A stretch of 64,000 nucleotides of DNA from an uncultured bacterium (lineage in GTDB: Bacteria > Acidobacteriota > HRBIN11 > JAKEFK01). The position numbers and the translations under genes were made by a program. Under the pieces are notes generated by a model that searched no databases, was not told where the DNA came from, and was given only the letters and a program-made list of their open reading frames with translations. The stretch lies in contig CAVZQN010000004.1 in NCBI GenBank assembly GCA_963777505.1, positions 768,001 through 832,000 on the forward strand, in the 5' to 3' direction. Positions 1 to 64,000 of this stretch are shown in pieces (positions within the stretch are counted from its first letter, which is position 1; each line of letters begins with the position of its first letter).

Positions 1-11
1 AGAAAAACTAC

Positions 12-1544
12 CTAATCATAATGCTTCAGTTTTGGCCAGGTTTCTGCCACAGGGATTTTAATCTGCCTGCATAGATAAACGATTTTATTATCTTCATAAG
101 GCATGCAATAGTCGCAATCAATTTTTCCAACTTCTTCAACCGTTTCAAAATATCTTTTTTTCGACTCTACCGAGCCGCCCATTGTGATCAAACATTCCCC
201 GTTAAAATCTCCGGGTCCCCAGAGCCAGTAATTATTGTGACTGCTGATTGCGACGGGTAACCCCTTTTCCCTTCCAAGAAAACTGATCGCTCCCGCCTGG
301 CCATAATTGGAACCGAAAATTCTGCACTGTTTGCGGTCTTCCGGACTTAATTGATTCCAGACACGTGACAATTCAGTTATGTGATCATTCCAACCAAACA
401 TATCAGCATAAAACTGAGGAAGAGAGCCAATTTCCTTTTTTTCTTCCGTGGATGGTTCTACTCCAATCCATTTTGCGTAAGCAATGTACTTTTCAACCGG
501 CAAAACTGGGACAGCAAAAGGAAGAACAATAATGCCAGCGCCGATGACAAGCACTGCAAGAACCGGCCTCAGCCATTTAACGTGGAATGCATCGATCCAT
601 ACAGCGATCGTTGTTGCGCCTGCCGCAAATAACATTGGATATGCTGGAGCCAGATAGCCCGGACGGCTTTTTTGATTGGCAATTAAAAGTACAAACACGG
701 TGAGATAAATCCATCCACAAGCACGATAGGGACGTCCCGCTGGTAGAACGAAATAAAAAACCAGACCCAGCAGCCAGATCGGCGAAAGAAATGGGTTCAT
801 TTCATCAATCTGACCAAGCAAAAATTCATAGGGTGAAATGCCTGCCATTTTCTCTTGCGTTGCATTCTTCATGAACTCCAGGGTGGGCCAATCGTTTTGG
901 ATTTGCCAGATTATGTAAGGAGAAAACAAAACAACAGCAATTGCAGCAGCGATCCAGGGCCAAGGGGTTCTAAAATATTTTCGTGCTTGCGTCAAAAGGA
1001 GACCTGCAAAAATTCCAGCCCCGAACCATAAGACACTAATCTTATTGAGTAAACCAAATCCCAAAATGAACCCCAGTAAGATCCAATCCCGGGGTAGACC
1101 ATTTTTCAGAATCCGTATGAATAGGAAGGATCCGATTGTCCAGAAAAGCACGTCAAAACTATTCATCGAGTAGTAGTGATTATTTCCGAGGAATGATGGG
1201 ACTGCGAAGACAGATAACCCGGCAAGCAGTACACCAAATGTCGTTGCACCCAGTTCTCGCGCCATTTTCCCTGTGAACCAGATCGTCAGCCCACCTGCGA
1301 TTGCAGGTAAAAAGCGAAGGGCAAGTAGCGAATCACCCAGCACATTCCTGCTCAACCAGAGGAGAAAAATGGAAAAAGGTGGTTGATCTACATATCCGGC
1401 GGCAAGATGCTCACTGCAAGCAAGATAATAGAATTCGTCGCGGAAATATCCGTATCCTTGTGATGTCAATAGGTGGAATCCGGCTTTTGCAAGTGACAGC
1501 AAAAAAAGAACTTTCAGGGCGGAGTCATCGCTTCGTAAGTTCAT
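12..1544 (-). CDS. GT-C fold membrane glycosyltransferase (family 39 / ArnT-PMT-like)
   Basis: 510 aa polytopic membrane protein with N-terminal FRDEFYY...GYVDQPP motif typical of ArnT/PMT_2 enzymes. Confidence 0.85.
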   Translation of the reverse strand: MNLRSDDSALKVLFLLSLAKAGFHLLTSQGYGYFRDEFYYLACSEHLAAGYVDQPPFSIFLLWLSRNVLGDSLLALRFLPAIAGGLTIWFTGKMARELGATTFGVLLAGLSVFAVPSFLGNNHYYSMNSFDVLFWTIGSFLFIRILKNGLPRDWILLGFILGFGLLNKISVLWFGAGIFAGLLLTQARKYFRTPWPWIAAAIAVVLFSPYIIWQIQNDWPTLEFMKNATQEKMAGISPYEFLLGQIDEMNPFLSPIWLLGLVFYFVLPAGRPYRACGWIYLTVFVLLIANQKSRPGYLAPAYPMLFAAGATTIAVWIDAFHVKWLRPVLAVLVIGAGIIVLPFAVPVLPVEKYIAYAKWIGVEPSTEEKKEIGSLPQFYADMFGWNDHITELSRVWNQLSPEDRKQCRIFGSNYGQAGAISFLGREKGLPVAISSHNNYWLWGPGDFNGECLITMGGSVESKKRYFETVEEVGKIDCDYCMPYEDNKIVYLCRQIKIPVAETWPKLKHYD

Positions 1545-1638
1545 TACGTATATTCTACTGGCAGTATTAGACGTTCGCGAACTACAATTTGTTTATCAAG
1601 GTCTAGCAACCTTCTGGATAAGTTTCCGATAAATTAAT

Positions 1639-2118
1639 GTGGGAATATCCGGTAATATGGAGTTAGTAGGAGGATCCCCGTTGTTAAAGACGCCTTACCG
1701 GCCTGAATCTACGATGTGTTTTCAGCGTTTGAAAGACATCGATGAAACGTACAGGAAAGCGATTGAATCAATTTTGAAAATTGCAAAGACAGAAGGTCCA
1801 TTCTGGCAGAGACTGGAAACAATGGTGAACATTCACATTGATGAAGTCGAACAGCCGGATAATTTGAAAGCCCAAAAGAAGTCACGAAAAGAAGAGGATA
1901 TTTATCAATGTTGTTTGTTTGACATTGTTGAGGCTTTTTTTGGCCACGAATGTGAATCGATTCTTGATAGTTCCTTTGGGGCAGAGCAAAAGCGGCATGC
2001 TATGGATCGTCTTTTGCGAAGCTTGAAAGATGTTCCATTAGGTGGACCTCAATGGAATCACGGAACTATGCCGAGAATCAACAAAAGACTCGAGGATGTT
2101 AAAAAGCAGATTCATTAG
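1639..2118 (+). CDS. hypothetical protein
   Basis: 159 aa ORF co-oriented with the next ORF; no recognisable motif; start uncertain. Confidence 0.55.
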   Translation: MGISGNMELVGGSPLLKTPYRPESTMCFQRLKDIDETYRKAIESILKIAKTEGPFWQRLETMVNIHIDEVEQPDNLKAQKKSRKEEDIYQCCLFDIVEAFFGHECESILDSSFGAEQKRHAMDRLLRSLKDVPLGGPQWNHGTMPRINKRLEDVKKQIH

Positions 2119-2162
2119 GGGCCTTGAGAGTGGAGGGAAATAGGACTTGATGAGGTGCTGCC

Positions 2163-2585
2163 ATGAATTTAGAAGAGATAGATTTAAGGAAGATTAGACC
2201 TTCTGGTTATTTGAAAGATGGTTTCTTTGATCATTCAGGCGATTGGATCAAGGGATTAAATGGACTCTGTTCACTGGCAACAGCTCATCATCTTCATGAA
2301 GAAGGAACCGATCCGGATGAAGTTAAAAAGATCGCCGATCAACTTATGGATTTAAGTGTCGATGTTTTTGGCGATGCTGAAATCATCGAATGTCAGCTCA
2401 TTGATGATTGGTCACGGGATGCCATTTTTCAGATTATGGATAGCCCGCAAGCACGACAATCCGCAGTCCTTACTGAATTGTTTGATACAGTCCGTCCTCA
2501 TACCAAGAATTGGAAAAACTTCGCAGCTCTCGTCATCCATTTGCAGAGAATTTCCAGCCAACTCACCCAGCTAGCTTGCGCATAG
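2163..2585 (+). CDS. hypothetical helical protein, weak resemblance to Csm2/Cas11
   Basis: RBS GAGGTG before ATG; GYLKDGFFD N-terminal segment and KNWKNFAALVIHL C-terminal helix. Confidence 0.65.
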   Translation: MNLEEIDLRKIRPSGYLKDGFFDHSGDWIKGLNGLCSLATAHHLHEEGTDPDEVKKIADQLMDLSVDVFGDAEIIECQLIDDWSRDAIFQIMDSPQARQSAVLTELFDTVRPHTKNWKNFAALVIHLQRISSQLTQLACA

Positions 2586-2729
2586 TTTTTTCAACGCCGA
2601 GTACGCCGAGCTAAAAATGAAAAACCTCGGCGACCTCTGCGTTAAAAAGCCCCATCACCAACGCTGTTGCAGCCCCTCAGTTCGTTTGTTATTATGTGAA
2701 ATCCGCAATTTACATTCAGCAATCTGTGT

Positions 2730-2803
2730 GCACCCTTAGCTCAACTGGACAGAGCACCTGACTACGGATCAGAAGGTTGGGAGTTCGAATCTCTCAGGGT
2801 GCA
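2730..2803 (+). tRNA. tRNA-Arg (anticodon ACG)
   Basis: Acceptor stem GCACCCT/AGGGTGC, D arm TAGCTCAACTGGACAGAGC, anticodon loop CT-ACG-GA, T loop GTTCGAATC; CCA not encoded. Confidence 0.97.
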
Positions 2804-3070
2804 TTATTTCAACAACTTACATCAAGAGATGAAGCATAACGCGCAAGGATTGTTTTATCCGTTTAAGAACAAGTTAATAATTCGTAGCTTCAAAGAGCTT
2901 AAATATCCTTTCCTTGTTCTTTGTAGATATTTATTGTTTGCTGGATAAGATGCTTCGGAGGGTTATTCAACTTCATTCCTTTTTCCCGTTCCATCATACT
3001 GCTCACCAGAATTAATCGTAACCGGCAATGAAGATCGGATATAATCGTAGGAATATATTATGGAGGTCAT

Positions 3071-3313
3071 GTGGCTCAACAGAAGGTTGCGAAGCTCGGA
3101 GTAAAGCGGGAATCAGGATTTCTTTACTACATTGATACAGATGGTGACGTGGCGAGGGCGCCCATGGCGCGAACTGGCACAAAGGGCGGAAAGAAGAAAC
3201 CCGAGAAAGTCGCCAAAGCCGGTGTTAAGCGCGAGAAAGGATACATGTACTTTTTGGATAAGGATGGTGACGCCAGCCGAGCTAAAATGGCCCGCGGTGG
3301 AAAGAAGAAATAG
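3071..3313 (+). CDS. small basic protein with two internal repeats
   Basis: RBS GGAGGT, GTG start; KVAKxGVKRExGxxYxxDxDGDxxRAxMARxG occurs twice; very Lys/Arg-rich. Confidence 0.85.
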   Translation: MAQQKVAKLGVKRESGFLYYIDTDGDVARAPMARTGTKGGKKKPEKVAKAGVKREKGYMYFLDKDGDASRAKMARGGKKK

Positions 3314-3375
3314 TCAGTTGACCAGATATAAACTAGAAATCTGTACGTAAAATACCGAAGAAGTATATTTCGTTA

Positions 3376-3630
3376 ATGAAATACTACGTTTATATAGTGC
3401 AGTGTTCCGACAAGACTTTCTACATAGGTGCCACTAATAATCTTAATAAGCGATTGACCGATCATAATACTTCAAAATATGGCGCCCATTATACTAAGAC
3501 TCGCCGGCCAGTGGTTCTCGTATATTCTGAAGATTGTAAAACGCTGAGTAAGGCCTTGAAGCGCGAACACGAGCTCAAACGACTTACCCGAAAAGAGAAA
3601 CTCGATCTTATATGGCGGCTGGAAGCCTAG
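3376..3630 (+). CDS. GIY-YIG nuclease family protein (UPF0213-like)
   Basis: YYVYIVQC...FYIGATNNLNKRL..HN; ALKRE..LK.L.R.EK. Confidence 0.9.
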   Translation: MKYYVYIVQCSDKTFYIGATNNLNKRLTDHNTSKYGAHYTKTRRPVVLVYSEDCKTLSKALKREHELKRLTRKEKLDLIWRLEA

Positions 3631-3739
3631 GTGAGCCAGGCCCCGCGCCCGGGTGGGATAACGCGAACACAAACCACTTGCACCTGATAAGCCAGAACGC
3701 GAAAAAAAACTAAAAAGGATTGCGGAGACTCACTTGGCT

Positions 3740-3773
3740 AAGGTTGGGAGTTCGAATCTCTCAGGGTGCATTA
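3740..3773 (+). repeat. duplicated 3' end of tRNA-Arg (attR-like)
   Basis: 34-bp exact match to 2773-2806. Confidence 0.92.
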
Positions 3774-4042
3774 AATTTGTTACGATTACGATAGCGCAAT
3801 GATAAACGCGGCATATCTTCAAACGTTGAAAGGTCGGGGGTGCTAAAGATGGCTTTTCATGACTATACGCGACACGAAGGGTTGGATAGGTTCTTGGAAA
3901 TGTCCTCACGATATTCAGGGATATCGTTTTTGGCTTACCTGAATCAAATAAAGAGACAGATAGCGATCAGACAATATGAACGCTTTAAACGACTGATGAT
4001 GTACATTCTTTCCAAATCGCGTTCAGGAACACTCTAAAACAA

Positions 4043-4582
4043 CTAAGTTCCAGGCACAGGTGGAACATAATTGAGTGTAAAATTCGCCGTTCCAGCTGGG
4101 AATGCTTTGTCCACACTAATAACATTCACTTCAAGAACGTCTTTGGGTCCAAAAATAATTGCATCCCGGTGACGGAAAGTCTGCAAAAGAATCACTCCAT
4201 CAGCGCCGACGGTTAGATCAAAATTCTTTGATCGAAGCAACGCATTTTGCGGGTTCTTAAGACGAAGCGCAATCCGCATTTTTGAAGGAATCTGACTTCC
4301 AGCAACTGAAGGTGTAATCTTGCCTTTAATCTTAAGATCGCCGATGTAAATAAATCCACGTTGTGTCTGCAAAAAACTTACGGAGTAAATTGGCTGGCCT
4401 TTCGCGCTTGCGCTGAACTGGCCTGAATATACGTACTGAACCCTGGTGAAGGAAATCGGAACTCCAGCTTCATCGAATGGCGATAACCTTCCTGTTAAAC
4501 CTGGTGATTCAAATAAGACTCCACATTGAAGTTGGAAAGCAGAAAGCGCCAGGATCAAAATTGCATTTCTGAAAGTAAACAT
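4043..4582 (-). CDS. hypothetical exported protein
   Basis: RBS GGAGGT, ATG at 4582, signal-peptide-like N terminus, beta-rich body. Confidence 0.65.
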   Translation of the reverse strand: MFTFRNAILILALSAFQLQCGVLFESPGLTGRLSPFDEAGVPISFTRVQYVYSGQFSASAKGQPIYSVSFLQTQRGFIYIGDLKIKGKITPSVAGSQIPSKMRIALRLKNPQNALLRSKNFDLTVGADGVILLQTFRHRDAIIFGPKDVLEVNVISVDKAFPAGTANFTLNYVPPVPGT

Positions 4583-4723
4583 AAACACCTCCAATCAACG
4601 ATTTGATTATAAAAAGACTTCACTAACCGCAGCACTATCAAAAGTTAGGTATTTTGATCCATCATTATTCCAGCTAGACACACACACATTCATGCCTATC
4701 TTCGGAATGTGAGGTGTTAACTT

Positions 4724-4846
4724 ATGCAAGGTCCCGCGCGAGGTTGTTTGGCCAGTTTGATTTCCTGGAAACTTGGAGGCGGTATTATCTCCACGATCCT
4801 GATTTTTATTGTCGTTTATTATTTGCTAGGTCACGTTAACTGCTAG
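4724..4846 (+). CDS. 40-aa small membrane protein (not in ORF track)
   Basis: GAGGTG RBS, then MQGPARGCLASLISWKLGGGIISTILIFIVVYYLLGHVNC*. Confidence 0.65.
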   Translation: MQGPARGCLASLISWKLGGGIISTILIFIVVYYLLGHVNC

Positions 4847-4890
4847 AGCAAATACAGATCTGCGGATAACATAGAAAGTGGAGGTCTACT

Positions 4891-5367
4891 ATGGATCAAG
4901 TTTCTATCGATACCGCTATTGGACAATTACAAGCAGTTCTCGATGAATGTTTTGTTCACACGAATAAGCCATGGACTTATTTCACCGATAACAAGCCTGA
5001 AGCCGGTTTCATCGGTCTTTTGCAAACCATAAAAGCTGAGGAAGCTTCACGTAAGATTGCTGGGACATCGATTGCTTCGCATGCGCATCATGTTCGTTTC
5101 AGTCTTCGTGAATCCGCTATGTCTATTCGCGGTGAAGATGCACAGGTGGATTGGAAGGAGAGCTGGAATATCAGTTCGGTTAATGATGCTGAGTGGGCAA
5201 AAATGCGCGAGGAAATTCTTAAGGCTTACCAGGAGTTGCGCGAAGTGATCGGATCAAAAGCGTCTTCCTCAGTAGAAGCATTTGGGGGCGCAGCAGGTGT
5301 TGTTGCTCATATGGCTTTTCACCTGGGAGCCATTAGACAAAAGATCGCATTGATCAAACAGACATAA
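4891..5367 (+). CDS. DinB/YfiT superfamily protein
   Basis: SIASHAHH and HMAFHLGAIRQ metal-ligand motifs; RBS GGAGG. Confidence 0.85.
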   Translation: MDQVSIDTAIGQLQAVLDECFVHTNKPWTYFTDNKPEAGFIGLLQTIKAEEASRKIAGTSIASHAHHVRFSLRESAMSIRGEDAQVDWKESWNISSVNDAEWAKMREEILKAYQELREVIGSKASSSVEAFGGAAGVVAHMAFHLGAIRQKIALIKQT

Positions 5368-6732
5368 TTAATTCAAACTGAAAGCTGCAATCAATCCAGG
5401 AAGAGCTTCTCCGTTATTTTTATCTGCATCAAATCTAGGTGCCGCGACAAGAAGATCTTCACGGCCATCGTTATTCAAATCTCCAGCGGATCTCAATCGG
5501 ATTCCGAAATGTGTGGAGAATGCTCGTTTGTTCGGTAAAATTTCTTCAACAAAAACGAGATTATCTCCATCTTTGCCATTCAGGATCGTAAAGTGTCCCG
5601 GAACTCCTCCTGCAAGCATCGGAGGCAACGATGCAGGTGCTCCCACTGCAATTTCAGAAATGCCATCACCATTCATGTCCTTCAAAATCTCGACAGCTCT
5701 GCCGAATTGTCCTGAATCAATGGTACCCGTCTTGGTCCAGAGAGTTGTACCGTTGGCTCCATTCAATCCACTAACAGCGCCGCGCAACATACGTCCTTGA
5801 TTCGGAGCTGACACCACAAAGTCTGCAATCTGGTCAGCATTCAGATCAGAAATTTGCAACGCTTTGTCGCCAAATAATGTTTCAGAAGGACGGCTCTGCG
5901 ACCACAACTTTTTGTTCGTGACTCCATTGAATGCCCACACTCGCGCTTCAAGACGAGTCGGAGTCGGCGCAAATAATATGTCGCTAACAAGCAAATCCAT
6001 TCTTGAATCGTGACTCATTTTAGAACTTACAACGGCCGATCCAAAAAATGAGGATGAGCCTTTAGGCGCATTAAAATAGCGGAATGTTTTGCCGTCGCGT
6101 CCTGATACAAAATGAATGCGCGGCAAGTGATCATCATTGTAACGGCTTGAGATCAGAAGATCAGGAATCGCATCGCCATTTCTATCGGTAGTTACAGAAA
6201 CCGATGAACCGAATCCAGGTTCTAATTCTGGTGAAGTTCGTTTCCAGATAATTCTTCCCAGATCCGGATTTAGAATGCTGATGAGATATTTTCCACCGGT
6301 TGTAGAAGGAGGATCGCCAGAAACTTCTGCAAGGTAAGTTGTCAGCACAACATCTTTTCTTCCGTTACCATCGAAATCAGCGATTCCGGAAAAAGTGCGA
6401 TTGTGAAGAAGCGAATAAGAACGGATGACTTGTCCAGTTCTTCCAGATACGATTCGGAAAAACGTTCTTGCACTTGTACCATCATATGCATTTACAAGAA
6501 TTTCCGGTGCTCCATCGCCATCATAATCGTCAACAGCAATGGCGTCTTGCATTCCAAGATACCTGCCTTGTCCCTGTATGGACCAGAGCAACGTTGCCTG
6601 GCCGCGCGTTACGCGAAATCTAAATTCGTTAACCCGTTTATCTGAATTTGCATTCAAGCCTGAAAGAAAGAAGATAACTGCACCAAGTGCAATGAAGAAT
6701 CGTATTAAGTTTTTTAAATAGATTTGTATCAT
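5368..6732 (-). CDS. secreted FG-GAP (integrin-alpha-like) repeat protein
   Basis: Repeated DxDGDGxxD/E Ca-binding loops, FG and VGAP/VSAP/AAP motifs; signal peptide; RBS AAGGAGG. Confidence 0.88.
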   Translation of the reverse strand: MIQIYLKNLIRFFIALGAVIFFLSGLNANSDKRVNEFRFRVTRGQATLLWSIQGQGRYLGMQDAIAVDDYDGDGAPEILVNAYDGTSARTFFRIVSGRTGQVIRSYSLLHNRTFSGIADFDGNGRKDVVLTTYLAEVSGDPPSTTGGKYLISILNPDLGRIIWKRTSPELEPGFGSSVSVTTDRNGDAIPDLLISSRYNDDHLPRIHFVSGRDGKTFRYFNAPKGSSSFFGSAVVSSKMSHDSRMDLLVSDILFAPTPTRLEARVWAFNGVTNKKLWSQSRPSETLFGDKALQISDLNADQIADFVVSAPNQGRMLRGAVSGLNGANGTTLWTKTGTIDSGQFGRAVEILKDMNGDGISEIAVGAPASLPPMLAGGVPGHFTILNGKDGDNLVFVEEILPNKRAFSTHFGIRLRSAGDLNNDGREDLLVAAPRFDADKNNGEALPGLIAAFSLN

Positions 6733-6901
6733 GCCTTCCTCCTTACTGAAGAACAGCAGCAATTTTGACGCCAATCATTTTTTGCGGAGTAATTATAACG
6801 TTAACGGTACTGCTTCGTCTGCCTTCGGCAGACTTCAGTCTGCGTACCTTACTACAAACTTAACGAAATATTGAAAATTTATCAAAAAGTTGAGATACGA
6901 A

Positions 6902-8444
6902 TTAATTCGCTGGCTTCGCATCGTAGATCCGGAGTGCGAAAGTGAGAGGCGGCTCCCAATTGATTTTACGGGATATTGCTATCGTTTCAGGTTGAATCTC
7001 AAGTGGAACAATCGCACGAATTTCTGCGATCCGTTTTAATGCAATTCCGTAATACATATTTCGTGTTTTCAAATTGGGTTCGCGCCATGCAAGATCAATC
7101 GTTCGATCCAACTCAGGATCTGATAACCCTTGATAATTTTGATTAATCCTTTTATCCGGATGTGGGGAACGCATCAATATATCGAGCGCCAAACTAGCAG
7201 ACAGTGTCTCGCATGAAAAGCCAACCAGAGTAAAATCCGATTTGTTCTCTGCGATAAAGGGAAAGTATTCTGTTTTCGGCATTGCATTTACTGTGACTCT
7301 GATGCCGACAGAAGCAAGCTGACGAGCGACCTCATCCATAATCTGTACATCATTTACATACCTGTCTTTTGTTCCATCCAGGCGGATGGAAATTCCGTCT
7401 GGAAATCCTGCCTCTGCAAGTAATCGTTTTGCTTGAGCGCGGTCTACTTTCGGAACCGTGATCTCAGGGTTGTACCCTGCAACCTGTGGCGGTACCAGTT
7501 GGGATGCGACTTCTGCTTTTCCATGCAGTGCCCGGCGTACGAGTTCTTCGCGATCAATCGTAAGTTCAATGGCTTTCCGCAATCTGATATCGGAAAATGG
7601 TGGACGATCCATTCGAAATGTTAAAAACAAAACACGTGTGCCCGCGCGGCTAACAAGTTTTATTTTTCGGTTGGATTGAAGCCGATCAATTTGTTCCAAC
7701 GGAATGTTGTCTGCGATCTGTGCTTTCCCTGAGAGCAATGCTTCAATCCGCTTATTCGCATCAGGTTCGATAACAAATCGGACTCTGCTAAATGCAGGAG
7801 CTGGTCCACGAAAATAGCGATTTTTGATCAGGATCAATTGAGAACCTCGATCCCATCGTTCTATTGAATAGGGGCCAGTCCCAACAGCGGGAATTGGATT
7901 CTTTTGTAAAGCATCTTTCGGCAGAATAAATCCAATCGGTAAATGGGACAATAACATTGGAAAAGGATAATGCGTCCTAATTTCCACGCGGTCCGAGCCA
8001 ACAGTATGGAGAGATTGAATCGGCAATAAGAAACCAGCAGTAACAAAAGGACGTTTTAAGGCTGTTTCCAATGAACTAACAACATCTTCAGCGCGGACCG
8101 GAGTCCCATCTGAGAACCGCATCCCTTTTCGAAGATGAAATGACCACGTGTAGTCATCCAGATTTTCCCAGCTTTCAGCAATTGCAGCTTCAGGATTCAT
8201 GTCGCTTCCGAACCGAACAAGGCCTTCGAATACATTCGAATTCAAATCCAGCGTGAAGGACTCTGCGCTGAATTGGCGGATTTGGAAAAATGCCAATAAC
8301 ATCTGCGCGGGTTACCACTGTTAAAACTTCATCGGGACTTGAATTCGCACCTCGATCACAGTGCAAAGTTATCGATGAGAGAAGAAGGATCAAACAAATT
8401 TTTACTGCGAAAGAAATCTGGAGATGAATTGTTTGAGTCCTCAT
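6902..8444 (-). CDS. ABC transporter substrate-binding protein, family 5 (peptide/nickel), frameshifted near 8266-8272
   Basis: FEGLV, F.LR.G..FSDGTPV.A.DV..S and GTGPY motifs in 6902-8302; signal peptide and N terminus lie in ORF 8190-8444 in another frame. Confidence 0.8.
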
Positions 8445-8508
8445 AATCGCCCGCTTAAGAGGCTATAGACTAAGGCGGATTCTTTCCGTCCTGCCGTATT
8501 CTCAGTAC

Positions 8509-9181
8509 TTACGTGATTTTCCAGAAGGGTGATGTCAGACCAATGTTTTTGAAAATTTCTTGTCCTTCGCTGGGGGTATAACGTCGCCAGTCTGGATTGC
8601 GTCTGTCTGGCGTGTACCAGGCTTTCGCAAGCTCCCAGGTTTGTTCCATTGACATGATTGCGCCAAGCGGTAATTTCCATTGATCGCACCAGTTTCTGAC
8701 ATGCTCTTCCGACCGGAAGAAAAGCATTGTTTTTCAAGTATAGACAACGTTGTCCCACCAATGTTTTGCGGGAACAGCGAAGTGAACTACAGCTTCATCG
8801 TAATCAACTTTGCCTCGGCGAATTGCACAATGAATTGCAGTTCCGCAGCATCCACATGCGCTATCAATTTTTCCATCACTGCGAAGCATCGCTGGAACAC
8901 CTAACGCATCCCACGCACAATTGGCATAACGTGAACGTCCGCGTGCATCAATTACAAACGGAGTTGGCACTGCAGAAAATGGCATCGCCATTAATATTTC
9001 GCCATTCTTTTGCAACGCAAGGACATGTGCATCTGCCAGACGCGCAAAGCCATCTAACACTTCTTGCTGTGTCACATGTACGGAATTCGCAATCTGTTCA
9101 CTCGTTGGAATATCTCCTTTGTTAATGATCCGGCTGTACACGAGCTGGCGAAGCTCAACGTCCGTTAACGACCTTTTTCAT
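8509..9181 (-). CDS. merB: organomercurial lyase MerB-like protein, probable selenoprotein (Sec at TGA 8734-8736)
   Basis: MAMPFS..PT and ANCAWDALG (catalytic Cys/Asp), then WWDNVVYT-TGA-KTMLFFRSEEH in frame with ORF 8509-8727; ATG at 9181 needs one base removed from a 5-A run, otherwise GTG at 9141. Confidence 0.85.
8701..8727 (-). promoter_or_regulatory. bacterial SECIS-like hairpin
   Basis: mRNA AUGC-UUU-UCUUCC-GGUC-GGAAGA-GCAU; G-starting apical loop 19 nt after the in-frame UGA. Confidence 0.75.
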
Positions 9182-9296
9182 TGTTTTAGTCTAAACGAAT
9201 CAAGACACCCTACAAAACCTGTGAAATTCAAATCTGAACTGTGACTGTTTTTGCTCGTGCAATTCCAGATACCATTAATTATTAGGAGGATTGAGT

Positions 9297-10187
9297 ATGC
9301 CACATTATCCCTTTTACCAGGTGGACGCATTTACAGATAAACCGCTTGAAGGCAATCCATGCGCCATTATTTTGAATGCTGATGATCTGCAGTCCACAAT
9401 GATGCAACAAATTGCACTTGAAAATAATCTTTCCGAAACTTCATTTGTATTGCGCTCAGAGGTCGCTGATTTTCGCGCACGCTACTTTACGCCTGCTGAG
9501 GAAATTCCGCTTGCGGGTCATCCTACAATTGCCACCATTCATTTGCTTGCAGAAACGGGGAAAATCAAACTAAAAGACACGAAAACAACAGTCACATTGG
9601 AGTTGAAGGCTGGAGTCATTCCAATTGAGCTTGAGTCTAAAGCATCTGGCAATGTGCTGATTACAATGAATCAGCTAAAACCTCAATTTCTATCCACGTA
9701 TAAAGCTGATGAAATTGCGAGCGCATTTTCGCTCACACCTGAAGACATTTTGTCAGATTCTCCAGTACAGACAGTAAGCACCGGGACACCCCAGCTGATG
9801 ATTCCACTCCGGAATCAGGAAAGTTTGCGAAAGGCTGTTATCAATAATTCTCTTTATACTGAGTTGCGTAAACGTGCAGATTTTTTTAGCGCGCATCTGT
9901 TTTGTCTTCAAGGCTTCACAAAAGCAGGACACACCTCGGCAAGGCACTTCGGCACTCCACCTGACACTTTTGAAGATCCATTCACAGGTTCAGCAACAGG
10001 CGGGATGGCTGCATACGTCTGGCACTATGGATTGATCAAAGAGCCACACTTTATTGCTGAGCAAGGTCATTGGATGAACCGGCCTGGCAAAGCACAGATC
10101 GAAGTTATCGGTACACGAGATGACATTCAAACTGTGAGGGTTGGCGGTACTGCTGTAACAGTTTTGAAAGGTGAATTGCTTCTATAG
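9297..10187 (+). CDS. PhzF family isomerase
   Basis: QVDAFT...GNP, NLSETSF, E.PLAGHPT, EDPFTGSA motifs. Confidence 0.92.
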   Translation: MPHYPFYQVDAFTDKPLEGNPCAIILNADDLQSTMMQQIALENNLSETSFVLRSEVADFRARYFTPAEEIPLAGHPTIATIHLLAETGKIKLKDTKTTVTLELKAGVIPIELESKASGNVLITMNQLKPQFLSTYKADEIASAFSLTPEDILSDSPVQTVSTGTPQLMIPLRNQESLRKAVINNSLYTELRKRADFFSAHLFCLQGFTKAGHTSARHFGTPPDTFEDPFTGSATGGMAAYVWHYGLIKEPHFIAEQGHWMNRPGKAQIEVIGTRDDIQTVRVGGTAVTVLKGELLL

Positions 10188-10258
10188 ATCAGGATCATGA
10201 TCGATCAGATCATGAGCACGATTACGTTTTTTGAGAAGCGGTATATTATCTATGGACG

Positions 10259-11599
10259 ATGGAAATAGAGCCGCTTTCGTGGCAAACAGTTCTTACTCGA
10301 TTTGCGATCGTTTTTGTTTTAATTCTTATTAACGGATTTTTCGTTGCAGCAGAATTTGGTTTAGTCGGTGCCCGCAAAACCAGACTGCAGGAACTGGCGA
10401 AAAAAGGGAATCGTCTTGCCAAACATGCCGAAAAGTTGGCACACAATCTTGATGAAGCGATCGCTGCTACACAACTCGGAATTACGATTGCGAGTTTGTT
10501 GGTAGGTTGGATCGGTGAAGAAACCCTCGCCGAAGTCTTCATGACTTTCTTTCATTTTCTTCCCACCTTCTGGGCCGGAGTCGCTTCTCATACTGTTGCG
10601 GTCGCATGTGCATTCGCTTTAATTACGCTGATGCACGTTGTCATCGGTGAATTAATTCCTAAAAGCGTTGCGATTCAATATCCAAATCGGACCGCGATCT
10701 ATGTCTCACAGCCAATGCGTGTTGTTATGTTGATCTTCAAGCCATTTGTGTGGGTATTAAATGGCATTGGCAACTCAGGATTGCGTCTTCTTGGGTTGCC
10801 TCCCGCAAAAGGTCACCAGATGGTTCATTCCGTTGAAGAATTAAAATTAGTCATCGATGCAAGCCATCAAGGTGGCGCGCTGGATTCGCTCGAAAAGGAT
10901 TTATTAACGAAGGTCTTCAAGTTTGGCGATCTTGTTGCGCGCCAGGTCATGGTTCCCCGAACCGAAATGAGCTGCATTCCGATTAATGCGAACCTCGATG
11001 AAGTTGTTGATGTCGCAAGCCGCACAGGACATACACGATTTCCAATCTATCAAAAAGATATTGATGACATTGTTGGAATCTTACACATGAAAGATGTGGT
11101 AATTCTGTTGCAAGCAGGAAATCCGTTTTTAATTAACCGCATCATGAAGGAAACCCATTTCGTTCCCGAGCAAATGCCTATCGTGAAACTACTCACTTTT
11201 ATGAAGCAGAAACATACACAGATGGTCGTTGTTGTGGATGAATTTGGCGGAACTTCAGGCTTAGTTACGCTGGAAGATGTAATTGAAGAAATTATCGGCG
11301 ATTTTTACGATGAACATCATCCTGGGGATCACGACATACTTAAGATTAGTGGAAATGAGATTGTAGTTCGCGCCCGCGTTCGGGTGGGTGAAATTAATGA
11401 GCGGTTTCATTTAAAATTGGAAACCGAAGAGGTGGACACAATTGGTGGATTTGTGTTACACAAATTAGGTGCCATTCCGCATGTTGGGGACACGATGGAA
11501 GTGCCAGGGGCATTGATTAAAGTCGAAGAAATGTCGCGTCAGAAAATCAAAACACTTCGTATTTATTTGCGTCAACCTCAACCCGCCGAGGTCGAATGA
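10259..11599 (+). CDS. hemolysin/CNNM family protein (DUF21-CBS-CBS-CorC)
   Basis: NGFFVAAEF, GELIPKS, VMVPRTE, VVDEFGGTSGLVTLEDVIEEIIG. Confidence 0.93.
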   Translation: MEIEPLSWQTVLTRFAIVFVLILINGFFVAAEFGLVGARKTRLQELAKKGNRLAKHAEKLAHNLDEAIAATQLGITIASLLVGWIGEETLAEVFMTFFHFLPTFWAGVASHTVAVACAFALITLMHVVIGELIPKSVAIQYPNRTAIYVSQPMRVVMLIFKPFVWVLNGIGNSGLRLLGLPPAKGHQMVHSVEELKLVIDASHQGGALDSLEKDLLTKVFKFGDLVARQVMVPRTEMSCIPINANLDEVVDVASRTGHTRFPIYQKDIDDIVGILHMKDVVILLQAGNPFLINRIMKETHFVPEQMPIVKLLTFMKQKHTQMVVVVDEFGGTSGLVTLEDVIEEIIGDFYDEHHPGDHDILKISGNEIVVRARVRVGEINERFHLKLETEEVDTIGGFVLHKLGAIPHVGDTMEVPGALIKVEEMSRQKIKTLRIYLRQPQPAEVE

Positions 11600-12120
11600 A
11601 GCAGCCGGCAATCCGGACTCAAACTAAAGCAGCTTTCCCTTTCCTCAGTTCTTATCCATTTCTGGATTTCATGTATGAATTGAACTTTTTGTTTGATCAA
11701 CTCAACAGGCGTTTCTGGGATGGAATGCTTCCAAGATTTGAATGTGAATGGTCGAGCAGAATGACTACAACCTGGGGCTGTTGTTATCGTTCAGCGCGTT
11801 TAATTCGAATCAGCAGTTTTTTCAAAAGGCGGCCACTTGCGGAAGTTGTTGCCGTTTTATTGCACGAGATGGCGCATATTCAACATCCAGGACATGGGGT
11901 TTCATTTAGAAAAGAATTGCAAAGGATTGGAATGGCAAACGATGTGGAAGGACATTTTCCACATTTGAATGATTTAACGAATGCAATGCGCCGCGCCTTG
12001 CGTTATCAGTATGAGTGTCCTCGCTGCCATCTTCGCATCCAGAGACGGCGTAAAATTCGAGGCTACTGCGCCGATTGTTATAATGCCGGCTCACTCTCCC
12101 GCTTTCGTCTAGTTCTTTGA
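11596..12120 (+). CDS. SprT-like metalloprotease
   Basis: WSSRMT..G, HEMAH zinc motif, downstream HG..F, C-terminal CxxC pairs. Confidence 0.85.
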   Translation: MKQPAIRTQTKAAFPFLSSYPFLDFMYELNFLFDQLNRRFWDGMLPRFECEWSSRMTTTWGCCYRSARLIRISSFFKRRPLAEVVAVLLHEMAHIQHPGHGVSFRKELQRIGMANDVEGHFPHLNDLTNAMRRALRYQYECPRCHLRIQRRRKIRGYCADCYNAGSLSRFRLVL

Positions 12121-12130
12121 GCCTTTGCGG

Positions 12131-12871
12131 TTAGAATTTCGGTTTGCGTTTTTCCAAAAACGCCGCAACACCTTCAACGACATCCGGACTCTTCAACAAC
12201 TCTTCTTTATAAATTCTTTCTGCTTCTGAAAGCGCTGAATCAAAATCGAAATCCAGTGCCTTTCTTAGCACTGTCTTTAACGACCGCTGTGCATTCTTGC
12301 TGAGTGAAGTAAATTGTTTGATCATCTTTTGTAAATCATCATCAGTTTCATAAAGACGGTCGAGAATTCCAATTTCCAAAGCTTTCAAGGCGGTAATTGG
12401 TTCACCGCTCAGCAGCAGCATGTTCGCTCTTCGTCCAATGAATCGTGGGAGCAACACAGTTGCAACTGGAGGGAAGCATGCGATTGTAATCTCAGGAAAA
12501 CCGATCTTCGAAGTTTGCTCGGCAACGATGATGTCGCAGCATAATGCGAGTTCCATTCCGCCTCCGAGCGTGTATCCACGGATCGCGCAGAACGTTGTGC
12601 CTCCAAAGTGATACAACTTGCGAATCACATCATGAAACCGATCTAGCATTTCAGGAGCCATATCTGGTGTATGAATTTTTACATCGACACCAGTTGAAAA
12701 ATGCGGAAGCGATGACGCAATCACAAGAAACTCCGAACGTTTGGCTTCATCGATTGCCTGCGCAAGTTCTGACATCATTTCAAATCCGATAACGTTTAAA
12801 GGCGGATGATCAAGTTGTATTTGCGTTACATCATCGATTTGCGAAAAGTGAATTGTCTTGTATTCACTCAT
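12131..12871 (-). CDS. enoyl-CoA hydratase/isomerase family protein
   Basis: PPLNV, FSTGVD, GGGMELA..CD, GFPEI, EGVAAFLEKRKP. Confidence 0.9.
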   Translation of the reverse strand: MSEYKTIHFSQIDDVTQIQLDHPPLNVIGFEMMSELAQAIDEAKRSEFLVIASSLPHFSTGVDVKIHTPDMAPEMLDRFHDVIRKLYHFGGTTFCAIRGYTLGGGMELALCCDIIVAEQTSKIGFPEITIACFPPVATVLLPRFIGRRANMLLLSGEPITALKALEIGILDRLYETDDDLQKMIKQFTSLSKNAQRSLKTVLRKALDFDFDSALSEAERIYKEELLKSPDVVEGVAAFLEKRKPKF

Positions 12872-12875
12872 AGAG

Positions 12876-13769
12876 CTAATCCCAGAGAGGAGTGCTGAAA
12901 TATTTTTCGCCGCGGTCAGGAAAAATTGTGACAATATTTCCGTGTTTCATTCTCTTAGCAATTTCAATCGATCCAGCCAAAGCTGTACCGCAAGAAATTC
13001 CGCCAAAGATGCCTTCTTCCCGCGCAAGGCGCTTCGTATATTCATAAGCGTCCGCATCGTTAATCACCAGCTTTTCATCAATCATTGACCAATCCAGAAG
13101 TTCAGGCGTACGGCTTTCATCCATATTTCTCAGGCCCTGCTGGGTATGCTTTATTTGAGGCTCTAACGCAATGATCCGTACGTCAGGTTTTAGTTCCTTG
13201 AATCGTTTTGAAAGTCCCATGATGGTTCCACATGTTCCCAAACCTACCGTAACTACATCGATCTTTCCATCCAGGTCTTCCCAGATTTCATTTGCAGTGC
13301 CTTCATAATGCGAAAGCGTGTTATGAGGATTTGAATACTGGCGGGCATAAAAATATTTGCCGGGATTTTCACGATTCAATTTTTCAGCAATATCCCATGC
13401 TTCATCACTTCCACCTTTTTCAGATGTGAAGATGATTTCAGCACCCAAAGCTTTCAATAATTTTCTGCGTTCGATAGAAACTTTCTGCGGCATTACGATC
13501 GTAACCGGATACCCTTTGACGCATCCAACTAGGGCAAGCCCAATTCCTGTATTTCCGCTGGATGATTCAAGAATCGTCATTCCCTTTTTTAGAGTTCCGT
13601 CGCGTTCAGCGCCTTCCACAATGAAAAGTGCTGGCCTTTCTTTTACACTTCCCATTGGATTCGCGCCTTCAATCTTTGCCCAGATTGTGACTGATGGATG
13701 CTGCCAAATACGGTTGATACGCACCAACGGCGTCCGGCCGATTGTTTCTAATATGTTCTCGTACTTCAT
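12876..13769 (-). CDS. cysteine synthase family protein (CysK/CysM)
   Basis: IGRTPLV, KIEGANPMGSVKER (PLP Lys), SSGNTG, GTCGT, PDRGEKY. Confidence 0.92.
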   Translation of the reverse strand: MKYENILETIGRTPLVRINRIWQHPSVTIWAKIEGANPMGSVKERPALFIVEGAERDGTLKKGMTILESSSGNTGIGLALVGCVKGYPVTIVMPQKVSIERRKLLKALGAEIIFTSEKGGSDEAWDIAEKLNRENPGKYFYARQYSNPHNTLSHYEGTANEIWEDLDGKIDVVTVGLGTCGTIMGLSKRFKELKPDVRIIALEPQIKHTQQGLRNMDESRTPELLDWSMIDEKLVINDADAYEYTKRLAREEGIFGGISCGTALAGSIEIAKRMKHGNIVTIFPDRGEKYFSTPLWD

Positions 13770-13800
13770 AAGTAGAAGAAGCAATCCAGTATTTTTGATT

Positions 13801-13890
13801 TACGAACAACGAATATCGAATACATACGAACCAGTCCCCAGTCCTGGGTAAAGGGGCATCTTCGTAAATCGTAAATCGTTATTCGTTATT
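13801..13890. repeat. inverted array of degenerate 7-mers (ACGAATA-like)
   Basis: TACGAAC/AACGAAT/ATCGAAT on the left, TTCGTAA/ATCGTAA/ATCGTTA/TTCGTTA on the right. Confidence 0.55.
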
Positions 13891-13963
13891 GGTACTTCAA
13901 ATGTGTGGTTCATCGTATATAGCCTACTGACCGAAGTTGTCTGCTGTATGTTTGCAGGAGGTT

Positions 13964-14446
13964 TTAAATGAGCTGTTGTTTTCCCGGCGATGCCCACGAG
14001 TAGTCATTTATTTTCCATTCCTTTTTTTCAAGAACAAGAAGATATCGCACAGGAATAACGATTCCGTTCTTACCCGTGAATATCCCTTCCACCGTGGCTT
14101 TGTCGTTTACAACTTGAACGTGTTTCAGGCTGTACTCAGCAAGTGGGAAAGCATCTGAGAAAGCATCGATTTCAGATTTGAAAGTCGCAAGACTGTGATT
14201 TTTCTGATATTCACCTGAAAAATATTCGTACGCCTTCTCCGTATCTCTTGCGTTTAACGCTTCAATGTGTTCTTTTGCAATCCTGGACGGGCCCGTGAAA
14301 GAGACGAAAAATTTTCCTGCGAATACCGCAAATAGAATTCCAACAATAATCAAGCATCCACAACCGCCCAATAGGAGTTTCAGCAGAATTGAATCTTTCG
14401 GCTTAGGCGGAACATCTGGATTCGGATCATTCGGATTCCAGTTCAT
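13964..14446 (-). CDS. DUF4864-like membrane-anchored protein
   Basis: GGCGC-containing TM segment, EKAYEYFS..YQ, C-terminal EWKI (NTF2-like). Confidence 0.7.
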   Translation of the reverse strand: MNWNPNDPNPDVPPKPKDSILLKLLLGGCGCLIIVGILFAVFAGKFFVSFTGPSRIAKEHIEALNARDTEKAYEYFSGEYQKNHSLATFKSEIDAFSDAFPLAEYSLKHVQVVNDKATVEGIFTGKNGIVIPVRYLLVLEKKEWKINDYSWASPGKQQLI

Positions 14447-15387
14447 CGGTTGGTCCCAGCTGTTCTATACCAATCTGCGGTGAGCTTTAATCCTGCTTGA
14501 AGATCGAATGACGGTTGATATTTCAAAATCGATTTTGCTCGTGAGATATCCGCGAAAGAATGCATAATGTCCCCTTTGCGCGCAGGCTCATATTTTGGTG
14601 GAATATTGTTGCCAGTGAGCTGCTGGATTAAGACAAATAATTGATTCACACTGATTTGAGTTCCACAGCCAATGTTGTAAACGCCGCCCGGAGAAGAAGC
14701 AGAAGTTGCAGCTAACAAATTTGCTTGAGCACAATCTTCAACATACGCAAAATCACGCGTCTGTTCGCCGTTTCCATAAATAATGCATTCTTTCTTTTCA
14801 AGCATATTCCGAATGAAAATAGGAATAACTGCTGCATATTGAAGTAAAGGATTTTGTCTTGGCCCATAAATGTTGAAGTAGCGAAGGCTCACAGTTTCCA
14901 AACCATAAGCCTGATAAAAAACCTTGCAATAGTATTCATTTGTAATTTTGCTGATAGCGTATGGTGATTCTGGTGCCGGCAACATGTCTTCCCGTTTTGG
15001 AAGTTCCGGTGTTTCTCCGTATACAGCAGATGAACTTGCACATATAACTCTACTGACACCGGCATCGCGGCACGCAACTAAAACATTCAAAGTGCCGGTA
15101 ATATTCACAGCATTTGTTCCTGCCGGATCTTCGATAGAACGCGGAACCGAACCACGTGCCGCTTGATGAAAGACCCAATCCATTCCTTTGACGGCTTTTT
15201 GAACTGTATCCATATCTTCAATGGAGCCGTCAATAATCTCTACATCTTTTTTAAAGTCTGACAATGTTTCGTGACTTCCTGTTTCAAAATTATCAATAAG
15301 CCGAACGGTGTGTCCGTTGTTTAACAATAGTTGAACTAAATGCGATCCAATAAAACCAGCTCCACCTGTAACGAGACAACGTTTCAT
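14443..15387 (-). CDS. NAD-dependent nucleotide-sugar epimerase (WbpP-like)
   Basis: TGGAGFIGSH, HQAARGSVPRS, SPYAISK, LRYFNIYGPRQ. Confidence 0.92.
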   Translation of the reverse strand: MKRCLVTGGAGFIGSHLVQLLLNNGHTVRLIDNFETGSHETLSDFKKDVEIIDGSIEDMDTVQKAVKGMDWVFHQAARGSVPRSIEDPAGTNAVNITGTLNVLVACRDAGVSRVICASSSAVYGETPELPKREDMLPAPESPYAISKITNEYYCKVFYQAYGLETVSLRYFNIYGPRQNPLLQYAAVIPIFIRNMLEKKECIIYGNGEQTRDFAYVEDCAQANLLAATSASSPGGVYNIGCGTQISVNQLFVLIQQLTGNNIPPKYEPARKGDIMHSFADISRAKSILKYQPSFDLQAGLKLTADWYRTAGTNR

Positions 15388-16049
15388 AATTCTCTCTTTT
15401 TTTTCTTTGCGACTCTTCGGTTTATCTTAATTCTTTTTGCACACAACGATTCAGCTACGCAAATACTGCATAATGGCCGGATCGGTTTACAAACATTTTT
15501 GCCATGAAATACAAGCAGATCATTAATAGCAAGCCAATCTTCTTCTCCAATGATTTTTCGAAGTGCCATTTCCGTTTTTTCAGGAGTTTTAGTGCGGACC
15601 CAACCCAATCGATTCGATATCCGATGCACATGTGTATCCACTGGAATTGCAGCTTGTGCGAATGCATAGACCAGGACGCATGATGCAGTCTTTCTTCCTA
15701 CGCCAGGCAGGCTGAGCAATTCCTCCATGTCCGAAGGAACTTTGCCGGCATATTTCTCCATCAGTAACCGCGAAACATTGATGATTCGCCGTGCTTTTGT
15801 TTTGTAAAACCCAGTTTTCTTTACGAGTTTTTCGATGCGCTTGACCGGAGCCGCTGCAAGACTGGCACAATCCGGATACACTCTAAAGAGTTCACGAGCT
15901 ACGATTTCTGTTGTTTCATCGCGACTGCGTGCGCTTAAAATTGTAGCAATCAGAGTCTGCCATGGATCATCCTGGCCGAAATTACCAAGCATCGTCCGGC
16001 CATGATAAACCTGGAGCTTTTCGAGTATCTTCTTATATTCGAGGTGCAT
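15384..16049 (-). CDS. nth: endonuclease III
   Basis: LIATILSA, HhH motif LPGVGRKTA, VDTHV, CxxxxxxCxxCxxxxxC 4Fe-4S motif. Confidence 0.92.
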   Translation of the reverse strand: MHLEYKKILEKLQVYHGRTMLGNFGQDDPWQTLIATILSARSRDETTEIVARELFRVYPDCASLAAAPVKRIEKLVKKTGFYKTKARRIINVSRLLMEKYAGKVPSDMEELLSLPGVGRKTASCVLVYAFAQAAIPVDTHVHRISNRLGWVRTKTPEKTEMALRKIIGEEDWLAINDLLVFHGKNVCKPIRPLCSICVAESLCAKRIKINRRVAKKKKREL

Positions 16050-16050
16050 T

Positions 16051-16126
16051 TTAGTGCCAAAGTAATAAGTAATGAGTGCTGAGTTTGGAGCTCGCTCAGC
16101 ACTCGTTGCTCTGTACTATTGCACTG
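16051..16126. repeat. inverted array of degenerate 7-mers (AGTGCTG-like)
   Basis: AGTAATA/AGTAATG/AGTGCTG/AGT facing CTCAGCACTC...TACTATTGCACT. Confidence 0.55.
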
Positions 16127-16178
16127 GTAACGTACTGAAAAGATTAAGTTTACAGGGCATAAGCCTTATGGTAACATA

Positions 16179-16922
16179 ATGTCCTTTATGTTCGATGAGT
16201 TAGAGCAGCGGATAGGGTATACCTTCCAGGATAAAGATATTTTGCTGCGCGCCATGACGCATCGTTCTTATTCGCACGAGATTCCGGAAAGCCTGATTCA
16301 GGACAATGAAACCCTCGAATTTCTTGGCGATTCGATTTTGGGTTTTATCATCAGCGAACTGCTCTTCATAGCGTATGCTCACCGATATACCGAAGGGCTG
16401 ATGTCAAAGGTGAAATCGTACATTATCAGCACCGAGATCTTGGGCATGAAAGCGCGAGAGATAGAACTCGGGAATTATCTTTTGCTTGGACGAGGCGAAG
16501 AAAAAACAGGCGGGCGCAGCAAACGCTCTCTCCTTGCCAACACGTTTGAGGCATTAATTGCAGCAATTTATTTAGATGGTGGACTCGATCAAACGAAGCA
16601 ATTTGTTCATCGTTTTTTCAAACAAACGTTGGAAGAAGTTGTAGAAAAAGATTTCCATTTCAATGATTTCAAATCCCTGCTTCAAGAAAAATTGCAAAGT
16701 ATGGGAGAAATTCCACCTGATTATGAAATTGTTTTAGAAGAGGGTCCGCATCATCAGAAAGTTTTTCATGTAGACATCCGCATTCGTAATGTCGCAGTTG
16801 CAAGTGGCACAGGTTCAACAAAGAAAGAAGCGGAGCAAGATGCTGCACGAAAAGCTTATGAACAATTGCTGTCAGGCGAACTGGATTATTTGCTGGCCCG
16901 TCGTGAAAACCCCGTTTCATAA
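16179..16922 (+). CDS. rnc: ribonuclease III
   Basis: THRSY, NETLEFLGDS, FEALIAAIYLDGG, dsRBD with KKEAEQ.AA. Confidence 0.97.
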   Translation: MSFMFDELEQRIGYTFQDKDILLRAMTHRSYSHEIPESLIQDNETLEFLGDSILGFIISELLFIAYAHRYTEGLMSKVKSYIISTEILGMKAREIELGNYLLLGRGEEKTGGRSKRSLLANTFEALIAAIYLDGGLDQTKQFVHRFFKQTLEEVVEKDFHFNDFKSLLQEKLQSMGEIPPDYEIVLEEGPHHQKVFHVDIRIRNVAVASGTGSTKKEAEQDAARKAYEQLLSGELDYLLARRENPVS

Positions 16923-16960
16923 AAAACTCTCTGCGTGCTTAGCGGTTCATCCGCCGACAC

Positions 16961-17869
16961 ATGATTAAACCACAACGATTGCGTCTCGGTGATAGTGTCC
17001 GAATAATTGCACCTGCAAGTCCTGTAAAAAAGGAAATGTTTGATCGCGGTATTGAAGTCATCCGCGAGCTTGGCTTCGTTCCTGTGTATTCAGATCCATT
17101 TCGCAAATGGCGATATCTTGCCGGTGAGGATGTACATCGCAAAGCCGAACTGTTACAGGCATTGCAAGATCGCGAGAGTCGAGCAATTTTCTTCGCACGT
17201 GGAGGTTATGGTTGTTCCCGGTTGTTATCTGATACAACTTTTGAAAGTTCATTCCCTCCAAAAATTTTGTTGGGCTGTTCTGATATCACTTCACTCCATT
17301 TGTATTTTCAAACGCAGCACCAATGGATCATTTTTCACGGTCCAATGCCTTCCGGAGATTTTTCGCGCGGCCAATTACACAAAGACTCTTTTTTGAAAGC
17401 GCTTTGTAACGCTGAAGGGTATGAGTTGAATCCTGATGGTGTTCAATCCCTCAAAGAAGGAAATGCAGAAGGTATTTTAACGGGCGGTTGTTTAACGCTT
17501 TTGGATGCAGCGATTGGCACTCGGTGGGAACCTGATTTCAACAATAGCATTTTGTTTTTGGAAGATGTGTCCGTTAAACCCTATCAGATCGATCGAATGC
17601 TGACGCATTTGTTGCTCGCAGGTAAGCTTGAAGGTGTACAGGCATTTATTTTTGGTGAAATGAAAGATTGTGTGCAGATAGAAAATCAAGGTTACACCCT
17701 TCAGGAAGTGATTCTTGATGTTTTAGGCAAACTGGGTAAACCCATTTATTTTGGATTTCCTTCAGGTCATGTGAGCGGACTCAATTGGACAATTCCTCTG
17801 GGAGTTTCAGCACGAGTCGGTAGTGATCGTCAATTCCGATTAGAAATTCTTGAGAGTCCTGTCGAATGA
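16961..17869 (+). CDS. ldcA: LD-carboxypeptidase (S66)
   Basis: ARGGYG, GCSDIT, FHGP, LFLED, SGH. Confidence 0.92.
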   Translation: MIKPQRLRLGDSVRIIAPASPVKKEMFDRGIEVIRELGFVPVYSDPFRKWRYLAGEDVHRKAELLQALQDRESRAIFFARGGYGCSRLLSDTTFESSFPPKILLGCSDITSLHLYFQTQHQWIIFHGPMPSGDFSRGQLHKDSFLKALCNAEGYELNPDGVQSLKEGNAEGILTGGCLTLLDAAIGTRWEPDFNNSILFLEDVSVKPYQIDRMLTHLLLAGKLEGVQAFIFGEMKDCVQIENQGYTLQEVILDVLGKLGKPIYFGFPSGHVSGLNWTIPLGVSARVGSDRQFRLEILESPVE

Positions 17870-19257
17870 ATTCTGGAAACATCAAAAAAATTTACTTGAT
17901 CGGGATTTGCGGCACTGCCATGGCATCCCTTGCCGGTTTATTAAAGCAAAAAGGTTTTGAAGTTTCAGGGTCGGACGCAAATGTATACCCGCCTATGAGC
18001 ACCCAGCTTGAAGAATTGGGTGTTGAACTCTATCAAGGATATCGTGAAAAAAATCTTAGCGATGCTGCCCCTGATCTTGTGATACCAGGAAATGCAGTTC
18101 CGCGTGGCAATGCAGAAGTTGAAGAAATGTTGAATCGTCGCATGCCTTACATTTCAATGGCAGAAGCGCTGAAGAATTTTTTTCTGAATGAAAAGATCCC
18201 AATTGTAATTGCCGGCACGCATGGAAAAACAACAACAACTTCAATGGCTTCCTGGATGTTGCAATCTTCAGGCTTAGAGCCTTCATTTCTTGTTGGTGGC
18301 ATTCCATTAAATTTTGGAAAGAGTTTCCATTGGAATTCCCCCGGCAAATATTTTGTAATTGAAGGCGATGAATATGATACCGGCTTTATGGATCGGCGTC
18401 CGAAGCTGGTTCAATATCTTCCGCAAATTGTGATTTTAAATGCTGTCGAATTTGATCACGCCGATTTGTATTCTGATTTTTCTGCAGTTGAAAATGCATT
18501 CTGGCAATTCATCAAAGTGATTCCTGCAAATGGCAAACTTCTTGTGAACCGTGATAGTGATGCCGCGTATACACTTGCGAAGCGCGGATACAGTGAAGTC
18601 ATTACCTTCGGTTTTCATCCTGATAGTGATTTTCGTATTACGAATGAAGAATGGGATTCAGGAGAGGCGACCTTCTTTCTGAAGGATGATCGGTTCAAAA
18701 TGAAAGTCTTTGGCAAGCATAATGTTGTGAATGCGGCGGGTGTTGCCGTTCTTGGAAAAATACTTGGTTTGACACCCCAACAGATCCAAACCGCATTTCA
18801 TTCGTTTCAAGGAGTGAGGAGACGAATGGAATTGCGGGGCGAAGCGGGGAGCGTTTCAGTTTATGACGACTTCGCACATCACCCGACGGCTATCCGGACA
18901 ACGCTTGAAGGGGTTCGCCTCGCATTTCCAAATGCAAAAATCTGGGCAATTTTTGAGCCCCGTTCCTGGTCAAGCCGCAGAAATGTATTTCAAGACGCAT
19001 TTGCAAAATCATTCGATTTTGCTGATCAAACTATTATTGCATCCGTGTTTGAGCCGGAAAAAGTTCCTGAAGATCAACGATTGGATCCATATCGACTTGT
19101 AAGGGAAATTGGTAATCGTGCACGATACATCAACGATCAGGATGAACTCATTGCTGCTATCATTCGCGAAACCGCGTCCGGTGACAAATTGATTCTGATG
19201 TCAAACGGTTCCTTTGATGGCTTACATGAAAAGATTCTTGCGGAATTGCAGAAGTAG
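17866..19257 (+). CDS. mpl: murein peptide ligase
   Basis: GICGTAM, YPPMSTQL, GTHGKTTT, EGDEYD, DDFAHHPTAI, FEPRS, MSNGSF. Confidence 0.93.
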   Translation: MNSGNIKKIYLIGICGTAMASLAGLLKQKGFEVSGSDANVYPPMSTQLEELGVELYQGYREKNLSDAAPDLVIPGNAVPRGNAEVEEMLNRRMPYISMAEALKNFFLNEKIPIVIAGTHGKTTTTSMASWMLQSSGLEPSFLVGGIPLNFGKSFHWNSPGKYFVIEGDEYDTGFMDRRPKLVQYLPQIVILNAVEFDHADLYSDFSAVENAFWQFIKVIPANGKLLVNRDSDAAYTLAKRGYSEVITFGFHPDSDFRITNEEWDSGEATFFLKDDRFKMKVFGKHNVVNAAGVAVLGKILGLTPQQIQTAFHSFQGVRRRMELRGEAGSVSVYDDFAHHPTAIRTTLEGVRLAFPNAKIWAIFEPRSWSSRRNVFQDAFAKSFDFADQTIIASVFEPEKVPEDQRLDPYRLVREIGNRARYINDQDELIAAIIRETASGDKLILMSNGSFDGLHEKILAELQK

Positions 19258-19345
19258 AGGCGGCCCGTGTGGCCGCCCGCAAGTGTGTTCATTTGAGGCG
19301 GGAGACCACAAGGGTCTAAAAGGTGCAACAGTTTAAGGAGAATTT

Positions 19346-20209
19346 ATGGCACGTCGCGCGGTAAAAAAACAACCATCAAACGGACGAAAACGCTTTCCAG
19401 GTTTGGATCCAAATTCTTTTCAACATCCATTAGATCGTGAAGCAATTAAGAAATTATCAAAACTCCCCGGTCTTTCAACGATGATCCGGAAAGTTTCTGT
19501 GTCTTATTCGGAAAAATTATTCCGAATGAAAAATACTGCAGATAACATTCGTGTATCACCAAAACAAGCGCCAAAGATCTATGAAATGTTTCGGGAGGCG
19601 TGCAATATTCTAGATATTTCCGAACTTCCGGAAATCTATATTGACACCGCGTATCATGCGCAGGCATTTTCTTTCGGTGTGGACCGATATACTGTCACTC
19701 TTCGTACAGGTTTGATTGATCTGATGACCGATGATGAACTCTTGTTTATTATCGGACATGAATTAAGCCACATTAAATGTGCACACATGTTGTATTCAAC
19801 TTTGCTTTATCTTTTGACTTTCGTTGGAACTGAATTATTCGGAATGATATTCAAAGTTGCGAAGATCACATTTTTGCCGCTTGAAATGAAACTTCGTTCC
19901 TGGGAGCGTAAAGCGGAATTTACATCGGATCGTGGTGGACTCTTAGTTGTACAGGATATAAAAGTTGCTCAAACGGCGTTGGTGAAATTAGCTGGTGCTT
20001 CCAAATCTCTTTTATCAACAATCAGTATTGATGAAGTATTAAAACAAGCGGATGATTTGCGCGGCATGGATGAAGAATTACTGGTCCGCGCGATGAAGGT
20101 TTATCACACGGCATTTCGTACACATCCATTTCCAGTGATTCGAATTAAGGAAATCACCAACTGGTCGCAATCGGATCAGCATCGGCGTATTCTGAAATCT
20201 GGAGTTTAA
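19346..20209 (+). CDS. M48 family metallopeptidase
   Basis: FQHPLD, GHELSH, AEFTSDR, THP. Confidence 0.9.
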   Translation: MARRAVKKQPSNGRKRFPGLDPNSFQHPLDREAIKKLSKLPGLSTMIRKVSVSYSEKLFRMKNTADNIRVSPKQAPKIYEMFREACNILDISELPEIYIDTAYHAQAFSFGVDRYTVTLRTGLIDLMTDDELLFIIGHELSHIKCAHMLYSTLLYLLTFVGTELFGMIFKVAKITFLPLEMKLRSWERKAEFTSDRGGLLVVQDIKVAQTALVKLAGASKSLLSTISIDEVLKQADDLRGMDEELLVRAMKVYHTAFRTHPFPVIRIKEITNWSQSDQHRRILKSGV

Positions 20210-20221
20210 TTGGTAGTAATT

Positions 20222-20295
20222 GTAGGGGCGGGTCTAAGACCCGCCCGCCAGTGTTCTAGCAACTTTATCGGGCGGGTCTCAGACCCGCGCCCTAC
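20222..20295. repeat. GTAG-type REP doublet
   Basis: GTAGGGGCGGGTCTAAGACCCGCCC ... GGGCGGGTCTCAGACCCGCGCCCTAC; second copy at 43396-43467. Confidence 0.85.
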
Positions 20296-20302
20296 TACAA
20301 AC

Positions 20303-21538
20303 ATGAAAAATATTCCCGATTCGCTAACACCATTGGAAGCCTGGAGCAAGCTCAGCAAAGTTTCACCCCTTGATACAAAGTTTCACAAGGTGAAACATGC
20401 TATGAACCTGGTTTTGGCTGAAGAGTTGCGGGCTACAGAAGATGTTCCTTCCGGCCATCGCTCTTTCATGGACGGCTATGCAGTTCGATCGCAGGACACA
20501 CTTTCCGCTCCTTTAGTCCTGGATCTGATCGGTGAAATAGGAATGGGGGAGCAACCACAAAACAGCCTTTCGGCGCAAAAGACAATTCGCATTCCAACAG
20601 GTGGTTTTCTGCCTGAATCGGCTGACGCAGTTGTGATGCAAGAAAACACAGAACTTCTGAATGGAAGCGTCAAAATATTGAAGCCAGTTAAACAATGGGA
20701 AAATGTGCAATTCCGCGGTGAAGATTTTCGAAAAGGCGACACCTTGTTACCGCATGGCCATCGTTTAAGGCCACAAGATTTATCTGGCATTGCAACATTT
20801 GGAATTTCTGAAATCAAGATTTATCCAAAACCTGTTTTACGAATCTTCAGCACTGGAAATGAACTCGTACCATTTGAACAAAGTGATGTCGCTGCAGGAA
20901 TGATTCGAGAAACGAATGCGTTGTCTTTGTCAAATGCATCTTCAAAGTTTGGATTTGAATCGGAAGTCTCCGGAATTTTCAAAGATGAGTTTGATATTCA
21001 AAGGAATGCTCTTGCAAAAGCTCTTGAAGTTGCGGATGTCGTTCTAATTTCCGGAGGTAGTTCAGTTGGGGATCGCGATTATTCGCTTGAAGTCATCCAA
21101 TCATTTAGCGATCACGAAATTATTTTTCATGGCCTTGCGATTCGTCCGGGTAATCCAACGATCTTTGCAAGAATCGGGAAGCGGTATGTTTTCGGACTTC
21201 CGGGACAACCAGTCTCTTCATTGATTGTTTTTTATCAATTTGTTTTGCCATTTTTGTTTCATTTATCAGGTTTGAAAGTGGATTATTCCACTTTTCACGA
21301 TTCCAACTTTGTATCGATGATGGTTCATCTAGTAGAACCAATTCAGCCGCTGAAAACGAAAACAGATTATGTGAGACTTCAAATCAGTCAGTCTAAAAAT
21401 GGATACGAAGCGAAGCCTATTTTAGGAAAGTCTGCGAGCCTTTCAACGCTGGTTCTGGCCCATGGATATACAGTCGTGCCTCCTGGTCAGGCGATTATTG
21501 AGGCCGGCTCACCTCTAAAAGCTTATCTTTTCCCGTAG
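20303..21538 (+). CDS. moeA: molybdopterin molybdotransferase
   Basis: S.MDGYAV, IPTGG.LP..ADAVVMQE, STGNEL, SGGSSVGDRD, GLPGQPVS. Confidence 0.93.
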   Translation: MKNIPDSLTPLEAWSKLSKVSPLDTKFHKVKHAMNLVLAEELRATEDVPSGHRSFMDGYAVRSQDTLSAPLVLDLIGEIGMGEQPQNSLSAQKTIRIPTGGFLPESADAVVMQENTELLNGSVKILKPVKQWENVQFRGEDFRKGDTLLPHGHRLRPQDLSGIATFGISEIKIYPKPVLRIFSTGNELVPFEQSDVAAGMIRETNALSLSNASSKFGFESEVSGIFKDEFDIQRNALAKALEVADVVLISGGSSVGDRDYSLEVIQSFSDHEIIFHGLAIRPGNPTIFARIGKRYVFGLPGQPVSSLIVFYQFVLPFLFHLSGLKVDYSTFHDSNFVSMMVHLVEPIQPLKTKTDYVRLQISQSKNGYEAKPILGKSASLSTLVLAHGYTVVPPGQAIIEAGSPLKAYLFP

Positions 21539-21544
21539 GGTTGT

Positions 21545-21654
21545 CGGAGCGCAGGCTTCCAGCCTGCATTTCGGGCCGCGGACTTCTAGTCCGCAATTCT
21601 TCTGCAGGCAAGATGCCTGCGGCCCGTAATGCGGGCAAAGATGCCCGCGCTCCG
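21545..21654. repeat. composite GGAG-type REP/BIME-like element (four hairpin units)
   Basis: CGGAGCGCAGGCTTCCAGCCTGC...GCGGGCAAAGATGCCCGCGCTCCG; near-identical inverted copy at 51458-51566. Confidence 0.85.
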
Positions 21655-21687
21655 ATATGGTAAACTGCCTTCAGATTTACAAGTTTC

Positions 21688-23469
21688 ATGACACCGATTT
21701 CATTCCGTGAAAGTCAGAACATTGTCAACGAACGTGCTTCTTTATTGCACGCAACTCGCGAGAGAATAAAAACCCGTGAGTCCATTCATCGTGTGCTTTC
21801 CGAAGCGATTTATGCTCTCCGCTCGAATCCATCTTGCGAGGTCGCTGCAATGGATGGAATCGCAGTCGATGCAACTCAAATCCATTCCTATCCTGCGCGG
21901 ACCACGCACTGGAAGCGTATCAATACCGGGGAAGTGATCGATTCAGAATGGAATGCAGTCGTAAAGATTGAAGATCTGGAATTCGAAGACGATGTTGCGA
22001 TCATTTCTGCTCCAATTGCACCGATGCAACACATTCGACTCAAAGGTGAAGATTTTGCTGAAGGTGTATTGCTTTTCGCAGCGGGTCACTGTTTGAGTGC
22101 ACCAGATCTTTCTCTTTTATTAACCGCCGGACACGAAACTGTGGAAGTTCTGAAAAAGCCTGTAATCACATTTTTGCCGACCGGTTCTGAAATTATTTCT
22201 GCAAGCATCATTGAGTCGAATTCTGCGATGGTTCGTGCACTCGTAGAATCCTGGGGAGGTGTTTTCAAAATTGCCGATCCAGTTGCAGATGATGTTGCCG
22301 CGCTCAAGCGAGCCATTCGTGAGGCTGTTGCGAATAGTGACATTGTTATTGTTTCCGCAGGAACTTCAATGGGAACACGCGATTTAACGGCGTCAACAAT
22401 TCAAGAACTCGGAACACTCTGGTTTCATAGAGTTGCTTTACAGCCAGCGAAACCTGTATTGATGGGACAGATTGGTGATGTTCCGGTTATCGGTATGCCG
22501 GGTTATCCCGTGTCGGCGTACATTTCTTCGATTTATTTTTTGCAGCCTCTTGTTAAGGCGCTTTCAGGATTGCCTACACATTCGCGTCAGGAAGTTCACA
22601 TTAGTGCCGAAGATGTATCTGCGCGAAATGTCGATACGATTTACCGGGTCAATCTTTTCGAAGTTGATGGACGAATCTATGTTCGGAAAATTTCAAGCGG
22701 GGCGGGGTCTGTATCATCCCTTACAAAAATGGATGGTTTGATGCACGTTCCTGCGGAGACAGAAATTCATAAACGGGATGGTCTTCGTATCGATATAATT
22801 TTGGATCGTTCAGCGAATACACTTGCAATCCGCGGTTCTTCCGACCCAGCTCTGCAACATCTCTGGGATCTATTCAAAATCGCGATGCCATCCCATCGAA
22901 TTTTATTCTGGCAAGCAACTCCGGAAGATGCGCTGCAAAGCATTATTGAAAAGAACTGTCATATTGCAATCATCAATACGTTTCCTGAAAATGATTTATT
23001 TCCTGAATTCGCGCGACAACTCCAGGAAAATATGCTGCGATACCGGATTCTTACGCGCACTGTTGGTCTAACCGTACCTAATCCTTCTACGGTAAATAGT
23101 CTTCATGACCTGCCAAACAATTTTCAGGTCGCAATCCCGCAAAATAATTTGCATTTGTGGCCAAAATTGAATGACCTGAAGCATACGCCAATAAATTTGA
23201 TTGATAATGGAGTCTTACGATGGATTAAATCGCAACCAGACACCGGTGCTTTCGTAGATATCAGATTTTTGAAATCGAACGAAAAAGTCTTACTTGAAGT
23301 ACACGAACATTTTGATCTGATTGTCTCGGAAAGCTATAGCGAACTCCCACCTATCAAAAAGTTGATAGATCTGCTACTTTCGCCGCAATATGGGGAATTG
23401 ATCGCATCAATGCGTGGATGCGACCCCCGCTCTCGAGGATTGTTGCACGAAACCTACGACGTGCTCTAA
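21688..23469 (+). CDS. moeA: MoeA fused to a C-terminal PBP/LysR-type substrate-binding domain
   Basis: AMDGIAV, PTGSE, AGTSMGTRD, GMPGYPVS; ~220 aa extension ending GCDPRSRG. Confidence 0.85.
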   Translation: MTPISFRESQNIVNERASLLHATRERIKTRESIHRVLSEAIYALRSNPSCEVAAMDGIAVDATQIHSYPARTTHWKRINTGEVIDSEWNAVVKIEDLEFEDDVAIISAPIAPMQHIRLKGEDFAEGVLLFAAGHCLSAPDLSLLLTAGHETVEVLKKPVITFLPTGSEIISASIIESNSAMVRALVESWGGVFKIADPVADDVAALKRAIREAVANSDIVIVSAGTSMGTRDLTASTIQELGTLWFHRVALQPAKPVLMGQIGDVPVIGMPGYPVSAYISSIYFLQPLVKALSGLPTHSRQEVHISAEDVSARNVDTIYRVNLFEVDGRIYVRKISSGAGSVSSLTKMDGLMHVPAETEIHKRDGLRIDIILDRSANTLAIRGSSDPALQHLWDLFKIAMPSHRILFWQATPEDALQSIIEKNCHIAIINTFPENDLFPEFARQLQENMLRYRILTRTVGLTVPNPSTVNSLHDLPNNFQVAIPQNNLHLWPKLNDLKHTPINLIDNGVLRWIKSQPDTGAFVDIRFLKSNEKVLLEVHEHFDLIVSESYSELPPIKKLIDLLLSPQYGELIASMRGCDPRSRGLLHETYDVL

Positions 23470-23478
23470 GATTCACCG

Positions 23479-23494
23479 TGGCACAGAATTTGTA
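23479..23494 (+). promoter_or_regulatory. possible sigma-54 promoter (variant -12)
   Basis: TGGCACAGAATTTGTA (GG-N10-GT) just upstream of the kinase ATG. Confidence 0.45.
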
Positions 23495-23515
23495 AGGAAA
23501 TTGGAAGGAAGTCTT

Positions 23516-24943
23516 ATGTTTAAGCGGATAGGAAGCAGGGTTCTCGCTCTATTCGTTCTGTCTGTGGCCGTGCTCGTAATTCTGCTTGGTTTTGTTTTTT
23601 ATTTCATTGGAGCTCGTTCACTTGAAAAGCAAGTTGACAGCAACTTGAAATCAACGGCAGTAGTTCTTGCGTCACAATGGGATGGCTCGATTTTGTTATT
23701 ACTAAAACCTGGAATGGAAAATGCTCCACTTTTTCAATCATTCACTCGCCGGATACTCCGGATGAAAGAGCAAGCTCAAGTTCATGCAATTTATATCGCT
23801 ACACCTGAAAGAACGCAGATTATTTCAACCGAAAGTCCGATTAGAATTGGGCAGTCCTTGCCGCGTTTGGATTTGCTGCAATCAGAAATGACAGAAGCTA
23901 TGAAGGGAAATGCAGCAGTCTCTGATCTGGTTCGTGTTGAGAATCATCAGTACAAAAGTGCGATCGCACCGGTTTATGCAGGCGATCGTATCGCAGCAGT
24001 CTTGATGGTTGATATGAGTCCATGGTACCTGGTGTACCTGAAATCATTTCGTAACTCACTCTTATTGTTTACGCTTCTTGCGCTTGCTGGAGCAGCGGTG
24101 CTTGCAAGACTCTTTTCAAGAACAATTACTGAACCCATTTCAAAAATGGTTGAACGAGTGGATGAGATCGGACGTGCACGCTATGAAGAACCTCTTGAAG
24201 TTTCAGGTGGTGATGAGTTAGGACGTTTAGCATCATCGATCGAAACAATGAGACAGAATATTCACAAACGCGATGCACAAATGCGGATGATGCTGAGCGG
24301 GGTAGCGCATGAGATTCGAAATCCTCTTGGCGGCATTGAATTGTTTGCAGGAATTCTGGAAAAGGAAAATCTTAACTCAGAACATCGTGAATATCTGCGC
24401 AAGATTCAATGGGAAATTCAACAACTTAAACGGCTGTTGAATGAATTCCTGGATTTTGCTCGTCCAAGAAATCTTCAATTCGAGAAAGTCGAGCTTTCAG
24501 GATTAATGGAAGAAATCCGAAGTCTTGTGGGAAATGATATTGAAACGCGAAGTGCGCGATGGATTGTTGATGTTCAGCCGGATGTTTCATTGATCGAAGC
24601 AGATCGGAGTAAATTGCGCCAGGCACTTTTGAATCTTTACAGAAATGCATTCCAATCAATTCCTGAAACGGGTGATGTGCAATCGCGGATCCGAAGAAAT
24701 GGTTCGGGGATTGTAATGGAAATATCTAATAGCCAGATAAAGAAACTGGATCCCGAAGTGGAAAGAAGAATTTTTGAACCGTTTTATACCACACGTGAAA
24801 AGGGGATTGGTCTCGGTCTGCCTCTGGCAAAACGCATTATTGAAGCGCATGGTGGAGAAATTCAGTTAGCGGAAAATTCAGATTCCCAGATTACGTTTGC
24901 AGTAAAGCTTCCCGGAATCAAACGCGAAAATGCAACCTGGTAA
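23516..24943 (+). CDS. HAMP-domain sensor histidine kinase
   Basis: Two TM segments, HAMP (DELGRLA), AHEIRNPL, NLYRNA, FEPFYTT, GIGLGL. Confidence 0.93.
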   Translation: MFKRIGSRVLALFVLSVAVLVILLGFVFYFIGARSLEKQVDSNLKSTAVVLASQWDGSILLLLKPGMENAPLFQSFTRRILRMKEQAQVHAIYIATPERTQIISTESPIRIGQSLPRLDLLQSEMTEAMKGNAAVSDLVRVENHQYKSAIAPVYAGDRIAAVLMVDMSPWYLVYLKSFRNSLLLFTLLALAGAAVLARLFSRTITEPISKMVERVDEIGRARYEEPLEVSGGDELGRLASSIETMRQNIHKRDAQMRMMLSGVAHEIRNPLGGIELFAGILEKENLNSEHREYLRKIQWEIQQLKRLLNEFLDFARPRNLQFEKVELSGLMEEIRSLVGNDIETRSARWIVDVQPDVSLIEADRSKLRQALLNLYRNAFQSIPETGDVQSRIRRNGSGIVMEISNSQIKKLDPEVERRIFEPFYTTREKGIGLGLPLAKRIIEAHGGEIQLAENSDSQITFAVKLPGIKRENATW

Positions 24944-24973
24944 TCTCTGCGCCTTTGTGGTGAAAGTATATCT

Positions 24974-26329
24974 ATGAGCAGAATTTGGATTATTGAAGAC
25001 GACCGAACAATACGCGAAGCCATTGAAGTCATTTTAAAAAAGGATGGCCATGCAGTTCGTGTGTTCAGGAGTGCTGAAGAAGCATTAAATGGTGTGGAGG
25101 GTGAGCCGGAACTTCTCATTTCCGATTACAAACTGCCGGGTATGAATGGCATTGAATTGATTCGGCACTTTAAATCGAAGAGTCCGGCGATGGAATCGAT
25201 TGTGATTACAGCATTCGGAAGCATCGACCTTGCTGTGGAGGCGATCAAACAAGGCGCGAGTGATTTTCTAACAAAGCCATTTTCACCTGATGAATTAATG
25301 CTGAAAGTACATCAACTTTCTACCCTGAGCAGAGTTAAAGAGCAGACACAATATCTTGAAGAAGAAATGCGCAGCGCATTTTCTGACTATGAAATCGTTG
25401 GCAACTCTGAAGAAATGAAGCGCATCTATGCGCTGCTTTCAAAAGTATCAAAGAGTGAATCAACAGTTCTTATTCAAGGTGAAAGCGGTACAGGAAAAGA
25501 GCTGATAGCCCGTTTCATTCATCATAACTCACGGCGTAATCATGGACCTTTTATTAAGGTAAATTGCGCTGCACTTGCGGAAGGCATTTTGGAAAGTGAA
25601 TTATTCGGACATGAAAAAGGCGCCTTCACGGGCTCCATCCGGCAGCGGAAAGGCCGGTTTGAGCTTGCGCATCAAGGCACTATTTTTCTTGACGAAATCG
25701 CAGACCTTGCAACCGGCGTTCAAGTGAAATTATTGCGTGTCATTCAGGAAGGTGAGTTGGAACGTGTCGGAGGTGAACAGACACTTCATGTCGATGTGCG
25801 GATCATTGCTGCAACAAACCGGAAACTTTCAGAAATGGTCCAACAATCAGAGTTTCGTGAAGATCTGTATTACAGGTTAAACGTCATACCGATTGATCTT
25901 CCACCATTACGAAAGCGAAAAAGCGATATTCCGGATCTTGTAATTTTCTTTTTGAAACGTCTGGCGCGAGATAACAAACGTACGGAAATTACGATTGAAC
26001 CTGAGGCGATGCAACTCCTTTTGGATTATCCATGGCCCGGTAATATTCGTGAATTAGAAAATGTTTTGGAACGTGCGGTTGTTCTTTGCGACAGCGACAG
26101 GATTACTGTGCATGAACTTCCATTTGTTCATGAATCATCACCTTCTTTAGCCGGCAAGCCTGTTCAATTGTTCGACGGCAATCTTGATGACCGGTTGGCT
26201 GATATGGAAAAACAATTATTGTTGAAGGCCATGCAGGATGCACATGGTGTAAAAACTCGTGCTGCAAGATCGCTTGGAATCAAGACATCGACTCTATATT
26301 ACAAGTTGGAGAAATACGGACTGATATGA
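24974..26329 (+). CDS. sigma-54-dependent response regulator (NtrC family)
   Basis: Receiver domain, GESGTGKE, ESELFGHEKGAFTGS, FLDEI, WPGNIREL, Fis-type HTH. Confidence 0.96.
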   Translation: MSRIWIIEDDRTIREAIEVILKKDGHAVRVFRSAEEALNGVEGEPELLISDYKLPGMNGIELIRHFKSKSPAMESIVITAFGSIDLAVEAIKQGASDFLTKPFSPDELMLKVHQLSTLSRVKEQTQYLEEEMRSAFSDYEIVGNSEEMKRIYALLSKVSKSESTVLIQGESGTGKELIARFIHHNSRRNHGPFIKVNCAALAEGILESELFGHEKGAFTGSIRQRKGRFELAHQGTIFLDEIADLATGVQVKLLRVIQEGELERVGGEQTLHVDVRIIAATNRKLSEMVQQSEFREDLYYRLNVIPIDLPPLRKRKSDIPDLVIFFLKRLARDNKRTEITIEPEAMQLLLDYPWPGNIRELENVLERAVVLCDSDRITVHELPFVHESSPSLAGKPVQLFDGNLDDRLADMEKQLLLKAMQDAHGVKTRAARSLGIKTSTLYYKLEKYGLI

Positions 26330-27252
26330 AACGAAGTTTTTTTGCAGCATTATTGTTAACCTATTTTATCTCGCCTGTATTTGCACAGGATTTTGAAACT
26401 CAATACAAGCAGTTGTCAGGCCTCGAAAAGCAAATCAAGGAATTGAAAGCCGAATATAACAGCGAGAAACAAAACAACGATCTTCGTTTAACAAGAATCC
26501 AGCAGGCCAAATCAAAAGGAAATTCTCAGGCGGCCGAAAGTGAGTTAAAGGATGCGTATGTCGCCGCAGAACGGCTTAACCAACTCAATGGAAAGGTAAA
26601 TCAAAAACAGCAAGAGATTGATGCGCTTTGTTCAACATGGGGAAAACTTTATGGGCCTTCTGTTGATACCCTGCTGGCAGAGGCGGAAAAGAATTCTGAT
26701 AGCAAAAAGCGCGCTGAAATTGGAGCGCGATTGCAGAAATATCAGTCTTTAAATTCACGTTTGTGTTTGAAAACTTTGAATAGTTTTTCAACCGAGTGGA
26801 AAGCCTTACAAATTGAACCTTATGATGGTCCTCAAGAAATCATGCTGAAGGTACAGCTTCTAAAGGATATTGAACGAGAAATGGCGATCGGTATTACGCG
26901 ATTTGAGGAGCAGTATCGGCAGATTACTCGTGAGCGTTTAACGCGTGAGCGCGCGCAAGAATTTGTTGATGAAGGTACGCTGTTTGATGGCGGGATTACA
27001 GTCCGATCTCAACCAAAAGGAGGGATCGATGCAGAGGGCTATGTACCACTTTCCGGCGCGCAGGATCGTGCCAGCCCGGGACCGGAAGCCGCTCCTAGCG
27101 AAGTTATGTCCGTCGGTTCTTCCTGGAACGATGTTCCAACTACAGAAGAGGACTACAAAAAGCAACGTTCCGATTTGACGAAACAACAGGAAGAACTTCG
27201 AAATAAAATCAAACAATTCGAGGAACAAGAAAAAGCACTATTAAAGCCATGA
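26326..27252 (+). CDS. exported coiled-coil hypothetical protein
   Basis: Signal peptide ending VFA-Q, heptad-rich; ATGA overlaps with both neighbours. Confidence 0.75.
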   Translation: MKRSFFAALLLTYFISPVFAQDFETQYKQLSGLEKQIKELKAEYNSEKQNNDLRLTRIQQAKSKGNSQAAESELKDAYVAAERLNQLNGKVNQKQQEIDALCSTWGKLYGPSVDTLLAEAEKNSDSKKRAEIGARLQKYQSLNSRLCLKTLNSFSTEWKALQIEPYDGPQEIMLKVQLLKDIEREMAIGITRFEEQYRQITRERLTRERAQEFVDEGTLFDGGITVRSQPKGGIDAEGYVPLSGAQDRASPGPEAAPSEVMSVGSSWNDVPTTEEDYKKQRSDLTKQQEELRNKIKQFEEQEKALLKP

Positions 27253-28341
27253 TCCGCTGGATTGTTCTGCTGTCTATCATCCTTGTGTCACCGGTAACAG
27301 CAGAAGTTCCACTCCAGGTTGAAAAACAAAAATTAAAACTGTCCCTTGAATATGAAAATTATGTCGATTTCGTCAGCAATGAAGTTCGCACGACAGGAAT
27401 AAAAGGGACATATCTTCTTAAAGCAAAAGGTCCGATCGCAGGGGATTCATACTGGACGATTGATTTACAAAGCGGAATAAAAACGAATTTTGATCGTACC
27501 TTCGTTTCAGGCAACCTTTCACCGTTAATCTGGTCGAATCGAGTCAACGTGCGGACGTTTATTCCGGCAGGTGCCTTTTTCTTTAGCGGAGGATTTTATT
27601 ATCGCAATAAATGGCTTGCAAATGCCGATGATCCTGATCTGTTTGTGGATATATTCGGCGGCGTAGGTTTCTCAGATCTCGCTGGTAATTTTCAGGCAGG
27701 ATTTACGATGTCACAAGCCTGGGACTTTGCAGTAAGCGCACATAAATCGCAGCAACGATATGATCGTTTCCAACTTTCCAATACTGATACAGAAGCAGCT
27801 TCAGCAAGACTATCGCGTAATTTTTCAAAAGTTCGTGTAGGACTTGAATATCGAGTACGTTCTATCGATTATCGGCGTCCTGTGATTCCCGATGACACAA
27901 TTGCATTCCCCGTCGATCCGACTGGTATTGAATTGCAGCACGATTCTCTGAATGAAATCGGTTTCCATGTTGAAGTCATGAAACCTTTTTATATTTCCGC
28001 CAGTTATTTTTATCAGGATAACAACTCAAACAATCCAGGTTTTAGTTATACGAACAATCGAGTGACATTGTTAGTTGGGACGCAGCTTTCTGATGATTAT
28101 CATTTTCAAGCGTATGGAATTCTTCAGAATCAAAGTTTCGCAGATCCTTCATCATTTTTTCAGGTCCCCGTTGTTACTGGATGAAAATGAAAACAATACG
28201 ATGGCTGCAAGTTTAATTCGTACTTTCACTTCTTCCAGGGAGCTAGAGCTCGGAATTCAACGGCTATCGTATAACTCTTCTTACACACTGCTGGATACTT
28301 CCAAGTACGTCCTTTACGTTGCATACAATTATCGGTTTTAA
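27249..28341 (+). CDS. outer-membrane beta-barrel protein, frameshifted near 28155-28169
   Basis: Signal peptide, amphipathic strands; removing one base joins it to ORF 28075-28341 ending YVAYNYRF (beta-signal). Confidence 0.7.
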
Positions 28342-28346
28342 TTTAA

Positions 28347-28396
28347 GGGAGCGCGGACGTTCCGTCCGCTTTAGGGACCGCAGGCTTTTAGCCTGC
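28347..28396. repeat. partial GGAG-type REP element
   Basis: GGGAGCGCGGACGTTCCGTCCGC and GGGACCGCAGGCTTTTAGCCTGC units like those at 21545. Confidence 0.7.
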
Positions 28397-28407
28397 TTCT
28401 TTTGTTC

Positions 28408-29502
28408 ATGAAAAGTTCAGACATTGCACATTTACGCCTTAGAAACCTGCATCTTACTGAACCCACATTCAAAAAAGCGGCAGATGTTGTTCGATGGTTA
28501 GGGGCCGTACAGTCACAGGATTTTGCGTCAGCAAAATTTGGCGTCGCCGTTCGCATGAAAAATGCAGTCGATCGAGACATTGAAGATGCATTTAACAAAG
28601 GAGAAATTTTAAGAACTCATGTGATGCGTCCAACATGGCACTTTGTGATGCCTGAAGATATTCGCTGGATGCTTGAGCTGACAGCCCCACGTGTGAAATC
28701 GATTCTCTCTTCATATGATCGTGGATTAGAACTCACTGAAAAGGTTCTTTCCCGCTGCAGTGAAATTTTCATACGTCTTTTGAAAGGCGGTAAGAATTTA
28801 ACAAGAACTGAGCTGGCCGAACACCTTGAAAAAAACAAGATCCTTGCACGCGGTCAGCGACTCGCCCGTATTGTAATGCATGCAGAACTGAATGCTGTAC
28901 TTTGTAGTGGACCTCGAAAAGGCAAACAGTTAAGTTATGCACTTTTGGATGAGCGTGTGCCTCAGAAAACGAAAAAGTTGAATCGTGAAGAAGCTCTTGC
29001 AAAATTGATGCTCAAATATTTTGCAAGTCATGGCCCGGCTCAATCAAAAGATTTTTACTGGTGGTCCGGACTTTCAGCGAAGGATGTCACACAAGGACTT
29101 GAAATCGTCAAATCAAAATTAGTGCGCGAAGAGATAGATGGCAAAACATACTGGATGACGAATGATGCGAAAGTTCATTCTGAAACGCTCGCAATAAAAC
29201 ACCAGGCATTCTTCTTATCCATTTATGACGAATATACGATTGCGTATAAAGACAGGAGTGCGCTTGGCGACGGGCGATATGCCGAAAAGTTTCTATCGAT
29301 GGGAAATGCCCTGACGTCAGTCATTATTCTCAACGGCAAACTTGAAGGCACATGGAAGAAAGCATTGAAGAAAAGTGGCGTTGAAATTCGAGCTGATGTT
29401 TTTAGAAAATTGAACAAGAGCGAACAACAAGCGCTGAAGAAAGCTGCCGAACGTTATGGTCAGTTTCTGGAACTGCCGGTTGAATTACTAGTTCATCAAT
29501 AA
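28408..29502 (+). CDS. AlkZ-like DNA glycosylase (HTH_42 winged-helix family)
   Basis: VQSQD (QxQ motif), RTHVMRPTWH, HGPA..KDF.WWSG, YDEY. Confidence 0.88.
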   Translation: MKSSDIAHLRLRNLHLTEPTFKKAADVVRWLGAVQSQDFASAKFGVAVRMKNAVDRDIEDAFNKGEILRTHVMRPTWHFVMPEDIRWMLELTAPRVKSILSSYDRGLELTEKVLSRCSEIFIRLLKGGKNLTRTELAEHLEKNKILARGQRLARIVMHAELNAVLCSGPRKGKQLSYALLDERVPQKTKKLNREEALAKLMLKYFASHGPAQSKDFYWWSGLSAKDVTQGLEIVKSKLVREEIDGKTYWMTNDAKVHSETLAIKHQAFFLSIYDEYTIAYKDRSALGDGRYAEKFLSMGNALTSVIILNGKLEGTWKKALKKSGVEIRADVFRKLNKSEQQALKKAAERYGQFLELPVELLVHQ

Positions 29503-29536
29503 GGGGTGATGCGACTACGCGTGTCTTCGATGGAAT

Positions 29537-29791
29537 TTAGGCGTATTTTGCTACTGGTATGGAACGCTTTGGTGCAAGACGGCGATGAGATTTGATTCGC
29601 TCAAGTTCATGCAGTGTCTCTGAAGTAAGATAACTGGCCCCGCAATGTGGACAGCTGATAACTGGGACGTTTTCAATCAGCAAAAGGTCATTCCCTCTTC
29701 CGTAAGTTCGAGTAACATAAATGAGCCTAGATCCTGACTTACCGCAAACGTCACATTGGAGCGTTGATGGATGCTGGGCTTTACGCTTCAT
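29537..29791 (-). CDS. YgiT-type zinc finger protein (MqsA-like putative antitoxin)
   Basis: CDVCG...IENVP...CPHCGASY. Confidence 0.85.
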   Translation of the reverse strand: MKRKAQHPSTLQCDVCGKSGSRLIYVTRTYGRGNDLLLIENVPVISCPHCGASYLTSETLHELERIKSHRRLAPKRSIPVAKYA

Positions 29792-30062
29792 ATATTGTGA
29801 TAATAACCAACTTCCCAGTTGTACTCAACTTCACGACGACTCCAAGAATCTGTTTATTGAGAGCCTCACCTTCAACAACGTATTTAAGCTCTCCCGTATC
29901 AGCGTCAGTCTGACGCTCGATGATGGCGCCAGTAAGAATCGCTGCTTCTACATCAAAGATTGTAAACTCATCAAAGTTCATTTCTTCTTCAGCATGAATT
30001 GTCATAACGTAGCTGCCATTTCGGATATTATGACGGATTCGATTAAGGATGCGCGGATACAC
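29781..30062 (-). CDS. DUF4258 protein (putative RelE-fold toxin)
   Basis: TIHA.EEM, G.IIE, C-terminal LVIITIY; overlaps the YgiT-type gene. Confidence 0.85.
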   Translation of the reverse strand: MYPRILNRIRHNIRNGSYVMTIHAEEEMNFDEFTIFDVEAAILTGAIIERQTDADTGELKYVVEGEALNKQILGVVVKLSTTGKLVIITIYEA

Positions 30063-30215
30063 GAAAAATATTGTATCTTATGTGATGAAGTCGGCGGTGA
30101 ACGAAGGAGTTGGGCAGGCACAGCGACTTTTCTTCGCTACGTCTCAGAGACTTCCGAGATTCCACATGTCAGTTTTTCCTGCCGATTACGTTGATCATCT
30201 GATCGCTATCTTGGC

Positions 30216-31352
30216 TTAACGGATCCATACGTCTGAAAATACGCGCAGGAGATTACGACCGAGAATCTTTTCGATACGAGCTCCTGTGTGACCACGGCTG
30301 GATAGCATGGATGCGAGTGTTTCGAGACGGCGTGGTGTGTTGAGTTCATTTGCGAAGAGGTATCCGTCTTCGGTTTCGTTTGGCGCAGCGATGCCGGCTT
30401 CACGTCGCGCGCGAGTGTTTTCCGCAAAGTTCTTGCGGAATGCGTCGTCAACGATTTCGGGTGAAATGCCGCCGTCGGTGCCAATCGATACGTGGTCTTC
30501 ACCCGCCACTTTGATCGCATGTTCCAGGTGAGCAATGACGTTTTCAGCGGTTGGCTGCTTTCCATTGTTCAGATAAGGCATGATGTAAATTCCCGCGACG
30601 CCGCCTTTTTCGGCGACTGTGCGTAACTCTTCATCGGTACGATGGCGTGGATGATCCGCCAGTGCAGCGCAGCCTGTGTGTGTGAAAGCAACAGGACGAG
30701 TTGAAGTCTTGATGGCGTCAGCAGCGGTGCGTCGTCCGCAATGGCTAAGATCCACAAGGATCCCGATTTCGTTCATGCGTGCAATCGCTTCAAATCCAGC
30801 TCGGCTCAACCCGGCATCGGCTGGTTCCATACATCCATCACCCAGAAGGTTACGCCGGTTGTATGTCGGTTGAATGATTCGTATTCCGAGTTTGTGAAAG
30901 TCGTTTAATAGCGAGAGATCGCTTTCGAAAGCAACACCATCTTGAAAACCATAGATTAAGCCGGTTTGTTTTGTCTTCTTAGCGGCAAGAATGTCTGTGG
31001 CTTTCCGTATGCGCGTGAGTACTTGCGGAACGCGGTCGATCTGTGATTCCCAATAGATAATTTCACGCACCGCTTGCACAAAGGCACTCTCCGGTGGTGT
31101 CGTACCAACCGGGAGGATTGTTATATTCACTGCAGCTAATCCTGACTGGCGTATATGCTCCACATCCGTTTCGGAAAGCGGAACACTGTTTTCTCTAGCG
31201 CTGTTTCCGGGTGACCCAAGGCCATCGATCACAATAGCAAGGTCGTATCCAATCCAATCGGCAGCAGATGCGAACTTCATCGGCAGAAGACCTGCAAGTG
31301 TCCAGACTGCCGCATTCGTCAAAAATGTTCGCCGTGTAATTTGCCCTATCAT
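30216..31352 (-). CDS. Tat-exported membrane dipeptidase (M19)
   Basis: TRRTFL twin-arginine signal; DLSHCG, THTG, HPRHRTD, IGTDG. Confidence 0.88.
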   Translation of the reverse strand: MIGQITRRTFLTNAAVWTLAGLLPMKFASAADWIGYDLAIVIDGLGSPGNSARENSVPLSETDVEHIRQSGLAAVNITILPVGTTPPESAFVQAVREIIYWESQIDRVPQVLTRIRKATDILAAKKTKQTGLIYGFQDGVAFESDLSLLNDFHKLGIRIIQPTYNRRNLLGDGCMEPADAGLSRAGFEAIARMNEIGILVDLSHCGRRTAADAIKTSTRPVAFTHTGCAALADHPRHRTDEELRTVAEKGGVAGIYIMPYLNNGKQPTAENVIAHLEHAIKVAGEDHVSIGTDGGISPEIVDDAFRKNFAENTRARREAGIAAPNETEDGYLFANELNTPRRLETLASMLSSRGHTGARIEKILGRNLLRVFSDVWIR

Positions 31353-31371
31353 AAGACACGAAATACCTATC

Positions 31372-31836
31372 CTATTTACCAGCTTGTGCGCCAGACATAC
31401 CTGTAATGATCTGCCAGGTCTCACCTCTACGTTGCCATGTATGTGTAATTCTATATTCGTCAAGTTGCCTTACTACCTCATTAGTACTAGCCGATCGGTA
31501 AAAGTCACGCACAAGATAATGGACAACAACAACGTCACCAAACGACCGTACAGCTTTTGGAGTCAATTCATAGTCATATCGTTCCGCTGGATCCTTGTGT
31601 AACGGGGCAATCCATTCGCCGATGTTCGCTTTCTCAACTGGCGTCATGCTAAAACCTGGCCAACCAATGAACCGCTCATCCCAAAGAGTCCGGTAACCTT
31701 TGATGTCGTTGTTCTTAACATATTTCCAATAAGCTTCTTCGAGGCCCCAAACCGCTTTTTCATCGGAAGCGCTATCAGGCCATAGCGAAGCCGAGAAAAA
31801 TAAGACTATTACGAAAGTTAGAAATAGTTTGCGCAT
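31372..31836 (-). CDS. secreted NTF2-like (DUF4440/SnoaL) protein
   Basis: Signal peptide; FGDVVVVHY, RITHTW....WQIITG. Confidence 0.82.
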   Translation of the reverse strand: MRKLFLTFVIVLFFSASLWPDSASDEKAVWGLEEAYWKYVKNNDIKGYRTLWDERFIGWPGFSMTPVEKANIGEWIAPLHKDPAERYDYELTPKAVRSFGDVVVVHYLVRDFYRSASTNEVVRQLDEYRITHTWQRRGETWQIITGMSGAQAGK

Positions 31837-31865
31837 AGTGTCCCCCATTAGATTTGTATCAAAAT

Positions 31866-32795
31866 TCAGGTGTTCTTGATTGACTTCCAATTCCTCAGTC
31901 GCTCTGCGAGCAATTCCGCACGCCGCTGGTCATCTACGCCATCCAGAGTTTGCATGTCAATTGGATCAGCGCGCAAATAGATACCCGATGTGCGCGCGTT
32001 CAATTTTGGGCGATTCTCTGATCGCGTTGTCCAGTATCCTGATGCTCGATCCGCGGATTCCATCCGGATCTCTCCGATGCCTTCCAACTGTGGCGCATTC
32101 GGGTCCATTGGCCGTTCGCCCTTCCAATAATAGAAGACGCCTGACAACTCCTTTTTCTCCTTAACCGCTTCACTCCAGTATCTGGCTGACAGACTTCCAT
32201 TCTCTTGCCAGGAGCGACCGGTCACCTCTAAAGCACCGTCGCGGTTGCGCGAAATCCGCAAGAGGCTTACAGCAGAAGGTTCCGTCGCGGTGCGCTCTGT
32301 GAGCGAATACTGCCACCACAGTCCTTCGATGCGGGAGAGGCGTCCTGAATCCTCGATCGCCTTCCGAATTTTTTGGTTAACCACTTTTATTTCTGCTGCG
32401 GTCGTTGCTTCGTCGTACCGCACACATGTAAGACCAAGAAGATCGCTTGGAAGCTTAGCGCCTTTCGCATGAAGGATAAAAGTGCGGCGCATTCCGAGGA
32501 TTCCTCCAAAAAGGCCGGCTTCAAAGACAACATTGTCTCGCGGAGAGGCTTGACCAGATTCTGGCGGAGGCAAAGCCGTTGTGTTCACGCTCGTCCAGTC
32601 GTCGCGGGCAAACACAAATGCCGCGAAGTCGACATCATACGCAATCTCGAGAAGCCGCTCCAACGTAGTTGTCCCTGGATTGAATGATGTTGTCCAGGGT
32701 TGAACGTGCGCGACGTCTTCAAGGCCGCGTGTCAGTGCATTCAACAATTTCTCTTGCTTTCCTGACGATCCTAGAAAGATGCGTGGTTTATCCAT
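31866..32795 (-). CDS. CAP12/Pycsar-type TIR domain protein with C-terminal beta-rich domain
   Basis: RIFLGSS, DFAAFVFARDD, PRDNVVFEAGLF (catalytic Glu), LPSDLLG. Confidence 0.88.
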   Translation of the reverse strand: MDKPRIFLGSSGKQEKLLNALTRGLEDVAHVQPWTTSFNPGTTTLERLLEIAYDVDFAAFVFARDDWTSVNTTALPPPESGQASPRDNVVFEAGLFGGILGMRRTFILHAKGAKLPSDLLGLTCVRYDEATTAAEIKVVNQKIRKAIEDSGRLSRIEGLWWQYSLTERTATEPSAVSLLRISRNRDGALEVTGRSWQENGSLSARYWSEAVKEKKELSGVFYYWKGERPMDPNAPQLEGIGEIRMESADRASGYWTTRSENRPKLNARTSGIYLRADPIDMQTLDGVDDQRRAELLAERLRNWKSIKNT

Positions 32796-32821
32796 CCGTC
32801 CTCCAAATTGCAGATCGGCTT

Positions 32822-33451
32822 TTATTTAGGCAGCACTCCTGGGGCAGCCCCAGCGCTAGAAGCCTTTTCTTTTCTCTCCATATCGGCGACCAGATCTTTG
32901 GCACCCGCGCCCCATCGGGAGATGGTTCGGAGAGCCTCAGTGAAAGGGATGTCCAGAGGATGCACCCGCCTCCCTTCGATGACATAGACTGTACCTGCAA
33001 GCGGCGTTGGTATCGATGGCACAAAGATCGTGTAACGTCCATCTTCAAACTCCTCAATGATGAATGCGGGGAGAAGACCCTCGTCACCTTCGAATAACGC
33101 CGGTCTCCAAATGTTTTCACGGCTCTCCCCAGCGATCTGCTGTGTGAGACTCCGAAAGAGTGCATAACCCGGGATTCTTTCAAAGAATCTTTTTTCCACC
33201 TTATCACGAACTCTTTTGCCTGTTCGAGTGCGGACGGCGACGCCAACGAGGAAGCATATCAAAAGCACGAAAAGCAGGGACAATGCTGACTCAGCAGGTA
33301 TCCAGTCTGGCAACATCGCGGCGATCGGACGCACAAGGCCCACGATGGATTTCATTCCCTTGAGCAGTAAAAGTACGGCAAGGTAGAGCGGTACAACAAT
33401 GAGCAAGCCGGAAAATAGCGCTCGTACAATGAACACTAGTGCTTTTTTCAT
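32822..33451 (-). CDS. DUF502 membrane protein
   Basis: GLLIVVP, two TM segments, ERIPGY, FVPSIPTPLAG. Confidence 0.88.
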   Translation of the reverse strand: MKKALVFIVRALFSGLLIVVPLYLAVLLLLKGMKSIVGLVRPIAAMLPDWIPAESALSLLFVLLICFLVGVAVRTRTGKRVRDKVEKRFFERIPGYALFRSLTQQIAGESRENIWRPALFEGDEGLLPAFIIEEFEDGRYTIFVPSIPTPLAGTVYVIEGRRVHPLDIPFTEALRTISRWGAGAKDLVADMERKEKASSAGAAPGVLPK

Positions 33452-33533
33452 AACGGCAACTTCCTCCGTTCTTGATTAAACATTACACAATAAAGCAATG
33501 ATGTGATACCACCTGCGGGTCATTCACCCGCAC

Positions 33534-35285
33534 CTACATTTTTAGTTTCACCTTAATCAGGCCGCGAATCGCATTGCTCACATAAACCTGATCTGCGTTT
33601 TGTACATCGTCCAGAGTCAAAGTTTTTTCGTGAGCATCCCAATTTCCTGATTCAAGCACATATCGCCTGTATGTTCCAGCAAGCAATCCTGATTGCACAG
33701 GTGGTGTATAAAACTTTCCGTTTCTTTCAACAAAAATATTTGAAATGGCTCCTTCAGTAATTTCATCGCGCTCATTCATAAATATGACATCGAAGTGTCC
33801 TTCACTTTTTGCATGCGCATGTTCTTTTTCGTAGAGCGTTCTTGCAGTTGTTTTGTGATATAAAAATCGATCGTTAGAATCCATTCGGTGTTGCGACAAA
33901 GTTACAGTGCATGGCTCATTCAATCGCATGATGTCTTCGGTTTCAATGTGCGCGTCTCCTGATTCATGCAAGATTAACCGCACTCGCGCGTGGCTATGCT
34001 GTGTTCCTATTCCATTCAGCGCGGCTTCGATTGCATCGCGATCAAATTTGAAAAGAAAATATTGTGCGGATCGTTCCAAACGTTCTAAATGAAACTTTAA
34101 GTGACGATATCCTTTTTCAGATTCCCACAAAATCGTTTCAAAGAGGCTGAATTGTGGTTTGGCTTCAGTGAGAAATTGTGCTTTCAACTTGCACTCTTCA
34201 TACTCACGAGTTGCATCGGCTTCGTATAAGATCCCGCTGCCAACTCCCATTTCGAGTTGTCCGGAGACACGATCCAAAGCTATTGTACGGATCGCAACAT
34301 TAAAGACACACTGAGTTGCTGACCACCAGCCGATTGTACCTGTGTAGATACCACGCGGTACTTGTTCGAGTTCATGGATAATTTGCATTGTTCTCAGTTT
34401 TGGCGCGCCCGTTACTGAACCAGATGGAAAAGTCGCCTCAAGGATCCTCGCTACATCTGTTTGTGAGTTGAGTGTTCCTCTCACAGTGGAGGTCATTTGC
34501 AGCAATGTTTCATATTGTTCGATCTCCATAGGCGCAGCAACATGAACGCTGCCGGATTCGCAAATTTTTCCCAGATCGTTACGCAGCAAATCAACAATCA
34601 TAAGATTTTCACTTTGTTCTTTAATGCTGTTGCGCAACGTAGAAGCATTTTCGGCATCTTCTTCAAGAGTTTTCCCGCGGGCTGATGTTCCTTTCATCGG
34701 ACGCATTTCGATTTGTGTTCCATCTTTTCGGAAAAATAGTTCAGGGGAAAAAGAAAGAGCCGCCCATTCCGGCGTTTCAATTAAAGCTGCATAGTTAACT
34801 CGTTGTTGTTGACGCAACCATGCATAGAGATCGCGCGGAGTTCCATCATAAGCTCCGGTATAACGCAGTGTGTAGTTGACTTGATACGTATCGCCCCGCG
34901 CTATGTGAGATTTAATCCTTTGAAGAGCGTCATTATAAGAACTTAGATTTTCATTTAAATGCAGATTGAGGATTTCAGGCTGGCTTTCATTGCCAAAAAA
35001 GCTATGTGGCAACTCGGTTTCAAAATTCTTCGACAATGCAAACCAGAGAAGCGGCAGGCTTGGTTTTCGGGGCTCAGGCAAATTCGGTAAGAATACATAC
35101 CCAGCTTCATAACTTAAGAAACCAAATGCAGTCCAACCTTGCCTGGTATGTTCCTCGATTTCTTTCAGCAGGTATTTGATCTCATCAGGATTATTTGACT
35201 GCACAATTTTCTCGGGTTCACGTACCAGAAAGGTTTGTCTTTCTTGTAAATTCGGACGAAGCGATTCGAGGAGCACAAGAGTCAT
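33534..35285 (-). CDS. pabB: aminodeoxychorismate synthase component I fused to ADC lyase domain
   Basis: GDTYQVNYT, SPELF, PMKGT, ENLMIVDLLRND, PSGSVTGAPK; class-IV domain HKTT.R, EGAISNIF, GLLAGT.R. Confidence 0.93.
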   Translation of the reverse strand: MTLVLLESLRPNLQERQTFLVREPEKIVQSNNPDEIKYLLKEIEEHTRQGWTAFGFLSYEAGYVFLPNLPEPRKPSLPLLWFALSKNFETELPHSFFGNESQPEILNLHLNENLSSYNDALQRIKSHIARGDTYQVNYTLRYTGAYDGTPRDLYAWLRQQQRVNYAALIETPEWAALSFSPELFFRKDGTQIEMRPMKGTSARGKTLEEDAENASTLRNSIKEQSENLMIVDLLRNDLGKICESGSVHVAAPMEIEQYETLLQMTSTVRGTLNSQTDVARILEATFPSGSVTGAPKLRTMQIIHELEQVPRGIYTGTIGWWSATQCVFNVAIRTIALDRVSGQLEMGVGSGILYEADATREYEECKLKAQFLTEAKPQFSLFETILWESEKGYRHLKFHLERLERSAQYFLFKFDRDAIEAALNGIGTQHSHARVRLILHESGDAHIETEDIMRLNEPCTVTLSQHRMDSNDRFLYHKTTARTLYEKEHAHAKSEGHFDVIFMNERDEITEGAISNIFVERNGKFYTPPVQSGLLAGTYRRYVLESGNWDAHEKTLTLDDVQNADQVYVSNAIRGLIKVKLKM

Positions 35286-35375
35286 AACAACATTTTAACG
35301 CGTAGTTCAATCAGAAACCTGACGAGATATGCGAAATTCTGAAGAAGTGATCGCAGTCAATCGAGGACAGAGACA

Positions 35376-35391
35376 TGGCAAGCCTCTTGCT
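35376..35391 (+). promoter_or_regulatory. sigma-54 promoter
   Basis: TGGCAAGCCTCTTGCT (GG-N10-GC) upstream of RBS GGAGG and ATG 35438. Confidence 0.7.
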
Positions 35392-35437
35392 GAGGAACAT
35401 AGGCGTGGTTAAGAAGCTAATCACGGAGGGTTTTCGA

Positions 35438-36079
35438 ATGAAGAACATCTTAGTTCTTGCCTTTGTTTTGTTAGTGTCCTTAATTTCGGCTGTTTCTGTG
35501 CAAGCCGAAACAGAAATTTTGATTCATTCCGGATGGTCTTTCGCAAATGCTGAGATGGATTCTGTTCCGTGCATTTTTTGCCGTGATCCTATAATTGTTC
35601 CTCCTTTCACCTTCACAACCGAAGCCGGCAACAGTCCTGTATTCGGCTTCAAGGTTGCGTATTTTCTGAATAACCGGGCGGGCATCGAAGGGGGATTTTC
35701 TATCGCCCCGAATCATACCGTAACCACTTCAAATGTTTTTGAATGCCCGCCCGGTATGATATGTCCATTGGCGCTTTTTCCTTTCTTTCTAAGCGAACAC
35801 AACATGGTTACCTATCAATACGATGCAAATTTTGTCTACAACATACTCACCGGTGATGTGCAGCCGTATATCACAATCGGTGTGGGTGGAATTTCTTCCG
35901 ATCTTGAAACGGATGTGCGAAGTGATTTCGTTTTGAATTATGGTGGCGGCGCCAAATTTTGGTTTAACAAATTTGGATTACGCTTTGAATTAAATGATCA
36001 TGTCATTCCGAACTATTTCCTTACTGAGGAAACAGAACACAACATTCAAGTTCAGTACGGTTTTCTATTCAAGCTTTGA
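35438..36079 (+). CDS. small outer-membrane beta-barrel protein
   Basis: Signal peptide VQA-E, QPYITIGVG, NYGGGAK, LRFELND; Cys pairs in loops. Confidence 0.85.
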   Translation: MKNILVLAFVLLVSLISAVSVQAETEILIHSGWSFANAEMDSVPCIFCRDPIIVPPFTFTTEAGNSPVFGFKVAYFLNNRAGIEGGFSIAPNHTVTTSNVFECPPGMICPLALFPFFLSEHNMVTYQYDANFVYNILTGDVQPYITIGVGGISSDLETDVRSDFVLNYGGGAKFWFNKFGLRFELNDHVIPNYFLTEETEHNIQVQYGFLFKL

Positions 36080-36104
36080 GTCTTTGCGGTAAAAGAAATC
36101 CTTA

Positions 36105-36968
36105 TTAGTCGGATTGAAACATGGAATTCTTTTTTGCGCTAAACGAGCTGAAAGAGATTGCTGTTGGGCCATTCGCGCCGCCTTGAGCGTAAATTCCGAC
36201 TTTACCTTTATGATCCGTAGCATCGACAAATTGGAGGAGAAGCTCATCGTCCAGATAGGCACTCACTAAATCGTCTTCAGTTTTGAGAGCTAATTGATAT
36301 TTAACGTTCTTACGGATTTCTTTTGTTTTTGGAAGTTTTAAGAATCCTGTGAGATCGTACCAGGTCCCGCTTGCATAACCCTGAACGAGATAATTATTCT
36401 TCCCACCAATCATAAACACGTGGAAATTATCTACGCTTGCCGCGCAACAAATAATACCGAAGAGAACATCTTGTTCACCTTCTTTCCATTCAATCGTGCC
36501 TTCAATCGTTGAATTGTCTGAAGCGACGGTATCGTAAATTACAGCATAAAAACTTTTATCGGGTGGGAGAAGTTCCAGGGTGTTGTCTACATATCTCGCT
36601 TTGTTACCAAAGAGTTGTATGTCCTTTTCTATTTGGGGATGAGGCTTTCGAAACGTATCGCGAACAAATACACCTGGCGGAAAGAAATAAAAATATGCTA
36701 CTGCGCCGCCAATTCCGAGCACCAATAAGAATGCGGCAGCTAAAGCGACAATAATTTTTGCTGATCCGCTTTTCGATGGAACTTGAATATTTGGAATACC
36801 ACCGGGTGACAGAGGACCCGAATAAGGTTGATGAGCCGGTTGTTGAGGAAGCGGCTGAGGTGGAGGATCTGGTGGTCTTGGATGAGTTCGATCGACCTGT
36901 TCACGTCCACATGAAATACAAAATCGCGAACCCGGATTGATTGGTTGACTACAATGAATGCAATTCAT
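36105..36968 (-). CDS. zinc-ribbon / Pro-rich / TM / extracytoplasmic beta-sandwich protein
   Basis: CxxC...FCxxCG N terminus, Pro-rich linker, one TM, DUF1080-like C terminus (GKVGIYA). Confidence 0.75.
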   Translation of the reverse strand: MNCIHCSQPINPGSRFCISCGREQVDRTHPRPPDPPPQPLPQQPAHQPYSGPLSPGGIPNIQVPSKSGSAKIIVALAAAFLLVLGIGGAVAYFYFFPPGVFVRDTFRKPHPQIEKDIQLFGNKARYVDNTLELLPPDKSFYAVIYDTVASDNSTIEGTIEWKEGEQDVLFGIICCAASVDNFHVFMIGGKNNYLVQGYASGTWYDLTGFLKLPKTKEIRKNVKYQLALKTEDDLVSAYLDDELLLQFVDATDHKGKVGIYAQGGANGPTAISFSSFSAKKNSMFQSD

Positions 36969-37084
36969 TAGATGAAATCTTAACCGATTGGAAGTAAACC
37001 TCCAAGGAGCCGGGACATATCAAAATTCTGAGGATTATCAACTTTTAGTAGGGTCTATTTTCATGCTTCTCGACGATGAAATGA

Positions 37085-37100
37085 TGGCAAATTGCTTGCA
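37085..37100 (+). promoter_or_regulatory. sigma-54 promoter
   Basis: TGGCAAATTGCTTGCA (GG-N10-GC) about 40 bp upstream of ATG 37140. Confidence 0.65.
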
Positions 37101-37139
37101 AGTGCAAGATTCATCATGAAAAAGGACTATGCAATCAGG

Positions 37140-37544
37140 ATGAGAAAATTGATTTGGTTTTTATTAGGTTCACTTGTCATTTTGCTTCTTGGATGTTCAT
37201 CTGAAAATCCAGCTTTGAATGTGCCTCCGGATGGTCAATATTTTACGGTCCAGGCTGGAAACGATACGTTCGTTATGTTTGTGACCGATGAAGCTTCAAT
37301 CCGTCTTGCTACGGAAAATTTTCAGAGAAAAAACAAAATGTTCCCTTCAGGGCGCATTGAAACAGGACATGGCGGATACAACTGGCCATGGAATTGGCAT
37401 TTTATTCCGCAAAGTGTCCGCATGGTTGAAGTTTCGATTGAAGTTTGTGATGGTGCGCCAAGTTATGTTGAGAAACATGTGAATGATTTTGTGGCGGTGG
37501 GTTACTGCCCTTGGAATGCGAGAGTAATTAAGATCGGTCGTTAG
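37140..37544 (+). CDS. BP74-related lipoprotein
   Basis: Lipobox LLGC; YN.PW.WH, IEVCDG.PSYVE, YCPW. Confidence 0.8.
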   Translation: MRKLIWFLLGSLVILLLGCSSENPALNVPPDGQYFTVQAGNDTFVMFVTDEASIRLATENFQRKNKMFPSGRIETGHGGYNWPWNWHFIPQSVRMVEVSIEVCDGAPSYVEKHVNDFVAVGYCPWNARVIKIGR

Positions 37545-37582
37545 TTTTCATTCCGTCAATAGAACTAGGTCCCCCCTAGATG

Positions 37583-37618
37583 GGCCTCCTGACTGGACGC
37601 AGGAGGCCTTTTTCTTTT
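37583..37618 (+). terminator. rho-independent terminator between convergent genes
   Basis: GGCCTCCTG...CAGGAGGCC followed by TTTTTCTTTT. Confidence 0.8.
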
Positions 37619-37626
37619 AGTCCAGT

Positions 37627-37887
37627 TTATTTTGCCAGCCGGCTGAGTCTTGCTTTATGACGTGCCGCAGCATTCTTATGCAAAACACCTTTCTTCACTG
37701 CCTTGTCGATGATCGAATAAGTTTCTGGTAATGACTTTGCGGCTCCGGCTTTATCACCCGATGCTCCAATCGAACGCACCTTTTTCAGTTGCGATTTCAA
37801 TCGCGTCTTATTGGCCTTGTTCCGAGCCTGTGCTTTCTTCGACTGTCGTAAACGTTTCTTCGTTGATAGTGAACTTGCTTTACCCAT
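37627..37887 (-). CDS. rpsT: 30S ribosomal protein S20
   Basis: KKRLRQS..., IDKAVKKGVLHKNAAARHKARL; located after holA. Confidence 0.95.
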   Translation of the reverse strand: MGKASSLSTKKRLRQSKKAQARNKANKTRLKSQLKKVRSIGASGDKAGAAKSLPETYSIIDKAVKKGVLHKNAAARHKARLSRLAK

Positions 37888-37969
37888 TTTTACTCCACTT
37901 GAAATTGTTATTAATTCTTGGCGTCATGGCGCCTTGGCGGTTGAGTTCGGAAAAACGGTTAATTTATCA

Positions 37970-39010
37970 TTATTGGAGCGGAACGTCAAAGATAGGCTGC
38001 GGAGGGAGTTTCAGGTTACAAAGCTGAATTGTCATCAATTGTAGAACAGTCTCATCCTTCGCCTGGCTTGTTTTTAGTGCTTTGTCGGCTGTCGATAAAA
38101 TAGCAACCGCCTTTACGAGATCCTGGATCGTGTAACGCGAAAGCTGATTTAGATACCCTCTCAAATAATAAACAGGTTTTCCGATTTTCTTTGAAATTGT
38201 TGCTTCAGGTACTTTTTGCTGAACCATCTCTTTAGTCAAAATCATCTTCTCGTATTGCTTCCCTAGAATCGCTACGCATTTGATTGGCTCTTCGCCGTTT
38301 TCAAGAAGATCATTTAGATATTGAATTGCCGGTTCGGCATTTTGATCCAGAATCGCTTCGGTCCACTGCCAAACCGTGGCAATCGGAGAATGGCCAACCA
38401 TGATTGCAACATCCTCTTCCTTGATCCTTTTTTCCGCACTTCGCAACAACATTAGCTTTTCAAGCTCTCCTGCAATTCTTTGCAAATCATTTCCCGTGCG
38501 TTCTATGAGGGCTTGAGCTGCACCAGAATCGATTTGAAAATTTAAAGTCCGCAAATGACTGTTGATCCAGCTTGGCAATTCCTTTTCGCTTAAAGGAGTA
38601 AATTCCACAATTGTCGTTTTTTTCTCAAGAATTGCTTTCAACTTCGAACGTCCTTCCCATTGATTAACATCAAAGATGAGGAGAGTATTTGGGGATGGAG
38701 AATCGAGATAACGTTCAAGATAGTCCTTCACTTTATTCAATGACTTATCCAGCGCTGCTGCGCCTTTAATATGGACAATCTTCCAATCCGAAAACATTGG
38801 AAGGGTGCTGGCGTCTTCAAGAAATGTGTTGTCCTTCAACTCATCACCTGTGAAGGAACGGTAGTTATATTGTTTCGAATCGGCATCCATGAAGCGTGCC
38901 AACACAGCATCCATAGCGCGATCCTTTAGAAATACTTCCTCACCGAGAAGTGTAATAACTGGAGGAATATTTTTACTTTGTACGGCTTTCAAAAATTCTG
39001 AATATTTCAC
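37970..39010 (-). CDS. holA: DNA polymerase III delta subunit
   Basis: LLGEEVFL, TLPMFS, GNDL..IAGELEKL, AD.ALKTS; leuS-lptE-holA synteny. Confidence 0.92.
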   Translation of the reverse strand: MKYSEFLKAVQSKNIPPVITLLGEEVFLKDRAMDAVLARFMDADSKQYNYRSFTGDELKDNTFLEDASTLPMFSDWKIVHIKGAAALDKSLNKVKDYLERYLDSPSPNTLLIFDVNQWEGRSKLKAILEKKTTIVEFTPLSEKELPSWINSHLRTLNFQIDSGAAQALIERTGNDLQRIAGELEKLMLLRSAEKRIKEEDVAIMVGHSPIATVWQWTEAILDQNAEPAIQYLNDLLENGEEPIKCVAILGKQYEKMILTKEMVQQKVPEATISKKIGKPVYYLRGYLNQLSRYTIQDLVKAVAILSTADKALKTSQAKDETVLQLMTIQLCNLKLPPQPIFDVPLQ

Positions 39011-39025
39011 TTTGAGTCTTTGCGG

Positions 39026-39541
39026 TTAGAATCCTTCTAAGATGGCGCTGACTATTGACTCCGCAAAATCCCGCGCGATTTCATCTATGGCTTGTGATTG
39101 TCTATCGAAGAATGCAAGTTCACTTTGATCAATTTCGTATTGTCCACGAAATACAAAGCCTGGATTTTGAAAAAGGATCTTTTTTTGAACTTCATCACTA
39201 AACGTAACCTTTGCGGAAATAATAACGTTGTACTCTCTTGCGCGGCCATCCGGATTAAATACAACCGGGACAAGCGATAAGGAATTAATTGTTCCTTTTA
39301 AAACGGCATCTACGTTTTGAGCTTCTGGTTTCACTTCGTACTTTCCGCGTTGAATTAAGACTGTAATCACGCTGCCTGTAATTTTTTGTTCGACTTCATA
39401 TCCTTGAGTGTTGTTCACAAAAATTGGAACACCAATCGTATGAATATGTTCAGGAAGGCTGGTACCGGTTCCAGCCAGATGATAACCACAGCCGTTGAAT
39501 AAAAGAGGCAACAAAATAACCAGGAATAAAATTCTTTTCAT
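39026..39541 (-). CDS. lptE: LPS assembly lipoprotein LptE
   Basis: Lipobox NGCGYHL; position between leuS and holA. Confidence 0.88.
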   Translation of the reverse strand: MKRILFLVILLPLLFNGCGYHLAGTGTSLPEHIHTIGVPIFVNNTQGYEVEQKITGSVITVLIQRGKYEVKPEAQNVDAVLKGTINSLSLVPVVFNPDGRAREYNVIISAKVTFSDEVQKKILFQNPGFVFRGQYEIDQSELAFFDRQSQAIDEIARDFAESIVSAILEGF

Positions 39542-39553
39542 ATCACCCTAATT

Positions 39554-41992
39554 CTACTTCACAACGATGTTTAAAAGCTTATCGGGCACGAAAATCATTT
39601 TTACAATATTCTTGCCTTCCAAATGCTTTCTGATTTTTTCTTCCTGAGAGGCAGCTTCAAAAACTCGATCCTGATCCGAACCATGTGCGATATGAATTGC
39701 GCCTCGCATTTTTCCATTCACTTGAACGACCACAGTTGCCTCTTCTGTTTTTGCGAGTTCAGCATCAAAGGCAGGCCATGACTGATTCGCAAGTAAATCA
39801 TGATGGCCAGTAGCGGCCCATAATTCTTCGGTTATGTGCGGTGCAAATGGATTCAACAAATGGATGATCGTCTGCAAAGCTTCGTTCAAAACACCTCGTG
39901 ACCCTTGCTCATTCAAATGATTGAGACTGAAATCTGTGGCTTCATTCACAAGCTCCATAATTGCGCTAATCGCGGTGTTTTGATGCATTCGTTCATCGAC
40001 ATCCTGCGTAACCTTTCGAATTGTTTGGTGAGTCTTCCGGCGAAGGCCGCGCTGCTCGCTAGTAAGTGATTCAGGGATCGGCTCCTTTGCACTTGAATTT
40101 GTTTCAATCAGTTTCCAAACACGATGCAAGAAACGATTGCATCCTTCGACTCCCTGATCGTTCCATTCCAATTCTTTTTCAGGAGGCGCAGCAAACAATG
40201 AAAACAAACGAACAGTATCCGCACCGTACTTTGCAATTAGTTCATCCGGATCAACGACGTTTCCTTTGTTTTTGGACATTTTTGCGCCGTCTTTGATGAC
40301 CATACCCTGAGTGAACATACGATTAATTGGCTCATCAAAATTGCACATTCCCATGTCGTAAAAAATTTTGGTGAAAAAGCGGCAGTAAATCAGATGAAGA
40401 ATTGCATGTTCAACGCCGCCGATGTAAAGATCGATCGGCATCCAGTAATTCACCTCATCCGAATTGAACATTGCATTTTGTTCATGTGGTGAACAGTAAC
40501 GGAAAAAGTACCAGCTTGAATCAACAAACGTATCCATCGTGTCAGTATCTCGTTTTGCAGGAACTTTGCATTTCGGACACGTAACGTTAACGAATTCAGG
40601 CAAATGACCTAGCGGCGAGCCTTTCTCACCCGTAATTGGAATATGCAAAGGAAGTACAACCGGCAGTTGATCTTCCGGAACAGGAACGATTCCGCAATTA
40701 GGACAATGAATCATTGGGATAGGCGTTCCCCAATATCGCTGCCGTGAGATGCCCCAATCTTTGATCTTGAATGTTGTTGCGCCTTCACCGAATTTTTCGC
40801 GTTGTGCATGTACGGTCATCTGTTTTTGAGCTTCTTCACTTGAAAGGCCGTTGTATATACCGCTTGATTCAAGTGTTCCGTATTCTTCTTGACCTGGTTC
40901 TCCGGCGGAGTTACGAATTACGATCCGTTCTGCAATTCCATATTTTTTTGCGAATTCTCCATCGCGTTCATCATGGGAAGGTACTGCCATAATTGCGCCG
41001 GTACCATAATCCATCAACACATAGTTGGCAATCCAGATCGGCACACGTTCGTGTGTGAATGGATTGATCGCATAGCGATTTGCAAAAAAACCTTTCTTTT
41101 CGAGATCTTCTCTACCGCGAAGAATTTGCTCTTCACGTAGAGCTTGTGATTGACGCCGTAACTCTGGCTCTTCATTGCCCCAGATTGAATCCAGCAGTGG
41201 ATGTTCCGGCGCGAGAACGACAAATGTGGCGCCGTAGATTGTATCAATCCGTGTTGTAAATACACGGATGTTCACATCACTGTTTTCGAGACGAAAGTCT
41301 ACATAAGCACCTAGACTTTTTCCGATCCAGTTTCGCTGCATCGTTATAACTTTTTCCGGCCATTCTGTAAGACGATCCAATCCTTCAAGAAGGCGATCTG
41401 CATATTCAGTGATTTTGAAATACCATTGCTCCAATTGTTCAATGCTGACAAGACTGTCACAACGCCAACAATGACCATTGATTACCTGTTCATTTGCAAG
41501 CACTGTTTGACAACTCGGGCACCAGTTCACAGTTCCTTTCTTGCGATATGCAAGACCTTTCTTAAAGAGTTGAATAAAGAACCATTGATTCCAGCGGTAA
41601 TATTCCGGTTCGCATGTCGCGACTTCACGGCTCCAGTCATAACTGATACCGAGTCGATTCATCTGTTGGCGCATCGCTTTGATGTTTTGCCATGTCCATT
41701 CATATGGATCGGCACCATGCTTCATTGCAGCATTTTCTGCAGGCAAACCAAGGGCATCCCAGCCGATTGGATGCATCGCATTCATTCCACGCCGCCGTTT
41801 AAACCGCGACATCACATCACCGATCGCATAATTGCGGGTATGTCCCATGTGCAATTTGCCTGATGGATATGGGAGCATTTCAAGTCCGTAAAACGGTTCT
41901 TTTTCTACGGACATGTGCGTTTCAAATGAGCGCTCTTCTGCCCACCTTTGCTGCCATTTTTGTTCAATTTTTGTAAAGTCGTAGCCGTTCAT
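39554..41992 (-). CDS. leuS: leucyl-tRNA synthetase
   Basis: PYPSGKLHMGH, DWGISRQRYWGTPIP, YIGGVEHA, KMSKN. Confidence 0.98.
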   Translation of the reverse strand: MNGYDFTKIEQKWQQRWAEERSFETHMSVEKEPFYGLEMLPYPSGKLHMGHTRNYAIGDVMSRFKRRRGMNAMHPIGWDALGLPAENAAMKHGADPYEWTWQNIKAMRQQMNRLGISYDWSREVATCEPEYYRWNQWFFIQLFKKGLAYRKKGTVNWCPSCQTVLANEQVINGHCWRCDSLVSIEQLEQWYFKITEYADRLLEGLDRLTEWPEKVITMQRNWIGKSLGAYVDFRLENSDVNIRVFTTRIDTIYGATFVVLAPEHPLLDSIWGNEEPELRRQSQALREEQILRGREDLEKKGFFANRYAINPFTHERVPIWIANYVLMDYGTGAIMAVPSHDERDGEFAKKYGIAERIVIRNSAGEPGQEEYGTLESSGIYNGLSSEEAQKQMTVHAQREKFGEGATTFKIKDWGISRQRYWGTPIPMIHCPNCGIVPVPEDQLPVVLPLHIPITGEKGSPLGHLPEFVNVTCPKCKVPAKRDTDTMDTFVDSSWYFFRYCSPHEQNAMFNSDEVNYWMPIDLYIGGVEHAILHLIYCRFFTKIFYDMGMCNFDEPINRMFTQGMVIKDGAKMSKNKGNVVDPDELIAKYGADTVRLFSLFAAPPEKELEWNDQGVEGCNRFLHRVWKLIETNSSAKEPIPESLTSEQRGLRRKTHQTIRKVTQDVDERMHQNTAISAIMELVNEATDFSLNHLNEQGSRGVLNEALQTIIHLLNPFAPHITEELWAATGHHDLLANQSWPAFDAELAKTEEATVVVQVNGKMRGAIHIAHGSDQDRVFEAASQEEKIRKHLEGKNIVKMIFVPDKLLNIVVK

Positions 41993-42106
41993 AAAAATTG
42001 TGCAGTTAATTGTAAATCAGTAACGGCTTGAAGGCCATTAACCGCAAAGACACGAAGTTGTGGGAAGGCCGAGTTTCGCACCCCACTGCGAAGCTCGACC
42101 TCTTAA

Positions 42107-42490
42107 CTACTTTGAATGGTTGGTAAGGACCTCGTTAATCGTCTTTAGTAAGTGAGACGATTGGATCGGTTTAACAACATAGGCGTTAGCTCCAAGGGCA
42201 AGGCCTCGATGTCGATCCTCTTCAGACCCCTCTGTGGTAATTATTATTACCGGCAAGTGATTAATCTTGGGATCTTGACGAACAAGACTCACAAGCTTCA
42301 AACCATCCATTACCGGCATATTTATGTCTACAAGAATGATGTCAACTTTGGTTGATTGTAACTTCTTTAAAGCATCCACTCCATCGACTGCTTCGACAAT
42401 ATTACATCCTTTATATCGCTTCAAAGCAAAAGAAATCAATTGCCTCATCGTGGGCGAATCATCAACAACAAGAAATGTAATCGGATCCAT
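42107..42490 (-). CDS. single-domain response regulator (CheY-like)
   Basis: VVDDS, DINMPVMDG, TTE, YVVKP. Confidence 0.93.
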   Translation of the reverse strand: MDPITFLVVDDSPTMRQLISFALKRYKGCNIVEAVDGVDALKKLQSTKVDIILVDINMPVMDGLKLVSLVRQDPKINHLPVIIITTEGSEEDRHRGLALGANAYVVKPIQSSHLLKTINEVLTNHSK

Positions 42491-42493
42491 GTA

Positions 42494-43315
42494 TTAGTTT
42501 GTTAAAAGATCCAGGAAACCCTGAATCGTTGTCAGTTTGCGTTCAGATTGTGAATAGAGTTTTGCGCTAAAAATAGCCGTAGCTGCATGGCCTGCAAGCA
42601 AAGTGAACAGTTCATAATCTACGGCCGTAAAACCTTCCTTCTGAACAAACAGTCTGTAAATTGAAATCACACCGATTACATGTTCCTTAATTTTTAATGG
42701 GATACATGCCAGCGGGTGAAAGAAATCTACACTGTTCAAAGATTCAGGTTCATGATCGATGTAATACGCTTCACCCGATTTGGCAACTATGCCGATGATT
42801 CCAGCGCCCAGTTGAATCCGTTCATTTTTATACTCATCAAGACCTTCATTGGCTGCAATTTTCAAATCATTTGATTTTTCGTCAAGCAACATGATGCAGA
42901 AAGTCTCGGCGCCGATCAGATTAATAACGATTTCCATTACGATGCGTATTACTTCATTAAAATCAAGTGTGGAATGGAGTTGATAACTTGAGACGTAAAG
43001 ATTTGCTAGATTGTTATTCTGCTCTTCGATTTCTAAATAACGGTTTGCAAAATCTTTATTTTCATCTTCCGCTTGTTGAAACTTGAGCTCCAGCAGCTTT
43101 TTTTGTTCTTCAAGCTCCTGGAGTTTTTCTTCGAATTGTTTCAACTTCCGTTGATAAAGAACGGGAAGAGGCACATCAGCACCTTGTTCATAAGAAGCTA
43201 CTTTGAATCGAAGGCGCTCATTTTCCCGCAGAAGTTCCTCGGTGAACTCCCGGGTTTTTTGAAGCATCTGAAGAAAGTCGTCGCTTTTGCCGAAAAGATC
43301 CTTTTTCTCTTCCAT
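42494..43315 (-). CDS. coiled-coil plus GAF domain protein
   Basis: N-terminal coiled coil, NLANLYVSSYQLHSTLDF, GAF core; the longer ORF extension runs through a REP. Confidence 0.85.
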   Translation of the reverse strand: MEEKKDLFGKSDDFLQMLQKTREFTEELLRENERLRFKVASYEQGADVPLPVLYQRKLKQFEEKLQELEEQKKLLELKFQQAEDENKDFANRYLEIEEQNNNLANLYVSSYQLHSTLDFNEVIRIVMEIVINLIGAETFCIMLLDEKSNDLKIAANEGLDEYKNERIQLGAGIIGIVAKSGEAYYIDHEPESLNSVDFFHPLACIPLKIKEHVIGVISIYRLFVQKEGFTAVDYELFTLLAGHAATAIFSAKLYSQSERKLTTIQGFLDLLTN

Positions 43316-43395
43316 CCCCCTGAAAACCTCGTGGTATAAAAAGGTAGTTAATGTTACAGCATCTATTGAGGAAAGGTCAACGTAATTCAGGCCCG

Positions 43396-43467
43396 GTAGG
43401 GGCGGGTCTAAGACCCGCCCGGCAAGAATCGGGTATAAACACGGGCGGGTCTTAGACTCTTCCCTAC
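43396..43467. repeat. GTAG-type REP doublet
   Basis: First unit identical to that at 20222; ends CCCTAC. Confidence 0.85.
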
Positions 43468-43485
43468 ATGATAAGATCGTGATCC

Positions 43486-43800
43486 ATGGATCAAACAGCC
43501 GCTTCTTTTCAAGTTTTAACGGCAATGATAACGCCCGCAGTGTTGATATCAGCCTGTGGAACCTTGATTTTCTCGACGAGCACACGATTGGGACGTGTCG
43601 TCGACCGGGTCCGTCACTTAGCAGAGAAGGTTCAATCAAGCAGCGCGGAAGTGGACGCAAATCGACAGGCGCTTATGCTCGAGCAATTATCCAGTGTGGC
43701 GCGCCGGGTGGTTTTGCTCCGTTCCGCAATGACCTGTTTCTACATCGCCACCGGTCTGTTTGTTGCAACCAGGGGGGCAATTGTGGTGCATATGATTTAG
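43486..43800 (+). pseudogene. DUF2721 membrane protein, C-terminally truncated
   Basis: AMITPAVLISACGTLIFSTSTRLGRVVDRVR motif; ORF stops at a palindromic element before the last TM helix. Confidence 0.65.
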
Positions 43801-43916
43801 CCCGCCGAAGGCGGGCGTAAGAGTCTTCATAGTAACCGGTAATCGGTCTTGTCGCCCGCTTGAAGCGGGCTGGTTCTTTTCAGACTCCTTTACCCCCCGG
43901 CTTACGCCGGGGGCTA
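43799..43916. repeat. REP-like multi-hairpin element
   Basis: AGCCCGCCGAAGGCGGGCG ... CGCCCGCTTGAAGCGGGCT ... CCCCCGGCTTACGCCGGGGG. Confidence 0.7.
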
Positions 43917-43981
43917 GCGGTTTTCAAGGCAAAAATAATGCTTCGTGTTGCTTCGAACCGTCCGTGGACTTCGTGGTGTCG

Positions 43982-45217
43982 TTATTCTTTCAGGAAAGAA
44001 GTGAATTCATCAAGATGGAGTGAATGCGTTCTGGCTTCTGCTTCTGTGATTAGATCAGAACGGACTAACTGAGCTAATGAATTTTCCAGCGTAGTCATTC
44101 CGATTCTTTTTCCAATTGTCATTTCGGTGTGAAGTTGATGAAGATTTCCTTTACGAATGTGATGTCTCACGGCATCATTTGCGATTAAGATTTCGCAAGC
44201 AACAGCACGGCCTTTTCCATTTTTTTTCGGAATCAGCTGCTGATAAATGATTGCAGAAAGGGCCAGCGAAAGTTGTTGCCTGATTTGCGGCTGCTGATCG
44301 GAAGGAAAAACATCAACGATACGATGCACTGTTTGAGCGGCATCGTTCGTATGAACTGTGGTTAAAACGAGATGTCCTGTTTCAGCAGCAGTGAGGACTG
44401 TTGCGATGGTTTCCAAATCGCGCATTTCTCCCACAAGGATTACATCAGGATCCTGCCGTAATGCAGCGCGAAGGGCTTCGGCAAAGCCTAATGCATCCGT
44501 TCCTACTTCGATTTGTTCAACAACAGATTCACGATGGATGTGTTCGTATTCAACTGGATCTTCGATTGTCACGATATGCCGTTTCTCACGCCTGTTAATT
44601 GCATTCACAAGCGCCGCAAGAGTCGTTGATTTCCCACAACCACTTGGACCTGTGACAAGAATTAGCCCCCGAAATGAACGTGTTAATTCTTCGAGTGAAT
44701 CCGGAAGTCCTAATTCAGTGATGGATGGAATATTTCGCGGCAAGAGCCTTAATGCAGCGGCTGAACCTTTCCGCGTGCGATGCAGATTAATTCTGAAACG
44801 TCCCAACGGAGGAAGTCCAATCGATAAATCAACTGAGCCACCTTCTAAAAAACGGCGTCTTCGTTCGGGTGAAAGTGAAGGAAGCAGAAAATAGGCTGCA
44901 TCATCAGGTCCAAGTTCTTCGGCTCCAAGTGGAACAAGAGCGCCATGCAAACGGATGGTTGGAGGGGCACCTGGTACAAGAAGAAGATCTGTTGCATCAC
45001 GTTTCACAACTTCGGCAAGGTACAACTTAAGGCGTGATGCTCCTTCTTCTGAATCAATCAAGTCTGATGAAGGCTCGAGCGATACTTCAATTCCGCTGTC
45101 TTCCGGACGCATCAGCTCAAAGGAAAGACCTTCCGATGAACGTTCAGTATTATCCGTGCGTGATTCACTGTCGGCATTCAGCTCACGGATAAAGCGATTC
45201 AGATCGTCGGTATCCAT
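43982..45217 (-). CDS. pilT: PilT/PilU family type IV pilus ATPase
   Basis: GPSGCGKSTT, TIEDPVE, ALRQDPDVILVGEMRD, AAETGHLV..TVHT, AVRHHIR. Confidence 0.9.
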   Translation of the reverse strand: MDTDDLNRFIRELNADSESRTDNTERSSEGLSFELMRPEDSGIEVSLEPSSDLIDSEEGASRLKLYLAEVVKRDATDLLLVPGAPPTIRLHGALVPLGAEELGPDDAAYFLLPSLSPERRRRFLEGGSVDLSIGLPPLGRFRINLHRTRKGSAAALRLLPRNIPSITELGLPDSLEELTRSFRGLILVTGPSGCGKSTTLAALVNAINRREKRHIVTIEDPVEYEHIHRESVVEQIEVGTDALGFAEALRAALRQDPDVILVGEMRDLETIATVLTAAETGHLVLTTVHTNDAAQTVHRIVDVFPSDQQPQIRQQLSLALSAIIYQQLIPKKNGKGRAVACEILIANDAVRHHIRKGNLHQLHTEMTIGKRIGMTTLENSLAQLVRSDLITEAEARTHSLHLDEFTSFLKE

Positions 45218-45290
45218 ACGCTAAATCATAGCCGAACGGGAGAGGTGAGGCAAAGGTTATCGGTGGAGTAGTACTACGAGTATAGTACTA

Positions 45291-46808
45291 CTATTTTTGA
45301 ATAACGTCGAGGGTTTCGGAAGTCCCGAGCAGCGCAGAACTAACAGTCACCTGGGTAGGCATCGGAGCTACGGGCCTCATGTTGAATACGAATTTTTTCT
45401 TTAGAGGTTTGTAGATCATCGTTCCTAAGCCTTGCACAGTTAAAACATCATTAGGACCAGCACTGCTGGTTGCCGTAATGGTTAACTTTTGTTTTTGAGC
45501 TCTGTAAATTGCTTTCTTGATTTCAAGATTGCCAGCACCATCGAAACCTTCGAGAGCACTCAACATATCGATTCTTCCTTCACCCAAATCGATATCTGGA
45601 TTTTCATCTTCGATGTCGTCGGCCGTATTTTCGATTAAGTCTTCCAGTTCATCGTTGCTGCTCTGGGTGGGTTCTACTGCTTTGATTAATGCAGCAAGCC
45701 CGGTCACAAATGGAGCAGCCATTGAGGTGCCTGCCCATGTGGCATATTGTCCATTTATAAAAGTGCTGTAAATGCCGACTCCGGAATTGTTGTTCGCAAT
45801 TCCAGGAGCAGCAAAATCAACATCGTGGTGATTTGTGAAGTCAGCAGCGATATCGTTTTTGTCCACTGCAGCAACAGAAAAGACATCCCCTTCACTTGCG
45901 GGATAATGAACTTCTTCTAATCCATCGTTTCCTGCCGAAGCAATCACAGGAATTGGAAGCTCTTCATCATCAATGACTTCTTTGATTACATCATGAATGA
46001 TTTCAACTCGATCGATATCCGGAATACCCAGACTTAAATTAATGATCTTCTTATTGCCTGGTACATTTGCAGGATCGATAAACCAGCGTATCGCTGCAGC
46101 AATATCATCGGAAAAGCCAACACCTTCTGTATCTAACACACGGATCGGAACAATTTTCGCTTCCGGTGCCACAAGCGCGATGATTCCAGCGACATGAGTT
46201 CCATGTCCGGCGCCTTCATCGATGTCTCCATCTCCGTCTTCATCAGCTCCGTTTGTCTCATCCATTGGATCGCTGTCGAGGTCTACAAAATCATGCCCAA
46301 TTACTTCATTGCCTGAGCCGCGCAAAACATGATCAGTTAAATCAGGATGGTCATAATCCACACCTGTATCAATGACTGCTACCACTACACCTGCACCTTT
46401 GGAAATTTGTTGTGCTTGTTCAACACGCATTCTAGTGAGCACCTGCTGATCGAAATATTCGCCAGGAGTTGGATCTCCATCAATGACAGCAAGAGTCCGG
46501 CGGCTTCCTTCCGGAGTTTCACCTAAATAAGTAAGGCTGGCCCATATAAGATCAACATCTGTTTGCATTGCCTCAACTGTGGAGTCAAGGTCGTCTGGAT
46601 CTGAAACACGAACTTTATAAACACTATTTGGAATTTCTGTTTCTGTAGTTGTCGTGTTGTAACGCGCGTTTATCGTGTTGATTGATACGCCAGGTTGAAG
46701 GCGTACTAAGATTTCATCAGTATCAAAATCATCCGCAAAAAGAGATAAAGCAAACAGGAATGGGACTAAAAAAATAAAGCGTCGCAGCACAGTAACCTCA
46801 AAGCGCAT
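45291..46808 (-). CDS. secreted S8 (subtilisin-like) serine peptidase
   Basis: Signal peptide; IDTG, HGTHVAG, SAGN, GTSMAAP catalytic motifs. Confidence 0.93.
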   Translation of the reverse strand: MRFEVTVLRRFIFLVPFLFALSLFADDFDTDEILVRLQPGVSINTINARYNTTTTETEIPNSVYKVRVSDPDDLDSTVEAMQTDVDLIWASLTYLGETPEGSRRTLAVIDGDPTPGEYFDQQVLTRMRVEQAQQISKGAGVVVAVIDTGVDYDHPDLTDHVLRGSGNEVIGHDFVDLDSDPMDETNGADEDGDGDIDEGAGHGTHVAGIIALVAPEAKIVPIRVLDTEGVGFSDDIAAAIRWFIDPANVPGNKKIINLSLGIPDIDRVEIIHDVIKEVIDDEELPIPVIASAGNDGLEEVHYPASEGDVFSVAAVDKNDIAADFTNHHDVDFAAPGIANNNSGVGIYSTFINGQYATWAGTSMAAPFVTGLAALIKAVEPTQSSNDELEDLIENTADDIEDENPDIDLGEGRIDMLSALEGFDGAGNLEIKKAIYRAQKQKLTITATSSAGPNDVLTVQGLGTMIYKPLKKKFVFNMRPVAPMPTQVTVSSALLGTSETLDVIQK

Positions 46809-46974
46809 TTCGATTCATTCTGGAAATAATGTATTGGCCAACAAAGTTAAATCTTACAAAGCTGGTAGTCAAACGGAGAACCTCATACTTATATGAGCAG
46901 GATACAGCTAGAGAAAATACATCTGATACACCATCACTTTTCTCGAGAATAGTCCTATATTATTGAAGACGAAA

Positions 46975-49666
46975 ATGAGACAAAAAAGGCTGAGCCCCTG
47001 GAGAAGTCGATCAGCGTGTTCGCCAGATTTATAAGGAAGTCATTCGAGATCCACGAAAAGCGCTGATTTTGGCGAACCAGGGACTTTCCGAATCGCGAGC
47101 GGAGCGCCTGGCTGTTGGAGTTGCAAAGATGACTTTGGCGCGCGCACATTGTTTTCGCGAAATTGGTAATTTCAGCAAATCACTTCGTGACTACACTCAC
47201 GCGGCTAAATTGTTCCGGCGCCAAAATATGATTGATGAGTCCTGGCGCACATCCATCGGGAAAATGGATGCCCTGGATCAAATGGGACGTTACAAAGAAG
47301 CTCTTTCACTTGCGAAACGTACAGCAGACTATTTTAAAAGCGCCGGCCGTCCTTATTGGGAAGCAAAAATTCTTGCGAATACAGGAAATATTTATCAACA
47401 CCTTGACCGCTATGACCGCGCTCTTCACTTCTACAAGAAGGCGTATCCAGTACTTTCGCGCGAGCAGCCCGGTGATGGATTTATTTTGTTGTTTAATCAA
47501 GCGACCACTTATCTGTGCGCCGGTCATCCACAGGAAGCAATCAATTTATTGAAGGAATGTCTTCAGTATTTTCAGCAACAAAATCTCACATCATTTCTTG
47601 CGCGAACTCATTACAATCTCTCCTATGGTTTTTATCTTCAAGGGAAATATCAGGACGCTCTCTTTCATTTAACAGAAGCGCGGAATCGTCTCATTCGCTT
47701 GAAAGACTGGAGTTTTCTCGGCTCTTGTTATCTTGATGAAGCAGAAATTTATTTGCGGCTGAATCAAGTGGATGAAGCGATTGCAAGCGCTCGAAAAGCG
47801 CGAAAGTTTTTTCTGAAACTCAAAATGCCGTATGAGCTGGCTGAAAGCAACTCATTTCTCGGTATCTCGCTGATTCGCCAGGCTGCCATAAAAGCCGCGT
47901 TCCCTTTTTTGAATGAGGCTCGTCAATTTTTTTCAAAACAAAAAAATGCAATCAAAACCGCTGAAATGGACTCGCATCTCGCATTGGCTTTTTTGAAACA
48001 AAACAATCTGAGTGAAGCCAGGACTCATTTAATCAAGGCTTTTCGAACGTTTTCTAAGGCGAGAATCCATTCCAGGATGCTATCCATAAATACGTATCTC
48101 GCTCAAATTGAGATTTCACAGGGCAACATCCATAAGGCTTTAGCGCTTTTGAAGAAAAGTACAAGATGGATTTCTGAAATCCATCTTCCATGGGTGCTGT
48201 TGCCGTTTTATTTAACTTTGGGACAGGCTCAGTTGAAAGCTGGGATTGCAGGGGGCAGAAAATCACTGGATCGCGCCATCCGATTGATTGAATCGATGCG
48301 TTCTGAAATTCCAGCTGAAGATCTTCGCATTTCATACTTTCAAGACAAACTGCTTCCGTATCATTTGTTAATTGAACAGGATTTGAAAAGCAGTGAACCA
48401 AAAAGAATTGAACGCAGTTTTGAATATGCTGAACGAGCTCGCTCGCGGGTATTGCAAGATTTGCTGGAAGGCGCATTACATTTTGAAAATTTGGAAACTG
48501 ATTCAGCAAAATTAGCGGCAGAAGTGAATGCAATGCGTAGCGAAAGTTGGCGGCGAACGCTTGCTGTCAGCGCAGAACCAGACAAGGCGAAAGACCACAG
48601 AGCCGAAAAACGACTCATTCAAATCTTGCGCCGTGCGCAACGCATGCGCAAAGACTATGCAGCGTGGTCTCCAAAGATCAAAGATATTCAGAAGTTGCTG
48701 CTCCCGCGCCAAACGCTGTTAAGTTATTACAGGATTGGAGAAGCAATTCATGCATTCGTTCTCAATTCAAAAGGGGTTCGTGTTTATCCTGAGATTGCAA
48801 AGAACAGCGAACTCATTTCATCCTGGCATTTTTTCCGTTTTCAGCTTGAATTAGGCAGAACAGATCCTGGAAATTCTTTAAAGGCCTGTGATACTCATCT
48901 TGCGGGGCTTTACTCAAAACTTGTTGAGCCTTTAATGGATCAAATCGAGACCTCTGACATTCTTACAATTGTCCCGCATGGATGGCTTCATTCATTTCCA
49001 TTTCATACGTTGAAAGATGAACACGGCTATCTCGTAGATCGTTTCATGATTTCGTATGCGCCAAGCATTTCTGTTTATTCACATTGCCTGCAACGGAAAA
49101 CCTCCGCGAAGGATGTTCTTGTTTTTGGACATTCCGATTCGAAAGCTCCATGGATCGATCATGAAATTCGCGAAATTCATTCGATTTATCCGAAGGCTCA
49201 AATATTTTCCGGCGCTCTAGCCAGTGCAGATCAGCTTCAGGAAGAAAGCAAAAATGCGGGGATTATTCATATTGCAAGTCATGGACGGTTCCTTCAAGAT
49301 CAGCCATTTCTCTCAGGAATTCATCTTGCAGATGGATGGCTCACTCTTCCGCAAATTTATCAAATGAAACTGAATGCCAAACTTGTTACATTGAGCGGCT
49401 GTGAAACTGGAAGCAACGAAATCACAACCGGTGACGAATTGCTTGGATTAACTCGTGGTTTGCTTTATGCCGGCGCATCTTCTTTGCTTGTAAGTCTATG
49501 GCGAGTTTTTGATGCCTCAACCGCGCAGTTTATGAAGGCTTTCTATTCAGCGCTTTCTTCCGGTTCCTCAAATATTGAAGCATGGCATCATGCCGTATTG
49601 GAAACAAAGAAGGAGTGGCCGCATCCATATTACTGGGGACCCTTTGTTCTCATGGGGAAGATTTAA
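46975..49666 (+). CDS. TPR-CHAT (caspase-like) protein; probable frameshift at C4 run 46995-46998
   Basis: Long TPR array, AERARSR.L, IVPHG.LH..PF, HIASHG (His), LSGCETG (Cys), SLW.V.D, HPYYWGPF; ATG 46975 joins ORF 47069-49666 if one C is removed. Confidence 0.9.
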
Positions 49667-49675
49667 ATCGCAGAG

Positions 49676-50326
49676 TCACAGAGACGCCCAGGTTTCCGCA
49701 CGCGTTCTTAACTCATTCAGCGTATTTTCTAGCTCAATGCGTTTTTGTTCCAGTACTTCTTCCGGCAGATCTTTTTCTAAAAACATCGGTTCAGCGATAT
49801 CAAGGCGAACGCGAGAAAATGGAAGTGGAATTTGAAATTGGTCCCAGGATGAAAACTTCTTCACGCTTCTTCCTTCAGTATGAAAAGGCAAAATCGGATG
49901 CTGCGAGTAGCTCGATAGCCATGTAACTCCTTGTTGAACGAGGTAACGCGGCCCGCGTGGTCCATCTACTGCAAACCCAGCATGTGCTCCTTGTTTGAGT
50001 GTACGAATCAATCCAATCATACCTTTCACAGCACCTTTTGAAGTCGAGCCACGGCTGCTTCCATAGCCAAAACGACGGATTACGTTCGTAATATATTCGC
50101 CGTCTTTGTTTTCGCTTATAAGAACGACAATGCCTCGATTACGAAAATAATACGTAGAAGCAAGAATACGCCCGTGCCAGAATGCTAAAATAATTGGGAT
50201 TTTTTCCGTTTCGAGTTTTCTGAGATTTTCCAGGCCATGAATTTCCCAGCGCCACGTACGCCCTATGGCATGGAGTAAAATCCAGCCAAGTATTCCAACG
50301 GTGGTTAACACAAAACGGTTCCACAC
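49676..50326 (-). CDS. DUF374 / lysophospholipid acyltransferase family protein
   Basis: AFWHGR, S..KDGE, RGSTSKG, VDGPRGP, SWD.F.IPLPFS. Confidence 0.9.
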   Translation of the reverse strand: MWNRFVLTTVGILGWILLHAIGRTWRWEIHGLENLRKLETEKIPIILAFWHGRILASTYYFRNRGIVVLISENKDGEYITNVIRRFGYGSSRGSTSKGAVKGMIGLIRTLKQGAHAGFAVDGPRGPRYLVQQGVTWLSSYSQHPILPFHTEGRSVKKFSSWDQFQIPLPFSRVRLDIAEPMFLEKDLPEEVLEQKRIELENTLNELRTRAETWASL

Positions 50327-50336
50327 TTTTGATTTC

Positions 50337-51401
50337 TTATTGGCCGATTTGACGGATGGTGTCGCAGATGAAATCGCCGGCAGCTCGCGTGCCGAGATTG
50401 CCGCCTAGATCACGTGTGATTTGATTTTCAGCAACCGCTCTCGCGATCGCTTTCGATACAAGCTGAGCTTCGGCATCCAATTGCAAATGTTCAAGCATCA
50501 ATTGAGTTGTAAGAATTGCACCAAATGGATTTGCGATATCCTTTCCCGCGAATTTAGGAGCCGAACCATGAACAGGTTCAAACATGCTTGTGCTCTTTGG
50601 ATTAATGTTCGCGGAAGCAGCCATACCGAGACCGCCCTGTAATGCTGCTCCAAGATCCGTAATAATGTCGCCAAACATATTGCATGTCACAATGACTTCA
50701 TAATTCTTTGGATGCAATACCATTTGCATCGTCAAAGCATCAACATACATGTGTGACGATTCAATCGATGGATACCTGGCTTTAACTTCATTGAAAACAC
50801 GCTGCCATAAATCATGTCCATAGGTTAAGACATTTGCTTTGTCAGCCATCAAAACTTTGTTTCTGCCGGTACGCGTTGCAAATTCAAATGCATATTCAAT
50901 GATACGCTGGACACCCTTTCGCGTATTGATGTCTTCCTGAATCGCAATTTCATCAGGAGTATTCTTTTTGAAATTACCACCCATGCCTACATAAGAACCT
51001 TCGGTATTTTCGCGGAAGATCGACATGCGGATTTCTTCCTTTTTTATGTTCTTCAAGGGGCAGAGTCGTTCATCAAGCAAATAGACGGGGCGGTAATTCA
51101 CATATAAATCCAACTTAAATCGCGTTCCCAGAAGAATATCCGCGGCATGTTTGTTGTCTGCAACACGCGGATCGCCAAATGCCCCCATAAAAATTGCATC
51201 ATGATCGCGCAAGCGATCATAACCATCTGAAGGAATACTGATACCAGTCTGCAGATATTTGTCAGCGCCCCAGTCAAAATGCCCAAGTTCAAACTTTGTA
51301 CCTGTAACATCGGCACATGCTTGCAATACTTTGACAGCTTCGGCAGTTACATCAACACCGATTCCATCCCCTGGAACAACTGCAATTTTTTTCGATTTCA
51401 T
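50337..51401 (-). CDS. isocitrate/isopropylmalate/tartrate dehydrogenase family
   Basis: [36 protein letters not shown]; substrate not determinable by eye. Confidence 0.9.
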
Positions 51402-51457
51402 AATTGCTTGAGAAATTAGAAGATGCAGTTTAAAAGATGGCTTGTTAGGTGTCAATC

Positions 51458-51566
51458 CGGAGCGCGGACATCCTTGTCCGCATTACGGGCCGCAGGCATC
51501 TTGCCTGCAAGAAATTGCGGACTAGAAGTCCGCGGCCCTAAATGCAGGCTGGAAGCCTGCGCTCCG
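51458..51566. repeat. composite GGAG-type REP/BIME-like element
   Basis: Reverse complement of 21545-21654 with a few differences. Confidence 0.85.
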
Positions 51567-51605
51567 TACTTGACACATCCAATTTCCTTTAGATATAAAT
51601 GATTT

Positions 51606-52301
51606 ATGTATAAAGCTTTGGTCACCGGTGGAACGCAAGGCATTGGGCTTGTGATTGCGACAAATCTGAAAGATTTGGGCTATCAAGTCACTACGTGTGC
51701 GCGCGGAAAGGACGCTGATATTCAATGTGATGTAACCGATCCAACCGCTGTTCGCAAAATGCGAGAAACGACAGGTCCGATAGATATCCTGATCAACAAT
51801 GCGGGGGGTGTGATTACTGCGCCTTTTTTAAAAATAAAAGAATCGGATTGGGATCAGCAATTCAACTTAAATGTTAAGAGCGTGTATTACTGTATCCAGG
51901 AATATCTTCCAGCAATGCTTGAGAAAAAATTCGGACGAATCATCAATATTGCATCAACAGCAGGAAAGGTGGGTTATCAATACATCACAGCATACTCGGC
52001 GGCAAAGCATGCAGTGATCGGATTAACTCGTGCTTTAGCGCGTGAAATCGCTACACAAGGAGTTACTGTCAATGCAGTTTGTCCATCTTTTGTAGACACT
52101 CCGATGCTTCAAAAGTCTGTTGAGCCAATTGCCAAAAAAACCGGAAAATCTCCGGAAGAGATTTTGGAATCCTTCCGGGCTCATAGTCCTCAAAAACGTT
52201 TTGTAACACCTGAAGAAGTTGCATCGGCCGTTCGTTTTCTGATTGAAACTCCATCGGTAAACGGACAGGCCATTTCACTATGTGGGGGGGAAACAGTTTG
52301 A
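51606..52301 (+). CDS. SDR oxidoreductase (AbmB-like)
   Basis: TGGTQGIG, NNAG, YSAAKH, NAVCPSFVDT. Confidence 0.92.
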   Translation: MYKALVTGGTQGIGLVIATNLKDLGYQVTTCARGKDADIQCDVTDPTAVRKMRETTGPIDILINNAGGVITAPFLKIKESDWDQQFNLNVKSVYYCIQEYLPAMLEKKFGRIINIASTAGKVGYQYITAYSAAKHAVIGLTRALAREIATQGVTVNAVCPSFVDTPMLQKSVEPIAKKTGKSPEEILESFRAHSPQKRFVTPEEVASAVRFLIETPSVNGQAISLCGGETV

Positions 52302-52693
52302 AGAAATTTGTGAATCCTGAAACGCTTGCGCGTCCTAAGGGATATAGCCATGGAACAATTGGAAGATCTGATGGACGTATTTTTTTTATTGCCGGCCAAA
52401 TCGGCTGGGATAAAAATGAAAAATTTGCAAATGGTTTGCTTGCCCAATTTGATCTTTGTCTGGCGAATATCCTTGACGTTCTTCATGCCACCGGCGGGAG
52501 TGTTGAAGATATTGGACGTCTCACAATATTTGTAAAAGATAAAACAGAATATCTAAATCTTCGCAAAGAGATTGGAAAAGTTTACCGAAACCGGATGGGA
52601 CGTCATTATCCGGCAATGAGTCTTTTTGTTGTAAAAGATCTGCTGGAAGATGACGCGCTTGTTGAAATTGAAGCAACAGCGGTGGTACGGTGA
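52298..52693 (+). CDS. RidA family protein
   Basis: PKGYSHG, AGQIGW, HYPAMS, VEIEATA; TTG start overlaps the SDR stop. Confidence 0.9.
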   Translation: MKKFVNPETLARPKGYSHGTIGRSDGRIFFIAGQIGWDKNEKFANGLLAQFDLCLANILDVLHATGGSVEDIGRLTIFVKDKTEYLNLRKEIGKVYRNRMGRHYPAMSLFVVKDLLEDDALVEIEATAVVR

Positions 52694-53145
52694 AACCTGC
52701 AGTTCGCAAAGTGAGCTTAGACTCAAACCATGCGGGTGTGAGCGCCTGGATCCGTTTGATTAAGGCTTACAATCTCGTGTTGCGGAAAGCACGAGGCCGT
52801 TTAACCGAATGCACATTATCGCAATTTGATGTAGTTGCGCATCTCGTCCGCGAAAAAAACGGTATGACTCCTGTGGAATTGTCCCGCAAATTGCTTGTAA
52901 CGGCCGGCAATATCACAGGATTAATCGATAGAATGGAAAAATCTGGATTAGTACAGCGCATTCGTGACACAAAAGATCGCCGAACAATTCGAATTCAACT
53001 TACGGAAAAAGGCCGCAAACTCGCAAGCCGTGTCATTCCAAGACATTCCGCGGATATTGAATCAATCTTTACTGCACTGAATGAAGCAGAAAAAAATCAG
53101 CTTCACAAGACGCTTGATAAACTGATCCTTTCGTTGGAAAAATGA
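52690..53145 (+). CDS. MarR family regulator
   Basis: QFDV, AGNITGLIDRME..GLV.R, DRR, LTEKG. Confidence 0.92.
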   Translation: MKPAVRKVSLDSNHAGVSAWIRLIKAYNLVLRKARGRLTECTLSQFDVVAHLVREKNGMTPVELSRKLLVTAGNITGLIDRMEKSGLVQRIRDTKDRRTIRIQLTEKGRKLASRVIPRHSADIESIFTALNEAEKNQLHKTLDKLILSLEK

Positions 53146-53957
53146 TGAAAGTAAAAAGTTTTGAATTCACAATCAAGGACGGAATCGCTCGAATCTTTCT
53201 TAATCGTCCTGAAGTTTACAATGCAATTACTTTCGATGTTTATCGCGAGATGTCTGATCTTTTTCTAGAACTTCGTTCGGATCCTGAAACGAAAGTTGTC
53301 ATTATCAGCGGAAAAGGCAAAGCTTTTTGCAGTGGTGGTGATGTACGAGAAATTATTGGTCCATTATTGGATCATGGTGAAGAGGAACTGCGAAAGTTCA
53401 CGCGTCTCACATGCGATTTAATCTGGAATATGCGAATGCTGCCAGTGCCGGTGATCGCCAGCCTGAATGGTGTTGCGGCTGGTGCGGGCGCTATGATTGC
53501 AATCGCATCCGACTTTCGCATCGCAGTAGAGAATGCAAAAATCGCTTTTCTTTTCGTACGTGTAGGTCTTTCCGGTGCGGATATGGGTGCCTGTTATCTT
53601 CTTCCAAAGATTGTTGGCCTTACCAAAGCAACTGAACTTCTAATGACTGGTGATTTCATTTCAGCTCAAGAAGCTTACCGGATCGGCTTATATAACAAAG
53701 TTGTTTCACCAGAAGAGCTTGATGAAGCGGTTCTGACACTGGCGCAGCAGCTTGCAGAAGGACCTTCGACTGGACTCGCCGTAACAAAACAGCAAATCAA
53801 TCAAGAAACTTTACCTGAATTAAGGAAGGCTCTGGATGAGGAAGAAAAAGCACAAGCGCGATGTATGATGCATCCAGACTTTCGCGAGGGATATGCTGCA
53901 TTTACTGAAAAACGAAGACCTTCATTTCAACCGCGCAGGATCCCAGAGGAGTCATAA
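53142..53957 (+). CDS. enoyl-CoA hydratase family protein (AbmC-like)
   Basis: FCSGGDV.EIIGPL, FTR.T.DL, FLFVRVGLSGADMGAC. Confidence 0.9.
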   Translation: MMKVKSFEFTIKDGIARIFLNRPEVYNAITFDVYREMSDLFLELRSDPETKVVIISGKGKAFCSGGDVREIIGPLLDHGEEELRKFTRLTCDLIWNMRMLPVPVIASLNGVAAGAGAMIAIASDFRIAVENAKIAFLFVRVGLSGADMGACYLLPKIVGLTKATELLMTGDFISAQEAYRIGLYNKVVSPEELDEAVLTLAQQLAEGPSTGLAVTKQQINQETLPELRKALDEEEKAQARCMMHPDFREGYAAFTEKRRPSFQPRRIPEES

Positions 53958-55061
53958 ATGATTGATCCTCTGCCGCATGAATATGAGCTCTTAGCGACAA
54001 TCGTTAAGAACTTTTTTTCAAAAGAAGAATATCAACAAGAAAACCAGCTTCCTGAGTTTTGCCGAAAATTAATTCGAGCAATGGGAGATCACAAGCTGCT
54101 TGATTATGTCGCGCCTTCGCCTTCTTCGCGCAACCTATGTTTTCTGCGTTACTCTATCGCGCAATACTCCGCGCTCGCAGATCTTTTGTTTGCCATGCAG
54201 GGACTTGGAAGCTTCCCGATTTCGATTGCTGGAAATGAGGAACAAAAACAGAAATATTTAGCTGCAGTTGTTCGTGGCGAAAAAATTGCAGCATTCGCAA
54301 TGACTGAACCGGAAGCGGGTTCCGATGCAGGCGCAATGCAGATGCAAGCTCAAAAAAAAGAAGGTGGTTATGTTCTGAATGGAACTAAAACCTTGATTAG
54401 TAATGCAGGACTTGCGGACTTTTACACGATTTTCGCCCGCACCTCCACCGGACAGCGCGGCATTTCCAGTTTCATTTTAGATGCAGACAACCCGGGAATT
54501 AAAATAATTCCGATGGAATTGATGGGAGCTCATCCGATCGGCCGCCTGGACTTGAAAGATTGTTATGTGCATGAAAGAAATCGTTTAGGTGCTGAAGGAG
54601 ACGGATTGCGGATTGCAATGAGCACACTTGATGTTTTCCGCTCAAGTGTCGCGGCTGCTGCAATAGGAATGGCCCAAAGAGCTTTTGAGGAAGCAATTTC
54701 TTATTCAAAAAAAAGAAAACAGTTTGGCAAATCCTTATCCGAATTTCAGGGAGTTCAATTTAAGATCGCTGAAATGGCTACGGCATTAGCTGCGTCGAAA
54801 AGTCTTGTTTGGCATGCCGCATCTCGCAAAGACTCAGGAGCCCGAACTAATCTTGAATCCGCAATTGCTAAAGCATTTGCAACCGAATCAGCTCAACAGA
54901 TCATTGATCAATCGTTGCAAATCCATGGAGGGATCGGACTGTTGAAGGGTTCAATTACAGAAAGACTCTACCGGGATGTGCGAGCGCTGCGGATTTATGA
55001 AGGCGCAACAGAAATTTTGAAATCGATTATTGCGGCCCATTATCTGAAGGAGGATGCGTGA
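53958..55061 (+). CDS. acyl-CoA dehydrogenase (AbmD-like)
   Basis: FAMQGLGS, FAMTEPEAGSD, QFG, QIHGG, RALRIYEGATE. Confidence 0.93.
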   Translation: MIDPLPHEYELLATIVKNFFSKEEYQQENQLPEFCRKLIRAMGDHKLLDYVAPSPSSRNLCFLRYSIAQYSALADLLFAMQGLGSFPISIAGNEEQKQKYLAAVVRGEKIAAFAMTEPEAGSDAGAMQMQAQKKEGGYVLNGTKTLISNAGLADFYTIFARTSTGQRGISSFILDADNPGIKIIPMELMGAHPIGRLDLKDCYVHERNRLGAEGDGLRIAMSTLDVFRSSVAAAAIGMAQRAFEEAISYSKKRKQFGKSLSEFQGVQFKIAEMATALAASKSLVWHAASRKDSGARTNLESAIAKAFATESAQQIIDQSLQIHGGIGLLKGSITERLYRDVRALRIYEGATEILKSIIAAHYLKEDA

Positions 55062-55768
55062 ATACCTTCCGTACTGCAGCGGACCTGCCTCAGGATTACA
55101 AGCATCTTTTGTCTCAGGTACTGCGTAATCAAGCCTATTGCGAAATGGCTTCCGCAAACATGCTGGGCCATTCACTGAAATTCATCCCAGAGTTGTATTA
55201 CAAAATTGCTGCAACGCAGCAAATTGGAGAAGAGCTTGAAAGATTCACACAGATCGCGCGTATCTATGGTGAACTAACAGACGGAAAAGATTTATTTGAT
55301 GATCCCGATCCGCGCCTTTTTAATATTCCATATGCTGAAAATTGGTTTGAACTTTCAATGGTGCAGTTTTTATTCGACCGCTCGTGTGAGTTTCACCTTC
55401 GTGAATACATGAATTGCACATTCGAACCATATGCAAATCTTGTGAAGGCTCTCATTCGTGAAGACAAACTAAACGGCGGCTTCGGAGAAAAAGTATTAAA
55501 GGAATATTGCCAGTATTCAACCAACCGGGGCGAAGCTCAACGCATTTTTGATCAATGGTTTCCAATTGCACTTGAAAATCTGGGATATATGGATCCTTCG
55601 CGTGAATTGCTTGCAATCAAACATGGGATGAAGAGCCGTGAGTCGGGGGCTGTGATTCAAGATTTTATTTCGCAGATAAAACCTGCCATGCGCGAATGCG
55701 GATTGACTTTCAGAACGCTTGATGACCTGGAGACGCCACTTCCCGCAGATTTGGATCTTACGGTATGA
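55058..55768 (+). CDS. PaaA/PaaC-like ferritin-fold protein with degenerate iron ligands
   Basis: W.E....F.FDR and Y.PY patterns of the PaaA/C family; EExxH sites read EELER and EDKLN. Confidence 0.65.
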   Translation: MNTFRTAADLPQDYKHLLSQVLRNQAYCEMASANMLGHSLKFIPELYYKIAATQQIGEELERFTQIARIYGELTDGKDLFDDPDPRLFNIPYAENWFELSMVQFLFDRSCEFHLREYMNCTFEPYANLVKALIREDKLNGGFGEKVLKEYCQYSTNRGEAQRIFDQWFPIALENLGYMDPSRELLAIKHGMKSRESGAVIQDFISQIKPAMRECGLTFRTLDDLETPLPADLDLTV

Positions 55769-55790
55769 AAACGTAAAACGTATTGGTCTT

Positions 55791-57245
55791 ATGAAATTAT
55801 TCACTCCTTTCACGATCAACGGAATGACACTCCCCAACCGTTTTGTGCTTCCAGCAATGGTGACACGACTTTCTGGCGAAGATGGATTTGTAAATGAAGA
55901 TATCAGACAACGTTACATCCGATTCGCAAAAGGGGAGCCTGGTTTAATTGTGATTGAAGCCATGGCAGTTCATACGGCTAAGAGTGGTCCGCTTTTGAGG
56001 CTAAGTGAAGATGCGCATATTCCTGGACTGTCAGCGCTTGCGAAAGAGATCCACGAAATCAGTCCATCAAAAGTTGTTCCGCAAATCATTCATTTTTTAA
56101 AAATCGCGCGAAGTGGTTGGCGGCAGAAGATCAAAGATTTATCGCACGATGAAATCCGCTTTATTGTAGAAGCCTATGCTGCATCTGCCGAGCGTGCGCG
56201 CCGAGCCGGATTTGATGGCGTTGAACTTCATATGGCGCACGCATATACGCTTTCTTCCTTTTTGTCTTTGCGCAATACACGCAACGACGAATATGGACGC
56301 TCTCTTGAAAATCGGATGCGGTTGATGACTGAAGTTATTTCGGCTGTACGCTCCCGAATTGGATTTGATTTTCCACTGGGTATCCGTTTTGATGGCGAAG
56401 AATGTATTAAGAACGGTTACACACTCAACGATTCGAAAAAGATGGCTTTACGAATGGCGCAGCTTGGTGTTGATTACATCAGTATTTCTGCCGGCGGAAA
56501 ATTTGAAGATGCTATTCACAAACCTGGAGATCCACTCTACCCATATACAGGCTATTCCGGTGATCGTTGTATGCCATCTTCAAATTATCCGGATATGGCA
56601 AACACGTATCTGGCAAGCGGCATTAAAGATTTTCTGATCCAAAACGGTTTTTCACTGCCAGTTGTAACGACAGGAAAAATTCGGACACCTGATCAAGCAG
56701 AAGAAATATTGCAACAGGGTCATGCAGACCTGATAGGAATGGCACGCGCATTGTTAGCTGATCCTGATTTGCCTCGTAAGGCACGTGATGGACGATCGGA
56801 TAAAATCATCTGGTGCACCTATGGGAATGTCTGTAAGAATTTGGATGAGAATTTTAGAAAAGTTACATGTGTGTTGTGGCCCAAAGGAAGTCTTCAAGCA
56901 CCAGAAAGTTCTGATACAACGCCTCCGGTTTGGCCCGAGAAAGGTGCAGCATTAACGGCGGAGTATCGAATCGGTCAAGTTTTTTTGAAATGGAGTGAGG
57001 CTTCAGACAATGAAGCGGTGTATGGATACGAAATTTATAGAAGTGTAAATAAGGATAAGCCAGTGCATCTAGCAACAGTGAAGCGCAATACACATTATGA
57101 TTTGAGTGTTGCGGGCGGCGAAGTATACAGCTATTTTGTTGTTGCATATGATCTTGCAGGAAATCGTACGGAGCCATCGAATATCGTGAATGTGGAAATA
57201 AGGCCAGGCAGTCGCGGATGCGGGGATCGGAGACCGGCCCATTAG
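55791..57245 (+). CDS. NADH:flavin oxidoreductase (OYE family) with C-terminal FN3-like domain
   Basis: NRFVLPAM, AGFDGVELHMAHAY, R.DEYG.SLENR, ARALLADP; tail W..ASDN..V.GY.IY...Y.Y.VVAYDLAGN.TEPS. Confidence 0.88.
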   Translation: MKLFTPFTINGMTLPNRFVLPAMVTRLSGEDGFVNEDIRQRYIRFAKGEPGLIVIEAMAVHTAKSGPLLRLSEDAHIPGLSALAKEIHEISPSKVVPQIIHFLKIARSGWRQKIKDLSHDEIRFIVEAYAASAERARRAGFDGVELHMAHAYTLSSFLSLRNTRNDEYGRSLENRMRLMTEVISAVRSRIGFDFPLGIRFDGEECIKNGYTLNDSKKMALRMAQLGVDYISISAGGKFEDAIHKPGDPLYPYTGYSGDRCMPSSNYPDMANTYLASGIKDFLIQNGFSLPVVTTGKIRTPDQAEEILQQGHADLIGMARALLADPDLPRKARDGRSDKIIWCTYGNVCKNLDENFRKVTCVLWPKGSLQAPESSDTTPPVWPEKGAALTAEYRIGQVFLKWSEASDNEAVYGYEIYRSVNKDKPVHLATVKRNTHYDLSVAGGEVYSYFVVAYDLAGNRTEPSNIVNVEIRPGSRGCGDRRPAH

Positions 57246-57288
57246 AGGCCCGGGTTTAACGCGCGGCGGGTCCGCAAACCCGGGCCTC
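57245..57288. repeat. GC-rich intergenic hairpin
   Basis: GAGGCCCGGGTTT ... AAACCCGGGCCTC, perfect 13-bp stem. Confidence 0.65.
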
Positions 57289-57315
57289 AAGTGACAGATC
57301 CGAGGCGCAAAGATA

Positions 57316-58503
57316 ATGGATGAGTTGCTGAGTTTACGATCAGAGTTTCCGATTTTAGAAACAACAACGTACATGATCAGCCATTCTCTTGGTGCTATGC
57401 CCCGGAAAGTTTACGATCGTTTACGTGAATTTGCTGATACATGGGCAACTCGCGGAATTCGTGCATGGGCCGAAGGTTGGTGGCAGATGCCGGTTACGAC
57501 CGGAAATAAGCTTGCCTCTTTGATTGGCGCTCAACCCGGCGAAGTCGTGATGCATCAAAATGTTTCTGTTGCAGTCTCAGTCGTTTTATCTGCATTGAAG
57601 TTTAACTCGCCAAGGAATCGTATTCTTTATCTTGATGTTGAATTCCCTACAGTGATTTATGTTCTGGAAGCGCACCGTCGCCATGGGGCGGAAGTCATTT
57701 CAATCAAATCTCCTGACGGTCTGGAAGTTCCATTAGAAGCCCTCATCGATGCAATTGATGAACGCACATTGATCGTGCCTTTGTCTTATGTTTTTTTCAA
57801 AACATCTACACGGATTGATATCGAAAGAGTTGTAAAAAAAGCGCATGAACATGGTGCATATGTTCTTTTAGATGCATATCAGGCGACCGGAGTTGTGCCG
57901 ATTGATGTAAAGAAATGGGATATTGATTTTCTCGTTGGCGGCTCTGTGAAGTGGCTTTGCGGCGGGCCAGGCGCTGGATATCTATATGTAAAGCCTTCGT
58001 TGTACTCATTGATTGAGCCCACCGTTACAGGATGGGTAGCACACGAACATCCATTTGCATTTGAAACAGGCGCAATAAAATATGCAAAAGATAGCATGCG
58101 TTTTTTGCATGGATCGCCACAAATTCCAGTTTTCTATGCAGCCGAACCAGGCTATGACTTGATCAATCAAGCAGGAGTGGATCGGATCAGAAAAAAATCG
58201 GTCGAGCAAACCACACGAATGATACAACTGTGTGATCAACGTGATTATAAGATTCAAACACCGAGGGATTCCGAAAAGCGGGGTGGAACGATTGTTGTCG
58301 ATGTTCCATATGGAGATGCTGTCGTAAAAGAATTGTCCGCTCGAAATATTCTTGTCGATTATCGCCCAGGCGCTGGGATCCGCATTTCACCGCATTTTTA
58401 TACACTGGATTCCGAAATCGATCAGACTTTTGAAGCGATCGATGAAATCATCAAATCAAAATCGTACGAGAAACATTTGAATCAACGAGGAAGCCAATAT
58501 TAA
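57316..58503 (+). CDS. kynU: kynureninase-like PLP enzyme (class V)
   Basis: HSLGAMP, DAYQATG, GGSVKWLCGGPG, TGW.AH; adjacent to tryptophan dioxygenase. Confidence 0.82.
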   Translation: MDELLSLRSEFPILETTTYMISHSLGAMPRKVYDRLREFADTWATRGIRAWAEGWWQMPVTTGNKLASLIGAQPGEVVMHQNVSVAVSVVLSALKFNSPRNRILYLDVEFPTVIYVLEAHRRHGAEVISIKSPDGLEVPLEALIDAIDERTLIVPLSYVFFKTSTRIDIERVVKKAHEHGAYVLLDAYQATGVVPIDVKKWDIDFLVGGSVKWLCGGPGAGYLYVKPSLYSLIEPTVTGWVAHEHPFAFETGAIKYAKDSMRFLHGSPQIPVFYAAEPGYDLINQAGVDRIRKKSVEQTTRMIQLCDQRDYKIQTPRDSEKRGGTIVVDVPYGDAVVKELSARNILVDYRPGAGIRISPHFYTLDSEIDQTFEAIDEIIKSKSYEKHLNQRGSQY

Positions 58504-58558
58504 TGTTTGTAGTAAGGGACGCAGCCGAGCGAATGCGAGGCAGTGCCGTTTATAAAAT

Positions 58559-59344
58559 ATGAAAGACGATTACGGAAAGTCACAACTCACGTACAACGAA
58601 TATCTCAAGGTTCCTGAACTGCTGAAACTACAGCGCTGCCTTAGCGATCCAGCTTCGCACGATGAATTGCAATTCATCATTACTCATCAAGCATATGAGC
58701 TGTGGTTCAAGCTCATGCTTTTCGAGATTGATACGATCAAAGAGCGCATGAACGGCGGCGATGTGCGTACTGCGGTGTGGTTGTTCCGGCGTGTCAATGC
58801 GATTGCGAAATTATTAATTCAGCAAATTCATATTTTGGAAAGCATGAGTCCGCTCGATTTTCTTGAATTCCGCGGAAAGCTAAACCCCGCGAGCGGCTTT
58901 CAATCCGTACAATTTCGAGAAATTGAGTTTGTTTCCAATCTGAAAAATGAAGCCCTCATGACGCATCTCAAAAGCGACCCTGAGACAATGGCAAAACTTC
59001 AGAAGCGTTTTAATGAACCAACGTTGTGGGATGCATTCCTGGAATTATTGAAGAAAAACGGTTTTGAAATTCCAGAGGATCGTAACAGTGAAGCGATTGC
59101 GAAAGAACTCGCCCGGCTGCATAAAGAATCTGAGAAACATTACGATCTGTTTGCGTTATCAGAAGAGATGATGACTTTTGATGAATCCATTGGACTCTGG
59201 CGCATGCATCATGTTCGGATGGTTGAGCGCATGATTGGAAATAAAATAGGCACTGGCGGAAGTGAAGGTGTACGGTACTTAACCACAACCATAACTAAAA
59301 AATGTTTCCCGGAACTCTGGGACGCTCGTACATACTTGGAGTGA
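58559..59344 (+). CDS. kynA: tryptophan 2,3-dioxygenase
   Basis: YNEYL, HDELQFIITHQAYELWFK, ASGFQS.QFR, VERMIG.K.GTGGS.G..YL, FPELW. Confidence 0.96.
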   Translation: MKDDYGKSQLTYNEYLKVPELLKLQRCLSDPASHDELQFIITHQAYELWFKLMLFEIDTIKERMNGGDVRTAVWLFRRVNAIAKLLIQQIHILESMSPLDFLEFRGKLNPASGFQSVQFREIEFVSNLKNEALMTHLKSDPETMAKLQKRFNEPTLWDAFLELLKKNGFEIPEDRNSEAIAKELARLHKESEKHYDLFALSEEMMTFDESIGLWRMHHVRMVERMIGNKIGTGGSEGVRYLTTTITKKCFPELWDARTYLE

Positions 59345-59380
59345 CCCACAGGAGGGCGGGCGTCTCTGCCCGCCATAAAA

Positions 59381-60115
59381 ATGTCGTTATATTGGGAAGA
59401 ACACAGCTGGACTGATTTACAAGAGCGAAAGCCTCAAGTCGTACTCCTTCCGATCGGTTCAGTTGAAGCGCATGGCCCACATTTGCCGCTCGCGACAGAT
59501 ACAATTATTTCTGGTGAAATGGCGCGGCGCTCCGCGCTGGAATTACAGCAAAAAGGAATCTATTCATTAATCCTTCCCCCATTGCAGTATGCGGTCACCG
59601 ATTTCAGCCGTGATTTCCCCGGAACAATTACAATCCGGAAGGAAAATTTTCAAAACATACTAAAGGATATTTGTAATGCGCTTCGTGATACTGGAATTCC
59701 TGTATTGTGTGTTGTGAATTCTCATTTGGAGCCTGCACACATCAATGCAATCCATGATGCGATTCGTGAAATCAAAGGGATCCGGGTTGTGTTTCCTGAT
59801 AAAACTAAAAAACCGTGGGCTTCCTTGTTAACGCCAGAATTTAAGCAAGGAGCTTGTCACGCCGGATGTTATGAAACGTCTCTTGTACTTGCAGCACGCG
59901 AGGAGCTTGTTCGGAATGAACGTGCGAATTTGCCTCCGAATCCAGTTAATCTCGCAGTATTAATGAAGCAAGGTGTAAGTACATTCAATGAAGCAGGTGC
60001 CCCGCAAGCATATTTTGGTGATCCAGCCGCTGCATCGATTGAAGAAGGGGAGCAAACATACGAAATTCTCACTCGCATGATCGTCGAAAGCGTTCTGAAT
60101 TCACTTAACGATTAA
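59381..60115 (+). CDS. creatininase-family amidohydrolase
   Basis: GSVEAHGPHLPLATD, FPGT, HAGCYETS, GDP..AS.EEG. Confidence 0.9.
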   Translation: MSLYWEEHSWTDLQERKPQVVLLPIGSVEAHGPHLPLATDTIISGEMARRSALELQQKGIYSLILPPLQYAVTDFSRDFPGTITIRKENFQNILKDICNALRDTGIPVLCVVNSHLEPAHINAIHDAIREIKGIRVVFPDKTKKPWASLLTPEFKQGACHAGCYETSLVLAAREELVRNERANLPPNPVNLAVLMKQGVSTFNEAGAPQAYFGDPAAASIEEGEQTYEILTRMIVESVLNSLND

Positions 60116-60135
60116 ATCGACTGTTTGCTTTTGCT

Positions 60136-60762
60136 TTAATTAAAAACGTATTCGTAACCACTCGCTCCGAGAGGAAAATCTACAATCGAATAAGATAACC
60201 CACATTTTTGAAGTATCCCTGTTACAAAAGAATTGCTGTTCGGACCTTTCTTTGCTCTAAAGTCATATTGAAATTTTGAATTATTAAATTCCTTTGTAAG
60301 GCTTCGCAAACAATCAATTTTGAAACATGGAATATCGTTGTTCCTACTGCATTGAAGGCATCGTTCATCTTCTGCGAGCGAACCATTCAGTCTGACTTGC
60401 CATGAGGCGATCCTGCTGCGCTTTCTTGGATCCGGACCTGCAGTGAATTTGACTGCAATAAGTTCCTCATGCCGGTTATCGCTGGTAATTATGTAGCAAT
60501 GTATGGATGGTATAAGGGCTCCAGTCGGCCGGCAAAAAATATTCAAACTACATTGACCAGGATTACTGAACCATCCAACTGTTCTATTTTTAGGCGCAGA
60601 AATGAAAGTATTTTCAACTTTCATTAACGAAGTTTCGCCCATAAAACGTTCAATTGGACGCTCAAGTATTAAATTGTCTGAACCTGAAACCGCCTGGTCT
60701 TTCGGCGGGATGTATGCGAAAAGGACTAAAATTATTAGAAAGACAACGTAAAGGCCCCTCAC
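60136..60762 (-). CDS. hypothetical exported protein, DUF3750-like
   Basis: N-terminal hydrophobic segment, IHCYII, GPNSNSFV; GTG start after GAGGGAG. Confidence 0.55.
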   Translation of the reverse strand: MRGLYVVFLIILVLFAYIPPKDQAVSGSDNLILERPIERFMGETSLMKVENTFISAPKNRTVGWFSNPGQCSLNIFCRPTGALIPSIHCYIITSDNRHEELIAVKFTAGPDPRKRSRIASWQVRLNGSLAEDERCLQCSRNNDIPCFKIDCLRSLTKEFNNSKFQYDFRAKKGPNSNSFVTGILQKCGLSYSIVDFPLGASGYEYVFN

Positions 60763-60960
60763 ATCTACGGCTCCCTCATCGCAATTATACAATTTGTACC
60801 AATTCGAGAAAACTGGAATGAAATGAGACATCCAGTACCTCAAAAAATCAACATCTGTACAGAAAATAACACACATTTGGTTAGCATTTTGTAGGACCCT
60901 TTTGAGGTTTCTGTTGTCTAAGTATAGATAGAAGTAAGATTTACAAGATTATTGCAATAC

Positions 60961-60976
60961 TGGCATCGTCTTTGCT
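60961..60976 (+). promoter_or_regulatory. sigma-54 promoter
   Basis: TGGCATCGTCTTTGCT (GG-N10-GC) upstream of RBS AGGAGG and ATG 61010. Confidence 0.72.
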
Positions 60977-61009
60977 TAGCTAATAAGCGATTGGAAGTTA
61001 GGAGGCGAA

Positions 61010-61180
61010 ATGAGAAAACGGAAGAAATTGTCTCTAGGTGATTTAATTGCAGCTCTTTTTGAGGAATCTAAGAAAGTGACGACCGATCGACTCGAGCAGA
61101 ACTTGCTTGTTTATGCAGCTTTACGGGATTTATTGCGTACAAAAGTTATTAGCGTACGGCCGATAGCGATCCGGGCATAA
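61010..61180 (+). CDS. 56-aa basic small protein (not in ORF track), paralog A
   Basis: MRKRKKLSLGDLIAALFEESKKVTTDRLEQNLLVYAALRDLLRTKVISVRPIAIRA*; strong RBS; homologous to the next ORF. Confidence 0.85.
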   Translation: MRKRKKLSLGDLIAALFEESKKVTTDRLEQNLLVYAALRDLLRTKVISVRPIAIRA

Positions 61181-61231
61181 TTTAGGAATTTTATTCCTTA
61201 TGGTTTATCCCCTCCTGGATAAGAACATGGA

Positions 61232-61274
61232 CGTGGCCGTTCGATCTTGACTGAGGTCGGACGGCCTTTCTTTT
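61232..61274 (+). terminator. intrinsic terminator after paralog A
   Basis: GGCCGTTCGATCT...AGGTCGGACGGCC-TTTCTTTT. Confidence 0.75.
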
Positions 61275-61361
61275 AGCAACATTTATACAGTGATACCGAT
61301 AATTTGAATGATCCGAAATGAATTCTGGATCGTACTTAATAAGAAGAATATGGAGAATGCA

Positions 61362-61547
61362 ATGAGAAGCAAAAAACATTCGGTTCGAGTAACAGTTGGT
61401 GAGTTGATTGAAGCATTATTTGATGAAACAAAGAAGGTGACACGGAACCGGATGGAACAAAATCTTCTGGTATATGCAGCCCTCCGTGATCTTGTAAAAG
61501 GACGCAGATTACGTCCTGTTCCAGTTCGTTCAAAATACACGCATTAA
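61362..61547 (+). CDS. 61-aa basic small protein, paralog B
   Basis: GELIEALFDETKKVT.NRMEQNLLVYAALRDL shared with paralog A; GGAG RBS. Confidence 0.85.
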   Translation: MRSKKHSVRVTVGELIEALFDETKKVTRNRMEQNLLVYAALRDLVKGRRLRPVPVRSKYTH

Positions 61548-61603
61548 TTCTGAGGCGGAGTGATGCCCGCCTATCCATTCCTGGATAGAATGTTACAATT
61601 CTG

Positions 61604-61639
61604 AGCCGTTCGCAGATTGCGGACGGCTTTTCTTTTTTT
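61604..61639 (+). terminator. intrinsic terminator after paralog B
   Basis: AGCCGTTCGCA-GAT-TGCGGACGGCT-TTTCTTTTTT. Confidence 0.78.
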
Positions 61640-61667
61640 ACCTCACAGTTTAATATTCAGATCTATC

Positions 61668-63572
61668 ATGAAACCGTTTTACATCACTACGCCCATTTAC
61701 TATGTAAATGGACTGCCTCACATTGGACATATGTTTACGACAATCCTGTCCGATGTGATCGCGCGTTATCATCGATTGCTTGGGGATGATGTTTATTTCT
61801 TAACCGGAACCGATGAGCATGGTGTGAAAGCCGAAAAAGCTGCGCTTGAGCTTGGAATTCCCCCGCGCGAAATGGCAGATCGCATCGCTCTCCCATTTAA
61901 GGATCTTTGGAAGCGGCTCAATATCGACTTCTCTGATTTCATTCGCACAACAGAACCACGCCACTATGAATCGGTAGCCGAACTTTGGAAACGATGCAAA
62001 CAGAATGGCGATATTTATTTAGGTGAATATGAAGGTTGGTATTGCACGTTCGAGGAAGCATTCTGGACAGAAGGTCAACTGGTTGAAGGAAAATGCCCGG
62101 ATTGCGGACGTCCTGCGGAACGAATCAAAGAAGAAAGTTATTTTTTCCGTCTTTCAAAATATCAAGAGCCGCTTTTAAAACACTACCGAGAGCACCCCGA
62201 TTTCATTTTTCCGCGTAAGCGTTTCAATGAAGTTATTAGTTTTGTAGAAAGCGGTTTGCGCGATCTGAGTGTCAGCAGAGTCCGGTTGAAATGGGGAATA
62301 CCAGTTCCTGATGATCCACGTCATGTGATTTATGTCTGGTTTGATGCTTTAACAAACTACATTACAGGCGTTGGATTTCCATCGAATCAGGAAATGTTCA
62401 AACGCTACTGGCCTGCCAAGTTACACATGATTGGCAAAGATATTGTGCGTTTTCATGCTGTATATTGGCCCGCGTTTTTGCTTTCAGGTGGAGTCGAGTT
62501 GCCGAAACAGCTTTTGGTTCATGGCTGGTGGATGAAGGATGATACGAAAATCTCAAAGTCGCGCGGAAATGTAGTCGATCCAGAAACGCTGATCAACACA
62601 TTTGGTGTTGATGGCTCGCGATATTTTTTAACGCGTGAAGCTCCTATTGAATCGGATAGCACTTATGATTTCGATAGTATCTTGAAGCGTGTTAATAGTG
62701 ATCTTGCAAATGATCTTGGGAATCTTGTGAGCCGCTCGCTGACAATGGTTCATCGTTACAATGCAGGTGTAATTCCTGAGGCACAACCTGGCTCAGCTCC
62801 ATTTCAGGCTTCACTTGAAAAAATCATCACTCATTTGGAAACCTCAATTAAAGATTTTGCATTTCCTCGTCTACTTTCAGAAATCTGGGGCGTTGTGAAT
62901 GCGATGAATCGATACATTGTTGATGAACAGCCCTGGACACTTGCGAAGGATCCCACAAAAACTCAAAGCCTGAATAATGTTTTGTATAACACAAGTGAAG
63001 GACTCAGATTGATTGGAGGAATGATTGCTCCGGTCATACCCGCATCAGCCGATGCTTTGTGGAAACAACTGGGTCTAAAAAAAGCAGCATCACACGCAGT
63101 GATGGACGATTTGCGGTGGGGACAGTTGCAGCCAGGTACAAAACTTGAGGAAGTGTCGCCATTGTTCCCAAGAATCGAAATCAAAGGAGAGGAAACGGTG
63201 GAAGATCAACAGCCAAAAACAGAAGAGAAACCAGTAGAACCGGTGCAAGAAAGAATTTCGATTGAAGACTTTTTGAAAACAGGATTGCGTGTTGCGGAAG
63301 TAAAAGCAGCCGAGAAAGTTCAAGGTTCAAAAAAGCTGCTGAAGATCACCGTTGATCTTGGTACTGAAGTGCGAACAGTTGTTGCAGGAATTGCTGATGC
63401 ATATGCACCTGAAGATCTGGTTGGCAAACAAGTCGTGGTTGTAACGAATTTGAAGCCTGCCAAATTAATGGGAATCGAGTCGAATGGAATGATTTTGGCT
63501 GCAACGCTGGATGGCAAACCCGTTTTAGTCTCGATTTCAGCTCCTGTTCCGAATGGAACGACGGTAAGATAG
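61668..63572 (+). CDS. metG: methionyl-tRNA synthetase with C-terminal tRNA-binding domain
   Basis: TTPIYY, HIGH, GTDEHG, YVWFDAL, KISKS, NLKPAKLMGIESNGM. Confidence 0.98.
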   Translation: MKPFYITTPIYYVNGLPHIGHMFTTILSDVIARYHRLLGDDVYFLTGTDEHGVKAEKAALELGIPPREMADRIALPFKDLWKRLNIDFSDFIRTTEPRHYESVAELWKRCKQNGDIYLGEYEGWYCTFEEAFWTEGQLVEGKCPDCGRPAERIKEESYFFRLSKYQEPLLKHYREHPDFIFPRKRFNEVISFVESGLRDLSVSRVRLKWGIPVPDDPRHVIYVWFDALTNYITGVGFPSNQEMFKRYWPAKLHMIGKDIVRFHAVYWPAFLLSGGVELPKQLLVHGWWMKDDTKISKSRGNVVDPETLINTFGVDGSRYFLTREAPIESDSTYDFDSILKRVNSDLANDLGNLVSRSLTMVHRYNAGVIPEAQPGSAPFQASLEKIITHLETSIKDFAFPRLLSEIWGVVNAMNRYIVDEQPWTLAKDPTKTQSLNNVLYNTSEGLRLIGGMIAPVIPASADALWKQLGLKKAASHAVMDDLRWGQLQPGTKLEEVSPLFPRIEIKGEETVEDQQPKTEEKPVEPVQERISIEDFLKTGLRVAEVKAAEKVQGSKKLLKITVDLGTEVRTVVAGIADAYAPEDLVGKQVVVVTNLKPAKLMGIESNGMILAATLDGKPVLVSISAPVPNGTTVR

Positions 63573-63597
63573 TTCTTTGCGCCTTTGCGGTTGAACA

Positions 63598-64000
63598 TTG
63601 AAATTCTCAGTAGTATTTTCTGATCTCCACTTCGGAGACTCTCGATGCACTCTTCACTCGATGAACACCGCTCGAGTTTTATTCAACAAGTTATCCGAAT
63701 TTAAACCGATTCACGAAATCATTTTGCTAGGCGACATTCTGGATCTTCAGCTTGCAAACTGGGCGCAAGCATTGGAAGGAAGGATCGGTGGAAGAATGGA
63801 AAAACGCGCAGCCGGCTTCCGATATTTTCTGAATGTCTTGTTACGCGAAACCGGCGCTCGCAAGGTTGTGTATGTTCCTGGAAATCATGATTACCGGGTC
63901 TTCGATTACCATTCAGTCGAACGTTATCTCATGGGACCATTGAAGCGCGGGAAAAAATTATCCGGAAAAATTGCTTTCTTCAGGAAATTTCAACGTGGAT
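63598..64000 (+). CDS. metallophosphoesterase, runs off window end
   Basis: Open frame reads FSDLHFG, LLGDILD, VPGNHDY. Confidence 0.8.
   Translation, partial: MKFSVVFSDLHFGDSRCTLHSMNTARVLFNKLSEFKPIHEIILLGDILDLQLANWAQALEGRIGGRMEKRAAGFRYFLNVLLRETGARKVVYVPGNHDYRVFDYHSVERYLMGPLKRGKKLSGKIAFFRKFQRG

Follow-up and report, generated by a model that had tools for sequence, protein, structure and literature searches.

The canonical organomercurial lyase MerB (EC 4.99.1.2), represented by the Escherichia coli R831b enzyme (PDB 3F0O, 3F0P and 1S6L), belongs to the Pfam family PF03243 and combines a Cys96-x-x-Asp99 motif with a third ligand at Cys159. Its copper-binding relative MerB2 (PDB 5C17) has Ser in the first motif (CAISTL) and retains Cys at the third position. 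A selenocysteine (Sec)-containing member of the same fold, SaoL, was introduced by Haft & Gwadz; according to the accessible text of that report, SaoL carries a CU dipeptide whose Sec aligns to Cys159, is encoded in a nine-gene SAO neighbourhood of exclusively anaerobic hosts, is truncated at the UGA codon in databases, and is doubtful as an enzyme acting on mercury (10.1101/2022.07.06.499078). In the accessible parts of reviews on prokaryotic selenoproteins (2022, 2026), SaoL is the sole MerB-like family listed. The literature on selenocysteine together with MerB or alkylmercury lyase yielded no description of the lineage presented below, which might be listed in supplementary tables of selenoproteome studies.

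A MerB-like gene interrupted by an in-frame TGA

The locus lies on the minus strand of the 64,000-nucleotide stretch of DNA analysed here (the window; G+C about 44%). Two open reading frames, 9141..8734 (GTG start, 135 aa) and 8727..8509 (72 aa), share a common frame and are separated only by TGA (8736–8734), AAA and ACA. Translation with TGA as Sec (U) gives ...HWWDNVVYT-U-KTMLFFRSEEHV..., in which the junction reads DNVVYT-U-KTMLFF, and the resulting read-through coding sequence (8509..9141, minus strand) comprises 210 aa from GTG 9141 to the TAA stop at 8511–8509. A first-pass annotation of the window had reported the shared frame and the TGA-AAA-ACA spacing, and both are borne out by sequence and translation. 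Its coordinates for the two open reading frames likewise held, whereas the strand had to be corrected to minus; as to the proposed size of about 210–223 aa, the lower figure applies from GTG 9141 and the upper one, counted from ATG 9181, does not, since that ATG is out of frame in this copy. The observation of a TGA-interrupted MerB-like gene is therefore confirmed.

Against PF03243, the read-through protein scored 117 bits (cut-off 27; E = 6.9e-34) over profile positions 1–125 of 126, in a match that spans the TGA and places the Pfam domain at residues 55–176, followed by a C-terminal extension of about 35 residues. When the two open reading frames were searched singly, the N-terminal one matched profile positions 1–83 and the C-terminal one positions 88–125, and they are therefore two halves of one MerB domain. 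Within the whole genome, PF03243 matched this gene alone.

A sequence search of the PDB returned MerB2 (5c17, E = 1.5e-12) as the best match, followed by MerB entries 3f2g, 1s6l and others. In the alignment with MerB chain 3f2g, NCAWD falls on C96-A-L-D99 and the TGA column on Cys159, in agreement with the earlier proposal that NCAWD is the Cys-x-x-Asp site and that the TGA takes the place of the second Cys. The codons for Cys75-Ala-Trp-Asp78 (8908..8919, minus strand) thus correspond to the Cys96/Asp99 pair, and the UGA codon (8734..8736, minus strand) would encode Sec136 at the Cys159 position. Compared with canonical MerB, the protein has Sec in place of Cys159 and 19–22% identity in the structural alignment; compared with MerB2, it reads CAWDAL, with Asp at the position of the MerB2 Ser and Sec at that of the Cys. 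In an alignment of 42 sequences (A2), C75, W77 and D78 are invariant, and conservation reaches 90% or more at T135, F142, R143, S144, E145 and the Sec column. An AlphaFold2 model computed from the same alignment reached a pLDDT of 96.7 and a pTM of 0.92. Foldseek matched this model to MerB or MerB2 entries of the PDB at all of ranks 1–11 (E = 2e-12 to 3e-8), with the following match at E = 0.28; the query-normalised TM-scores to these structures are moderate, at 0.51–0.64, and the best of them is again MerB2 (0.64).

No model of NCBIfam (release 20.0) matched the protein above its cut-off. The MerB equivalogs NF033555 (cut-off 200) and NF009710 (cut-off 193) gave 55.9 and 58.7 bits, respectively, and the SaoL model NF040728 gave 49.8 bits against 140. 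The gene and its relatives share with SaoL the MerB fold, Sec at the Cys159 position and database copies that stop at the UGA. In contrast to the C-U motif, the SAO neighbourhood and the anaerobic hosts of SaoL, they have a T-U motif (T-U-x-[TAN]-M around Sec), no conserved neighbourhood and hosts mainly from soil phyla. That the gene nevertheless belongs to the SaoL family, whose Sec-containing lyases are part of the SAO system found in anaerobes, is hardly credible: Sec at the same Cys159-equivalent position and a weak NF040728 match speak for it, but that match stays at 49.8 bits against 140 and covers residues 15–114 only, the motif is T-U instead of C-U, the Sao models matched neither the five flanking open reading frames of the window nor the solute-binding protein at the same-genus locus L041, no mer-gene family is matched by any of the 113 proteins that flank the gene at 71 related loci, and the hosts come mostly from soil phyla, unlike the exclusively anaerobic hosts of SaoL. 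The first-pass annotation was thus right that Sec-containing MerB-like families had been described (SaoL); this gene lies outside that family. Set apart from SaoL by NF040728 score, T-U motif, neighbourhood and hosts, the T-U clade is well supported as the second lineage of MerB homologues to carry Sec, separate from canonical MerB as well as from SaoL.

Conservation of the TGA codon and of the downstream hairpin

A search of 5.8 billion proteins with the read-through sequence gave 956 matches. Among the best 120 of these, 112 cover only 57–64% of the query, as expected from the earlier suggestion that standard pipelines split the gene, and all six of the short homologues that were retrieved end at ...VVYT. 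Cys occupies the TGA column in P0010, P0011 and P0019, three longer homologues of full length, which provides the Cys/TGA pairing by which Sec positions can be checked. Other residues at this column are Gly (P0012), Arg (P0013) and Trp (P0040), indicating either that the residue can be lost or that short contigs contain errors; two further sequences (P0056 and P0116) diverge ahead of the column as if frameshifted.

At the nucleotide level, 17 of 201 genomes from the phylum of the window, Acidobacteriota, carry a homologue (E <= 1e-10); a locus from one same-phylum genome matches a Vicinamibacterales metagenome-assembled genome without a difference over 3,200 bases. Exactly one in-frame TGA is present at 17 of the 19 matched places in these genomes; the remaining two are a full-length gene with TGC (L037) and the N-terminal half of a split gene. 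A scan of one genome per species revealed 374 relatives, and TGA stands at the column in all but one of the best 80. When the Cys-form P0010 served as the query of a second scan, 29 loci were recovered, 26 with TGA and three with TGT. Taken over all retrieved loci, 127 could be aligned at the column, 123 of them distinct, and these comprise 119 with TGA, one with TGC and three with TGT (117 of 121 with TGA when the unpublished L030 and L033, from genomes G024 and G152, are left aside), counts that speak for conservation and not for natural frequency, because the loci are best matches to a Sec-form query and mutually related. Over 8734–8736 itself, no change appears among the table rows listed for contigs of relatives that span this place (runs X1, X2 and X7).

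The 123 distinct homologous loci come from at least eight phyla. Going by the titles of their records, hosts of the clade include Gemmatimonadota, Acidobacteriota, Chloroflexota, Verrucomicrobiota (Udaeobacter), Dormibacterota and Actinomycetota (Gaiellales, Thermoleophilia, Ilumatobacteraceae and others), and further members were found in metagenome-assembled genomes of Eisenbacteria, Calditrichota and Neomarinimicrobiota.

Downstream of the UGA, the transcript can form a stem-loop at 8704..8721 (minus strand), which starts 12 nt after the UGA and consists of a 7-bp stem (8721–8715 with 8710–8704, outermost pair U.G) capped by a GGUC loop (8714–8711). The UCUUCC/GGAAGA hairpin of the first-pass annotation is hence present at 8721–8704, with a loop that begins 19 nt past the UGA as proposed. 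The additional AUGC/GCAU base with a bulged U did not stand up: a possible lower stem of AUG (8727–8725) and CAU (8703–8701), spanning 8701..8727 on the minus strand, is seen in the centroid fold of the window only. Across the family, 64.9% of the lower-stem cells pair and A10–U36 is formed in 22 of 115 sequences, and neither a conserved bulged U nor a conserved lower stem was found across these 115 sequences.

On its own, the hairpin of the window shows no more stability than chance. The single-sequence fold (61 nt) had a z-score of -0.50, with 60 of 200 shuffles folding equally well or better, and an Rfam scan of 8400–9300 at E up to 10 returned no SECIS family and only two chance-level matches on the opposite strand. 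Because single-sequence stability is not significant, support for a SECIS element is comparative. An alignment was made of 115 distinct sequences, each covering 51 nt from the TGA onwards, in which the stem joins columns 16–22 to columns 27–33. In the 7-bp stem, 96.1% of the cells pair, and both sides change in five of the seven pairs; for example, pair 16–33 is C-G in 64, U-A in 26 and U-G in five sequences, and the closing pair 22–27 is C-G in 106, A-U in two and G-C in two. Sliding the partners by one to three columns lowered pairing of the whole tested structure, lower stem included, from 86.8% to 42–56%, and none of 500 shuffles reached the observed pairing measures.

The hairpin is also coding, with TTC CGG TCG GAA specifying F-R-S-E, and synonymous codon choice is constrained at each of these sites when compared to the same amino acids elsewhere in the same genes. 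Phe is encoded by TTC in 118/118 cases (77.6% elsewhere), Arg by CGG in 111/117 (29.7%), Ser by TCG in 110/115 (33.7%) and Glu by GAA in 98/118 (27.9%). In contrast, the well-aligned Cys-codon forms L037, L146 and L147 (TGC or TGT) have neither the hairpin nor F-R-S-E; since the P0010 scan gave mostly Sec forms (26 of 29), only these three loci represent the Cys forms when synonymous codons are compared with those of Sec forms. The stem-loop is accordingly kept with both covariation and synonymous-site constraint.

In the fdhF SECIS of E. coli, the hairpin lies within the coding region and presents an apical G and U about 20 nt after the UGA. The stem-loop described here resembles it in its coding location 3' of the UGA and in the G and U of the apical loop at a similar distance, and differs in that it has no Rfam match and in that conservation is confined to the 7-bp stem and its GGUC tetraloop. 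A similar hairpin, capped by CC-GGU-GG, follows the UGA of the selD gene of the same genome.

Decoding of the TGA codon and integrity of this copy

The presence of Sec machinery had been raised as a check on the Sec assignment, and the host genome (5.23 Mb, 14 contigs, 95.86% complete) encodes all of its components: a tRNA-Sec (69.6 bits with Rfam; called tRNA-SeC by ARAGORN, anticodon tca, i.e. UCA), selA (564.6 bits), selB (400.4 bits) and selD (349.5 bits), the last with one in-frame TGA of its own at the GG-U-AGK site. In the phylum sample, selA occurs in 17/17 gene-carrying genomes compared to 163/201 genomes overall, an association that fits but carries little weight, given that related genomes are not independent samples.

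In some species UAG, UAA or sense codons have been recoded to Sec together with a matching tRNA-Sec anticodon, as stated in a review (PMC10778597). The sole locus of our set that could not be aligned at the TGA column, L108 from Geodermatophilus pulveris DSM 46839, has TAG at the Sec position. Beyond this TAG, the frame runs on without a stop and with homology up to its end, and the hairpin is likewise preserved. A G. pulveris tRNA of 96 nt that matches the tRNA-Sec model (64.2 bits) has the anticodon CTA (CUA) and sits about 100 nt upstream of selA (413.4 bits). The codon at the column thus tracks the anticodon of tRNA-Sec, which is difficult to account for if the column is anything but Sec. 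A primary study on such recoding of Sec codons is reportedly linked to Geodermatophilus.

These data bear directly on the simplest alternative, that the TGA is a true stop, in which case the MerB-like gene would be truncated or a pseudogene and the small open reading frame behind it would be unrelated or a remnant. Gene callers and public databases do list the 135–150 aa form, the hairpin is not significant as a single sequence, and frameshifts occur nearby in the assembly; yet the 72 aa after the TGA extend the match to the MerB profile (88–125) and are conserved in the same frame across 119 distinct genes of many phyla, the interrupting codon is always TGA save for the TAG of G. pulveris, whose tRNA-Sec reads UAG, and a protein ending at the TGA would be left without the third active-site residue. 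We consider a true stop very improbable. As the joint explanation of these observations, the region very probably encodes one MerB-fold selenoprotein with the TGA read as Sec, and not two small open reading frames.

From the gene structure, the machinery and the conservation of codon and hairpin, all of which are directly visible in the genomes, we infer that Sec insertion is SelB-dependent. In the proposed mechanism, the UGA at 8736–8734 would be read as Sec by Sec-tRNA(UCA), and SelB would bind the 7-bp GGUC-capped hairpin 12 nt downstream and deliver the Sec-tRNA.

The start of this particular copy is less clear. Homologues start 13–14 codons farther upstream with MKK(G/T)(T/S)LTD, and at the same-genus locus L041 the corresponding ATG is in frame. 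In the window, this ATG (9181–9179) is out of frame, since the stretch that follows it is 2 nt shorter than in relatives (feature 9171..9181, minus strand). A relative's contig (run X2, about 93% identical) carries two additional bases, the first after 9170 and the second after 9173, which restore ATG AAA AAA GGT ACG and thereby MKKGTLTD, as at the N-terminus of P0002. Between the upstream TGA (9180–9178) and GTG 9141, no in-frame ATG, GTG or TTG was found. Part of the 2-nt difference falls in an A5 run, and the adjacent solute-binding protein gene, intact in L041, is split over two frames near 8263–8290, beside a T5 run. That two indels occur next to homopolymers in a span of 1 kb suggests errors in the consensus of a long-read assembly, and the out-of-frame start may be either such an error or a real N-terminal truncation.

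If the 2-nt loss were real and removed the normal start, the copy in this genome could be damaged, with little or no functional protein made here from a family that is functional elsewhere. The out-of-frame ATG 9181, the two additional bases of relatives at 9170–9174 and the lack of an in-frame start between the TGA at 9180–9178 and GTG 9141 are in line with such damage. We nevertheless regard it as unlikely, as GTG 9141 is usable as a start and keeps the entire Pfam domain (55–176), and as the A5 run together with the second frameshift beside a T5 run would fit assembly consensus errors.

Genomic context, proposed chemistry and candidate substrates

As the first-pass annotation had stated for merA, merR and merT, no mer family was found within about 8 kb of the gene, among the 16 window open reading frames scanned. 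Searches of the 95.86%-complete genome revealed no MerT and no MerA above cut-off. The best match to the MerA model (366 bits against 454) was rejected, as it has a lipoamide-dehydrogenase-type C-terminus and no C-terminal Cys pair, which is a signature of MerA. Nor was any mer protein encoded beside the gene at 71 related loci, where 113 immediate neighbours were scanned.

Directly downstream of the gene lies a NikA-like family-5 solute-binding protein gene, an arrangement that recurs within the genus, and the other neighbours encode an FG-GAP protein, a divergent PhzF isomerase and a CNNM/CorC transporter. Clustering of 841 flanking open reading frames from 79 loci gave no family present in more than eight loci, once the gene itself and antisense open reading frames were set aside. 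A Pfam scan of the 113 neighbours showed clade-local recurrences only, namely purH and an MFS transporter in Gaiellales-like loci and DUF2784 in Gemmatimonadota. Standing alone, without merA, merT or merR and with variable neighbours, the gene is therefore placed outside the classical mercury-resistance operon.

With Sec at the Cys159 position opposite Cys75 and Asp78, the most likely activity is a MerB-type protonolysis of a carbon-metal bond by Cys75, Asp78 and Sec136, as judged from alignment and structural model. In this reaction, an organometal cation would be bound through its metal by the Cys75 thiolate and the Sec136 selenolate, and Asp78 would protonate the leaving carbon.

The substrate is a separate matter. 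The Hg-Se bond is very strong and would hinder release of Hg(II). Together with the lack of a MerA to accept Hg(II), this argues against efficient mercury turnover and for either a trace-level or single-turnover action on mercury or a different organometal. Candidate substrates are accordingly trace-level methyl- or aryl-mercury, or another organometal or organometalloid compound. An organomercurial as the physiological substrate is quite conceivable, although we lean somewhat against it.

A reading that we rate at close to an even chance, if slightly short of it, is that the gene encodes a real MerB-fold selenoprotein that does not act on mercury and instead cleaves or binds organotin, organolead or organoarsenic compounds, or serves in metal binding or transfer. 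It draws on the missing merA and merT in the genome, on the 71 related loci without mer genes beside them, on the impeded product release expected from general Hg-Se chemistry, and on the NikA-like solute-binding protein directly downstream in the genus. MerB complexes in the PDB (5u79 and 5u7a-c), which we take to be complexes with organotin and organolead, point in the same direction. Against it, the protein retains all of the Cys/Asp/(Sec) triad expected of a protonolytic lyase, with Asp78 invariant, unlike the Ser of MerB2, and the context points to no alternative substrate. For the protonolytic lyase that we favour, a selenolate at the metal site of a carbon-metal lyase in organisms without MerA raises the question of how turnover would proceed and whether mercury would be processed at all.

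The T-U clade bears on the question of which genes account for methylmercury degradation outside mer operons. Tentatively, and with more doubt than confidence, the wider picture would be that of a large uncurated clade of stand-alone Sec-containing MerB proteins in dominant, mostly uncultured soil phyla, which may perform mer-independent demethylation of methylmercury in soil or the cleavage of another natural organometal, with F-R-S-E fixed by the SECIS element and with UAG read by tRNA-Sec(CUA) in Geodermatophilus. Independently of its substrate, the clade forms a clean natural data set on SECIS constraint, with 115 sequences, one hairpin, several compensatory variants and one UAG case.

The database homologues encountered here are kept as entries of about 150 aa, which end before a catalytic residue, and one such NCBI record, P0103, bears the name 'organomercurial lyase'. 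With such fragment records, and with no NCBIfam model for the clade, metagenomic surveys of merB may thus count these genes wrongly or misjudge them.

The F-R-S-E motif and the selenocysteine signals of the genome

In the alignment of the MerB-like proteins (A1), the selenocysteine forms carry an F-R-S-E peptide motif after the Sec residue (window positions 8701-8721), and part of the protein sequence, namely this motif, appears to be fixed by the SECIS RNA. The same motif was present in all three of the cysteine forms fetched at the protein level (P0010, P0011 and P0019), and it was missing in L037, a full-length locus with TGC at the Sec column, as well as in the archaeal homologues and MerB/MerB2. 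In the genome from which the window derives, SelD is itself a selenoprotein (GG-U-AGK), encoded on the minus strand at L017 (G000:C1:410139-411071), and the selD UGA is followed by a hairpin capped CC-GGU-GG, about as far from its UGA as the hairpin of the MerB-like gene is from its own.

Other codons and residues at the Sec column

The MerB-like gene of Geodermatophilus pulveris DSM 46839 (L108:6384-6620) has TAG rather than TGA at the Sec column and retains the hairpin. The tRNA-Sec of this strain (L150:1501-1596) has the anticodon CTA and lies immediately upstream of selA, making this an apparent case of UAG-encoded selenocysteine within the MerB-like Sec family. Three full-length database homologues, P0012, P0013 and P0040, all from contigs shorter than 2 kb, have Gly, Arg and Trp, respectively, at the column, which may reflect real loss of selenocysteine or sequencing error. 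If the residues were encoded by GGA, CGA and TGG, each codon would be one base from TGA. Further irregular copies are likely errors or decaying genes: in L098 the conserved Trp codon shortly before the Sec column is replaced by a second TGA (6385-6411; W-U-EDIVFT-U), L148 retains the hairpin and carries TGT at the column but has lost the upstream frame, and the MerB-like gene of genome G002 was matched as two pieces (L038/L040).

Gene start and downstream neighbour

ATG 9181, the start codon of the homologues, is out of frame in the window, where positions 9170-9181 are two bases shorter than in relatives, with one of the relatives' additional bases falling in an A run. The out-of-frame start reflects an indel introduced during assembly or else a genuine truncation of the N-terminus. 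Directly downstream of the MerB-like gene, on the minus strand, lies a family-5 (NikA/Opp-like) solute-binding protein gene (8190-8444 and 6902-8302), which switches from one reading frame to another around 8263-8290, next to a T5 run, and is whole in the same-genus locus L041 (508 aa). This neighbourhood was found in one genus only, represented by the window and L041. In the spacer between the two genes (8459-8497), 37 bases are replaced by 66 different bases in the contig of the relative from sequencing run X2.

Follow-up and report, generated by a model that had tools for sequence, protein, structure and literature searches.

A Cap12/Pycsar-type TIR domain fused to a predicted Cap15-like beta-barrel in a widespread soil-bacterial gene with no conserved partner

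A TIR-barrel gene in a variable islet

The window (the whole 64,000-nucleotide stretch of DNA analysed here) holds a 309-aa open reading frame, hereafter the TIR-barrel gene, and upstream of it a 209-aa frame for a DUF502-like membrane protein, the two being separated by a 26-nt gap (32796-32821). The positions and the spacing given in the original prediction were correct, and the motifs that it quoted for a beta-rich C-terminal domain of approximately 150 aa are present in the translation (Table 1). Homologues of the TIR-barrel protein fall into at least 8000 clusters, with E <= 0.001 for 8000 of the 8000 candidates scored; their number, and a dN far below dS, indicate that the gene is real. 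A scan of positions 30000-35600 for promoters and terminators gave counts no higher than those of shuffled sequence and placed none between the TIR-barrel and DUF502-like genes.

Table 1. Features of the TIR-barrel locus, with the basis of each assignment
Feature	Position	Strand	Basis
Variable islet	28402..33451		Lies between blocks syntenic with the same-genus genome G001
DUF502-like membrane protein gene	32822..33451	minus	Pfam DUF502, 22.3 bits, E 1.2e-4, below the curated cut-off of 23.8
TIR-barrel gene	31866..32795	minus	ORF, 309 aa plus stop, ATG start
TIR domain (CAP12/Pycsar type), residues 1-130	32406..32795	minus	PF10137, PADLOC and PDB sequence matches
Catalytic Glu E92 codon, NVVFEAG motif	32520..32522	minus	Aligned with Cap12 chains
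Linker helix, residues 131-156	32328..32405	minus	Helix 133-153 in the full-length model
Eight-stranded up-and-down beta-barrel, residues 157-276, putative ligand sensor	31968..32327	minus	AF2 model, VIA-align
C-terminal helical hairpin, residues 277-309	31869..31967	minus	Helices 122-129 and 133-151 of the domain model

Both genes belong to a variable islet bordered by blocks (21688-28184 and 33534-41992) that match G001 and keep their order in it; the six genes between these blocks have no match there, and in their place G001 has 7.1 kb of other cargo, among it an AbiEi/AbiEii pair. The islet cargo consists of AlkZ, a small toxin-antitoxin-like pair, an M19 peptidase, DUF4440, the TIR-barrel gene and DUF502, and the GC content of the M19, TIR and DUF502 genes is 0.51-0.53, as against 0.42-0.44 in the flanking genes.

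The TIR-barrel gene had originally been read as paired with its DUF502 neighbour, and a survey of neighbourhoods had been proposed as a check. Across 80 related loci the adjacency was not conserved: none had a DUF502 relative within 6 kb (tblastn, E <= 1e-3), and none of 150 immediate neighbours was a DUF502 gene by Pfam. In G001, homologues of the two genes lie approximately 151 kb apart, and a further relative, G002, carries the TIR gene with no DUF502 match. A two-gene system of TIR and DUF502 was rejected on these absences; the DUF502 gene is an accidental neighbour in a variable islet and stands outside the system.

The TIR domain and the predicted barrel

Residues 5-128 matched the Pfam family CAP12-PCTIR_TIR (PF10137; E 2.6e-23, 82.7 bits against a cut-off of 24.7), with profile positions 1-118 of 119 covered. 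PADLOC models of CBASS and Pycsar TIR effectors matched the same domain with E values down to 6.6e-33 (PycTIR, E 1.2e-22), and searches of PDB sequences recovered Cap12 TIR-STING (9lmq, E 8.8e-17; 7un8, E 4e-14) and PycTIR (8jsj, E 6.3e-9); these PDB matches were confined to the TIR part, and the NVVFE(A/F)G motif aligned with 9lmq and 7un8. Among 77 aligned family sequences, E92 was invariant in all 77, and 40 of the 130 TIR positions were invariant. The assignment to a CAP12/Pycsar-type TIR with an intact catalytic glutamate is upheld by the PF10137 match and by the alignment of E92 to the Cap12 motif, and we infer that the domain is an NAD+ hydrolase with E92 as its catalytic residue. The NCBIfam Cap12 equivalogs NF050172 and NF050171 gave 81 and 46.3 bits, respectively, against cut-offs of 450, and matched residues 3-147 only.

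Prediction of a homodimer, from an alignment of our own, yielded a score of 0.59, as against 0.26 for the best of three controls; runs agreed in at least 72% of contacts, and the partner pLDDT was at least 77. Of 30 proteins solved as same-chain pairs, 20 attained that mark, as did one of 23 solved as single chains. The predicted interface is between TIR domains (residues 44-52, 65-71, 84-102 and 114-122) and includes E92, although the pass may reflect likeness to solved structures, because Cap12 TIR assemblies have been solved (7un8, 9lmq).

For the C-terminal domain, the original prediction had proposed a Cap15-like barrel, to be checked by structure prediction and structural search. The AF2 model of this domain comprises eight strands and two helices (pLDDT 93.4, pTM 0.87), and the barrel fold is a confident prediction; the full-length model was moderate (pLDDT 75.9, pTM 0.54). 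When the domain model was compared with 48,161 PDB representatives by VIA-align, the top matches were designed eight-stranded barrels (Z 12.0-10.8), and the best natural match was Cap15 (7n34; Z 10.8, rmsd 2.4 Å, 95 of 108 residues), with which the outer-membrane barrels 3dzm and 4rlc tie (Z within 1). Cap15 7n34 was again the best natural chain in a second VIA-align run, with streptavidin next (Z 9.5); Foldseek placed Cap15 at rank 2 among 350,542 chains (E 1.3e-2), and a language-model atlas gave Cap15_CD_rec clusters at ranks 6 (0.86) and 22 (0.80), to be taken as leads only. Small eight-stranded barrels can have independent origins, which counts against kinship with Cap15.

The structural part of the Cap15 proposal stood, whereas homology to Cap15 was not demonstrable by sequence or profile. 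Neither Pfam, including Cap15_CD_rec (PF18153), nor PADLOC matched the barrel at E <= 10, NCBIfam gave no match to it, and a PDB profile search with it returned nothing at E <= 10; the domain is without a Pfam model. PF18153 gave no match in the six frames of the window's own genome, although the 14 control genomes gave none either; elsewhere, the same search matched one of 401 genomes. Alignment by hhalign of a 23-row barrel profile (A2) with a profile of 12 Cap15-type proteins (A3) was not significant (E 0.072, probability 0.78, 27 columns), both profiles being shallow (Neff 3.1 and 3.9); the sole stretch aligned was a G-x-Y-x-T-x-R pattern on strand 7 that is common to the barrel and Cap15, itself not significant. 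Alignment of the barrel with one Cap15 fragment by hhalign was likewise not significant.

Twenty-four barrel positions are invariant in the 77 sequences, including W160, W161, Q162, W196 and Y222, and W224 and R275 are invariant in a 27-row alignment with divergent relatives. Mean top-residue frequency in the same 77 sequences is 0.77 in the linker, as against 0.87 in the TIR domain and 0.82 in the barrel; the C-terminal hairpin has no invariant position among them.

Relatives of the barrel at 32-40% identity occur with differing N-terminal parts: behind a PF10137 TIR (P0228, P0257 and P0269), behind TIR_2 and one hydrophobic segment (P0205 and P0258) or behind two hydrophobic segments only, which is the layout of Cap15 (P0208 and L114). 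A pair of such segments was seen only in rare relatives, namely P0208, L114, P0392 and P0393. The barrel is a module reused with other effector parts. The sequences of the TIR_2 relatives, with one hydrophobic segment and paired cysteines, suggest an extracytoplasmic barrel, a location that would be at odds with a cytoplasmic nucleotide ligand in those proteins. The relative P0208, a barrel behind two hydrophobic segments (2TM), matched no Pfam family at E <= 10 except for a chance row; a metagenome scan yielded one contig, of 1495 bases, on which a 2TM-barrel gene is followed by a cupin-like ORF, with no cyclase visible. A homologue search with alignment A4 returned four proteins only, and what a 'near' search with alignment A2 recovered was for the most part truncated members of the TIR-barrel family, 157-284 aa in length. 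Many representatives at the 50%-identity level (e.g. P0189, P0210, P0214, P0149, P0160, P0173, P0188 and P0218) appeared frameshifted in alignment A1 and were omitted from subsequent alignments, and a 1177-aa CshA-repeat adhesin (P0230) was discarded as a spurious repeat match.

Family spread, neighbourhood and signal sources

The TIR-barrel family is soil-bacterial and carries nine phylum labels across 80 loci; cultured carriers include Luteimonas cucumeris, a Mesorhizobium sp. and an Aeromicrobium sp. Full-length homologues are 68-84% identical though synonymous sites are saturated; the medians against the window copy are 0.76 for amino-acid identity, 0.16 for dN and 1.6 for dS, the most distant pairs being without a computable dS. 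Over the whole protein, 65 of 309 positions are invariant in the 77 aligned sequences, and, as judged from the coding sequences, the gene is under strong purifying selection along its entire length. Conservation this strong across phyla is unusual for immune genes and counts against an immune reading. Presence is patchy, with the gene in four of 401 sampled genomes of the window's phylum; a quick tree search gave a family tree with 20 changes of phylum label, as against a minimum of eight, and the copy from the same genus is 75% identical to the window copy, as against up to 84% for copies from other labels.

No neighbour gene is conserved across the 80 loci. Of 75 loci, 29 have the immediate upstream gene on the strand of the TIR-barrel gene, and of 79 loci, 34 have the downstream gene on that strand; in 28 of 74, both immediate neighbours are encoded on the other strand. 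The gene is solitary and often forms a transcription unit by itself. Pfam was run on 150 of the 154 immediate neighbours of related loci, and no cyclase or CD-NTase was found among those 150. The neighbours are mostly metabolic or transport genes, with few that are defence-like (SIR2-TIR_2 in L031, a STAND NTPase in L020 and a PIN domain in L036), a context unlike that of typical defence genes, which counts against an immune reading. Searches with the barrel of 72,556 plasmid and 50,697 phage records gave no match, and a search of IMG/VR viral contigs with the whole protein gave three pattern matches, none of which was confirmed.

Some recurrent neighbours were seen. A nicotinamide phosphoribosyltransferase gene, of NAD salvage, adjoins the TIR-barrel gene or lies within approximately 3 kb of it in five of the 80 loci, four of them being 88-100% identical to one another and one at 54%. 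A chloroperoxidase-like esterase is encoded nearby in 12 of the 80 loci, and gene order is common within lineages, as in L062 and L076, which have NrdR upstream and a GATase downstream.

The original prediction had noted that no CD-NTase or PycC gene lies in the window; this held, and no SMODS domain (PF18144) was found in the entire 5.23-Mb genome (95.9% complete). That genome has four matches to class III cyclases (PF00211), one of them in a short open frame (212 aa); none falls within the window, and the closest is approximately 3.7 kb past its end. Of three other isolate genomes with a TIR-barrel gene, one (G042) has a SMODS gene, on another contig, and a DAC domain is present in three of five carrier genomes. 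SMODS and DAC were not found in some carriers, and therefore neither a CD-NTase product nor c-di-AMP can be the general ligand. The adjacent cyclase by which CBASS and Pycsar systems are recognized is lacking at the window locus and from the 150 neighbours of related loci. The suggestion that the protein responds to a CD-NTase signal made elsewhere is consequently unlikely as a general rule, SMODS having been found in one of the three other carriers and not in its own genome.

Proposed function and alternatives

What the analysis shows is the TIR family and its catalytic motif, the barrel fold as a confident prediction, the use of this barrel with different effector parts, the want of a conserved partner gene and strong purifying selection; ligand binding, ligand-driven assembly, NADase activity and an immune role we infer. 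The explanation that we favour, at about even confidence, is a self-contained sensor-effector: a TIR NADase that is gated by a ligand from a source other than its neighbour genes and that most likely serves in defence of the abortive-infection type. The N-terminal Cap12/Pycsar-type TIR would hydrolyse NAD+ through E92, and a long helix would connect it to the small eight-stranded barrel and C-terminal helical hairpin. With its predicted Cap15 nucleotide-receptor fold, the barrel would be the regulatory, ligand-binding module. The ligand would come from no neighbouring gene and would probably be a small nucleotide-like molecule, either common to many bacteria or appearing or disappearing when cells are infected or stressed. 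Altered occupancy of the barrel would lead to assembly via TIR-TIR contacts around the E92 helix, and assembly to NAD+ breakdown and growth arrest, in keeping with the abortive-infection role that is the most likely one.

A rather unlikely alternative is that the protein has nothing to do with phage and is a metabolite-gated NAD+ or nucleotide hydrolase in soil-bacterial physiology, acting in NAD turnover, in dormancy or as a stress switch. Such a role would agree with purifying selection over the full length at saturated dS (and with the 65 invariant positions), with the mostly metabolic neighbours, with the lack of matches in the plasmid, phage and viral-contig collections searched, with the NAD-salvage and esterase genes near five and 12 of the 80 loci, respectively, and with the NrdR/GATase gene order common within lineages. 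It sits poorly with the patchy presence in the window's phylum, with a tree in which labels change far above the minimum and the same-genus copy is less similar than those of other labels, and with the position of the window copy in a variable islet with toxin-antitoxin-like cargo. To our knowledge, moreover, the characterised PF10137 TIRs are all immune effectors, and the names of the PDB matches agree, which likewise counts against a non-immune role. It is less probable still that the barrel is no nucleotide sensor at all and either takes, in the manner of avidins and lipocalins, a protein, peptide, hydrophobic or cofactor-like ligand or is only a scaffold for assembly, in which case the trigger would be a phage protein, for instance. 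Most entries of the second VIA-align list are streptavidin and avidin chains (Z 8.7-9.5), lipocalins occur in the Foldseek list, and the invariant positions are rich in Trp and Tyr, as are the pockets of avidins; the undetectable sequence homology to Cap15 and the probable location of the barrel outside the membrane in TIR_2 relatives, as suggested by their sequences, point the same way. Among natural chains, however, Cap15 matches the structure best and at the lowest rmsd (2.4 Å), a 2TM-barrel relative has the Cap15 layout, and the strand-7 pattern common with Cap15, though not significant, leans towards a nucleotide receptor; the extreme conservation across phyla would also fit a universal small ligand better than fast-evolving phage proteins.

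The reading put forward originally, an orphan CBASS or Pycsar effector activated by a cyclic nucleotide from a cyclase encoded elsewhere, appears improbable. It draws on the effector type of the TIR, on the Cap15-like predicted fold, on the four class III cyclase matches elsewhere in the genome and on the carrier with a SMODS gene on another contig, but two of the three other carriers, like the window's own genome, have no SMODS, none of the 150 immediate neighbours is a cyclase, and the Cap12 equivalog scores (81 and 46 bits) are far from their cut-offs of 450. It would also need a trans-acting cyclase as conserved as the TIR-barrel gene across nine phylum labels, and none was seen in these data.

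A further reading is possible, albeit doubtful: a cyclase-independent, single-gene TIR switch, in which the Cap15-like barrel would read a molecule that widely differing bacteria have in common, or its loss, and the chemistry of this partner would be constrained enough to hold 309 aa at 68-84% identity across nine phylum labels. Candidates for the ligand of such a switch include a 2',3'-cyclic-phosphate product of RNA cleavage and a housekeeping nucleotide removed by phage sponge proteins. We know of Cap12/Pycsar-type TIR NADases only with STING, SAVED or cyclic-nucleotide-binding sensors and always beside a signal-making enzyme; here, a TIR of this type is joined to a Cap15-like barrel without such a partner, yet occurs in at least 8000 clusters and is conserved like a core gene. 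Full-text literature searches found no description of a TIR-barrel fusion, although supplements of preprints could hold one. If the barrel binds a ligand, the identity of that ligand would reveal either a new immune signal or a means by which cells monitor a universal metabolite; if the cyclase-independent switch is real, it would represent a class of immune or dormancy switch that is very widespread in soil bacteria yet has gone unrecognised, and the first TIR enzyme governed by a Cap15-like barrel.

Among known systems, Cap12 TIR-STING (7un8, 9lmq) has the same order of parts, an N-terminal PF10137 TIR with an aligned catalytic motif and a C-terminal sensor, and a similar length (312-331 aa, as against 309 aa). 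Its sensor is STING, however, whereas the window protein continues from approximately residue 130, where the match ends, into a beta-barrel and helical hairpin; the equivalog cut-off is missed by far, and the window gene has no adjacent CD-NTase. PycTIR (8jsj) has a TIR of the same family but in the reverse order, its sensor, a cyclic-nucleotide-binding domain, being N-terminal and its TIR C-terminal (chain residues 154-281), and it is accompanied by an adjacent cyclase, unlike the window gene. For barrels of the Cap15 type, the known sensor fusions are those with a pair of membrane helices and, as of recently, with a PNP domain.

The S-2TM-beta effectors Cap15, OptE and PanE (PF18153; PDB 7n34) resemble the window protein in their small eight-stranded barrel with a helix after the last strand. 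They differ in having a membrane-disrupting 2TM element rather than a TIR enzyme: their two N-terminal transmembrane helices are absent from the window protein, where the TIR domain takes their place, and there is no sequence or profile match. In the Panoptes paper, the 2TM element is described as 'obligately fused' to the barrel (PMC12657218). The PanDA preprint describes beta-barrel-PNP fusions beside minimal diadenylate cyclases (10.64898/2026.08.10.743972); they are a precedent for a Cap15-type barrel that controls a soluble, nucleotide-depleting enzyme instead of a 2TM element, although they have a PNP effector, cyclase operons and recognisable S-2TM-beta barrels, and the window protein has a TIR. 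The mechanism proposed for the window protein follows the logic of TIR-SAVED, an effector of CBASS and type III CRISPR in which ligand-driven assembly joins TIR domains into an active NADase (PMC11229360); there, however, the sensor is SAVED (Rossmann-like), an adjacent cyclase supplies the ligand, and the TIR is of another family. The window gene also differs from Cap15 in having no adjacent nucleotide synthase: in 11 plasmid regions with a Cap15-type gene, an annotated nucleotidyltransferase lies near that gene in eight, seven times directly upstream, and in two others of the 11, both from Streptomyces, the Cap15-type gene follows an unnamed gene of matching size and position.

A TIR domain joined to a predicted barrel of Cap15-like fold

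On the minus strand of the window, a DUF502-like ORF and a 309-aa ORF lie head to tail across a gap of 26 nt. Residues 5-128 of the 309-aa protein match Pfam PF10137 (CAP12/Pycsar effector TIR; E 2.6e-23, 82.7 bits against a cut-off of 24.7), and the same N-terminal part is matched by the PADLOC CBASS and Pycsar TIR effector models; the upstream protein scores just below the Pfam DUF502 cut-off. The sequence observation of the original prediction (two ORFs, their gap, a PF10137 TIR and a DUF502-like neighbour) was thus right in all particulars. The nearest solved proteins by sequence are the Cap12 TIR-STINGs 9lmq and 7un8 and the PycTIR 8jsj, over the TIR part only; the NVVFE-x-G motif aligns with that of the solved chains, and the catalytic glutamate, E92, is among the 65 of 309 positions that are invariant in 77 aligned sequences. 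The full-length NCBIfam Cap12 equivalogs gave 81 and 46 bits, far from their cut-offs of 450. The TIR part is of a known kind.

No match to residues 157-309 was found in Pfam, PADLOC or NCBIfam, even at E <= 10, and a profile search of the PDB gave no sequence match to this region. An AlphaFold2 model, built on a 23-row alignment of close and distant relatives, predicted eight consecutive strands followed by two helices (pLDDT 93.4, pTM 0.87). When this model was searched with Foldseek against 350,542 chains, no chain reached E <= 0.001; the cyclic-dinucleotide receptor Cap15 (7n34) ranked second (E 1.3e-2, TM 0.65 on target), followed by streptavidins and lipocalins. Exhaustive structural alignment against 48,161 PDB representatives placed three designed eight-stranded barrels at the top (Z 12.0, 11.8 and 10.8); the best natural match was Cap15 (Z 10.8, rmsd 2.4 Å, 95/108 of its residues, 15% identity), with outer-membrane barrels less than one Z unit behind (3dzm, Z 10.3; 4rlc, Z 10.0; rmsd 3.2-3.5 Å). 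A second-look structural run concurred on Cap15, the next natural chain being a streptavidin (Z 9.5). The proposal of a Cap15-like barrel fold, which had been staked in advance on a structural search, therefore survived it.

Pfam PF18153 (Cap15_CD_rec) had no match in the protein or its own genome, and the control genomes gave none in the genome search either. In 401 genomes, the class sample, the only match was an apparently degraded copy (L102, G172:C14), a 118-aa barrel fragment lacking membrane helices, with a 168-aa ORF ahead of it. With this copy as tblastn query, 15 plasmid records were obtained, and 11 of these regions formed a Cap15-type comparison set. An annotated nucleotidyltransferase lay near the Cap15-type gene in eight of the 11, directly upstream in seven of those, and in two further regions, both from Streptomyces, an unnamed gene matching in size and position preceded the Cap15-type gene. 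Profile-profile comparison of the two families was not significant (E 0.072, probability 0.78, 27 columns), the aligned stretch being strands 6-7, with G-x-Y-x-T-x-R in both; a language-model atlas gave Cap15_CD_rec clusters at ranks 6 (0.86) and 22 (0.80), as leads only. Given a fold match without a significant sequence or profile link, we term the modelled domain Cap15-like in fold; homology to Cap15 could not be demonstrated. In the Shewanella baltica plasmid NC_017577.1 (L104), a Cap15-type gene precedes an annotated diadenylate cyclase and then a 222-aa gene whose product is unnamed, resembling the paired CBASS and PanDA arrangement that the PanDA preprint (10.64898/2026.08.10.743972) describes.

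Searched against 1.84 billion representatives, the barrel gave 381 clusters at E <= 0.001, most of those examined being fragmentary or frameshifted copies from a single family. Genuine distant relatives, 32-40% identical in the barrel, had three architectures: a PF10137 TIR plus barrel (P0228, P0257, P0269); TIR_2 (PF13676), one hydrophobic segment and barrel (P0205, P0258); and two hydrophobic segments plus barrel (P0208, 221 aa), which is the Cap15 layout. Just four proteins of the rarer architectures appeared in the final homologue search, and the sole locus from a metagenome scan was a copy 73% identical to P0208, with no cyclase seen beside it on its contig of only 1.5 kb. Such reuse of one small domain, joined to three kinds of effector part, is what a sensor or regulatory module would be expected to show.

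In the TIR_2 relatives (P0205, P0258, P0206), the single hydrophobic segment lies between TIR domain and barrel, with basic residues ahead of it and cysteines on either side of the first strands, one roughly 10 residues ahead of the barrel, the other in the turn after strand 2. Their sequences suggest a receptor-like topology, TIR inside the cell and barrel outside, and an outward-facing barrel would speak against a nucleotide ligand confined to the cytoplasm in these proteins.

The putative barrel sensor, its fusion to a PF10137 TIR and the lack of a signal-making partner were not described in the literature searched, preprint supplements aside. The Panoptes paper (PMC12657218) calls the 2TM element 'obligately fused' to its barrel; barrel-PNP fusions are reported in the PanDA preprint (10.64898/2026.08.10.743972), and the Cas13b preprint mentions 2TM-beta genes adjoining TIR domains, not fused to them.

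Range, descent and local setting

At least 8000 related clusters were found in a word-indexed search (8000 of 8000 scored candidates at E <= 0.001), the best 120 being nearly all of 309 aa and 79-100% identical. Searching one genome per species placed relatives in 182 stretches; the best 80 loci were 68-84% identical and bore nine phylum labels (Acidobacteriota, Pseudomonadota, Gemmatimonadota, Actinomycetota, Myxococcota, Chloroflexota, Planctomycetota, Nitrospirota and Minisyncoccota, this final label coming from a 2.2-kb binned contig and perhaps a binning error). Distribution is patchy: the barrel is present in four of 401 sampled genomes belonging to the window's phylum. Across 76 pairs with the window copy, medians were 0.76 for protein identity, 0.16 for dN and 1.6 for dS, which was not computable for the most distant pairs, and GC3 of the gene tracked that of the host (0.71-0.95 among the rows listed). 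Because dN is low, dS high or saturated and GC3 host-like, the wide range is not a recent spread. On a quick tree, the window copy fell in a 12-row clade (support 99) with ten Acidobacteriota rows, and phylum labels changed 20 times, against a minimum of 8 and a mean of 41.6 for shuffled labels, which points to vertical runs plus transfers.

Features of the window around the TIR-barrel gene
Feature	Position	Strand	Remarks
Syntenic flank	21688-28184		syntenic with G001 contig
Variable islet	28402-33451		between syntenic blocks; counterpart in same-genus genome G001, L123 5708-12847
DUF4258 protein + 84-aa protein	29537-30062	-	two small ORFs, 11-nt overlap
M19 dipeptidase	30216-31463	-	N-terminal twin-arginine-like leader (RRTFL...)
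DUF4440 ORF	31372-31890	-	hydrophobic leader after internal Met
TIR-barrel ORF	31866-32795	-	309 aa
DUF502-like ORF	32822-33451	-	209 aa; upstream of TIR-barrel gene; Pfam DUF502 22.3 bits vs 23.8
Syntenic flank	33534-41992		syntenic with G001 contig
PabB-like chorismate-binding + PabC-like class IV aminotransferase fusion	33534-35285	-	583 aa
OMP-like gene	35375-36079		no match in the G001 stretch

Between flanks syntenic with the same-genus genome G001, the window holds an islet of about 5 kb with AlkZ, a DUF4258/zinc-ribbon pair, M19 peptidase, DUF4440, the TIR-barrel gene and DUF502. In the corresponding G001 stretch none of the six islet genes was matched; its 7.1 kb encode a kinase-TPR protein, an M55 peptidase, the pair AbiEi/AbiEii and a fragment of YebC. 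GC is 0.51-0.53 in the M19, TIR-barrel and DUF502 genes against 0.42-0.44 in flanking genes. The TIR-barrel gene is therefore part of a variable islet, and that it adjoins DUF502 is best explained by joint arrival or by chance. The pairing of the two genes that had been proposed did not recur in a neighbourhood survey: relatives of the window's DUF502, DUF4440, M19 peptidase and PabB genes lay within 6 kb at 0 of the 80 best loci (tblastn, E <= 1e-3), the TIR-barrel (75%) and DUF502 (66%) homologues of G001 are about 151 kb apart, and the same-family genome G002 has the TIR-barrel gene (78%) with no DUF502 match found.

The 93-aa DUF4258 ORF (E 9.2e-12) and its 84-aa neighbour, with weak zinc-ribbon/YokU-like matches (E 0.004-0.01), look like a toxin-antitoxin pair. 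The true DUF4440 start probably lies further downstream, since the listed TTG falls inside the TIR gene, giving a 25-nt overlap with its end. The PabB-PabC-like fusion is kept in G001 (65% identity) and G002 (53%).

Signal source and possible gating

A homodimer of the TIR-barrel protein was predicted with a score of 0.59 against 0.26 for the best of three controls, a mark reached in calibration by 20 of 30 proteins whose solved structures pair one chain with itself and by 1 of 23 solved as single chains, counts that are only rough because a custom alignment was used. Contact agreement between runs was at least 72% and partner pLDDT at least 77. The predicted interface is a symmetric TIR-TIR contact (residues 44-52, 65-71, 84-102 and 114-122) that includes the E92 helix; since Cap12 TIR assemblies are already solved, the prediction may be recall of that arrangement. 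The whole-protein monomer model is moderate (pLDDT 75.9, pTM 0.54; loop 68-85 disordered), and therefore does not fix the placing of barrel relative to TIR.

The behaviour of the TIR-STING, TIR-SAVED and Cap15 families suggests how such a protein most likely works: the barrel would bind a small ligand, occupancy would alter the assembly state, and TIR domains would pair or stack and hydrolyse NAD+. The analogy draws on what is known of these families, in part from PMC11229360, PMC12657218, PMC13692257 and 10.64898/2026.08.10.743972. We put at about an even chance that this is a self-contained ligand-gated TIR NADase with a universal or infection-borne ligand and no dedicated cyclase. The ligand should be of that sort because no maker is linked and the protein is nearly unchanged between genera as far apart as Aeromicrobium and Mesorhizobium. 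According to recent work, such barrels can read 2',3'-cyclic-phosphate RNA fragments (PMC13692257), or be kept off by a nucleotide that is constitutively present and is removed by phage sponge proteins (PMC12657218; PanDA preprint, 10.64898/2026.08.10.743972); either scheme could operate here in the absence of a dedicated cyclase.

The window was said to contain no CD-NTase or PycC, and this stands: four class III cyclase matches in its own genome all lie outside it, and SMODS has no match in that genome. SMODS is present in one of three other carrier genomes and a diadenylate cyclase domain in three of five carriers (the Luteimonas and Mesorhizobium genomes gave no match); therefore neither a CD-NTase product nor c-di-AMP can be the general trigger. 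Service in trans of an orphan CBASS or Pycsar effector, to which the class III matches and the effector-type TIR would lend themselves and the SMODS counts would not, is a reading we consider very improbable. From fresh gene calls on the best 80 of 182 loci, neighbours were co-directional upstream in 29/75 and downstream in 34/79, and both lay on the opposite strand in 28/74. Pfam searches of 150 of 154 immediate neighbours (four were too large) gave mixed metabolic, transport and regulatory genes, and no CD-NTase, cyclase or DUF502. Such surroundings would suit a non-immune NAD-turnover or dormancy switch, the relatedness of the TIR to CBASS and Pycsar effectors less so, and we regard that switch as unlikely. 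Binding of a non-nucleotide ligand by the barrel would fit the topology suggested for the TIR_2 group; with Cap15 as the closest natural fold, it seems distinctly unlikely.

Recurrent and defence-like neighbours

A non-heme chloroperoxidase-like esterase (best PDB relatives 1zoi and 1a88, E 1e-130) is found no more than 6 kb from the TIR-barrel gene in 12 of the 80 loci (L001, L002, L004, L012, L013, L019, L027, L043, L050, L055, L058, L063), and also in G001 (L098) and another compared genome, G566 (L118). Its copies are 54-91% identical and placed in at least three ways: co-directional and 13-40 nt downstream, co-directional and upstream, and upstream but on the opposite strand. The sole recurrent neighbour spread over the tree, it is absent from the window and may be a former or optional partner.

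NAMPT (nicotinamide phosphoribosyltransferase, NAD salvage), which would recycle nicotinamide set free by an NADase, accompanies the gene in five of the 80 loci, directly downstream and convergent in L035, L054, L064 and L078 and about 3 kb off in L011; four copies are mutually 88-100% identical and one 54%. Defence-like neighbours include a SIR2_2 + TIR_2 gene directly downstream on the same strand in a Steroidobacteraceae locus (L031, 7055-8434), a STAND NTPase (L020) and a PIN domain (L036).
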